From Candidatus Omnitrophota bacterium (GTDB lineage: Bacteria > Omnitrophota > Gorgyraeia > S143-82), in the NCBI GenBank assembly GCA_027034965.1, contig JALVWL010000169.1, positions 1-34,228 on the forward strand: a DNA stretch of 34,228 nt, given 5' to 3'. Below are positions 1 to 34,228 of the stretch, in pieces (within the stretch, counting starts at the first letter, position 1; the number at the start of each line of letters is the position of its first letter). The notes under the pieces are model-generated. The model was not told the origin of the DNA. It searched no databases and saw nothing but the letters and a program-made list of their open reading frames with translations. Made by a program: the position numbers and the translations under genes.

Positions 1-423
1 AACCACCTTTATTCCCATGCTCCTTGCCGTTCCTTCAACCATCCTAACCGCTGCCTCCAGATCCATAGCATTCATATCCTGCATCTTCTGCTTGGCAATC
101 TCCTCTACCTTGTCCCTGGTTATCTGGGCAATGGTCTCTCTGCCCGCAGTACCAGAGGCCTTTGCTATAGCGCATGCCTTTTTTATCAACACAGAGGTAG
201 GAGGGCTCTTTATAATAAAATCAAAACTCCTATCCTCATAGACATTTATGACCACGGGCAAAATAAGACCTGGCTCTTTATCCCTGGTCTTATCATTAAA
301 ATCCTTAACAAAGGCACCTATATTGACCCCATGTTGTCCCAATGCAGGTCCCACAGGTGGTGCAGGGGTAGCCTGTCCTGCTGGTATCTGAAGTTTTATC
401 TGAGCAACCACATTCTTTGCCAT
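1..423 (-). CDS. rplK: 50S ribosomal protein L11; the 3' end runs off the window, with 141 codons present
   Basis: The minus frame from the ATG at 423-421 reads [35 protein letters not shown]... and reaches ...[11 protein letters not shown] at base 1. It is absent from the ORF track because no stop lies in the window. The gene follows secE-nusG, as in the classical cluster. Confidence 0.9.
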
Positions 424-440
424 AAGCTATCTCCTTAATT

Positions 441-971
441 CTATATCTTCTCTACCTGCCAGAACTCTAACTCTACTGGTGTGGTCCTACCAAATATAGC
501 AACTGAGACCTTTACCTTTCCCTTATCAGGATATACTTCATCTATAACCCCACTAAAATTAAGAAAGGGTCCTTCAACCACACGCACTGCCTCTCCGGGA
601 AAGAACATTACTTTAGGAGTCGGTTTCTCCTGGGCCTCCTCACTACGACGCATAATCTCATTAACCTCTTTTTCTGTAAGAGGCGTAGGTTTATTCCCAG
701 CCCCTATAAAACCAGTAACTCCAGGGGTATTTCTTATCGCATACCAGGTCTCTTCATCCAGGTCCACCTCAACCAGTATGTATCCTGGGAAAAACTTTCT
801 TTCGGTTATCCTCTTCTGTCCCTTCTTTACCTCAGAGACCTGCTCCGTAGGAATAAATACCTTTGAAACCTTATCCCCCAATCCAAGCGTTTTTATCCTA
901 TGCTCTAACAAGGCCTTGACCTTATACTCGGAACCTGTTTGTGTATGCAGTACGTACCAGCGTCTTGCCAT
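441..971 (-). CDS. nusG: Transcription termination/antitermination factor NusG
   Basis: This 176-aa ORF has an N-terminal NGN-like MARRWYVLHTQTGSEYKV and a C-terminal KOW-like GEAVRVVEGPFLNFSGVIDEV. It lies between secE and rplK. Confidence 0.92.
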   Translation of the reverse strand: MARRWYVLHTQTGSEYKVKALLEHRIKTLGLGDKVSKVFIPTEQVSEVKKGQKRITERKFFPGYILVEVDLDEETWYAIRNTPGVTGFIGAGNKPTPLTEKEVNEIMRRSEEAQEKPTPKVMFFPGEAVRVVEGPFLNFSGVIDEVYPDKGKVKVSVAIFGRTTPVELEFWQVEKI

Positions 972-975
972 AAAG

Positions 976-1161
976 CTACCTCAATATAAAATTAATTACC
1001 TTTAATATAATATAATCAACTATTCCCAAATAGGCCGCTAACAAAAATGTTACAAACAAAACCAGGGATGAGGAGACCAAGAGCTGCCTGCGAGACGGCC
1101 ATGAGACCCGCTTTAACTCTGCCCTTACTGCTCCTATAAAATCCCTTACTTTCGCTATCAT
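976..1161 (-). CDS. secE: Preprotein translocase subunit SecE
   Basis: A 61-aa protein reads MIAKVRDFIGAVRAELKRVSWPSRRQL followed by one hydrophobic helix. It ends 4 nt before the nusG start. Confidence 0.85.
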   Translation of the reverse strand: MIAKVRDFIGAVRAELKRVSWPSRRQLLVSSSLVLFVTFLLAAYLGIVDYIILKVINFILR

Positions 1162-1180
1162 ATCCAGCCATTCTCTTTAC

Positions 1181-1254
1181 CAGGCCTGGAGGGATTCGAA
1201 CCCCCAACCCGCGGTTTTGGAGACCGCCGCTCTGCCAGTTAGAGCTACAGGCCT
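1181..1254 (-). tRNA. tRNA-Trp (anticodon CCA), 74 nt, CCA end not encoded
   Basis: Hand-folded cloverleaf. The acceptor is AGGCCTG/CAGGCCT and the D arm is GCTC..GAGC. The anticodon stem GCGGT/ACCGC carries the loop CTCCAAA. The T arm is GGGGG-TTCGAAT-CCCTC and the discriminator is G. Confidence 0.9.
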
Positions 1255-1408
1255 ATTTTTTCTTTACCTCTCTGTGGACCGTATGTTTACGGCAATACTT
1301 ACAATATTTGCGTAGCTCCAACCGCTCAGTATTCGTGCGCTTATTCTTCGTATAATGATAATTCCTATTTTTACACTCAGTACATTCCAAAGAAATTGGC
1401 TCTCTCAT
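1253..1408 (-). CDS. rpmG: 50S ribosomal protein L33 (C4 zinc-ribbon type), 51 aa
   Basis: Hand translation gives [51 protein letters not shown] followed by TAG. CxxC...CxxC and NKRT/LELRKYC are typical of L33. The ORF is below the size cutoff of the ORF track. Confidence 0.88.
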
Positions 1409-1431
1409 ACCTGACTACCCTTTCCTGTTCA

Positions 1432-1504
1432 AGCCCACGACCGGATTTGAACCGGTGACCTCATCCTTACCAAGGATGTGCTCTGCCTACTGAGCTACGT
1501 GGGC
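1432..1504 (-). tRNA. tRNA-Thr (anticodon GGU), 73 nt
   Basis: Hand-folded cloverleaf. The acceptor is GCCCACG/CGTGGGC and the D arm is GCTC-AGTAGGCA-GAGC. The anticodon stem CATCC/GGATG carries the loop TTGGTAA. The T arm is ACCGG-TTCAAAT-CCGGT and the discriminator is T. Confidence 0.9.
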
Positions 1505-1533
1505 ACAATAAACCCCGGCACGGATAAGCCTTG

Positions 1534-1562
1534 ATTTTATAAGGCAAAGCAAGGTATGTCAA
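1534..1562 (-). promoter_or_regulatory. Sigma-70-type promoter candidate for the tRNA-Thr/rpmG/tRNA-Trp/secE/nusG/rplK unit
   Basis: On the minus strand a -35 TTGACA (1562-1557) is followed by an exact 17-nt spacer and a -10 TAAAAT (1539-1534). This lies about 30 nt upstream of the tRNA-Thr 5' end. Confidence 0.55.
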
Positions 1563-1586
1563 GAAAAAAAATATATTGCAGATCAA

Positions 1587-3149
1587 CTAACCTTTAATAA
1601 GCTTATACTCAACACTATCGATCAGTGCCTGCCAGGATGCCTCTATAATATTTTCTGAGACACCTATAGTAGTCCAGGACTCCTCACTATCCTGAGACTG
1701 TATCAAGACCCTGACCTTGGCAGCCGTTCCTTCACTGCCGTCAAGGACCCTGACCTTAAAGTCAGTCAAATGCATATCCTCTATCTGTGGATAAAACTTT
1801 TTAAGGGCCTGCCTGAGGGCAAAGTCAAGGGCATTGACAGGGCCATCTCCTTCTGCTACTGTATATTCGACCTTATCCTTTACCTTTATCTTGATAGTGG
1901 CCTCTGTCAAAATCTCTCCATCCTTTCGTTTCTCCACAATCACCCTGAAACCAAGCAGATCAAAGAATGGCGTTCTCCTCTTTACCTCGCGATGTAGCAA
2001 GACCTTAAAAGATGCCTCTGCTACTTCAAAATGGTATCCTTCGTATTCTAGGCGCTGAAGCAGGGCCATCACCTTATCTGCCTCAGCAGACTTCCTATCG
2101 AGCTCTATATCCATTTCCTTGGCACGCATTGAGAGAGAAGACCTGCCGGCCAACTCAGAGACCAGTATGCGTCTTTCATTACCCACGATCTCTGGATTGA
2201 TGTGTTCATATGTGCGAGGATTTTTCATAACTGCATTTATATGGACACCACCTTTATGGGCAAAGGCACTCCTACCCACAAATGGATGATTATTGGGTAG
2301 TTGCATATTAGCCACCTCTGCTATAAAATGGCTCACCTCTGTGAGTCTGGCCAGGGTTCGCTTTTTGATAGTAGGAACCTTTAGCTTAGCGCCAAGGACA
2401 CCGATAATCGTGGTAAGATTGGCATTCCCGCAACGTTCTCCATAACCATTCATCGTACCCTGCACCTGGACAGCCCCACATTCAACCGCTGCAATGGAAT
2501 TGGCCACCGCAAGCCCGCAATCATTATGGGAATGTATACCTATCGGGATAGACAATTTCCCCTTTACCTCATTTATTATAGCCACTACTTCGGAAGGCAA
2601 CGTACCACCATTGGTATCGCAGAGCACCACTATCTCGGCCCCGGCTGCCTCAGCGGCCTTTAAGGTATCAAGCGCATAAGCTGGATTGTCTTTGTATCCA
2701 TCGAAAAAGTGTTCTGCATCATAGAAGACTCTGATATTATGACGAACAAGATATTTTATAGAATCCTCTATCATCTTTAGATTTTCGGATAGGGGTATCT
2801 TAAATACATCTCTTACATGAAGGTCCCAGGTCTTGCCAAATATGGTAACTATCTCCACACCGCTTTGCAGGAATGCCTTTAAGTTTTTGTCCCTGCTGGC
2901 AGGATTATCTGCCCTCCGAGTGGACCCAAAGGCAACAACCTTCGCAGATTTAAGATTAAGATCCTTTACTCTTTTAAAATACTCCATATCCTTTGGATTA
3001 GAACCAGGCCAACCTCCTTCTATATAATGAATGCCAAGTTCATCAAGCTTTTCTGTAATCCTCAACTTGTCTTCAACAGAGAAGGAGATACCCTCACTCT
3101 GAGACCCATCCCTTAAAGTTGTGTCGTAAAGTTCTACTCTGTACTGCAT
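1587..3149 (-). CDS. cimA: Citramalate synthase-type member of the LeuA/HMGL family (isoleucine pathway via citramalate)
   Basis: This 520-aa ORF has an N-terminal [36 protein letters not shown] metal-site motifs and a C-terminal LeuA-dimer-like regulatory domain. Its length and N-terminus resemble CimA-type enzymes more than classical LeuA. Confidence 0.7.
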
Positions 3150-3158
3150 AATCCCAAA

Positions 3159-3674
3159 TTACCTCTTCGTCTCTTCCAATCGATTAATAATTCGATTCAT
3201 TATACCCCTCAGGCTAAAACCATAATCGAAGACATATCCATCCTTATCGATAACAACTATCGTAGGCACACCACGAATTCCGTACATATAGCCAACAACC
3301 CCATCTCTATCTATCCCCACAGGAAAGGTTATTCCCCTGGCATCTAGGTAATTTTTTACCTTTCCAATATCCTGCTCCAGGGCAACTCCACAAAACTTAA
3401 TCTCATTTCCATATTGACTATTATAATCATTCATATCAGTAATGGCCCTGGCACAATGTGGACACCAGGTTGTCCAGAACAATATCACGGTAAACTCCTT
3501 ATCTTCAAGGGCCTTCCCAATGATACAGTCCTGGCCCGACTGGATATTTACAGGTGCTAAACGGAACTCCGGGGCCTTTATCTTGTCATCCAATACCTGC
3601 CCATAAGCCAAATACAGCTGTCCTCCTATACTCAACATTGTCCAAAGTATAATCAACACTATATTCTTCACCAT
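3159..3674 (-). CDS. Membrane-anchored thiol:disulfide oxidoreductase (TlpA/ResA-like thioredoxin fold)
   Basis: The sequence has a WCPHC active site (FWTTWCPHCARA), a signal-anchor MVKNIVLIILWTMLSIGG and a cis-Pro region GIRGVPTIVVID. I chose the ATG at 3674 (AGGGAGG just upstream) instead of the track start at 3755. It overlaps the ccdA stop by 7 nt. Confidence 0.8.
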   Translation of the reverse strand: MVKNIVLIILWTMLSIGGQLYLAYGQVLDDKIKAPEFRLAPVNIQSGQDCIIGKALEDKEFTVILFWTTWCPHCARAITDMNDYNSQYGNEIKFCGVALEQDIGKVKNYLDARGITFPVGIDRDGVVGYMYGIRGVPTIVVIDKDGYVFDYGFSLRGIMNRIINRLEETKR

Positions 3675-4330
3675 AACCTCCCTGCTCTGAATGTAAAATA
3701 TACCCCTAATAGGAATAAAAGCCAAGCGAAAAGCGAATAAATTAGATTCATCCAATTTCCAGGCCTTGGCACTGACTTCATTGCACCTACCAAAACCGAA
3801 ATCAACAGATATACGCTGCCCATCCCAAGTGAGAATATAAACAACAAGACAGCTCCCAATACCGGTCCCATCTGTTTGCCTGCGATATAAGACAATATAG
3901 TAAGTACAATTGGGGTACTGCAGGCAGTCGCCATAATACCAGCCCCTGCCCCAAGTATCAATGACTCTATAAAACCTAATTCCTCTTCTACCTTCTGGGA
4001 AAATCTAAGAAAAGGCAGCTTAATTATGTCCCAATAGTGAAATGCTCCAATAAAGCATACGCCCGACATAAATAAATATATCCAGGGACTGCCGGCCCAT
4101 TTGCCTAGGAAAACACCTGCCAATCCAGCCAATAATCCAAGGCCTGTATATACACTGCTAAGCCCAAGGATAAAGCCCAAGGAATATAGGAAGACCTCCT
4201 TCCAGTTCTTTGCATTGGTACCGATAAAACCTATAATCAATGGGATAACCGGATAGACGCAGGGTGTCAGACTAGCCAACATCCCGGCCCCAAAACAGGA
4301 CGCAGCGAAAAGGATAATATTCATATCCAT
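3668..4330 (-). CDS. ccdA: Cytochrome c biogenesis / thiol reductant transporter CcdA (DsbD family)
   Basis: This polytopic membrane protein carries the two conserved Cys motifs LTPCVYPVIP and ATACSTPIVL. The track start at 4336 is a TTG, so the ATG at 4330 (MDMNIILF) is preferred. Confidence 0.8.
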   Translation of the reverse strand: MDMNIILFAASCFGAGMLASLTPCVYPVIPLIIGFIGTNAKNWKEVFLYSLGFILGLSSVYTGLGLLAGLAGVFLGKWAGSPWIYLFMSGVCFIGAFHYWDIIKLPFLRFSQKVEEELGFIESLILGAGAGIMATACSTPIVLTILSYIAGKQMGPVLGAVLLFIFSLGMGSVYLLISVLVGAMKSVPRPGNWMNLIYSLFAWLLFLLGVYFTFRAGRLW

Positions 4331-4376
4331 ATGCAATACCCTTTCAGTATCTTCTATATCATCATCTCGACTTACA

Positions 4377-4600
4377 CATTAAACCCGGATTATCCCGGAT
4401 TATGCATTAAAATCCTTCATCTTCCATCACTTGGTTAATCAAACATCTCTTTTCTTATCTAAAAATAAGCATGAAGAATGGAGCATGGAGAATGAAGGAA
4501 ATTTTTCATTAAGAAGGAAAAATATCCTAGTAAATAAAAATCCTTCATGCTCCCTTCTTCCTCCTCCATTCTCAAAACTTGAGTTGTGGTTTTTAGTTTT
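4377..4600. repeat. Intergenic repeat module, copy A (hairpin-forming, built from heptamer repeats)
   Basis: Copy A is collinear with 33494-33692. They share a 14-mer ccggattatgcatt (4395-4408) and an 81-nt core 4471-4551 that is 77/81 identical to 33572-33652. They also share cattctcaaaactt and gtttttagtt tails. Arms 4467-4499 and 4541-4573 are 24/33 complementary around a 41-nt loop. Confidence 0.9.
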
Positions 4601-4631
4601 GCGTTTTGAGTTTCTATTGCATATTTCGAAA

Positions 4632-5186
4632 TCATTTCTTCGTCAAGTCTTTTATATATACAAGCTTATTTGGGACAAAACCCCTATTCAAATAGGGCCG
4701 AATAACATAATCAGCACTCAAGGTATACACATAGGCAGGCAGGCTATATATATGTTTAGCCAATCTAGTCTTCTCGATAGAGCCCTCCAGGGCTTTCCAG
4801 GGAGACAGGTATATCCAGAAGGTAAACAGAGATGCACTTAATATACCAGCAATAGAACCAAGGACTATACCGAATAATTTTTCAAAGAGGCTTACCTGAC
4901 TGCCAGCAAGAAAGAATAGCAGCAACTCCCGAAATAATCGTATTACTATCATCAGACCAGTAAACAGTAATCCGAAGGCAATAAAATCGCCAAAACCTGT
5001 CGGAAGAACCGGCATCTTGACCTTAACAATATCTGTAACACGAGGATAAAAATGCAACGAAAATAAGAGGATAAACAACACTGCTATAACATTGTATATC
5101 CCGACTAGAAGTCCCCGCTTCACAGCGCTCAAAATAGATATCACAATCACAAGTAATATCAATGCATCCACAACTACGCTTATCAT
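4632..5186 (-). CDS. cvpA: CvpA-family integral membrane protein
   Basis: This 184-aa protein has four predicted TM helices and an N-terminus MISVVVDALILLVIVISILSAVKRGLL typical of the colicin V production (CvpA) family. A GGAGGTGA Shine-Dalgarno sequence lies 4 nt upstream. Confidence 0.6.
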   Translation of the reverse strand: MISVVVDALILLVIVISILSAVKRGLLVGIYNVIAVLFILLFSLHFYPRVTDIVKVKMPVLPTGFGDFIAFGLLFTGLMIVIRLFRELLLFFLAGSQVSLFEKLFGIVLGSIAGILSASLFTFWIYLSPWKALEGSIEKTRLAKHIYSLPAYVYTLSADYVIRPYLNRGFVPNKLVYIKDLTKK

Positions 5187-5190
5187 ATAT

Positions 5191-5754
5191 TCACCTCCTC
5201 AGCAAAAGGCTCAAGACCTCATTCCGTGTCTTCTCGTTCTCTCTAAAGATGCCTCTCACTGCACTTGTAATAACCAGCGAGCCTGGTTTTCTCACTCCCC
5301 TCATACTCATACACAAATGCTCTGCCTCTATTACTACCATAACACCGATCGGTTTCAACCTGTTCTCTATGCTCTCGGCAATCTGGGTGGTCAGCCTTTC
5401 CTGGAGTTGCGGCCTCTTCGAAAACAGTTCTGCAACCTTGATTATCTTGCTTAGGCCAGCAATCCTTCCCCTCCCAGGCAAATAGGCAATGTGTATCTTG
5501 CCCATAAACGGCAAGAGATGGTGCTCACACATCGAATGAAAGGCGATGTCCCTTATGAGCACGACTTCATCATGCCTCTCTTCCAGGGCGACATCCAAAA
5601 CAGAGGCCGCATCAACACCTATACCTGCGAATATCTCCTCAAACATATCCGCCACTCGTTGGGGCGTCTTTAATAACTCTGCCCTGTCAGGGTCCTCTCC
5701 TATTCCCTCCAGGATTAATCGCACTCCTTGTTGTATCTTTTCTTTATCCATCAT
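5191..5754 (-). CDS. folE: GTP cyclohydrolase I
   Basis: This 187-aa protein has TPQRVADMFEEIF, HSMCEHHLLPFMGKIHIAYLP and HLCMSMRGV motifs, which include the FolE zinc-site residues. Confidence 0.92.
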   Translation of the reverse strand: MMDKEKIQQGVRLILEGIGEDPDRAELLKTPQRVADMFEEIFAGIGVDAASVLDVALEERHDEVVLIRDIAFHSMCEHHLLPFMGKIHIAYLPGRGRIAGLSKIIKVAELFSKRPQLQERLTTQIAESIENRLKPIGVMVVIEAEHLCMSMRGVRKPGSLVITSAVRGIFRENEKTRNEVLSLLLRR

Positions 5755-6737
5755 AGTGTCATCATCCCAAGTACAGGCGTAAGTTCTTGTAGGTGCTCAA
5801 CCGTAAAATTATGAACCTCTGGATCCGAAGATAGGAGCCTGCTTTCAGGGAAATTTAACAATTGAATATCGAGGTCCAATCTATCTGCCAAGAATTCCAA
5901 TAATCCCCTTAAATTGGCAGTTCCCCCTGTCAATATCAATTTCTCTGGCATCTCACCAAACTGACTTTCATAGTAGTCTATCGATATATATATCTCATCG
6001 GCGATGTGATTCAACACCCTATTGGCAAGGGTAACCACATCCGCTACTGCACTTTCTCCTTTCTTTATCGTCTCGGCAACATTCATAGCCACATCTAATC
6101 TATCCCGAATAAGGATATCTATATCTACACCACCAATCGCGACTGTCCGAATAAAATTTATCTTATCCTCATCCAGAATCATTATATTGGTAGAGCTCTT
6201 CCCTATATCAACTACACAGATAGGCTTCTCCTCTAGAGGATATACAAGGGATACCAGATTTGCGGTTAATGCAGACTCAAAGGTTATCAATCTCGCCCGA
6301 TAACCTGCATTGTAAATCGCCCTTTCAAACGACATCAAAACCGCTCTATCTATAGCTACCAAAAGAACCGGTGTCTTTACAAGACTTCCTTCATCAAATG
6401 AAACTGCCTCGATAACCGCATCTTTTATGCGGCTAGGGATATACCTGGCCGCCTCAGAGGCCACAACCGCCTCCAGTCTCCTTTTGGGGACATTAGGAAA
6501 ACTGGCATACCTGAACAAAAAATAACTAGAAGGTATGGAAACATTTAAGACCGCGCTTCTTATGTCCAGCTCCCAGAGGGCATCTTTTATCGCAGAAGAG
6601 AGATTCTTAAATATATCTATACCCGCATCATAGGGCACAATAGATACTGCATCTATAATGAATCTACCAGACTTGCGCCTTCCTACCAGCGCCTTTACTG
6701 ATGATGAGCCTATATCCAGGTGCACATTATTCGCCAC
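5751..6737 (-). CDS. PilM-like actin/FtsA-fold protein (type IV pilus assembly PilM family)
   Basis: The N-terminus has DIGSSSVKALVG and the C-terminus has ILTGGTANLRGLLEFLADRL, both typical of PilM. The start is a GTG with an AGGGGGGG Shine-Dalgarno sequence. No pilN/O/P/Q follow it. Confidence 0.6.
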   Translation of the reverse strand: MANNVHLDIGSSSVKALVGRRKSGRFIIDAVSIVPYDAGIDIFKNLSSAIKDALWELDIRSAVLNVSIPSSYFLFRYASFPNVPKRRLEAVVASEAARYIPSRIKDAVIEAVSFDEGSLVKTPVLLVAIDRAVLMSFERAIYNAGYRARLITFESALTANLVSLVYPLEEKPICVVDIGKSSTNIMILDEDKINFIRTVAIGGVDIDILIRDRLDVAMNVAETIKKGESAVADVVTLANRVLNHIADEIYISIDYYESQFGEMPEKLILTGGTANLRGLLEFLADRLDLDIQLLNFPESRLLSSDPEVHNFTVEHLQELTPVLGMMTL

Positions 6738-7554
6738 TATCCCCCCCTACAAAACTACTCCTTACAAACGGACCCGACCATACAAAAGAAAATCCCATCT
6801 CCAGGGCCTGTCTTCTTATATAATCAAATTCCCTTTCATTATAATACTTTCGCACTGGATAATTAAGCCCATTTTTGGGCGGCAGATATTGGCCAATGCA
6901 AACTGCCCGACAACCCGTTTCATATATATCTCTCAAGACATCCATTATCTCTGAAAACTCCTCGCCCAACCCCAGCATTATAGAAGACTTTACTATAGCC
7001 CTGGAATTCTCAGCCAGGAATCTTATAACATTCAAGGATCTCTTATAGTCCGATAACGGGCGAATGATAGGATAGAGCCTTGCGATTGTCTCCATATTAT
7101 GACCTATTATATCTACATCCAAGGATGTTATCCTATAAAGCAGTGCTTCATCTCCCAGGAAATCCGGGATCAAGAGTTCTATTTTCAGAAAAGGGAATCG
7201 CGCCCTCAACACACTAACCATCTCAATGAAATGTCCAGCCCCATAATCAGGCAAGTCATCTCGAGTTACAGATGTAATAACCAGAAATTCCAGACCCAAT
7301 CTTTCCACCAGATTAGAGACTGCCTCTATCTCATAGGAAAAATGCCTATCTCCTCTTGCGGACTTTCTAACCCCACAAAACTTACAAGTCCTGGTACAGG
7401 TCTGGCCAAGAATAAGCACAGAGACCCGCTTAGAGGAAAAACACTGGGGTCTATTCGGGCAGGAACCAGAAACACAGATGGTAGAGACAGAGAGCTGGGC
7501 AAGGCCCTGAATCATCGACTCGAGATTTTCGGAATTAATGAGACGAACCTTCAT
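6727..7554 (-). CDS. lipA: Lipoyl synthase (radical SAM)
   Basis: An auxiliary cluster motif CX4CX5C (CVSGSCPNRPQC) is followed by the radical-SAM motif CTRTCKFC. The protein is 275 aa. Confidence 0.88.
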   Translation of the reverse strand: MKVRLINSENLESMIQGLAQLSVSTICVSGSCPNRPQCFSSKRVSVLILGQTCTRTCKFCGVRKSARGDRHFSYEIEAVSNLVERLGLEFLVITSVTRDDLPDYGAGHFIEMVSVLRARFPFLKIELLIPDFLGDEALLYRITSLDVDIIGHNMETIARLYPIIRPLSDYKRSLNVIRFLAENSRAIVKSSIMLGLGEEFSEIMDVLRDIYETGCRAVCIGQYLPPKNGLNYPVRKYYNEREFDYIRRQALEMGFSFVWSGPFVRSSFVGGDSGE

Positions 7555-7665
7555 AACTTATAAAATCACAACCGAGTTCACAGGTTCATTACACGGAAAT
7601 TCACATAGTACCAGACCAACAATGCCATCAGGAAGGAAATCACCAGCAGGCCTATATTACTCCAC

Positions 7666-8484
7666 CTACTTTGCCTCACCCTTCTTCCCCTTGTTTTTGA
7701 AGAAGAACCTGAACATATCGGCCCAGGAAAGGTTATCGGAAACCATATTCTTTATCAAAAATCGATACAATTCTTCAGGTGTTACTGCCATCTTCAAATG
7801 ACCGTTTATCGCCCAAGATATCGTCCCCATCTCTTCGGATACAATGATACACAGGGCATCTGTCTCTTCTGAGATACCTATTCCTGCCCTATGCCTTGTC
7901 CCCCTTACATCAGGATGCCTTTCACTGTCTGTCAGTGGAAAGAGACACGCAGAGGCAACTATCCTATCCTCTTTGATAATAACCCCACCATCGTGGAGGG
8001 GACTCCCAGGATAGAATATTGTCTCCAGGAGCTCTGGTGATACAATTGCATCTAATTTTATTCCACTATCGCTATATCCCTTTAATCCTATGCTCTTCTG
8101 TATGGCTATAAGTGCACCCACCTTTTTCTCGGCCAGACGAGTAACCGCTATGGTAATATCCCTTGCCACTCGCTCTATCTCTTTTCTATCGAGGGCAAAT
8201 TTTCCCCAGAAAGGACTCTGCCCAAGGCGAGCCAGCCCCTGACGGAGCTCCGGCTGGAATAAAATGACAAAGACAACAATAGAGATACCGAAGACCTTGC
8301 TTAACAGCCAGTTTAATGTATAAAGCCCCAGCCAATTGGACAATATAAAAAATACTGCCAAAATAACAATGCCGCGAATGACATAGAAGGCACGCGTCCC
8401 TTCGAGAAACTGCATTATCCTATAGAAGAGATACCAAAGGATGCCTATTTCAACAATGGCACGGACTATTGTTATCTTCTCCAT
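7666..8484 (-). CDS. cdaA: Diadenylate cyclase CdaA (membrane-anchored DisA_N/DAC domain)
   Basis: Three N-terminal TM helices are followed by GALIAIQ, PLHDGGVII and RGTRHRAGIGISEETDALCIIVSEE motifs. Confidence 0.88.
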   Translation of the reverse strand: MEKITIVRAIVEIGILWYLFYRIMQFLEGTRAFYVIRGIVILAVFFILSNWLGLYTLNWLLSKVFGISIVVFVILFQPELRQGLARLGQSPFWGKFALDRKEIERVARDITIAVTRLAEKKVGALIAIQKSIGLKGYSDSGIKLDAIVSPELLETIFYPGSPLHDGGVIIKEDRIVASACLFPLTDSERHPDVRGTRHRAGIGISEETDALCIIVSEEMGTISWAINGHLKMAVTPEELYRFLIKNMVSDNLSWADMFRFFFKNKGKKGEAK

Positions 8485-9392
8485 ATATACTCCAATAGGG
8501 CCTTTTGAACGTGCATCCTGTTTTCTGCCTGATCGAACACCACAGAACGCGGTCCATCTATAACCTCATCTGTTATCTCTTGTCCTCGATGGGCAGGCAA
8601 ACAATGCATTACTACAGGATTACCTAGCCTCTCGAGCATAGAAGAATTTAGCTGGTATCCTTTGAAGTCTTTTAGCTTCAACTCGGCTTGGGCCTCCTGC
8701 CCCATACTGACCCATACATCGGTATAGACAACATCATAAGTGCCAAGACTATCAAAATTATCCAGGACCTCAAAAACAACCCGGCCGTTATATCTGAGGG
8801 ATAAATCAGAGGCCTTATCCAGAACTTCTCTTGCCGGCCTCTGGGTCTTAGGCGTAACGACATCGAGCTTAAAGCCAAAAATAGATGAGGCCAGCAACAA
8901 TGAATTCAAGACATTATTCCCGTCTCCGATAAAACAGACCCTAACTCTATCTAGGGACTCAAATCTCTCCCAAATCGTAAACACGTCTGCTAGGGCCTGA
9001 CAGGGATGGAACTCGTCAGTAAGGGCATTTATTACAGGAACGGTTGCATTATCCGCAAATTCCACCAGGTTTTTGTGGGCAAAGGTTCGCACCACTACTC
9101 CATGAACATAACGACTCACTGTCCTTGCCACATCACAAATGGCCTCTCTCTTGCCAAGTCCAACCTCGCCTGGTCCCATAAATATGGAGTTTCCATTTAA
9201 TTCCAGTATTGCTGTCTCAAAGGAAAGCCTGGTCCTAGTAGAGGGCTTTTCAAATATAAGGGCTATTATCTTCCCTGACAGAACATCCAATCGGCTTATA
9301 CCCTGTGTCCTGAGTTCTTTTAATGATTTCGCTCGCCTTAAGATCTCCCACAGGCTATCTTTATCTATATCACTGAGTGTTAGAAAATTCAT
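8472..9392 (-). CDS. argF: Ornithine carbamoyltransferase
   Basis: The sequence has the STRTRLSFE carbamoyl-phosphate motif, HPCQALAD and HCLPAHRGQE. The protein is 306 aa. Confidence 0.92.
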   Translation of the reverse strand: MNFLTLSDIDKDSLWEILRRAKSLKELRTQGISRLDVLSGKIIALIFEKPSTRTRLSFETAILELNGNSIFMGPGEVGLGKREAICDVARTVSRYVHGVVVRTFAHKNLVEFADNATVPVINALTDEFHPCQALADVFTIWERFESLDRVRVCFIGDGNNVLNSLLLASSIFGFKLDVVTPKTQRPAREVLDKASDLSLRYNGRVVFEVLDNFDSLGTYDVVYTDVWVSMGQEAQAELKLKDFKGYQLNSSMLERLGNPVVMHCLPAHRGQEITDEVIDGPRSVVFDQAENRMHVQKALLEYIWRR

Positions 9393-10572
9393 CCTCTAAT
9401 ATCTCCTCCAATATGGACAATCCTTTTTTCAAATACTTAGGTTCAATATTAAGTGCCGGCATTATCCTGAGGATATTGCTATGCGTGCAGTTCACCAATA
9501 CCCCTCTTAATAAAGCCGTCTCAACTATCCTGCGGCAAGGACAACTAAGTTCTATACCAAACATATAACCCTTGCCCCGAACATCCATCACCCTATCCGG
9601 CCATCTCTTCTTCCATCCCCGGAAACGCTCCATCAACTCTTCAGAAGTCTTCTGAACCTTTGAAAGGAGGTGATGACGCTGAATAGCCTTAAAGACAGCA
9701 ATTCCTGCCTTACAAACAAGTGGTCCACCACCAAATGTGGATGCGTGCATACCTGGTTTAAAAGAGTCAGCAATCTCATCCTTCGCTACCATTGCACCTA
9801 TTGGCACACCACCGCCAAGGCCCTTTGCCAGGGTCATTATATCTGGCTCTACTCCATAATGCTGGAAACAATACCATTTCCCAGTACGACCGATACCGGT
9901 CTGCACCTCGTCAAATATAAGCAAGATATTATTATCATCGCACAGTCTGCGCAAGGCCTTTACATAATCCAGGTCCGCTACATTGACCCCACCTTCACCC
10001 TGGATGAGTTCGAGTATAATCGCCGCGGTCTCAGGGCCAATAGCCTTTTCAACTGCTGAAATATCATTGAATTTTACACGCTTTACATTGGGAAGTAGTG
10101 GAGTAAATCCCTCTTGATAAATGTCCTGTCCTGTAAGTGAAAGTGCTCCAGTTGTGCGGCCGTGGAATGAGTTCTCCATTGTTATTATCTCTCTCTTGCC
10201 CTTATCCTGACCCCAGGCCTTTGCCAGCTTTAATGCCGCTTCAACCGCCTCTGCACCAGAATTGCAAAAGAATACCTTTGCAGAGAATCCTAGTCTCATT
10301 ACTATTTCCCTCGCGAGTTTTGCCTGGGTAATATGATAGAAATTGTTCGGGAGGTGGATAAGGCGAGCAGCCTGATACCTGATGGCATTTACAACTGATG
10401 AAGGACAATGCCCTAAAACAGATACTCCCCATCCCGGGAATAAATCTATATATTCCTTATTATCTATATCCCATAGACGCGAACCCTTGCCCTTTACAAA
10501 GATGACAGGGCTGCGTGTATATGTATTCATTATATAACGAGTATAAAAATCAAAGACATCTTGTTTTTTCAT
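9370..10572 (-). CDS. argD: Acetylornithine aminotransferase (class III PLP aminotransferase)
   Basis: Motifs seen are FCNSGAEAVEAALKLA, DEVQTGIGRTGK and TLAKGLGGG (PLP lysine). The gene is adjacent to argF. Confidence 0.85.
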   Translation of the reverse strand: MKKQDVFDFYTRYIMNTYTRSPVIFVKGKGSRLWDIDNKEYIDLFPGWGVSVLGHCPSSVVNAIRYQAARLIHLPNNFYHITQAKLAREIVMRLGFSAKVFFCNSGAEAVEAALKLAKAWGQDKGKREIITMENSFHGRTTGALSLTGQDIYQEGFTPLLPNVKRVKFNDISAVEKAIGPETAAIILELIQGEGGVNVADLDYVKALRRLCDDNNILLIFDEVQTGIGRTGKWYCFQHYGVEPDIMTLAKGLGGGVPIGAMVAKDEIADSFKPGMHASTFGGGPLVCKAGIAVFKAIQRHHLLSKVQKTSEELMERFRGWKKRWPDRVMDVRGKGYMFGIELSCPCRRIVETALLRGVLVNCTHSNILRIMPALNIEPKYLKKGLSILEEILEDEFSNTQ

Positions 10573-10617
10573 AATAACCTTTCACTTATTATAGAAATAA
10601 AAGAAATGTAGCCGTCT

Positions 10618-11226
10618 CTAAAAGAAAGATTTTACCATATCCCAGGCCACAAAGTCACAAAAAATATCTATATTGAGTTTAATGCGTTCCCAGCCCAATG
10701 GAAGCTTGCTCCATTCAAAACGAGAGGCATACTGTTTCATAGAGGCAATAATGTAAATATCTTCTGGATCATAGGATTTATGGCCACTGCAGATATAGTT
10801 ATTGACATTGACCATAGGATAGAGGGTTGCATCTATTGTTATTCGGAATGGATTTTCTGAATAATCAGAGAGATATCCTATAACTATACCATTGACCCCT
10901 AGTTTATCCCCGACCATAGCTGCCTTTTCTACATCCAGAATAGGGCTATCTTTATCAACAAAACGATAAACTATCTCTGGATGGACAACAAATACCCCCC
11001 TATGGGGTATAAGGTAATCTATAAAGGCCCTGTAGATCTTCTCCCGAACATCGTCGGGAACTGAACTATCTGAACCAAATGGGAGTACAGCGATGTGGGT
11101 AATCTCGTAATTTACATCTGGCGCCGTTGGCAAGGGTAGGGATTGATCCATCTTCTCCCGAACACACCCCCCTAGAATATTGAGACCCAACACACAGATA
11201 ACAAGGACTAGCAGGCGCCTAACCAT
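10618..11226 (-). CDS. Lipoprotein of unknown function, the last gene of the chemosensory cluster
   Basis: The signal peptide has a lipobox (LNILGG-C). An IAVLPFGSDS segment is reminiscent of LpoB/FlgO/TolB-N-like lipoproteins. The start overlaps the cheY stop by 8 nt. Confidence 0.5.
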   Translation of the reverse strand: MVRRLLVLVICVLGLNILGGCVREKMDQSLPLPTAPDVNYEITHIAVLPFGSDSSVPDDVREKIYRAFIDYLIPHRGVFVVHPEIVYRFVDKDSPILDVEKAAMVGDKLGVNGIVIGYLSDYSENPFRITIDATLYPMVNVNNYICSGHKSYDPEDIYIIASMKQYASRFEWSKLPLGWERIKLNIDIFCDFVAWDMVKSFF

Positions 11227-11587
11227 TCAATACCTTTTCTATTTTCTCTTTCAAGATATCTGGGGTAAAAGGTTTCACTATATAGTCATTAACTCCCAAC
11301 TGTAAGGCTTCCATGACCTCATTTTTCTCTGCCTCTGTAGTTACCATAATAATGGGAACCGTACCGAATTTGTCAGATGCCCGTATAGACTTCACCAGAG
11401 TGATACCGTCCATCTCAGGCATATTCCAGTCAGTGAGGACGAGGATAATATCTCCTTCCTTTAGTTTTGTAAGGGCATCTATACCATTTTCAGCTTCAAT
11501 CACCTCTGAATACCCTATCTTTTCCAGGGTATTTTTTATTATTCTCCTAATTGTTGCGGAATCATCTACTACTAATATCTTTGGCAT
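11219..11587 (-). CDS. cheY: Single-domain response regulator CheY
   Basis: This 122-aa protein has ILVVDDS, the phospho-acceptor context LVLTDWNMPEMDG and DYIVKPF. Confidence 0.88.
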   Translation of the reverse strand: MPKILVVDDSATIRRIIKNTLEKIGYSEVIEAENGIDALTKLKEGDIILVLTDWNMPEMDGITLVKSIRASDKFGTVPIIMVTTEAEKNEVMEALQLGVNDYIVKPFTPDILKEKIEKVLNG

Positions 11588-12437
11588 AATCTCTAACCTC
11601 CGTTATCCTGACTCCAAAATTTTCCCCCACTGTAACCACCTGTGCCCTGGCTATCACCCTGTCTTTCATTGTAACATCCACTGGTTGAGAAATGTATTGA
11701 GGAAATTCAATAACCGCCCCTGGGCCTAACTCCCACAAATCAGAAAACAACATCTTCTTACGGGCTAATCTAACCCGCACCTCTGCCATTATATCAGGAA
11801 CCTTAATCAAATCATCGCTTTTTTTCTTCTCTTCCTTTGACTCCTGTTTTGCCTTCTCTTCAAATTCCTGCAGCTGGGCATCTATCTCACCCAGCATATC
11901 CGCTGCAAGGCTATTAGCTAGATCAACAGAAAGCATATGCCAAAAAAGGGAATTGACCTGTCCATCATTTAACTTAAATTGCATCTCAACTAACACAAGT
12001 TCATCACCCAATTCATTGGGCGGCTCTTTTGAAACTGCATAAGGAGAGCAGGTTATCTTCTTATTCATAATAAGCATCGCAAGACTATCTCCTATTGCCT
12101 GGGCTACCTGTTCCCCTACTTTCATGAGTCCTTGCTCTAGATCGAGCTCTTGGCCAATAGACTGGGAAAGTCTCTCAATAAGCAGTGCTATATCAGACTC
12201 AGAAAATACTAAAGCAAAACTTTGGTCATAACCTTCATCATACTTGAATAAAAGGAAGACTTTATCCTTGACAGATATAGAATCCAAGGCTAACTTGAAA
12301 TCAGTCTCAACGGCCTTCGGTTTTATCATCTTTACCTGGATTCCAGCCAACTTTTCCAGATTTACAGCCGCTGCACCAAGGGTAATGTTATCTATTTCGC
12401 AGACTGCATCGAGATGTTCTGGCGATACCTTAGGCAT
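11562..12437 (-). CDS. CheC-like phosphatase domain fused to a FliN/SpoA C-terminal domain (FliY-like)
   Basis: The N-terminus matches the CheC active-site pattern D-x3-E-x2-N-x22-P exactly (D10, E14, N17, P40). The C-terminal 70 aa, EVRVRLARKKMLFSDLWELGPGAVIEF...VGENFGVRITEV, is FliN/FliM_C-like. Confidence 0.7.
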   Translation of the reverse strand: MPKVSPEHLDAVCEIDNITLGAAAVNLEKLAGIQVKMIKPKAVETDFKLALDSISVKDKVFLLFKYDEGYDQSFALVFSESDIALLIERLSQSIGQELDLEQGLMKVGEQVAQAIGDSLAMLIMNKKITCSPYAVSKEPPNELGDELVLVEMQFKLNDGQVNSLFWHMLSVDLANSLAADMLGEIDAQLQEFEEKAKQESKEEKKKSDDLIKVPDIMAEVRVRLARKKMLFSDLWELGPGAVIEFPQYISQPVDVTMKDRVIARAQVVTVGENFGVRITEVRDYAKDISSR

Positions 12438-12823
12438 TATTTTTTCCTCTTCAGCTTTCGCAAGACATATTCTAATATATCTTCTTGATGCTTACTGTAT
12501 ATGTCGACAAATTTCACTGCTATACAGTGTTCTCCATTGGTATTTTGCCACTGCCTAACAATCTTTGCCAGAGAGGTAACAGGACCAAATACCTTCCTTA
12601 TAGGTAAGGCCTTATGATAATCCGGAATATTGATTTCTATTTTCAGGACATCTTCTTTATCGAGCTGGCCATCTGCTACAAAGGCCACGCCTCCTGCACT
12701 TATATCTATAATCCTGGCCTCCTTCATTCCACCTATCATAGGTATCTGAAGGACTTGATATCTCAACTTTAATCCTGAGGTTACCCTGCTATACTTGCGT
12801 CTTTCCTGGGCCGATATGGACAC
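12437..12823 (-). CDS. Stand-alone PilZ domain protein (predicted c-di-GMP receptor)
   Basis: RxxxR (RKYSR) and DxSxxG (DISAGG) motifs are both present in this 128-aa protein. The start is a GTG 5 nt after GGAGGG, and the stop overlaps the next start (TAATG). Confidence 0.75.
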   Translation of the reverse strand: MSISAQERRKYSRVTSGLKLRYQVLQIPMIGGMKEARIIDISAGGVAFVADGQLDKEDVLKIEINIPDYHKALPIRKVFGPVTSLAKIVRQWQNTNGEHCIAVKFVDIYSKHQEDILEYVLRKLKRKK

Positions 12824-12825
12824 AA

Positions 12826-14736
12826 CTACCCTCCATAGGCTGTTGCCACCCTCCTGACACTATGTGCTGACAATTGCATAATCCCCGCCACATCGAGGAT
12901 CAAACACACCCGCCCATCGCCCATAATAGTCGCACCAGCTATACCTGGAACATTCGTTAAATACCCACCTAGCGATTTGATAACCACCTCCTGCTGACCT
13001 AACAGATCCGAAACAAGTAAGCCAATTCTCTGCTCAACTAATCCTATTATAACAACATACCTCCTGGATGTATCCTCTATTTTTTCTGGCTCACCAAATA
13101 CCTCTTCCAGGCACAATAGAGGGATGACCATATCTCGAATACGCACAACTGCCTGTTGATCTATTGTGTAGATATGGCCTTCTTCCAGGTGGACTATCTC
13201 CTGAACAGAAGCCAGAGGGATAGCATATATATCCTTATTAGAACTCACCATCAAGGCCTGGATAATTGCCAAGGTCAGAGGGAGTTTTATACGCAAGGTA
13301 GTTCCCTTTCCTACCTCTGTATCCATCTCTATAATACCGTTCAGCTTCTCTATATTTGTCTTGACAACATCCATCCCAACGCCCCGTCCAGATATATCGG
13401 TTATCTTCTCAGCTGTTGAAAAACCAGGGGCAAATATTAGATTCAATATATCTCTCTCACCCATATGTTGTAGATCAGATTCCTTTATCAGACCCTTTTC
13501 TATTGCCTTGGCAGCTATCTTTTCTATATCTATCCCCTTACCATCATCCGCCACTTCGATAACTATATGGTCCCCCTCTTGATAAGCAGACAGAATTATA
13601 GTCCCCCGCCTGGGCTTCCCCTTCTTTTCTCTTTCCTCAGGTGCCTCTATCCCATGATCAACCGCATTCCTCAATATATGTATCAGGGGATCTCCAATGT
13701 GCTCAATAACTGATTTATCAAGCTCCGTTTCCTCACCATGGATTATCAAATCAACTTCCTTCTTCATCTCCCTACAGAGGTCTCTTACCATCCTTGGAAA
13801 CTTATTAAATACCCGTTGCACCGGCAACATCCTGGTCTTCATAACAGACAGCTGCATCTCAGTGGTAACAAAACCCAATTGAACCAGAGCATTATTGAAG
13901 GTATCTATCAGGGCAGTATCTGAGACTTCTGCATCTATTTTCTCTGCCAGCTGGCCTAATCTATTCCTAACCAATACAAGCTCCCCAACCAGATTCATCA
14001 AGGCATCCAACCTTTTAACATCTACTCTAATAGTCTCCTCAATAGAATGAGTAGTCACTGGCTTCCTGGGCTGAACTTTAGGAGAGGCCGCTTGCTTCTG
14101 AATCTCCTGGGTCTTTTCCCCTTGAGTCTTAGTTTCAACCTTAGGCGTATCTGCTAGCTTTTCTGCAAGAATATCACTTGATTCCTTTTCTCCTTTGGAA
14201 ATACTATCTGTTGTCTCGGTCTCTTCCTTTGTCTTTTCTCCTGAAGATGTCTCAATATTTTCGGGTTCGGATATTTCTTTCTTCTCCTCATTACTAGTTT
14301 CAGCGGCTACTGTCTCTTTTCTTTCTTCCTTTGATTCAGATATACCAGACTCTCCTCCTTCCTCTCCGGACAATATAGCCTTTAATTTGGCCTCTGTTTC
14401 AGAGGTATCTACTGATCCTGACCCACCTTCTTTGACCTCATCCAAAAGTAATTTTAGTTTATCAACAGATTCAAGAATGACATCCATTATAGTAGGATTG
14501 ACTACCATTTCACCCTTGCGCAGCTTATTTAAGACATCTTCCATATGGTGCGTAAGTTGAGAGATTTGAGTAAAACCAAGGAACCCAGAACTTCCCTTTA
14601 TTGTATGCGCTGCTCTGAAAATCCTATTCAAAAGATCCAAATCGTCAGGCCGCTCCTCGAGGGTAACCAGATCTGAGTCCAGCTGTTCCAGAAGTTCGGC
14701 TGATTCCACCAAAAATTCCTGGATTATTTCATCCAT
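12826..14736 (-). CDS. cheA: Chemotaxis histidine kinase CheA (P1-linker-P3-P4-P5, no recognisable P2)
   Basis: The Hpt site is RAAHTIKGSSGFLG. The HATPase region includes HILRNAVDHGIE and DDGKGID. The C-terminus is CheW-like. A roughly 120-aa E/K/S/T-rich linker replaces P2. Confidence 0.9.
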   Translation of the reverse strand: MDEIIQEFLVESAELLEQLDSDLVTLEERPDDLDLLNRIFRAAHTIKGSSGFLGFTQISQLTHHMEDVLNKLRKGEMVVNPTIMDVILESVDKLKLLLDEVKEGGSGSVDTSETEAKLKAILSGEEGGESGISESKEERKETVAAETSNEEKKEISEPENIETSSGEKTKEETETTDSISKGEKESSDILAEKLADTPKVETKTQGEKTQEIQKQAASPKVQPRKPVTTHSIEETIRVDVKRLDALMNLVGELVLVRNRLGQLAEKIDAEVSDTALIDTFNNALVQLGFVTTEMQLSVMKTRMLPVQRVFNKFPRMVRDLCREMKKEVDLIIHGEETELDKSVIEHIGDPLIHILRNAVDHGIEAPEEREKKGKPRRGTIILSAYQEGDHIVIEVADDGKGIDIEKIAAKAIEKGLIKESDLQHMGERDILNLIFAPGFSTAEKITDISGRGVGMDVVKTNIEKLNGIIEMDTEVGKGTTLRIKLPLTLAIIQALMVSSNKDIYAIPLASVQEIVHLEEGHIYTIDQQAVVRIRDMVIPLLCLEEVFGEPEKIEDTSRRYVVIIGLVEQRIGLLVSDLLGQQEVVIKSLGGYLTNVPGIAGATIMGDGRVCLILDVAGIMQLSAHSVRRVATAYGG

Positions 14737-14748
14737 AGTTTATACCCC

Positions 14749-15123
14749 CTATTGGTCTTTGGCGCCCAATAAACTCCCTATCTTATACAATATCAACGAA
14801 GGCGGTGCAGGTTTCACCAAATAGACATTTGCACCTGCCTCAAATCCCCTTTTCTTATCTTCATCACTGCCCTCTGTCGTGAGCATAACTATAGGAATAT
14901 CTGTATAAAGCGGATCCTGACGAATGGTGCGAATGAGCTCCAGACCATTCATCCTTGGCATATTCAGATCAGCAATAATCAAGTCTATATCATTCTGAGC
15001 AAGTTTTTCCAAAGCATCCACCCCATCTACTGCCTCAACTGTCTCATAGTCTTCCTTCTTGAGAATATTTATTATCAGTTTCCTAACAGTAGATGAATCG
15101 TCTACTACTAATATCCTTGGCAT
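14749..15123 (-). CDS. Single-domain response regulator (CheY-like)
   Basis: This 124-aa protein has ILVVDDSS, LIIADLNMPRMNG and YLVKPA. Confidence 0.85.
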   Translation of the reverse strand: MPRILVVDDSSTVRKLIINILKKEDYETVEAVDGVDALEKLAQNDIDLIIADLNMPRMNGLELIRTIRQDPLYTDIPIVMLTTEGSDEDKKRGFEAGANVYLVKPAPPSLILYKIGSLLGAKDQ

Positions 15124-15135
15124 AACAGTCCTCCT

Positions 15136-15981
15136 TTACTCCTTTTTATATGCCAATGCCCCTGGGAAATGCACTATCTTAAATGCCCTGGTTATATCAT
15201 GTAAAGACTCAGAGTGGCCTATTATCAAATAACCATTCGGTCGCAACATATCATAAAAATAATTGACAACCTTCTTTTTGACAGGTGTGTCGAAATAAAT
15301 CATAACATTCCTGCAAAATATAACATCCTTCTTGGTAATCCTCCTCATCAAAGTATCATTAGTAAGATTAAGATGATAAAAACGCACCATCTTCTTTATC
15401 TCATCTTTGATGCGAAAATTATCCCCCTCCTTCACAAAATACTTATCCAAATAGGTAGGAGGAACATTCCTCAACGTATAACTATTATAAACACCTTCCC
15501 TTGCCTGAGATAGGGCAGCCTCGCTCAAGTCACCTGCCTCAATCATAACCTTCCAGTCCGGAGCCTTAGACTGAATAAACTCATTGCACACCATTGCAAG
15601 CGTATAAGGTTCTTCACCTGTAGAACAACCAGCACTCAATATGGTAATGGTCTTAAATGTCTGGCGATCAGGAAGAGTGGCTAACTCTGGCAATATATTA
15701 TCTTTAAAGGCATTAATTTGGGGCATATTTCTGAAAAAACTGGTTTCGTTTATGGTTATGGCATTGAAAAGATACTTAAGCTCTGTTTGATACTCCTTAG
15801 AGTACATTAAAAAATACGCATATTCATTGAAATCTCTAAAGCCCCTTTCTTTTATACGCTCTAATATCTTTGTCTCCATCAAATATTTTTTTTGATCTGA
15901 AAAGAAAATACCACTCTTCTCATATATAAAATCCCTTAAAGACTTAAATGTCTTATCATCCATCTTTTCTACCGTAGTCAC
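15136..15981 (-). CDS. cheR: Chemotaxis protein methyltransferase CheR
   Basis: The N-terminal helical domain (FKSLRDFIYEKSGIFF) is followed by ETSFFRN, ILSAGCSTGEEPY and IFCRNVMIYF. The start is a GTG 6 nt after AGGAG. Confidence 0.9.
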   Translation of the reverse strand: MTTVEKMDDKTFKSLRDFIYEKSGIFFSDQKKYLMETKILERIKERGFRDFNEYAYFLMYSKEYQTELKYLFNAITINETSFFRNMPQINAFKDNILPELATLPDRQTFKTITILSAGCSTGEEPYTLAMVCNEFIQSKAPDWKVMIEAGDLSEAALSQAREGVYNSYTLRNVPPTYLDKYFVKEGDNFRIKDEIKKMVRFYHLNLTNDTLMRRITKKDVIFCRNVMIYFDTPVKKKVVNYFYDMLRPNGYLIIGHSESLHDITRAFKIVHFPGALAYKKE

Positions 15982-15983
15982 TG

Positions 15984-16883
15984 TTAACTCCTGGTTATAT
16001 TAATAAATTCTCGCACCTTCTCTATCTCATCATCCAATTCATAAGTGAACTTTTCTATATCTATGTTGGCTAATTCTGGCTTTACCTTTTGGATCAAAAG
16101 CCAAGAAATATCCTCACTAAATACAAATCCCTTATTATCGCCACCAAACCCAATCTCCTTTGCCTTACAAAATAGATCCGCTACCCTAACTATACCAACT
16201 GTAAAGGGGGCCTTTTCTGCCTGTTCTGGTGTGTGGTGATAGGCAATTGCCTCCTGAATAGATATAGGCAGGTTCCACATCTGAGCCAGGACCAACCCAA
16301 CCTCTGCATGTGTAAAACCAAGGGCCTCTTTTTCCACATCGTAGATAGACCGATCTTCTTCTCTTGCCTTATTAAATATGTCAGTAAAGACATCATGGCG
16401 TTTCTCATCCAAAACAATCTTGCCTATATCGTGCAACAAGCCTCCGACAAAGACCTCCCCACCAAGCATAGGTTCGCCAAGTCTTTTCGCCAAAATCCTT
16501 GCGAAATGTCCACAGGCTGCAGAGTGTATCCAGAATTTCTCTCTGTCAAATGTCTCCTTTCCTGGTATATCAGGGAAGGCAGAGAAGACTGAAACACTCA
16601 TAATAAGATGACTGATCTCCCCCATTCCAAGGACGACCAGAGCCAGCTCAAGGGAATTGACCTGTTGTTTAAGACCATAAAAGGCAGAATTAGCCACCTT
16701 TAAGACTTTGGAAGTCAAAGACGGATCACCTTCTAATATCCGGGAGATATCCCGCACCGAGGCCCTGGAAGACATGGTAAGATCCATCACCTGCGCTGCT
16801 ACATGCGGCAGTGTTGGCAAAGAATCCAGATCTCCAATCAGGGATACAATTTTTTCTTTTATCTGATCATCTATTTCAGGCAT
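15984..16883 (-). CDS. HDOD domain protein
   Basis: Motifs seen are LPTLPHVAAQVMDL, DPSLTSKVLKVANSAFYG, LHDIGKIVL and FTHAEVG. Confidence 0.8.
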   Translation of the reverse strand: MPEIDDQIKEKIVSLIGDLDSLPTLPHVAAQVMDLTMSSRASVRDISRILEGDPSLTSKVLKVANSAFYGLKQQVNSLELALVVLGMGEISHLIMSVSVFSAFPDIPGKETFDREKFWIHSAACGHFARILAKRLGEPMLGGEVFVGGLLHDIGKIVLDEKRHDVFTDIFNKAREEDRSIYDVEKEALGFTHAEVGLVLAQMWNLPISIQEAIAYHHTPEQAEKAPFTVGIVRVADLFCKAKEIGFGGDNKGFVFSEDISWLLIQKVKPELANIDIEKFTYELDDEIEKVREFINITRS

Positions 16884-17952
16884 TGGTCCTTTCCTTTATC
16901 TTTTCAATCGCTTCTCTTGTCAGGTTAGCCTGATTCTCATCTTCTGAATCCACAAACTTAGCAAGTAAATCTAGAGCCTTTGCTGTCCCTATCTCCCTCA
17001 AACCCTCTATAGCTGAGTTTATAATCATCGGCTCTGAAATCGTTTGAAGGATATCCAAGAGGACCCACTCTGCTTCGGGGCCAAGTTTAGATACAATATT
17101 AACCGCCCTGTAGGCATTCCACCTGTCGTCGGAATATTTAATGTAGGCCAACAAATATACTGCAAATTTTTTTCTTACAGCCTCATCATCCGGGATTGTC
17201 TCTACCCTCAAACCAAAATCAATTATATCTGAATAGACATCTGAGAGTTTTTGAGAACTCATAAATTCAAAGACATACATAATATCGTAGATAAATATAT
17301 CATCGCCAAATTTTGATATACCATCTAACAAGGCCTTTAAGACAACATCATTTTTTTCTCTATACAAGGCCTTCCTCAGAACCTCTTTTGCAGAATCAAG
17401 CCCAATCTTGGTCAACGCATCTATTATAGAAAACCTGACCCAGGTATCAGTCTCTCTTTCTAGTAATTCTGCAAGGACAGAAACCGATTTTTCATTGACA
17501 ATAGAGCCTATGCCCATAACAGCTGAATTCCTTACATTTATCTCTTCATCATATAAGGCTTTGGATAGATATTCCAGGGCCTTCTCTGTCCCAAATTTTC
17601 CAATAATATCACATACAAAAAGACGCACATCTTTATCCTCATCTTCTAGATATGCCCCTATTAGATCAACATAATCCCGACCTATTTTCTCCAGTACCTC
17701 TATAGCCGCATTACGGACATTGGCATTCTCTTCCCTTAGTAATGGCATCAACTTCTCTACTACTAGTTTATCTGGCCTGGAAACCAGCAATTCTATGACT
17801 GCTTCTTGAAGTGCCTTGTTATCTACATATAGGATAGAAATCAATGTATCGATTATATCTGTTATAGGTAAAGAACCAGCAACCCTTATAGCCTCTCTCT
17901 TTTCCTCTATGCTCCCGGACTCTACCTGGGCCTTCCACATCTCAATATCCAT
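16876..17952 (-). CDS. HEAT-repeat protein (PBS-lyase HEAT-like repeats)
   Basis: The sequence repeats D/N-x-x-VR-x-x-A units (ENANVRNAAIEVLEKIG, DKDVRLFVCDIIGKFG, EINVRNSAVMGIGSI, DTWVRFSIIDALTKIG). Confidence 0.7.
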   Translation of the reverse strand: MDIEMWKAQVESGSIEEKREAIRVAGSLPITDIIDTLISILYVDNKALQEAVIELLVSRPDKLVVEKLMPLLREENANVRNAAIEVLEKIGRDYVDLIGAYLEDEDKDVRLFVCDIIGKFGTEKALEYLSKALYDEEINVRNSAVMGIGSIVNEKSVSVLAELLERETDTWVRFSIIDALTKIGLDSAKEVLRKALYREKNDVVLKALLDGISKFGDDIFIYDIMYVFEFMSSQKLSDVYSDIIDFGLRVETIPDDEAVRKKFAVYLLAYIKYSDDRWNAYRAVNIVSKLGPEAEWVLLDILQTISEPMIINSAIEGLREIGTAKALDLLAKFVDSEDENQANLTREAIEKIKERTNA

Positions 17953-17963
17953 ATCAATCCTCC

Positions 17964-19055
17964 TTAGATCATCCTCATTATCTCTGCCGCAATATTATCA
18001 ACAGAAACAATCCTATCCGCTAGACCTTCATCAACTACCGCCTTAGGCATTCCATAAACAACCGAACTGCCTTCATCCTGGGCGATTACCTTACCTCCAA
18101 ACTGCTTAACCCTTCTTACTCCTTCAAGGCCATCTTTACCCATACCAGTAAGGATAACCGCTAACGTTTTATTTTTGAATATATCTGCTGCAGAAGAAAT
18201 CGTAATATCTATGCTCGGATGATAAATGGTATCTTTCGGTTCTTCACTCAAAACAGCTGTAACCATTGAACCAATCTTTTTGAGCTGAAGATGATATGCC
18301 CCTGGGACCACCAATATCTTCCCTCGTTCCAATTTTTCGCCCTGCTCGGCTTCCTTTACCAATGGCCCCCCCAGAGAGTTTAGACGATTGGCCAATGGAC
18401 CAGTAAATGCAGGTGGCATATGTTGTATAATAACCCCAGGGATGGGAAGATTCCTAGGGAGCCTCCCTATTACCTTTTGAAGGGCAGTAGGACCGCCCGT
18501 AGAGACACCTATAACCAATATATCAAAGAGACCTCTCGATGTAACTGGTGGTGCTGATTTTGGTTCTGTTACAACTGTGCTAGACGGAGAAGATTCTGGT
18601 CTAGAAGATGAACTGTAGACAAAGGCCGAAGGCTTAGCAGAAAAAGCTGTTTTTTTGGCGGCTATCGCCTTTATCTTTTCTAGAAGTTGCTGTTCGATCT
18701 TCTCGAAATTTATTCCAACACTGCCTGATTGATAAAGTTCTTTAGGGATAAAGTCCACTGCCCCTAGAGAAAGGGCCTCTATAGTCACAGCAGCACCTTC
18801 TCTTGTCAATGAACTGACCATAATCACTGGCCGGGGATATTCCCTCATAATAACCTTCAATGCCTCAATACCATTCATCTTCGGCATCTCAACATCCAGG
18901 GTAACCAGATCAGGGTCAAACTGTTTTATTTTATCAATAGCATCCAATCCATCATGAGCAAATCCTACAACCTTAATATTAGGATCTTTCTCCAGGATCC
19001 TCGAAATAGCCTTACAGATAAAGACAGAATCATCTACTATCAAGACCTTGACCAT
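17964..19055 (-). CDS. cheB: Chemotaxis response regulator protein-glutamate methylesterase CheB
   Basis: The REC domain (VLIVDDS, LVTLDVEMPKMNG) is joined by a linker to the methylesterase domain (IGVSTGGP, IIQHMP, TGMGKDG). Confidence 0.92.
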   Translation of the reverse strand: MVKVLIVDDSVFICKAISRILEKDPNIKVVGFAHDGLDAIDKIKQFDPDLVTLDVEMPKMNGIEALKVIMREYPRPVIMVSSLTREGAAVTIEALSLGAVDFIPKELYQSGSVGINFEKIEQQLLEKIKAIAAKKTAFSAKPSAFVYSSSSRPESSPSSTVVTEPKSAPPVTSRGLFDILVIGVSTGGPTALQKVIGRLPRNLPIPGVIIQHMPPAFTGPLANRLNSLGGPLVKEAEQGEKLERGKILVVPGAYHLQLKKIGSMVTAVLSEEPKDTIYHPSIDITISSAADIFKNKTLAVILTGMGKDGLEGVRRVKQFGGKVIAQDEGSSVVYGMPKAVVDEGLADRIVSVDNIAAEIMRMI

Positions 19056-19066
19056 TACATTCCTCC

Positions 19067-20224
19067 TTAGAACTTAAACCCAGAAATAATTTGCAATAAA
19101 TCATTAGATAAACGGCTCAAGTTTTCAGCTGCATCTTTGGTTTGAAGAACACCATCCTGTACCTGCGCAGCAATTGCCTTAACTATCTCCATCGTCCTGG
19201 ATATTTCTTCCACTGCCATTGTTTCTCTATCTGCAGAGACCTTAATTGGTTCCATTAATCTTTGTGTATCCTCAGCCCTGGCACTCATATCCTTTATGAT
19301 CTTCCCCGTCTCTTCTATGTTCTGTTCAGTCTCAGACACCCTTTCTTTTGCATGATCCACCATATTTATAACCTCATCACTCCGCCGCTGCAAAGAGGAT
19401 ATCATTTCTGCAACTTCCTTTGTAGCCTCCGCTGTCTTTTCTGCTAACTGCCTAACCTCATCCGCAACCACTGCAAAGCCTCTACCGTATTCACCTGCCC
19501 TAGCCGCCTCAATTGCAGCGTTCAAAGCAAGTAAATTTGTCTGATTTGCAATATCATCTATTGTCTCTATAATCTGGCCTATTTGTTGAGAACTATCTCT
19601 GAGTTGCTCTGCTGTACTTGCAGCAGCTGTAACCTCCCCAGAGAGGGCCTTCATTTTACCAATACTCTCTTCTATTTTATTCACACCCTCGCGGGCTATC
19701 TCAAGAGATTTATCTGCCGCATCACTTGCCTGATTAGCATTTTGCGAGACTTCCAGAATAATAGAGGTAATCTCTCCTATTTGCACCGCTACCTCTGATG
19801 TCTCCTTGGTCTGCGTATCTGCACCTCTACTAATCTCTTCAGAGGTCTGAGAAAGCTGGGCAGAGGCAGCTGCAAGCCGGGATATATTTGTTTGAATAGT
19901 TCCCAATAAATCCCTCAGCTGTCCTGTAACTTTATTATAAGCAATTGCCAATTCCCCTAATTCATCTTTAGATACATTGGAAATTTCCTTCCTCAAATCC
20001 CCCTCACCCATAGCAAGCAAAGAAGTCTGAATAATCTTTAAGGCATTGACTATCGTATGAGAAAGTATATACCCAAAGATATAGGCTACCACCATATTAA
20101 CCGTGAGATTAACCACCAATGCCATATTTTGGTTATGTATAAACTTATGGGCTATCCAACCTACAATGGCAGCAAATAGGACATTGCCCATTATTCCTAA
20201 ATGAATTTTGGTTACTATCTTCAT
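19067..20224 (-). CDS. Methyl-accepting chemotaxis protein: two TM helices joined by about 6 aa, then HAMP and the signalling domain
   Basis: The conserved hairpin tip is [38 protein letters not shown]. Candidate methylation sites are TSEEIS and AVEEIS. No periplasmic sensor domain is present. Confidence 0.9.
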
Positions 20225-20271
20225 ATAGTCCCCCCTCTGGCAGAAAATATTCCCCTTAATACAGTCGGGTA

Positions 20272-20769
20272 TCAGAAACTATTTAACATAGTTTTTTCTT
20301 CTTCCGATAGGAACTTCTCTATGTCTATTATTATAATTAAGCGTTCCTCCAGTTTTCCAACGCCCTTTATGCACTGCGCATCAATAGAAGTAGAAATCAT
20401 TGGAGGAGTTGGATCTATCGTATCCTTTGGCAGGCGTAAGACCTCAGAAACACTATCGACAATCAATCCAACAGTTCTTCCATCTATATCTACAACTATA
20501 ATCCTAGTCTCTTTTGTATTGTTAGGTTGAAGTCCAAACCTCTTCCGCAGGTCTAATACAGGAATCACTTTACCTCTCAAGTTCACAACACCTTCTACAA
20601 AATAGGCACATTTCGGTACATGTGTAATCTCCATCATCCTGTTAATCTCTTGAACTTTCAAAATGTCAATCCCATATTCTTCCTCACCCAGAGTAAAACT
20701 TACTAGCTGTACAATCTCGGTATCTTTATGAACTTGTTCCTTTGTCCCGGAATTATTCATCTCTGTCAT
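20272..20769 (-). CDS. cheW: Chemotaxis coupling protein CheW
   Basis: This 165-aa protein has [21 protein letters not shown] and [18 protein letters not shown]. Confidence 0.9.
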
Positions 20770-20789
20770 CTCTCCCCTCCCAAGGTTTT

Positions 20790-21662
20790 TTAGCCCCTTA
20801 TAATATCCAAAAAGTCTCTCATCGAATCCAGCTGGGAAATACCTTCGGATATGATGTAATCCATTGTCATCAAATCCAGATTCAACATAGAAAACACATT
20901 TTTATGTAAGGGTGGAATAAAATTATCCCCTCCGAATCCAAGTCCAATCAAACGGGTCAAAAAATCAGCCACCGCAACAATACCCACGCTCTGCAAAAAC
21001 TTTCCATTATAGTTTATCACATCGTGATGCCAGGTTACCACATCTATCATATCATAAGGCAGATTCCATTTCTCAAAGACAATACTTCCAACAATAGAAT
21101 GGTCAAAACCTATTATCTCCAATTCTGCCTCTCTCAGAGGGATATCCTTTTCCTTCTGTAAAGGGAGTACCTTTTCATAAAATTCCTTGCCATAGTAATC
21201 CAAGATTAATTTACCGACATCATGTAAGAGTCCAAAGATAAAATGCTCTTCTACATTGGGAAGCCTTAAGTGTTTGGCCAATGCCTTTGATATAACCCCA
21301 ACACCTATAGAATGCTCCCAAAACCCATTTACGTCAAAACCAATATTATTCTGTCCATTCTTAAAGACCTCAAGGACAGAGGCAGTAAATATAGCTGCCT
21401 TGAGACGATTGAATCCAAGGATAACCAGGGCATGGTCTATCGTCTTTATTTGTCTGGGAAATCCATAAAAGGCAGAATTGACTATCCGAAGTATACGTGA
21501 AACCAGCGCCTGATCCTGGCTTATCACTTTTGCGACCTCCCTAGCAGAAACCCTTGGTTCTCCCAGCATAGATATTACCTTAGAAAGGACCTTGGGAAGT
21601 GTTGGGACATTTACTACCTGTTCGAACTTCTGCTTTATATGTACGGGTATTGTTCTCGCCAT
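20790..21662 (-). CDS. HDOD domain protein (second copy)
   Basis: Motifs seen are VPTLPKVLSKVISML, DQALVSRILRIVNSAFYG and LLHDVGKLIL. I chose the ATG at 21662 (TAGGAGT 8 nt upstream) instead of the TTG at 21689. Confidence 0.8.
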   Translation of the reverse strand: MARTIPVHIKQKFEQVVNVPTLPKVLSKVISMLGEPRVSAREVAKVISQDQALVSRILRIVNSAFYGFPRQIKTIDHALVILGFNRLKAAIFTASVLEVFKNGQNNIGFDVNGFWEHSIGVGVISKALAKHLRLPNVEEHFIFGLLHDVGKLILDYYGKEFYEKVLPLQKEKDIPLREAELEIIGFDHSIVGSIVFEKWNLPYDMIDVVTWHHDVINYNGKFLQSVGIVAVADFLTRLIGLGFGGDNFIPPLHKNVFSMLNLDLMTMDYIISEGISQLDSMRDFLDIIRG

Positions 21663-21672
21663 AAATAAACTC

Positions 21673-22005
21673 CTAGGACTTAGTTGCAAGAAAGCTACGG
21701 TACTTTATTCCCAATAATTTGAATTGTTCTGTCTCCTTAGGAGAGAAGCTGCAATACTTAAAGGCCTTTTCAATGGCCCTTTTAATCTCATCCGAGGCTA
21801 TCTCAGCCTCCTTTTTCAATACATTAAAGAATATATCATCACCCTCTACCACAACCCAAGAAACATCCATAGCTCTAATATTTTCTATATCCTCACGAGC
21901 CAGTTCCTTGCCTTTTGGAAACATAACCGCACCATCGTCAGTAACAACATCCGCGGCAAGTCTCATCCCCTCTTCTAACCATCTAGGCGCTATTCTAGAT
22001 CCCAT
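21673..22005 (-). CDS. Hypothetical 110-aa protein, the first gene of the chemosensory cluster
   Basis: GAAGGAGA lies 4 nt upstream of the ATG. The N-terminal segment LEEGMRLAADVVTDDGAVMFPKGKELAREDIENIRAMDV resembles the repeat module found N-terminal to some HD-GYP regulators. That resemblance is from memory and not verified. Confidence 0.45.
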   Translation of the reverse strand: MGSRIAPRWLEEGMRLAADVVTDDGAVMFPKGKELAREDIENIRAMDVSWVVVEGDDIFFNVLKKEAEIASDEIKRAIEKAFKYCSFSPKETEQFKLLGIKYRSFLATKS

Positions 22006-22027
22006 TTTATCTCCTTCTATGCTAATA

Positions 22028-23763
22028 TCATCCCTTCAATAAATCTTTATAAACTTTGATATAATGCCTCGCACTACTGCCCCAAGAGAAGTCGCTTGTC
22101 ATTGCGGCTTTTACCTTCTTTTGCCAATCCCGGGGTCTCTCTAAGAATTCCTCCAGAGCAGTATCCAATATAGATAATAAATCATTATAATCCAATCTGT
22201 CAAACAGGAAACCGCTATCTGACGAAATCGTATCCGCAAGCCCTCCTGTCTTGCGAGCAACCGGTATTGTTCCATACCTCATCCCTATCATCTGGGAAAG
22301 CCCGCAAGGTTCAAACCTGGAAGGAATTAATATCATATCTCCCGCCGCATAAAGTCTATGGGCCAGGGGTTCATTAAACTCCAAGATGCCTTTAAACAGT
22401 TTAGGATGTTGAACAGATAACTCCTCTAGCATCCTTTCATAATGTCTATCACCCCTGCCCAGGATAACACATACAACACCACCACGCCTGAGCAGTGTCT
22501 CAATTACCGGCACAGCCACATCTATACCTTTCTGCTCCACCAGACGAGATATCATAATGATAAGGGCGGTATTGTTATTTCCCTCGATCCCCAAGTCTTC
22601 AAACAATTTTAATTTATTTACCACCTTTCCCTTCAAGTGCATCCTTGAGCCTTTCATACCATAATGCTGGTAAATAAACTCATCCCGCCAAGGATTCCAA
22701 TAATCATAATCTATGCCGTTTAAAATACCGTTCAGTTTATGTCTATTCGCCCTCAATACCCCATCAAGGCCATAACCGTACTCAGGCATCTGTATCTCCT
22801 TTGCATAGGTAGGGCTAACCGTCAGAACAGAGTCGGAATATATGATGCCTGCCTTCATACAGTTTATCTTCCCATAGAACTCAATCCCCTGGTATGTAAA
22901 ATAACTCCAGTCAAGGCCCAGTATATAGAACTTATCCACAGGGAAGAGTCCCTGATAGGCAAGATTATGGATAGAAAATACTGTTTTTGTATTCTCAAAA
23001 AACTCATCTTCTGAATAAAAGGCCTGTTTAAATACCGGCAACAGGCCTGTCTGCCAATCATTGGTATGTATGATATCTGCCCTGAAGTCTATCCTCTTTA
23101 ATAACTCTAGGGCAATCTTAGAAAAGAACGAAAACCTCTCCAGGTTATCTTCGTAGTTCCCATAAACCTCATCCCTATCAAAAAATACAGGACAATCAAC
23201 CAGATAATAATCTATCCCACCCAGCTCTATCTTCTTGATAGAGGCCTCTATCCAGTTTGCACCAACAGGAGAGCTTATTTTTATACCTGTATCAGATACA
23301 GTGTATCCCTTACTATAAATATCCCTATAGGCCGGCAGGATAACTATGGGATCCACACCAAGCTGTAACAATGCCTTCGGCAGGCTACCCACGACATCTG
23401 CCAGGCCGCCTACCTTCACTAACGGCATCGCCTCAGGAGAAACAAAGGCCACTCTAATCTTTTTCCTGGCAGAACCCTTACGGGTCGCCTTTCTGCCATT
23501 ATCTTTATTTGGGCCCTTTTTATTTCTGGCAACCTTTTTGGCCTTCTCCTTTAGAGTACTGCTCCCTGTCTTCGAAGTCGTGGTCTTCTTCACCCGTCCC
23601 TTTGCTCTATTAGATGTCTTTTGTGCCTTATTTGTCTTTGCTTTCGAGGACTTCGAAACCGAATTCTTTTTCGTCACAGACTTCTTAGCACGCCCTGACG
23701 CAGTGCTGCTTTTCTTTGTATCAACAGCACCACTCTTTTTGCTTTTCTTCTTCCTTTCCGTCA

Positions 23764-23764
<1 letters not shown>
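22028..23764 (-). CDS. glgA: Glycogen synthase GlgA with a roughly 100-aa Lys/Ser/Thr-rich N-terminal extension
   Basis: The core starts at IRVAFVSPEAMPLVKVGGLADV and contains the GT5/GT1 motifs (PSRFEPCGLSQM). The GTG start at 23764 is preceded by GGAGGG at 6 nt and overlaps the atpD TAG by 1 nt. Confidence 0.85.
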
Positions 23765-26023
<2,259 letters not shown>

Positions 26024-26036
26024 ATAATCACCTTCA

Positions 26037-26055
26037 AAAACTAAAAACCACAACT
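26037..26055. repeat. Fragment of the intergenic repeat family in the atpA-atpG spacer
   Basis: aaaactaaaaaccacaact is the exact reverse complement of 4582-4600 (agttgtggtttttagtttt), a 19/19 match. Confidence 0.7.
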
Positions 26056-26089
26056 AAAAGCTCAAAACCATCAATCTTTAAAATCGTAA

Positions 26090-27607
26090 TCACTTCAAAA
26101 ATCCGGATTTGAATTCCTCTACTGCCTTCTTAATCTGGGCATCCAGGTCCTCAGATATCTCTTTCTTTGATTCTATCTCATCAAGGATCTGTTTGTAATC
26201 CGTCTTCAAAGCCGCAAGCCATGCCTCTTCAAATTCTTTAATCCTCTCCATAGGGATATCGTCAAGATAACCATTAACCCCGACATAGAGCACCATAACC
26301 TCTTCGGCCAGAGACATTGGCTTGTACTGACCTTGTTTCAATATCTCTACTAACCTGCGGCCCCTTTCAAGCTGGGCAATAGTCGCCTTATCCAGTTCTG
26401 TACCAAACTGAGCAAAGGCCTCCATCTCTCTATACTGGGCCAGATCAAGGCGCAGTCTGCCTGCCACCTGTTTCATCGCCTTTACCTGGGCATTTCCTCC
26501 TACCCTCGAAACAGAGAGACCAACATTGATAGCCGGCCTTATTCCCTGATAGAAGAGATTGGTTTCAAGGTATATCTGCCCATCTGTAATAGAAATCACA
26601 TTAGTAGGGATATAGGTAGTTACGTCGCCTGCCTGGGTCTCAATAATAGGCAAGGCAGTCAAGGAACCACCTCCCTTTGCATCGCTGTATTTACAAGCGC
26701 GCTCTAGTAAACGAGAATGGGCATAAAATATGTCCCCAGGATATGCCTCTCGTCCTGGAGGCCTCCTGAGAAGAAGGGACATCTCTCTATATGCCTGGGC
26801 GTGTTTAGTCAAATCATCGTATATAATAAGGGCGTGGCGGCCTGTCTCTAGAAACTCTTCGGCCATAGCACAACCCGCATAAGGGGCAATATAAAGCAAA
26901 GGTGCGGGTTCGCTCGCCCCAGCTGCAACAATTATCGTATAGTCCATAGCCCCAAATCGTTCAAGTGTCTTGACTATATTAGCAATAGTAGAATTCTTCT
27001 GGCCGATGGCAACATACACGCAAACCACACCTTTACCTTTTTGGTTTATTATCGTATCAATGGCAATAGCAGTCTTACCGGTCTGACGGTCGCCAATAAT
27101 AAGCTCTCTCTGTCCGCGGCCTATGGGTATCATTGCATCGATTGCCTTGATACCCGTCTGAAGCGGTTCTTTAACCGGCTGACGCTCGATTACTCCAGGG
27201 GCTATCCTTTCGATAGGCCTGAACCTATCTGATTTTACCTCTCCTTTACCGTCTATAGGCATACCCAGGGGATTTACCACCCTGCCGATAAGTCCATCTC
27301 CAACCGGAACCTCGGCTATCCTTCCAGTACAGCGAACTTCATCTCCTTCAAGGACATCGCTATCATCACCGAATAGACAGACGCCGACGCTCTCTTCCTC
27401 TAGATTGAGGACCATACCGTATATATCTTGTTTCGGGAAATAGACTAGCTCGCCTGACATAGCATCTTCAAGTCCATATACACGTGCAATACCATCCCCA
27501 ACCTCGAGGACCTTCCCTACCTGGGCAAGGTCATAGGTCTGAGAAAATGACTCTAATCTAGACTTGATAACCGAACTAATCTCCTCCGGATTGATTTTGA
27601 TTGTCAT
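26090..27607 (-). CDS. atpA: F1 ATP synthase alpha subunit
   Basis: Walker A is GDRQTGKT, and the N-terminus is [19 protein letters not shown]. The ATG at 27607 has a GGGAGGAG Shine-Dalgarno sequence and an ATGA overlap with the atpH stop. The track start at 27667 is rejected. Confidence 0.95.
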
Positions 27608-28146
27608 CGCGTCAACTCCTCCCTTAAAAGTTCCAGCCTTTTGGCAATAGAGCCATCGTAAAGCCAACCCTTATAGTAAACCTTTATGCCGCCGATAATA
27701 GCCTCATCAACAGACTCCTTGAGCTCAATCCACCTTCCTAGATAAGAACCCCATATATGCAGGAATAGCTGCCTTTCGGAATCAGACAATGGTCTGGCAG
27801 TAACCAACTCAACGTCTATTCGGTGATGGAATGTATTATAGAAAACCAAAAATTTCGAATAGATCTCCTTAAAGAAACGAATCCTCTTCTTCTCCAAGAG
27901 GATAAATAAAAACCAGGCGATTGCATAATTGAGAGAAAACCTATCCACCACCTCCTGGATCAAGGCCTTTCTCTCTGATTCAGGGATAACAGGGACAGAA
28001 AGCCAATACAGAAACCCTGAATCAAGGTCAGTAATTGCCTTTATAAGGTCCAGTCCCGCCTTTATATCCTCTATAATAGAATGCTCCTTGCTGTAGTCAA
28101 ACAAGGCCTCGGCGTACTTCTCTGCAATAACAAATTTGTCATCCAT
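27604..28146 (-). CDS. atpH: F1 ATP synthase delta (OSCP) subunit
   Basis: This 180-aa protein starts [15 protein letters not shown] and has [23 protein letters not shown] near the C-terminus. It sits between b and alpha. Confidence 0.8.
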
Positions 28147-28160
28147 AACAAAAAGTCACC

Positions 28161-28640
28161 TTATCTCTCAACAATGCCTTCTATTGCCTCTCGAATTATC
28201 TGTTCATGCTCTTCCGGACGAACCTCTCTGCGTAATATCTTAGATGCCACCTCAATAGAGATGTTCACCACCTCTTCTCTTAAGGCCTCCTTTGCACGCT
28301 TTACCTGTTCGGCTATCTCGGAATTGGCATCCTCTATCAACCTCTGCATCTCCTCCTTGGTCTTCAGGACCTGTTCACGATAATAGGCATCGGCCGCCTG
28401 TTCGGCCTTGCGCCTTATAATCTCTGCATCCTCTTTGGCCTTATGGACCATCTCCTGGGCAGCACGGCGATTCGCCTCCGCCTCTGATAACAATTTCTGC
28501 GCACCCTCAAGGTCTGATTTGACCTTATTTATACGTTCATCAAGCATATCCTGAAGCGGCCGATAGAGAAGCTTTGCCATCAAGAACATCAAGAGCAAAA
28601 AGCTTATTACCTGAACAATAAGCGTCGCATTTAGGTTCAT
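28161..28640 (-). CDS. atpF: Fo ATP synthase b subunit
   Basis: One N-terminal TM helix (LIVQVISFLLLMFLMAKLLY) is followed by a long charged coiled coil. Confidence 0.85.
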   Translation of the reverse strand: MNLNATLIVQVISFLLLMFLMAKLLYRPLQDMLDERINKVKSDLEGAQKLLSEAEANRRAAQEMVHKAKEDAEIIRRKAEQAADAYYREQVLKTKEEMQRLIEDANSEIAEQVKRAKEALREEVVNISIEVASKILRREVRPEEHEQIIREAIEGIVER

Positions 28641-28674
28641 ACGCCTCCTTTTAGGATATAGCGGTCTGTACTAG

Positions 28675-29707
<1,033 letters not shown>

Positions 29708-29768
29708 TCGCCCCTCATCTAGAAAAGGTTATAACAACACTGTCAGCCTATATCACCTGATATTATAC

Positions 29769-30170
29769 TCAAAATTTTCCTATAAGGCTATAGATAAATA
29801 TACCTATTCTTACCGATAACAATCCTAGGCCAGCAGATAATAGATAAACAATGCCGCCGTAGCTGCCGCATAGATATAAGAATATCCCCATCATCAGAAA
29901 TCTGAAGGCATACCCACCTATAACCGGTAGGAACAGCCGCTTCACACTAGGAGAATAATCCTTCACAAGCAATTCGAGTTGATATCGCAAGAGGAGAAAG
30001 TTAAGTATGGATACCAAGCTCCCCAAAAAGTAGGCAGCGCCAATCTTCCAGCCAACAGCTACAGATAAAACAACACCTATAATGGCTATAGCATAACCCG
30101 TAAAACGCAAGACATCTGAGACACAGGCATTAACCTCATTTTTCTGACTCGAGAATAAGCCTATAGACAC
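29769..30170 (-). CDS. atpI: ATP synthase protein I-like membrane protein (AtpI/AtpR position)
   Basis: It has four hydrophobic segments and lies directly upstream of atpB. The start is uncertain. The track start at 30185 is a TTG. The GTG at 30170 lies 8 nt after GGAGG. All options overlap atpZ. Confidence 0.55.
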   Translation of the reverse strand: MSIGLFSSQKNEVNACVSDVLRFTGYAIAIIGVVLSVAVGWKIGAAYFLGSLVSILNFLLLRYQLELLVKDYSPSVKRLFLPVIGGYAFRFLMMGIFLYLCGSYGGIVYLLSAGLGLLSVRIGIFIYSLIGKF

Positions 30171-30375
30171 TAAATGCACCTCCAATTATCCCCAATATCA
30201 AACCTATTAGAGAAAATAAGGGAATGGTCTTGAAAAATTTATCTAATTTCATACCAAGAAATCCTCCAAGCAGTACACAAAAGATAAATTGCAAACCTAT
30301 CTGGGAGATGAGGGCAAAATACTTGAAAGTCGATTTTATATCAGATTGTTCTTTATCCCTATCTAATGAAGACAT
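30136..30375 (-). CDS. atpZ: AtpZ/ATPase_gene1-family small membrane protein
   Basis: This 79-aa protein has two TM helices, with QIGLQFIFCVLLGGFLGMKLDKFF...PLFSLIGLILGIIGGAFSVYRLI typical of the family. Confidence 0.65.
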   Translation of the reverse strand: MSSLDRDKEQSDIKSTFKYFALISQIGLQFIFCVLLGGFLGMKLDKFFKTIPLFSLIGLILGIIGGAFSVYRLILESEK

Positions 30376-30589
30376 CTATAGAATTATCCTTCACTTTTAC
30401 CACACCCCTTGTAACCTCGATAGAAAAGCCATCTGCTCCAGAGACCTTCAAAGTCCCCTTTCTCAAGATGCCGACCATAGGACTGTGATGCTCCATCACA
30501 ACAACGTCGCCACCCTCAAGGGGCAGGAAAACACTGTCTCCCTTTCCCTGCCATACCACCTTCTCATTGTCGGCTATCAGAACATCCAT
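30359..30589 (-). CDS. atpC: F1 ATP synthase epsilon subunit, N-terminal beta-sandwich domain only (76 aa)
   Basis: MDVLIADNEKVVWQGKGDSVFLPLEGGDVVVMEHHSPMVGILRKGTLKV...GVVKVKDNSIDVFIR aligns by eye with epsilon N-terminal domains. The ATG at 30589 lies 5 nt after AGGGGG. The stop falls inside the atpZ start region, so there is no room for the C-terminal helical hairpin. Confidence 0.65.
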   Translation of the reverse strand: MDVLIADNEKVVWQGKGDSVFLPLEGGDVVVMEHHSPMVGILRKGTLKVSGADGFSIEVTRGVVKVKDNSIDVFIR

Positions 30590-30621
30590 ATCCACCCCCT
30601 TATATTAACCGGAAGCATATC

Positions 30622-31494
30622 TTATTTACTATAACTTTTGTAATAATACGAACCACTGCCTTTACGGCCAGGGATGTAATTTATTATACCATTAAGGACA
30701 AAAAAGACCTTACTGCACCTGGAATCTTTTAAGAGCTGTACTGCGTGCCTCACACTACCACGAGGAGTCCTATTCATCGCAGTTACAACTATCGCCGCAT
30801 CAACAAAAGGCGCCAATATCCGTGCATCCGAAAACATCCTCACCGGAGAACTGTCGACAAATACAAAATCAAAGCGATCCCTCAATTCATAAAAGAGTTT
30901 AGCCATAACATCCTGTGATATACGTGAAAGCGGAATCTTCTGTCCCCTTGGCAGGATATAGAGACCATCGACCTCTGTCGCCACTATCGCTGAATCAATT
31001 GGCTCGTTATTCAACAGGACATCCGCCAATCCCATTAACTTTGACTCAGGCAGATCAAGGTAGGTCAATGAGGTCTTTAGTGCCCTGAAATCTGCATCAA
31101 GATAAAGGACTTTTCTACCCAAATACCTGCTTATCACTATGGCCTGATTTAGAGAGAAAACTGTCTTGCCCTCCCCTGGTGAAGCGCTAGTTACCAAAAA
31201 GACCTTTGCTCCACCAGAATCCAAGGAAGAGGCAATGTGCCTCAATTCCTCTACCATAGAAGGCCCTATTTCATAATAAGAAAATATATTAGGAGAGACC
31301 TCTCCGAAAAGGATCTTCGGATAAGAAACACCTGAAATCACCTGCGCCTTGGTATCTAGTTTCGAGGCATTCTCTTGAGATATGGTCTCAGAGGCCTCCT
31401 GCACAAGATCTGTTTTCTTCTTTTTTCTATTCTTATCGCCCCCACTATCTCCACCACCGCTCATCTTTCGCAGTGCGTCTGTTATCCTTCCCAT
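30622..31494 (-). CDS. Cytoplasmic BY-type protein tyrosine kinase (exopolysaccharide co-polymerase ATPase)
   Basis: Motifs seen are Walker A SASPGEGKT, Walker A' VLYLDADFR, Walker B FVFVDSSPV and a C-terminal Tyr cluster GSGSYYYKSYSK. Confidence 0.8.
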   Translation of the reverse strand: MGRITDALRKMSGGGDSGGDKNRKKKKTDLVQEASETISQENASKLDTKAQVISGVSYPKILFGEVSPNIFSYYEIGPSMVEELRHIASSLDSGGAKVFLVTSASPGEGKTVFSLNQAIVISRYLGRKVLYLDADFRALKTSLTYLDLPESKLMGLADVLLNNEPIDSAIVATEVDGLYILPRGQKIPLSRISQDVMAKLFYELRDRFDFVFVDSSPVRMFSDARILAPFVDAAIVVTAMNRTPRGSVRHAVQLLKDSRCSKVFFVLNGIINYIPGRKGSGSYYYKSYSK

Positions 31495-32321
31495 AAAGAC
31501 TCTCCTAACTTTACATCATATCCCATCTCAGTCAAGACCTCTTCTACTGTAGAAACTGATATAGGTCGTTCCTGTCTGGCAAATCCTGTAATCAAAGAAT
31601 TATCCGCAATAAGATTCATCAATCGTGGGACACCGTTAGAGGCCCTTGCAATCAACTCTATGGCCTCTACTGTAAAGATATTGTCAGGGTTTCCACCTGA
31701 ACGACGTAATCTGTGCTGTATATAAGAACAGGCCTCATTATGTGACAAGAAAGACAGATGATAATGTAAAAACACCCTCTGCTTAAGCTGACGCATATCT
31801 CTGCGCAATAGCAGGTCTTTCAATTCAGGTTGACCCACCAGGACTATCTGGAGTAATTTTTCGGTCTCCGTCTCAAGGTTTGTCAGCATCCTCACCTCTT
31901 CAAGGACTCCCGGAGAAAGATTCTGAGCCTCATCTATAATCAAGACTACTGTTTTGGCTAAACGTCTTTGTTCTATAAGATAGTCATAAAGAAGGCGAAT
32001 CATCCTTGCCTTAGAATAGGATTGCTTATGAGGAATATCTAGATCCATCAATATTGTCTCCATCAACTGTTTGGGGGATAAGAAGGTATTAAAGATTAGA
32101 ACCACATCAAAAGACGAGCCCAGAGAGTCTATAAATTTCCTCACCACCGTAGTCTTTCCTGCCCCTACCTCTCCTGTCAATACGACCATACCCTTCCTCT
32201 GCTTCACTGAATACATTAGCCTGGAAAGCGCCTCTTCGTGGCCTTCAGAAAAGAAAAACAGAGAAGGATCCGGGGTCAGATTAAATGGATTTCTTTCTAG
32301 ATCGTAGAATTTTTCGAACAT
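31482..32321 (-). CDS. ExeA/GspA-like AAA ATPase of the type linked to PEP-CTERM/exosortase EPS loci
   Basis: The sequence has MFEKFYDLERNPFNLTPDP, Walker A GEVGAGKT, Walker B LIIDEAQNL and VLVGQPEL. The start is ambiguous: the ATG at 32321 is preferred, with an ATG at 32342 or a TTG at 32363 possible. Confidence 0.72.
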   Translation of the reverse strand: MFEKFYDLERNPFNLTPDPSLFFFSEGHEEALSRLMYSVKQRKGMVVLTGEVGAGKTTVVRKFIDSLGSSFDVVLIFNTFLSPKQLMETILMDLDIPHKQSYSKARMIRLLYDYLIEQRRLAKTVVLIIDEAQNLSPGVLEEVRMLTNLETETEKLLQIVLVGQPELKDLLLRRDMRQLKQRVFLHYHLSFLSHNEACSYIQHRLRRSGGNPDNIFTVEAIELIARASNGVPRLMNLIADNSLITGFARQERPISVSTVEEVLTEMGYDVKLGESLWEG

Positions 32322-33471
32322 CTCTTTCCAGTTCCTCTTCATTAAACCTGGATAGTTCTCCAATTACCTTACCCATAGGCGTCAGATAACTTTTTGCATC
32401 CTGAACCCCCTTAAATGAGGTATCCAGGAGCTCTGATAATATCATCAGGAAAAAGCCAAGCGCTGCACCCAATACCACACCAAAGACCGTATATTTTATT
32501 CGATTAGGCCTTACAGGTTTTGTGGGCACCCTTGGAGGATCCAATACTCTAAACTTCAATCCCTGCTTAGAAGACTCAAGGCTCTGAGTAATCTTGGCCG
32601 TCTCTAATCTCTTCTTCAACATTGCGTATATCTCTTCATTAATCCTCTTATCCTTCTCAATAGCATCTGCCTCATCATCCAGATTATCGGCAGAAGACTT
32701 TATCTTATCGTACTCTACCATTAGGTCCCTATAAACCTTTTTCTCCTGCTCGGTCCTTGGAGTGGCAGAAGATATCTTCTTAATATTTTCCTCTTCTTTC
32801 TTCAATTCCTGTTCTAGTTTTGCTATCTTGTTTCTCAGTTCTATGACCAGGGGATGTTTTTCAGTAGAATCGATTAACAAGTCTTGCAACTTCTTTTTAT
32901 ATTTCTTCAATTCATCCTGTTTTATCCTATATTTGTAGAGGGCAATTTGATTTTTGATAAACTCTATGGCTGTGGTCGTCTCCTTTCCTTGAGACTCCAG
33001 GTTCTGGGATATAAAGTTGTCAGCTACAATCTTGACCACATCCCTTACCATAACCGGATCCTTCCCCCTGAAGGAGATACGCACCACATTGCCACCCTTA
33101 GGCATTGAAACGTATATATTTTTCCTAAACTCTCTCACCAGGTCCTCGAGATCCTCTTGGGTATATATACGTTTATCCAGGCCAAGCTCTTTTATAAGAT
33201 TGACCATACTGTTCCAGGACAATATCTGCTCCTTAGTAGTGGGCAGACGATTGTGCACACTACTCGAAACCGCCAAGCCACTTATAAGTGGGTTCATAAG
33301 CTTTTGTTCCTCAACCAAGATAAGTGTAGAGGCAACGTACTCTTTAGGGATAAAACCACTCCCTATAAATGCGCCGATCCCAACAATAAACATCGGCACT
33401 ATAACAAGCCACTTCCTCCGCCATAGCAGATTCAGATAGGCAAATATATTAAGCCCCTGCGTTATCTCCAT
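32281..33471 (-). CDS. Polysaccharide chain-length determinant (Wzz/GumC-type PCP, no kinase domain)
   Basis: The N-terminal TM (WLVIVPMFIVGIGAFIGSGFI) is followed by the Wzz motif PKEYVASTLILVE and a long coiled-coil region. A proline-rich PPRVPTKPVRPNR precedes the C-terminal TM. The ATG at 33471 lies 5 nt after AGGGAG, whereas the track start at 33477 is a GTG. Confidence 0.8.
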   Translation of the reverse strand: MEITQGLNIFAYLNLLWRRKWLVIVPMFIVGIGAFIGSGFIPKEYVASTLILVEEQKLMNPLISGLAVSSSVHNRLPTTKEQILSWNSMVNLIKELGLDKRIYTQEDLEDLVREFRKNIYVSMPKGGNVVRISFRGKDPVMVRDVVKIVADNFISQNLESQGKETTTAIEFIKNQIALYKYRIKQDELKKYKKKLQDLLIDSTEKHPLVIELRNKIAKLEQELKKEEENIKKISSATPRTEQEKKVYRDLMVEYDKIKSSADNLDDEADAIEKDKRINEEIYAMLKKRLETAKITQSLESSKQGLKFRVLDPPRVPTKPVRPNRIKYTVFGVVLGAALGFFLMILSELLDTSFKGVQDAKSYLTPMGKVIGELSRFNEEELERDVRKILRSRKKSI

Positions 33472-33493
33472 AAGCACTCCCTATTTTCTAGAC

Positions 33494-33692
33494 ATTTTAA
33501 ACCGGATTATGCATTTTAGATAACTCAAAAGTCAAATCTCAAATCTCAAATCCACAACTTAAAACTTAAGAATGAAGAATGGAGCATGGAGAATGAAGGA
33601 AATTTTTTATTAAGAAGGAAAAAGATCCCAGTAAATAAGAATCCTTCATGCTTCATGCTTCATTCTCAAAACTTTGGTTACAGTTTTTAGTT
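33494..33692. repeat. Intergenic repeat module, copy B (hairpin-forming, built from heptamer repeats)
   Basis: See copy A for the shared elements. Arms 33577-33600 and 33642-33665 are complementary at 21/24 positions, with 2 further G-T pairs, around a 41-nt loop. Three tandem-heptamer blocks are present. Confidence 0.9.
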
Positions 33693-33751
33693 AATATTAT
33701 TGCGTAATTTTGATCTAATTATTCTAACATATCATATTGTAAAACAAAAAC

Positions 33752-33776
33752 ATAAAATTTTTAATAAAAATTTTAT
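33752..33776. repeat. Perfect 12+1+12 all-A/T palindrome
   Basis: The sequence is ataaaattttta-a-taaaaattttat. It lies in the very AT-rich stretch between the argG stop and repeat copy B. Confidence 0.85.
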
Positions 33777-33844
33777 AAAATTGCTGCCAATAAAGGGGCA
33801 TCAATTATCTCTCAATTAATAAATCCCCTTACCTCTGAGATTGC

Positions 33845-34228
33845 CTATTCAAAAGGCAGGCCCCAGAGCTTTATAAAGCCTTCGGCTGCCTTATGGTCGA
33901 ATTTATCCGTACTATCGTAGGTAGCCAGTCTCTTTTTATAGCGGGAGAATCTCGACTTACGTCCCACGACCTTTACCCATCCTGGACCTATCTTCAGTCT
34001 TACCAGACCTGAGACAGTCCTCTGCGTCTCAGTCACGAACGCAGACATAGCCCTTCTTAAGGGGGAAAACCAGAGGCCAAAATAGACCAACTGGGCAAAT
34101 CTATTGCTAATCATGGACTTAAAATGAAGGGTATCTCTATCCAGTACCAGCATCTCGAGTTCCCTGTGCGCAGTATAGAGTATCTCTGCTGCTGGGGCCT
34201 CATAGATTTCACGCGATTTTATTCCAAC
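33845..34228 (-). CDS. argG: Argininosuccinate synthase, C-terminal 127 codons (5' end off the window)
   Basis: The frame is open from base 34228 and reads VGIKSREIYEAPAAEILYTAHRELEMLVLDRDT...FIKLWGLPFE. The track shows only the part from the internal Met at 34153. Confidence 0.88.
   Translation of the reverse strand, partial: VGIKSREIYEAPAAEILYTAHRELEMLVLDRDTLHFKSMISNRFAQLVYFGLWFSPLRRAMSAFVTETQRTVSGLVRLKIGPGWVKVVGRKSRFSRYKKRLATYDSTDKFDHKAAEGFIKLWGLPFE

Follow-up and report, generated by a model that had tools for sequence, protein, structure and literature searches.

The two collinear modules that fill the large intergenic gaps of the window (the whole stretch of 34,228 nucleotides analysed here, a contig of Candidatus Omnitrophota bacterium) are very probably copies of a single non-autonomous MITE derived from the IS1380 family, with 17-bp terminal inverted repeats, 5-bp target duplications at WTWAW sites, a mosaic interior and about 170 loci in the genome. 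A sequence-only reading of the window had considered a leader or riboregulator common to two envelope operons, a regulator-binding platform and a MITE/REP-like element. The MITE half of the last option is borne out by the ~170 copies, the terminal inverted repeats, the 5-bp duplications, the empty sites in the sister species and the match of the terminal repeat to that of IS1380 insertion sequences.

Anatomy and copy number of the element

Alignment of 4337-4631 with 33478-33844 recovers the collinear module in both gaps (~210-250 bp), and the window repeat search pairs 4461-4566 with 33562-33667 at 89% identity over 106 nt. The constituents that had been recognised from the sequence are all present in both copies: the exact 14-mer CCGGATTATGCATT, which corresponds to the left terminal inverted repeat, a core identical at 77 of 81 positions (4471-4551 and 33572-33652) and a shared tail. 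The element exceeds the extent first given for it, 4377-4600, running from 4384 or 4394 to 4629 in copy A and from 33501 to 33713 in copy B. The neighbours of copy A are cvpA (CvpA-like) and ccdA, those of copy B argG and a wzz-like gene, and all of these flanking genes are on the minus strand. The gene assignments made earlier hold, with DsbD_TM (ccdA) and thioredoxin-like proteins encoded downstream of copy A and a Wzz/GNVR protein downstream of copy B. The module is not restricted to two copies, ~170 loci being spread over the genome, and a specificity for envelope operons is not supported, since other copies adjoin unrelated genes and both window sites are empty in the closest relative.

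Read on the plus strand of the window, the left end CCCGGATTATGCATTAG is followed by spacer S1 and/or S2, an optional second hairpin, the window-type hairpin (or, in some copies, an unrelated module of ~150 nt), a T-rich tail, optional further modules and finally the right end CTATTGCATAATTTGGG. This order is the same in every copy, the modules themselves being optional and the hairpin missing from some copies. CCCGGATTATGCATTAG and CTATTGCATAATTTGGG are mutually inverted 17-bp repeats, and 56 intact pairs delimit copies of 162-456 bp. The five bases outside each end follow the consensus WTWAW, and the 5-mers on the two sides are identical in 20 of the 56 elements; chance predicts 5, and the highest count in 5000 shuffles was 14. 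The coordinates of the features in the window are listed in Table 1.

Table 1. Features of copies A and B and of an isolated tail fragment in the window
Feature	Position	Strand	Basis or remark
Left flanking 5-mer of copy A, TTAAA	4379..4383		Target type WTWAW
Additional incomplete left terminal repeat CCCGGATTAT; its last bases are the target-like ATTAT of the element itself	4384..4393		Sequence; same partial duplication on C9, C55, C167, C93
Left terminal inverted repeat, copy A, CCCGGATTATGCATTAA	4394..4410		1 mismatch to consensus CCCGGATTATGCATTAG; minus-strand -10-like CATAAT
Spacer module S1 ("B"), one of two alternative left-hand modules, copy A	4411..4470		Module dictionary and architectures
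Hairpin module H1, copy A: purine-rich arm, A/T-rich loop, pyrimidine-rich arm	4471..4569		Folds; on the minus strand followed by GCUUAUUUUUAG
Tail module H, copy A, CTCAAAACTTGAGTTGTGGTTTTTAGTTTT...	4570..4613		~140 places genome-wide
Degenerate right terminal inverted repeat, copy A, CTATTGCATATTTCGA	4614..4629		Compared with consensus CTATTGCATAATTTGGG; abuts cvpA stop codon 4632-4634
Isolated 20-22-nt fragment identical to tail module, opposite orientation	26036..26058		Inverted repeat; 16-mer run 26036-26055
Left target-site duplication, copy B, TTTAA	33496..33500		Sequence; empty site in sister species
Left terminal inverted repeat, copy B, ACCGGATTATGCATTTT	33501..33517		3 mismatches to consensus
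Outward sigma-70-like promoter candidate, TTGACT-18 nt-CATAAT	33506..33535	-	Consensus scan, 10/12; wzz-like start 33477
Spacer module S2 ("C"), CTCAAA(A/T)(G)TC-type short repeats, copy B	33518..33571		Module dictionary and architectures
Hairpin module H1, copy B	33572..33667		Alignment, repeat search, copy folds
Tail module H, copy B, joined directly to right end ("J" type)	33668..33696		Sequence, architectures
Right terminal inverted repeat, copy B, TTATTGCGTAATTTTGA	33697..33713		By-eye alignment to consensus CTATTGCATAATTTGGG
Right target-site duplication, copy B, TCTAA, 4/5 identical to left TTTAA	33714..33718		Reconstructed empty site agrees with sister species

Extra partial ends are seen in several places, either CCCGGATTAT before the left end (window 4384-4410, and contigs C9, C55, C167 and C93) or ATAATCTGGG after the right end (C14 and C229). 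As the terminal repeat itself contains ATTAT/ATAAT, which fits WTWAW, copies of this kind may have inserted into the end of a pre-existing one. On contig C173 (~164-260), a right end with a promoter-like module is followed by GCGGGAACTCCCCATCTGTAAAGATGGGGATGAGAGCC, a small stem-loop. The isolated tail fragment in the window sits at the junction of two ORFs and may be a remnant or a chance match.

In the assembly to which the window belongs (1.6 Mb in 250 contigs), the 81-nt core gave 214 first-look candidates, and the local BLAST depth along copy A (4387-4617) is 90-175x. Core loci number 89, and chaining of motifs yields 212 loci, 173 of which have at least three motifs in order; element ends total ~253. 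Together, the 173 loci measure 46.5 kb, i.e., 2.9% of the assembly and ~42% of its intergenic DNA (111 kb between called genes), and 16-mers with three or more occurrences make up 3.5% of the assembly. Contig ends are touched by 49 element loci, and much of the break-up of the assembly into 250 contigs is explained by this family. The element is non-coding, as differences of a single nucleotide in loop length between copies break any reading frame, which rules out a peptide-coding reading of the hairpin region; the plus-strand ORF at 4431-4841 is an example of a false call.

The long, imperfect hairpin is real, with folding energies in copy A of -40.8 kcal/mol (z = -4.4) for the minus strand and -40.2 kcal/mol (z = -3.5) for the plus strand. 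Across the genome, the hairpin cores (n = 72) have a median pairwise identity of 90% and a mean z of about -4 on both strands, which fold equally well (-30.9 vs -32.7 kcal/mol). The right arms of the two window copies do differ in sequence and remain complementary to the left arm, but this is due to low-complexity purine/pyrimidine arms and G-T wobble, not to compensation. No compensatory changes were found in the hairpin: the one variable stem position that was tabulated holds 42 A-T, 14 G-T, 3 A-C and 1 G-C, a one-sided pattern, and the consensus structure keeps only ~11 pairs over the whole alignment. Nor did the Rfam scan proposed in the sequence-only reading assign the element to a family. 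At the gathering threshold there is no match to the element (the only matches in the window being two tRNAs), and relaxed thresholds return generic hairpins only, at no more than 24 bits against cut-offs of 40-176.

Relation to IS1380 insertion sequences and history of insertion

An insertion sequence of IS1380 type was found with a Pfam DDE_Tnp_1_4 search in a genome of the same class, Candidatus Omnitrophica bacterium CG12_big_fil_rev_8_21_14_0_65_43_15 (G020). Its contig starts with ATTAA followed directly by CCCGGATTTTGCAATAG, and the complement CTATTGCAAAATC lies 1.4 kb further on, delimiting an insertion sequence of ~1.44 kb whose transposase (P0001, 429 aa) scores 262 bits against NF033539, the NCBIfam model for the IS1380 family transposase (cut-off 180). 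Transposases 73-76% identical to that of G020 occur in Planctomycetales, Chloroflexi and Alphaproteobacteria assemblies, within elements of ~1439 bp that have the same ends and A/T-rich flanks. The exact 17-mer CCCGGATTATGCAWTAG is found in more than 120 stretches across many phyla. Among the 80 stretches read, one holds an insertion sequence of Thermophagus xiamenensis (1393 bp) with the ends CCCGGATTATGTAATAG and CTAATGCATAATCCGGG (exact) and a 49% identical transposase. The same 80 stretches contain ~40 small end pairs, mostly of 140-280 bp and most with perfect 5-bp duplications. Five small-element interiors were read, and none resembles another or the window element.

The presence of the same terminal repeat on small elements across phyla therefore makes the window element one family within a wide group of IS1380-derived MITEs defined by their terminal inverted repeats; no description of IS1380-derived MITEs was found in the searchable literature. 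Small elements bounded by CCCGGATTATGCAWTAG (loci L097-L176) are seen in Bacteroidota, Calditrichota, Elusimicrobia, Verrucomicrobiota and others, and perfect 5-bp duplications are found in other phyla as well as in the sister species.

The element resembles IS1380 insertion sequences (ISEcp1, ISPme1 and those of Omnitrophica CG12 and Thermophagus) in having ends that start with CC and an A/T-rich target duplication of 5 bp, and its 17-bp terminal repeat is identical to those of real IS1380 elements or differs from them at 1-2 positions. Target duplications of the IS1380 family measure 4-5 bp, and that of the element measures 5 bp. In contrast with these insertion sequences, the element has no transposase gene, is 160-460 bp long as opposed to ~1.4 kb, and reaches a copy number far above the usual. 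Its interior is unrelated to theirs beyond ~29 nt, alignment to the subterminal regions giving only a weak likeness outside the 17-bp terminal repeat, at most 29 nt from the end.

A DDE_Tnp_1_4 search of the genus detected no IS1380 transposase in the window's genome or in that of its sister species, both assemblies being incomplete metagenomes, and tblastn of the window's own genome with an IS1380 transposase gave a best match of only E = 2. Likewise, neither an autonomous copy with matching ends nor a transposase between such ends was found in these incomplete assemblies. Several candidates for an autonomous partner were rejected. In the window's genome, end pairs 0.6-5 kb apart enclose ordinary genes, and the single DDE_Tnp_1 match belongs to an IS1634-like fragment whose ends are unrelated; what lies within the 1.9-kb candidate of the sister species is an AAA-ATPase/PD-(D/E)XK gene and no transposase. 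The IS1634-like transposase fragment (C133:2-859) lies at a contig end, and the region upstream of it is unlike the element ends.

The sister species is represented by a genome of the same genus (G003, Candidatus Omnitrophota bacterium S143_82), whose proteins around the window loci are 87-96% identical. It is the only one of 40 relatives with the element; 38 have no match, and a genome of the same class (G040) has a single marginal match of 28 nt (E = 8e-4). The sister genome holds 70 element ends, as opposed to 0 for the reversed control pattern. It is nevertheless empty at both window loci, where the flanks are 82-88% identical, its gaps measuring 29 nt vs 299 nt at the site of copy A and 8 nt vs 228 nt at that of copy B. 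Both window copies are recent insertions. Other insertions are common to the two species, and some are private to the sister species, with the site empty in the window's genome. Activity of the family therefore began before the species split and continued after it. At one shared insertion (C191 vs L084), the same TTCAT duplication is present and identity over the first ~125 nt is ~94%, and a different module takes the place of the central ~100 nt. This module swap at an orthologous insertion indicates that the mosaics were built by recombination between copies.

Placement, orientation and transcription signals

The genes of the assembly were called by codon-usage score (1470 genes), and only 52 of 1220 neighbouring pairs switch strand, i.e., 96% share it. 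None of the 173 element loci lies inside a gene, and the copies are fitted closely between their neighbours, the median distance being 19 nt both from the upstream stop to the right end and from the left end to the downstream start. Where the flanking genes are co-directional, one orientation is taken by 99 copies and the opposite one by 3 (97%); the corresponding count in the sister species is 8 vs 3. Random scatter of many copies with target-site duplications, including inside genes, had been named beforehand as the mark of a plain MITE. Many copies with duplications were indeed found, but they are not scattered at random, none lying inside genes and 97% sharing one orientation relative to the flanking genes. 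A transcription-related side effect may therefore exist. The GC skew of the coding strand is +0.21, and the skew of contigs tracks gene direction (r = 0.98). As the skew follows the coding strand and 96% of neighbours lie on the same strand, replication and transcription causes are inseparable in this genome, and either the insertion mechanism or the direction of replication could underlie the orientation bias.

The two ends of the element differ by CATTAG/CAATAG, as do the 3' and 5' ends of the insertion sequence of Thermophagus, and for the left end a slightly better alignment is obtained with insertion-sequence 3' ends. The former transposase gene thus probably ran in the orientation now favoured, a tentative assignment based on the asymmetry of one insertion sequence and on a weak match.

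Promoter-like motifs are concentrated on one strand. In the gene direction, a perfect extended -10 (TGnTATAAT), facing inward, occurs at a fixed position in 36 of 109 right ends, vs 1 on the other strand, and TATAAT in 64 of the 109. The module that carries TGnTATAAT is missing from both window copies. At the other end, an outward CATAAT inside the terminal repeat is found in 106 of 139 left ends, although a -35 with at least 4/6 matches accompanies only ~20% of left ends. In S2-type copies such as copy B, TTGACT lies 18 nt from CATAAT (10/12 matches), here ~29 nt upstream of the wzz-like start, and copy B may now contribute a promoter to this gene. This putative outward promoter would be a further likeness to IS1380, standing at the end that matches the transposase 3' end and having the same 18-nt spacing as in ISEcp1 (PMC9330008). 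The IS1380 members ISEcp1 and ISPme1 have strong outward promoters at their 3' end, that of ISEcp1 being TTGAAA-18-TACAAT (PMC9330008).

Read in the gene direction, the hairpin is followed by 12 nt with 5.8 T (copy A having the tract GCUUAUUUUUAG there), as opposed to 3.3 T in the reverse direction; the terminator scan found no canonical intrinsic terminator in either window copy. Elsewhere in the genome, solo element ends immediately precede a Shine-Dalgarno sequence and start codon (C100:4131, C112:2414 and C115:417). The right end on C100 has TGTGATATAAT and, ~25 nt later, GGAGG and ATG, as if the remnant were the promoter of the gene.

In the explanation that best accounts for these observations, the 17-bp terminal inverted repeats would be bound by an IS1380-type DDE transposase supplied in trans. 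The element inserts at WTWAW sites with a 5-bp duplication and has multiplied to ~170 loci, before and after the split from the sister species, and recombination between copies reshuffles its optional interior modules. Copies would be tolerated only when their strand-specific transcription signal runs with the neighbouring genes, antisense copies being purged; in the favoured orientation, the signal of the element could run into the downstream gene or would at least not work against it.

Purging is not the only conceivable source of the one-way arrangement. It is possible, if somewhat unlikely, that the element is a domesticated intergenic cassette, i.e., an ex-MITE kept for an RNA or transcription function in which hairpin and U-rich tract end or stabilise the upstream message and the end promoters restart transcription. 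Selection for such a function would account for the long time over which copies have persisted as well as for the 97% bias in orientation. The 99 vs 3 orientation count agrees with it, as do the median distances of 19 nt from the upstream stop and from the downstream start, the insertions shared across species (flanks 83-88% identical, outer modules ~94% over the first ~125 nt), the promoter-like sites and U-richer tract past the hairpin on the gene-direction strand, and the strength of the hairpin (about -40 kcal/mol). This hairpin, however, has no compensatory covariation and folds equally well on both strands, the modules are interchangeable with some copies lacking the hairpin altogether, and the high conservation of the ends is equally explained by gene conversion; moreover, the genes of the sister species manage without both window insertions. 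A purely mechanistic bias, in which a neutral MITE follows an IS1380-type insertion process coupled to the direction of the replication fork or of transcription, appears unlikely. With strand near-uniform within contigs (52/1220 switches), a bias linked to replication would look linked to genes, and the pathway by which IS1380 elements transpose is reportedly not known (PMC9330008). Yet the short, near-palindromic WTWAW target offers no orientation cue, and the weaker 8 vs 3 of the sister species, whose copies have the same ends, fits ongoing purging better, neither point being decisive.

The remaining readings concern the nature of the repeat itself. A cis-regulatory leader or riboregulator dedicated to the two envelope operons, as first proposed, would suit the position of both window copies just upstream of envelope-related genes, in the same orientation and with a stable hairpin; it is nonetheless highly improbable, given ~170 copies beside unrelated genes, the lack of both insertions in the closest relative, and the failure to find either an Rfam match at the gathering threshold or covariation. 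Spread of a REP/BIME-type element by a Y1 transposase (RAYT or IS200-like) is barely credible: the structure is a mosaic and intergenic, and the genome does have two Y1_Tnp matches, but Y1 elements make neither terminal inverted repeats nor 5-bp duplications, neither Y1 contig carries an element or an end, the sister species has the element and no Y1_Tnp match, and IS1380 insertion sequences have identical ends. The two Y1 matches (IS200/RAYT-type) lie at C65:3110-3475 and C162:1069-1392, one of them inside a 376-aa frame.

Likeness to other bacterial repeats and implications

The BIME/REP mosaics of enterobacteria share with the element an intergenic location and a build from short modules, and both may be attenuators or mRNA stabilisers. 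REPs are short GC-rich palindromes linked to RAYT Y1 proteins, without terminal repeats or duplications. The element, in contrast, has both terminal repeats and duplications, and no Y1 link. The Correia elements of Neisseria are, like it, high-copy MITEs with terminal repeats, but their terminal repeats, target (TA) and presumed parent family differ, and we know of no comparable one-way orientation among them. The creation of promoters for neighbouring genes has been reported for Correia elements (summarised in PMC3049150).

A structural parallel is found in the BOX elements of Streptococcus pneumoniae (boxA-boxB-boxC), which are likewise modular with optional, repeated internal modules, and which also combine terminal repeats, target duplications and strong secondary structure. 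The proposed mobiliser of BOX is a resident insertion sequence, a further point of likeness, and effects of BOX on the expression of neighbouring genes have been reported (PMC3049150). The two have no apparent sequence likeness, however, and their hosts belong to different phyla. The repeats of pneumococcus are over-represented between convergent genes and under-represented between co-transcribed ones (PMC3049150), whereas the element lies mostly between co-directional genes, at a median of 19 nt from each.

It is quite doubtful that the element has been co-opted genome-wide as a directional intergenic cassette, with the hairpin ending the upstream message and the end promoters restarting transcription at ~100 junctions. 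If this were so, a large share of the transcription-unit boundaries of the organism would be transposon-built, and the 97% orientation would be the footprint of function. In annotation, stretches such as those in the window should be masked as a repeat family and not called as leaders, sRNAs or ORFs. For a streamlined uncultured lineage with a 1.6-Mb genome, it is unusual that a single MITE family makes up ~40% of the intergenic DNA, and the near-absolute orientation rule amounts to a natural experiment on the tolerance of promoter-bearing transposon ends between genes. More widely, IS1380-derived MITEs are apparently a broad and under-described group.

Follow-up and report, generated by a model that had tools for sequence, protein, structure and literature searches.

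The locus described here raises the question of which cellular process is governed by a chemosensory operon in which a full Che signaling core is combined with seven accessory genes. The operon (22005..10618, minus strand) lies on a contig of Candidatus Omnitrophota, within the window (i. e., the whole analyzed stretch of 34,228 nucleotides), and consists of 14 genes, numbered g1 to g14, that encode in this order a 110-aa protein, an HDOD protein, CheW, an MCP, CheB, a HEAT-repeat protein, a second HDOD protein, CheR, a receiver (REC) protein, CheA, a PilZ protein, a CheC-FliN protein, CheY, and a lipoprotein. The best explanation, to which we give an even chance of being correct, is that the operon encodes a chemotaxis pathway of the flagellar type that receives c-di-GMP as an input. 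It would represent a complete chemosensory pathway with adaptation by methylation in a small clade of hydrothermal Omnitrophota, with a flagellar rotor/switch encoded elsewhere in the genome as its most likely output.

Organization and Conservation of the Operon

Coordinates and order of the 14 minus-strand ORFs are as a previous sequence-only reading had given them, and its observation that half of the genes fall outside the Che core was borne out, with the HDOD, PilZ, and HEAT_2 domains all scoring above their Pfam cut-offs (22.9, 22.5, and 27.7 bits, respectively). Its further conclusion that the small gaps amount to one 14-gene transcript is not supported: distances within the operon range from −26 to +47 nt, and the neighboring genes are comparably near, that is, glgA (starch/glycogen synthase; 22028..23764; Glyco_transf_5 284 bits) 22 nt upstream and argD 45 nt downstream. 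Since glgA is only 22 nt away, the limits of the operon are not set by tight spacing. All genes of the window share the minus strand. Among the sigma-70-like sites of the region, the best one (22203-22174, 11/12 positions) falls into the 3′ end of glgA, and the total of such sites is not above that of shuffled sequence.

A search for conserved synteny, which the same reading had proposed, revealed the identical 14-gene order in at least five further lineages (L002; L004/L005; L006/L007/L012/L093; L008; L009/L010), and the arrangement is therefore not due to chance. The operon is rare but strictly conserved in a clade of uncultured hydrothermal Omnitrophota. Core proteins share 72–99 % identity across this clade, with values down to 37 % for g12 and 26 % for g14, and the families of g1, g12, and g14 are tiny and clade-specific. 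Downstream neighbors vary between lineages despite the fixed operon order, and glgA is found directly upstream in every relative with a recovered upstream flank (L002, L004, L006, L008, and L012). No description of this exact architecture was found in the literature, and the earlier reading had not recognized it as a described Che class either.

Receptor, Adaptation Enzymes, and Kinase

The receptor g4 (19067..20224; MCPsignal 160 bits, HAMP 34 bits) is membrane-anchored and, as had been noted before, devoid of a sensor domain, because its two hydrophobic segments (residues ∼3–29 and 34–62) are joined by a loop of merely ∼8 residues and directly followed by HAMP. The Glu at the hairpin tip is residue 245 and is flanked by arms of 139 and 140 residues (20+20 heptads); judged from its sequence, the receptor belongs to class 40H. 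A C-terminal tail or pentapeptide is absent from g4. Together with CheW (g3; 20272..20769; CheW 141 bits; 81–99 % identity across the clade) and CheA (g10), it would form the signaling complex, while adaptation would proceed via CheR (g8; 15136..15981; CheR 199 bits, CheR_N 45 bits) and CheB (g5; 17964..19055; CheB_methylest 200 bits), the latter with an N-terminal receiver domain (Response_reg 82.8 bits).

The kinase g10 (12826..14736; Hpt, H-kinase_dim, HATPase_c, and CheW domains) is composed of P1, a low-complexity linker, and P3-P4-P5, and has neither a P2 domain nor a REC fusion. Outside the clade, the kinases closest to it share about 50 % identity and comprise the CheA-REC proteins of Helicobacter, Hydrogenimonas, and Deferribacter as well as unfused CheAs; they reach core scores of 445–509 bits, compared to 369–372 bits for T. 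maritima and 315 bits for E. coli. Overall, g10 has affinities to kinases of Campylobacterota and Deferribacter and to those from clusters with CheV or CheZ. It would phosphorylate both CheY paralogues, namely the single-domain receiver g9 (14749..15123; Response_reg 107 bits), which is 88–100 % identical across the clade with its phospho-acceptor residues visible in the sequence, and the canonical CheY g13 (11219..11587; Response_reg 109 bits; best NCBIfam match CheY PRK10610, 136 bits), with 85–99 % identity. By comparison with E. coli CheY, g13 retains A90, K92, Y106, and V108, which we take to be the FliM-binding surface residues; g9 does not. A related pair occurs in L088, where a g9-like paralogue (46 %) adjoins a g13-like one (58 %).

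Phosphatase, PilZ Protein, and Lipoprotein

In g12 (11562..12437; FliMN_C 62.9 bits), a CheC-type phosphatase domain (residues ∼1–176) precedes a C-terminal FliN/SpoA domain (∼205–285). Pfam CheC on its own scores 17.5 bits, below the threshold of 22, and the assignment is rescued because the family profile matches the CheC-like/middle domain of T. maritima FliY (4hyn, 2e-11) and CheC (1xkr, 4e-5), in addition to FliN (1o6a, 8e-19). The first catalytic motif (D10-x3-E14-x2-N17-x22-P40) is invariant among 12 homologues and the second catalytic site is degenerate; the most conserved region is the FliN domain. A separate extension N-terminal to the CheC-like domain is absent (the domain begins at residue 3–4), and the closest full-length relatives outside the clade are FliY proteins from Thermotogota and Bacillota that have flagella. 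The fusion had been regarded as a possible output; it is, however, a protein of the FliY type, known as CheY-P phosphatase and flagellar switch component, and is thus predicted to be a signal terminator or docking module and not a new output. With its one intact CheC-class site it would remove CheY-P, while FliN/SpoA would dock at the switch complex. The gene overlaps cheY (g13) by 26 nt, and since this overlap (23–26 nt) is conserved, phosphatase and CheY may be translationally coupled.

The single-domain PilZ protein g11 (12437..12823; PilZ 36.4 bits) has both c-di-GMP-binding motifs intact (RxxxR at R9-R13 and DxSxxG at D40-G45), and through it the c-di-GMP level may enter the same output step. 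No solved structure of a close relative was found (best PDB match with E 0.09).

The lipoprotein g14 (10618..11226) lacks Pfam and NCBIfam matches, and its family numbers just five relatives among 5.8 billion proteins. It had likewise been suggested as an output, but carries a signal peptide and an LGGC lipobox; it is therefore exported, and CheY-P, being cytoplasmic, cannot act on it directly. The AF2 model (pLDDT 64.6; core residues 41–160 at 65–90) resembles TolB, LpoB, GNA1162, FlgT, and PelC in Foldseek searches (E 1e-5 to 1e-3, TMq 0.37–0.47), and g14 accordingly models as a TolB-N/LpoB/PelC/FlgT-type fold. It may be an envelope component that is co-expressed with the pathway.

HDOD Proteins, g1, and the HEAT-Repeat Protein

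Both HDOD proteins, g2 (20790..21689; HDOD 201.8 bits, HD 35.8 bits) and g7 (15984..16883; HDOD 204.1 bits, HD 41 bits), would be auxiliary. They are about 31–33 % identical to each other. For g2, which is 54–95 % identical across the clade, HDIG TIGR00277 scores 29.5 bits (cut-off 27.6), and its true start may be an ATG nine codons downstream of the listed TTG. Among PDB entries, g7 matches the HDOD protein 3hc1 (E 3e-31) and Cj0248 of C. jejuni (1vqr, E 2e-11), which we take to be a motility-associated protein.

The first HDOD gene is paired with g1 (21673..22005), which is always found directly upstream of it, overlapping or abutting, and is preceded by the ribosome-binding site GAAGGAG. 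Without a Pfam match, g1 belongs to a rare, unnamed family with just six representatives among 1.84 billion proteins. It combines a small N-terminal beta domain with a three-helix C-terminus (AF2 pLDDT 88.9), Foldseek returned only weak matches (E about 0.01), and residues 5–47 are similar to the C-terminal part of NosR-family REC/HD-GYP phosphodiesterases (NF053512; E 3e-5, with a score well under the cut-off). In L090, too, a 110-aa protein (23 % identity to g1, E 0.002) is encoded in the same position before an HDOD gene.

The HEAT-repeat protein g6 (16876..17952) is covered by HEAT_2 in four stretches (126 bits) and is 55–91 % identical across the clade. Its presence in a che cluster has precedents in Halobacterium OE2401F, a HEAT protein needed for motor switching (PMC2666748), and in HEAT-like relatives adjoining cheR in L090, L088, and L018. 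Both the vicinity of HEAT and cheR genes and the pairing of a 110-aa protein with HDOD occur in che clusters outside the clade. Within the pathway, g6 may serve as an auxiliary Che protein that is present throughout the lineage and acts in association with CheR.

Output of the Pathway

Several of these features argue for a flagellar output: the CheC assignment of g12 by profile, its invariant first motif, its highly conserved FliN domain, and its proximity to FliY of flagellated bacteria; the similarity of g7 to Cj0248 and the presumed FliM-binding residues of g13; and the conserved 14-gene order with its g12/g13 overlap. The intact PilZ motifs, the 40H receptor, and the CheA affinities point in the same direction, as do the motors of F3 systems, with FliY and the PilZ-family FlgX among their components (PMC9321776). 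Against it stand the missing N-terminal extension and degenerate second site of g12, the lack of F3 markers (see below), and the genomic surroundings. The sequence-only reading had seen neither flagellar nor pilus genes in the window. For flagellar structural genes this is correct, as the 34-kb window has none and none of the relatives has one within 10 kb of its operon, whereas a lone PilM-family gene (5751-6737; PilM_2 84 bits), 4 kb downstream of the operon, had been overlooked. Moreover, two phylum-wide surveys of Omnitrophota leave flagella and chemotaxis unmentioned, their emphasis being on type IVa and Tad pili.

The pathway might act on a non-flagellar target, for example, surface motility or attachment by means of type IV pili, or another envelope machine, of which the PilZ protein and the lipoprotein would be parts and in which the FliN/SpoA domain would be re-used as an oligomerizing dock. 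We regard this as a possible though doubtful scenario. It would agree with the frequency of type IVa pili in the phylum, with the PilM-family gene of the window, with the pilin-like (N_methyl) and PilN-like genes that L004, L005, and L006 carry 7–10 kb downstream of their operon, and with the tiny, clade-specific families of g1, g12, and g14, as expected for a lineage-specific partner. However, pilus genes do not adjoin the operon and are absent from its vicinity in L002, the FliN domain strongly resembles genuine flagellar FliN (E 8e-19), and the hallmarks of pilus Che systems, i. e., a multi-Hpt ChpA-type kinase with REC and a PilG/PilH-type arrangement, are lacking.

Unlikely, in our view, is an "alternative cellular function" system that would link a cue from the membrane or envelope with physiology under c-di-GMP control (e. 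g., polysaccharide/glycogen metabolism or biofilm formation), with the HDOD and PilZ proteins as output and glgA in the regulated unit. The constancy of glgA 22 nt upstream next to variable downstream genes may be mere inherited synteny, and the receptor without ligand-binding domain, the intact PilZ motifs, an exopolysaccharide chain-length/tyrosine-kinase-like/AAA_22 trio in the window (30622-33477), and the fold that g14 would share with the exopolymer-export lipoproteins PelC and CsgG are countered by the absence from the operon of any GGDEF, EAL, or HD-GYP enzyme or effector-domain response regulator. Both receivers are single-domain CheY types, FliY-type phosphatases are typical of motility pathways, and we know of no demonstrated c-di-GMP activity of an HDOD protein. 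Finally, the idea that the accessory genes are unrelated neighbors in a compact genome, with the canonical che genes alone as functional unit, is disfavored as very improbable, since, for all the one-stranded packing of the window, its equally close unrelated flanking genes, and promoter-like sites no commoner than in shuffled sequence, these genes are interleaved rather than appended, keep an identical order at 26–57 % identity while downstream genes differ, and in part (HEAT beside cheR, the 110-aa protein with HDOD) turn up again in unrelated che clusters.

Comparison with Known Systems

Among the closest parallels are the F3 systems of Campylobacterota (H. pylori, C. jejuni) with their complex flagellar motor. 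The nearest named CheAs include the CheA-REC proteins of Helicobacter and Hydrogenimonas (∼50 % identity, 466–476 bits over P3–P5), and the parts list is similar (FliY, the PilZ-family FlgX, disk-forming lipoproteins, and the HDOD protein Cj0248). For tetrameric PilZ proteins like FlgX, no binding of c-di-GMP is known, in contrast to the retained binding motifs of g11. Furthermore, the operon lacks CheV and cheVAW, its CheA is without and its CheB with a receiver, and all its genes are united in a single operon of Omnitrophota, whereas F3 genes are scattered. F3 receptors are of the 40H or 28H type, the former being that of g4, and the class is described as exclusive to Campylobacterota (PMC9321776). 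The operon shows none of the three F3-defining markers, even though its CheA most resembles the F3 type.

Similar to g4, CetA of C. jejuni is a sensor-less membrane MCP with two TM segments and HAMP. Its signal comes from a separately encoded cytoplasmic protein, and the HDOD proteins may feed g4 as CetB does CetA; the operon has no PAS-domain partner, and an HDOD protein in that role is something we purely infer. The HEAT-bearing che clusters of H. salinarum (OE2401F), L090, L088/L089, and L018 share a HEAT or HEAT_PBS gene within the che region, which in L090, L088, and L018 adjoins cheR and receiver genes, but similarity is low (23–37 % over partial lengths). L088/L089 moreover have CheZ in place of a CheC-type phosphatase and neither HDOD nor PilZ, and the H. 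salinarum system acts via CheF and the archaellum.

The PilZ motility regulators YcgR, MotI/DgrA, MapZ, and PlzC are small c-di-GMP receptors with motor or Che proteins as targets. The binding motifs are intact in g11 as well, but it consists of a single PilZ domain (128 aa) without YcgR-N. Compared to FliY of T. maritima and B. subtilis (PDB 4hyn and 1o6a), g12 is shorter (291 vs. ∼343–380 aa), only 24–28 % identical, and located in a che operon without flagellar genes nearby. Shared with FliY are the CheC-like domain followed by FliN, the intact first catalytic motif, and a position directly before cheY, as known from the fla/che operon of B. subtilis.

Gene Content and Layout of the che Operon

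The window is coding-dense, and all of its sizeable genes lie on the minus strand. Fourteen consecutive minus-strand ORFs run from 22005 down to 10618 (g1 to g14 in transcription order). The series opens with a 110-aa protein without a Pfam family (g1), followed by a first HDOD protein (g2; 299 aa, HDOD 201.8 bits at a cut-off of 22.9, HD 35.8), CheW (g3; 165 aa, CheW 141), a methyl-accepting chemotaxis protein (MCP, g4; 385 aa, MCPsignal 160, HAMP 34), CheB (g5; 363 aa, CheB_methylest 200, Response_reg 82.8 bits at residues 4-107), a HEAT-repeat protein (g6; 358 aa, HEAT_2 126), a second HDOD protein (g7; 299 aa, HDOD 204.1 at a cut-off of 22.9, HD 41) and CheR (g8; 281 aa, CheR 199, CheR_N 45). 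The distal genes encode a receiver (g9; 124 aa, Response_reg 107), CheA (g10; 636 aa with Hpt, H-kinase_dim, HATPase_c and CheW domains), a PilZ protein (g11; 128 aa, PF07238 36.4 at a cut-off of 22.5), a CheC-FliN protein (g12; 291 aa, FliMN_C 62.9 and CheC 17.5, the latter under its cut-off of 22), CheY (g13; 122 aa, Response_reg 109) and a lipoprotein (g14; 202 aa, no family, with a signal peptide and an LGGC lipobox). CheA, CheW, MCP, CheR and CheB all clear the Pfam cut-offs by wide margins, and by its components the operon is predicted to encode a Che pathway with methylation-dependent adaptation. The Pfam assignments also show that the fourteen-gene list of the sequence-only reading was correct, including the HDOD, PilZ and HEAT calls on which that reading had been staked beforehand and which pass their thresholds.

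Short gaps had further been taken to delimit the operon, which was not borne out: intergenic distances within it range from -26 to +47 nt, and the flanking genes are similarly close, with glgA ending 22 nt upstream of g1 (and itself abutted by atpD) and argD starting 45 nt downstream of g14. A simple promoter scan returned 37 promoter-like sites as compared to 40.0 ± 7.6 in shuffles, the best match (11/12 positions, at 22203-22174) falling within the 3' end of glgA, and the terminator scan found no terminator-like minus-strand site at either operon end. The scans thus define no operon boundary. In an Rfam scan of the window, two tRNAs were the only matches, with no c-di-GMP riboswitch among them.

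Conservation and Rarity

The exact window proteins were found on one NCBI/Logan contig. A genome scan with the FliY-like g12 family identified as nearest relatives metagenome-assembled genomes labelled Candidatus Omnitrophota from hydrothermal samples, among them WGAY01 (90% identical), JAMOOT01 and WGBD01. The synteny check proposed along with the first reading turned out positive, as the gene order is identical in the relatives' loci L002, L004/L005, L006/L007/L012/L093, L008 and L009/L010 (hereafter, the clade), with all fourteen genes and glgA directly upstream wherever the contigs are long enough. Two of these loci carry other labels: L009 (JAMOPD010000271.1) was deposited as "Thermococcaceae archaeon" and L012 (CAYXYY010000034.1) as "uncultured Planctomycetia bacterium", yet both hold the same Omnitrophota-type operon, and mis-binning or mis-labelling is the probable cause.

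Within the clade, identity is highest for g9 (88-100%), CheY g13 (85-99%), CheW (81-99%), CheR (76-97%) and CheA (72-89%), followed by HDOD g7 (66-96%), HEAT g6 (55-91%) and HDOD g2 (54-95%), and falls to 43-89% for PilZ g11, 38-90% for g12, 33-76% for g1 and 26-96% for g14. Among 5.8 billion clustered proteins, the families of g12 and g14 have 13 and 5 members, respectively, while that of g1 has 6 representatives among 1.84 billion proteins; scanning the JGI metagenome collection with the FliY-like family returned only three loci of the system. The system is therefore rare, and the observation is real and robustly conserved.

Receptor, Receivers and PilZ Protein

The receptor g4 has two hydrophobic segments separated by a loop of about 8 residues and followed by HAMP. 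Its hairpin-tip Glu lies at residue 245, flanked by arms of 139 and 140 residues, and there is no C-terminal tail; by this count, g4 is a 40-heptad (40H) receptor. A search of g4 for the strict methylation-site consensus found none, which says little. Of the two single-domain receivers, g13 is a canonical CheY (136 bits against the E. coli CheY model) and retains A90, K92, Y106 and V108, the FliM-contact residues of E. coli CheY. The second, g9, has G, D and K at the positions corresponding to 90, 92 and 95 of E. coli CheY.

Both c-di-GMP-binding motifs are present in g11, namely RxxxR as R9-K-Y-S-R13 and D/NxSxxG as D40-I-S-A-G-G45, so that g11 has the sequence features of PilZ proteins that act as c-di-GMP receptors and is a candidate for one. 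Its sequence search against the PDB gave nothing significant.

The FliY-Type Protein g12

The family profile of g12 has hits to T. maritima FliN (1o6a, E 8e-19; residues 201-282), to the CheC-like domain in the middle of FliY from the same species (4hyn, E 2e-11; residues 4-176) and to CheC itself (1xkr, E 4e-5), and the best NCBIfam match is FliY. Judged by these matches, g12 is a true fusion of CheC and FliN and belongs to the FliY type. Its CheC-like domain begins at residue 3-4, without a separate N-terminal extension. In the first copy of the CheC-family motif (D/S-x3-E-x2-N-x22-P), D10, E14, N17 and P40 are invariant in 12 sequences; in the second, the Glu is retained, and Ala or Ser stands in for the Asn. 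One active site can suffice, as in CheX. Outside the clade, g12 has its nearest relatives over the full length in the FliY proteins of flagellated Thermotogota and Bacillota, to which it is 24-28% identical. Both in the window and in L002, g12 overlaps cheY (g13) by 23-26 nt, and a fliY-cheY pairing is also found in the fla/che operon of B. subtilis.

HDOD, HEAT, g1 and Lipoprotein

The two HDOD proteins are old paralogues that share about 31-33% identity; g7 matches the PDB HDOD structures 3hc1, 3m1t and 1vqr (the latter being C. jejuni Cj0248). To our knowledge, HDOD is a very common bacterial signalling domain without an established biochemical function. Literature searches on HDOD together with Che retrieved only Pseudomonas transposon screens, and no HDOD genes within che operons. 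For the HEAT protein g6, a resemblance to FliG_N (E 0.0085) was dismissed as generic alpha-solenoid likeness.

The model of g1 (pLDDT 88.9) comprises a small beta domain followed by three helices. A fold search gave no informative neighbour, the weak matches (E about 0.01) being to small hybrid-barrel motifs in MoeA and RNA polymerase beta', which were rejected as functional leads. The first 45 residues of g1 show a weak likeness to the C-terminal tail of REC/HD-GYP phosphodiesterases of the NosR type. In addition, a stretch of 30 residues in g1 (16-45) is matched six times by P0150, a protein of 2114 aa whose C-terminus carries a T9SS sorting domain; homology of function was rejected here in favour of a common small structural motif, and the matches suggest that the small beta motif of g1 also recurs as a repeat in secreted proteins.

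For g14, no significant sequence-level match was obtained in Pfam, NCBIfam or the PDB. Its model (pLDDT 64.6, core 65-90) was built from 5 sequences, and Foldseek aligned it with the TolB N-terminal domain, LpoB, GNA1162, FlgT, PelC and CsgG (E 1e-5 to 1e-2, TMq 0.33-0.47). The model hence suggests an exported envelope lipoprotein of the TolB-N/LpoB/PelC/FlgT fold group, many members of which form rings or bind envelope machines.

Neighbouring Genes

The starch/glycogen synthase gene glgA (22028-23764) lies directly upstream of the operon in every relative with a recovered upstream flank (L002, L004, L006, L008 and L012, at positions 1-460). Read from the listed GTG start, its product begins with a low-complexity extension, about 100 residues long and rich in Lys, Ser and Thr, that precedes the GT5 domain, and the true start may lie further downstream. 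The downstream neighbours vary: argD follows the operon in the window and TatD/ThiF/Mrp in L002; in L004 and L006, this place is taken by recJ, radical-SAM and pilin-like genes. In L004/L005 (17734-20882) and L006 (17527-20864), small genes with a prepilin N-methylation motif occur together with a PilN-like gene, 7-10 kb downstream of the operon and beyond the recJ, radical-SAM and TPR genes.

The initial statement that the window holds no pilus genes needs amending for a lone PilM-family actin-like gene (5751-6737; PilM_2, 84 bits), which is flanked by a radical-SAM gene and folE and not accompanied by pilN/O/P/Q. At 7666-8484, 2 kb downstream of the operon, a CdaA-type diadenylate cyclase (DAC and CdaA_N) is found, so that c-di-AMP signalling is encoded close to c-di-GMP-linked genes. 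Upstream of the ATP synthase operon, three consecutive genes (30622-33477) encode a Wzz+GNVR protein (398 aa), an AAA_31 ParA/MinD-like protein (290 aa) and an AAA_22 ExeA-like ATPase (293 aa), a trio resembling the exopolysaccharide chain-length, tyrosine-kinase-like and XrtA-associated ATPase set. The minus strand carries all family-assigned ORFs of the window, and the GC skew stays below zero along the whole of it, adding up to -7.6 over 34 kb. Both would fit an extended run of co-oriented genes within a single replichore of a compact genome.

Possible Mechanism and Output

Taken together, the gene products support a complete, adapting phosphorelay that has a CheC-type phosphatase of its own and a predicted c-di-GMP receptor, the PilZ gene sitting between those for kinase and phosphatase (g10-g11-g12). 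The sensor-less receptor g4 would report a membrane-proximal or partner-delivered cue. CheA would phosphorylate g13 as the output CheY and likewise g9 as a second CheY, which could serve as a sink for phosphate or form another branch. In turn, g12 would strip the phosphate while docked via its FliN domain, a step that the PilZ protein g11 may modulate by the c-di-GMP level.

A flagellar switch is the most economical reading of the output, and we consider it evenly poised between right and wrong. It is favoured by the descent of g12 from FliY, by the FliN domain being the most conserved part of g12, by the g12-cheY pairing that mirrors the B. subtilis operon, and by a kinase lineage tied to flagellar systems. 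The main weakness of a flagellar output is that the view was limited to the surroundings of the operon (≤10 kb on either side), in which no flagellar gene was found in six genomes. Flagella also go unmentioned in two studies covering the phylum Omnitrophota, which do treat type IV and Tad pili. A pilus or another envelope machine is a weaker contender for the output, and we regard it as rather unlikely.

Somewhat more doubtful still is a joint non-flagellar reading, in which the CheC-FliN protein, a c-di-GMP-binding PilZ protein and the exported ring-type lipoprotein would form or regulate an undescribed, clade-specific machine, with the HDOD proteins as cytoplasmic sensors. The two HDOD proteins, one with a dedicated 110-aa partner, would then sense on behalf of the sensor-less receptor, a division of labour that we likewise hold to be unlikely; if true, it would be the first defined signalling role for HDOD. 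The setting would be that of nanosized Omnitrophota, for example, in attachment to or movement on host cells, a suggestion that is just as tentative. An alternative-function pathway tied to c-di-GMP and to polysaccharide or glycogen metabolism finds some backing in the conserved position of glgA next to the operon and in the PelC-like fold of g14, and appears improbable even so. A reading of the accessory genes as simple neighbours is as good as excluded, since they hold their interleaved positions despite strong divergence, which marks them as members of the unit.

In any case, two HDOD paralogues fixed in a che operon, of which one has a small partner protein of its own, provide a concrete setting for testing HDOD function, namely binding to MCP, CheA, CheR or CheY. 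The FliY-type phosphatase, canonical PilZ protein and CheY, encoded in one block that is probably coupled in translation, would offer a small natural system in which c-di-GMP and phosphorelay signals meet at one output, and raise the question of what role a FliY-type protein plays in a phylum not known for flagella. Omnitrophota are known almost entirely from genomes and are thought to be largely host-dependent; if the clade were shown to navigate chemotactically, and with which organelle, this would inform the picture of their lifestyle.

Relation to Known Che Systems

Outside the clade, the best matches of CheA g10 are about 50% identical and comprise the CheA-REC proteins of Helicobacter, Hydrogenimonas and Deferribacter as well as metagenomic unfused CheAs. 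The CheA P3-P5 core scores 705-808 bits within the clade and 445-509 bits for the outside relatives (P0066, 509; Deferribacter, 483; Hydrogenimonas, 476; Helicobacter, 466), as compared to 369-372 bits for T. maritima and 315 bits for E. coli CheA. This similarity ranking, which together with published F3 markers served for the class comparison, puts CheA close to F3, to Deferribacter and to unclassified clusters that contain CheV or CheZ. One such outside cluster, L171, whose organism has the CheA core most similar to that of g10 among the outside relatives, has the order cheA-cheW-(CheW-REC-CheZ phosphatase); the last gene (2433-4424, directly after cheA-cheW) encodes a 663-aa CheV-CheZ fusion of CheW, receiver and CheZ-type phosphatase.

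Parts of the arrangement recur in other clusters. L088/L089 holds SpoIIE/STAS genes, a HEAT-like 636-aa protein, REC, REC, CheR, REC, CheY, CheZ, CheA and CheB, where the REC after CheR is g9-like (46%) and the adjacent CheY g13-like (58%). L090 (1913-13880) encodes CheA (765 aa, with an apparently duplicated Hpt region), HEAT (813 aa), CheR, REC, REC, a 110-aa protein, HDOD, histidine kinase, a FapA-family protein and REC; its 110-aa protein is 23% identical to g1 (E 0.002), and both slightly overlap the following HDOD gene. A REC-HEAT-CheR arrangement is also present in Carboxydothermus (L018), and in the che region of Halobacterium the HEAT_PBS protein OE2401F is needed for motor switching (PMC2666748). 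HEAT beside cheR, the pair of CheY paralogues and the 110-aa/HDOD couple therefore reach beyond the Omnitrophota clade, which adds a second HDOD, PilZ, the lipoprotein and a FliY-type phosphatase where relatives carry CheZ, and merges everything into a single block with MCP and CheW.

The F3 class of the Wuichet-Zhulin scheme is marked by a cheVAW operon, a CheA with an extra C-terminal receiver and a CheB without receiver; its cognate receptors are 40H and 28H, and it is considered to be restricted to Campylobacterota. F3 motors include FliY besides FliM and FliN, as well as the PilZ-family FlgX and FlgP/FlgQ disks (PMC9321776). The present operon shares with F3 its kinase affinity, a strikingly similar list of accessory parts and a 40H receptor, the latter not being unique to F3. 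However, it lacks CheV (a CheW-REC protein) and has six genes between cheW and cheA, its CheA ends after the CheW-like P5 without Response_reg (PF00072 is absent in 16/16 clade CheAs), and its CheB does have a receiver. As all three defining markers fail, we do not file the operon as F3. Nor is it F1 (the Bacillus/Thermotoga type with CheC, CheD, FliY, 44H receptors and an F1-type CheA), given its 40H receptor, the absence of CheD and the more distant T. maritima kinase, or Tfp (Pil-Chp, with a multi-Hpt ChpA-like kinase bearing a receiver, and PilG/PilH), since its CheA has a single Hpt and no REC.

This gene order did not turn up in literature searches; for example, the Geobacter che-cluster paper (PMC2577667) does not contain the term "HEAT" and hence does not describe this architecture. 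It was reasonable to call the arrangement undescribed, as the sequence-only reading had done. Of value is the placement of a new small partner protein, two HDODs and a canonical PilZ inside a Che operon. Summed up, the operon is a variant assembled from known parts on a recognisable kinase lineage, and not a new kind of system. The clade is possibly a sister lineage to the Campylobacterota F3 system, and the affinity of its kinase to the F3 type may help to show where the chemotaxis and motor system of Campylobacterota came from.
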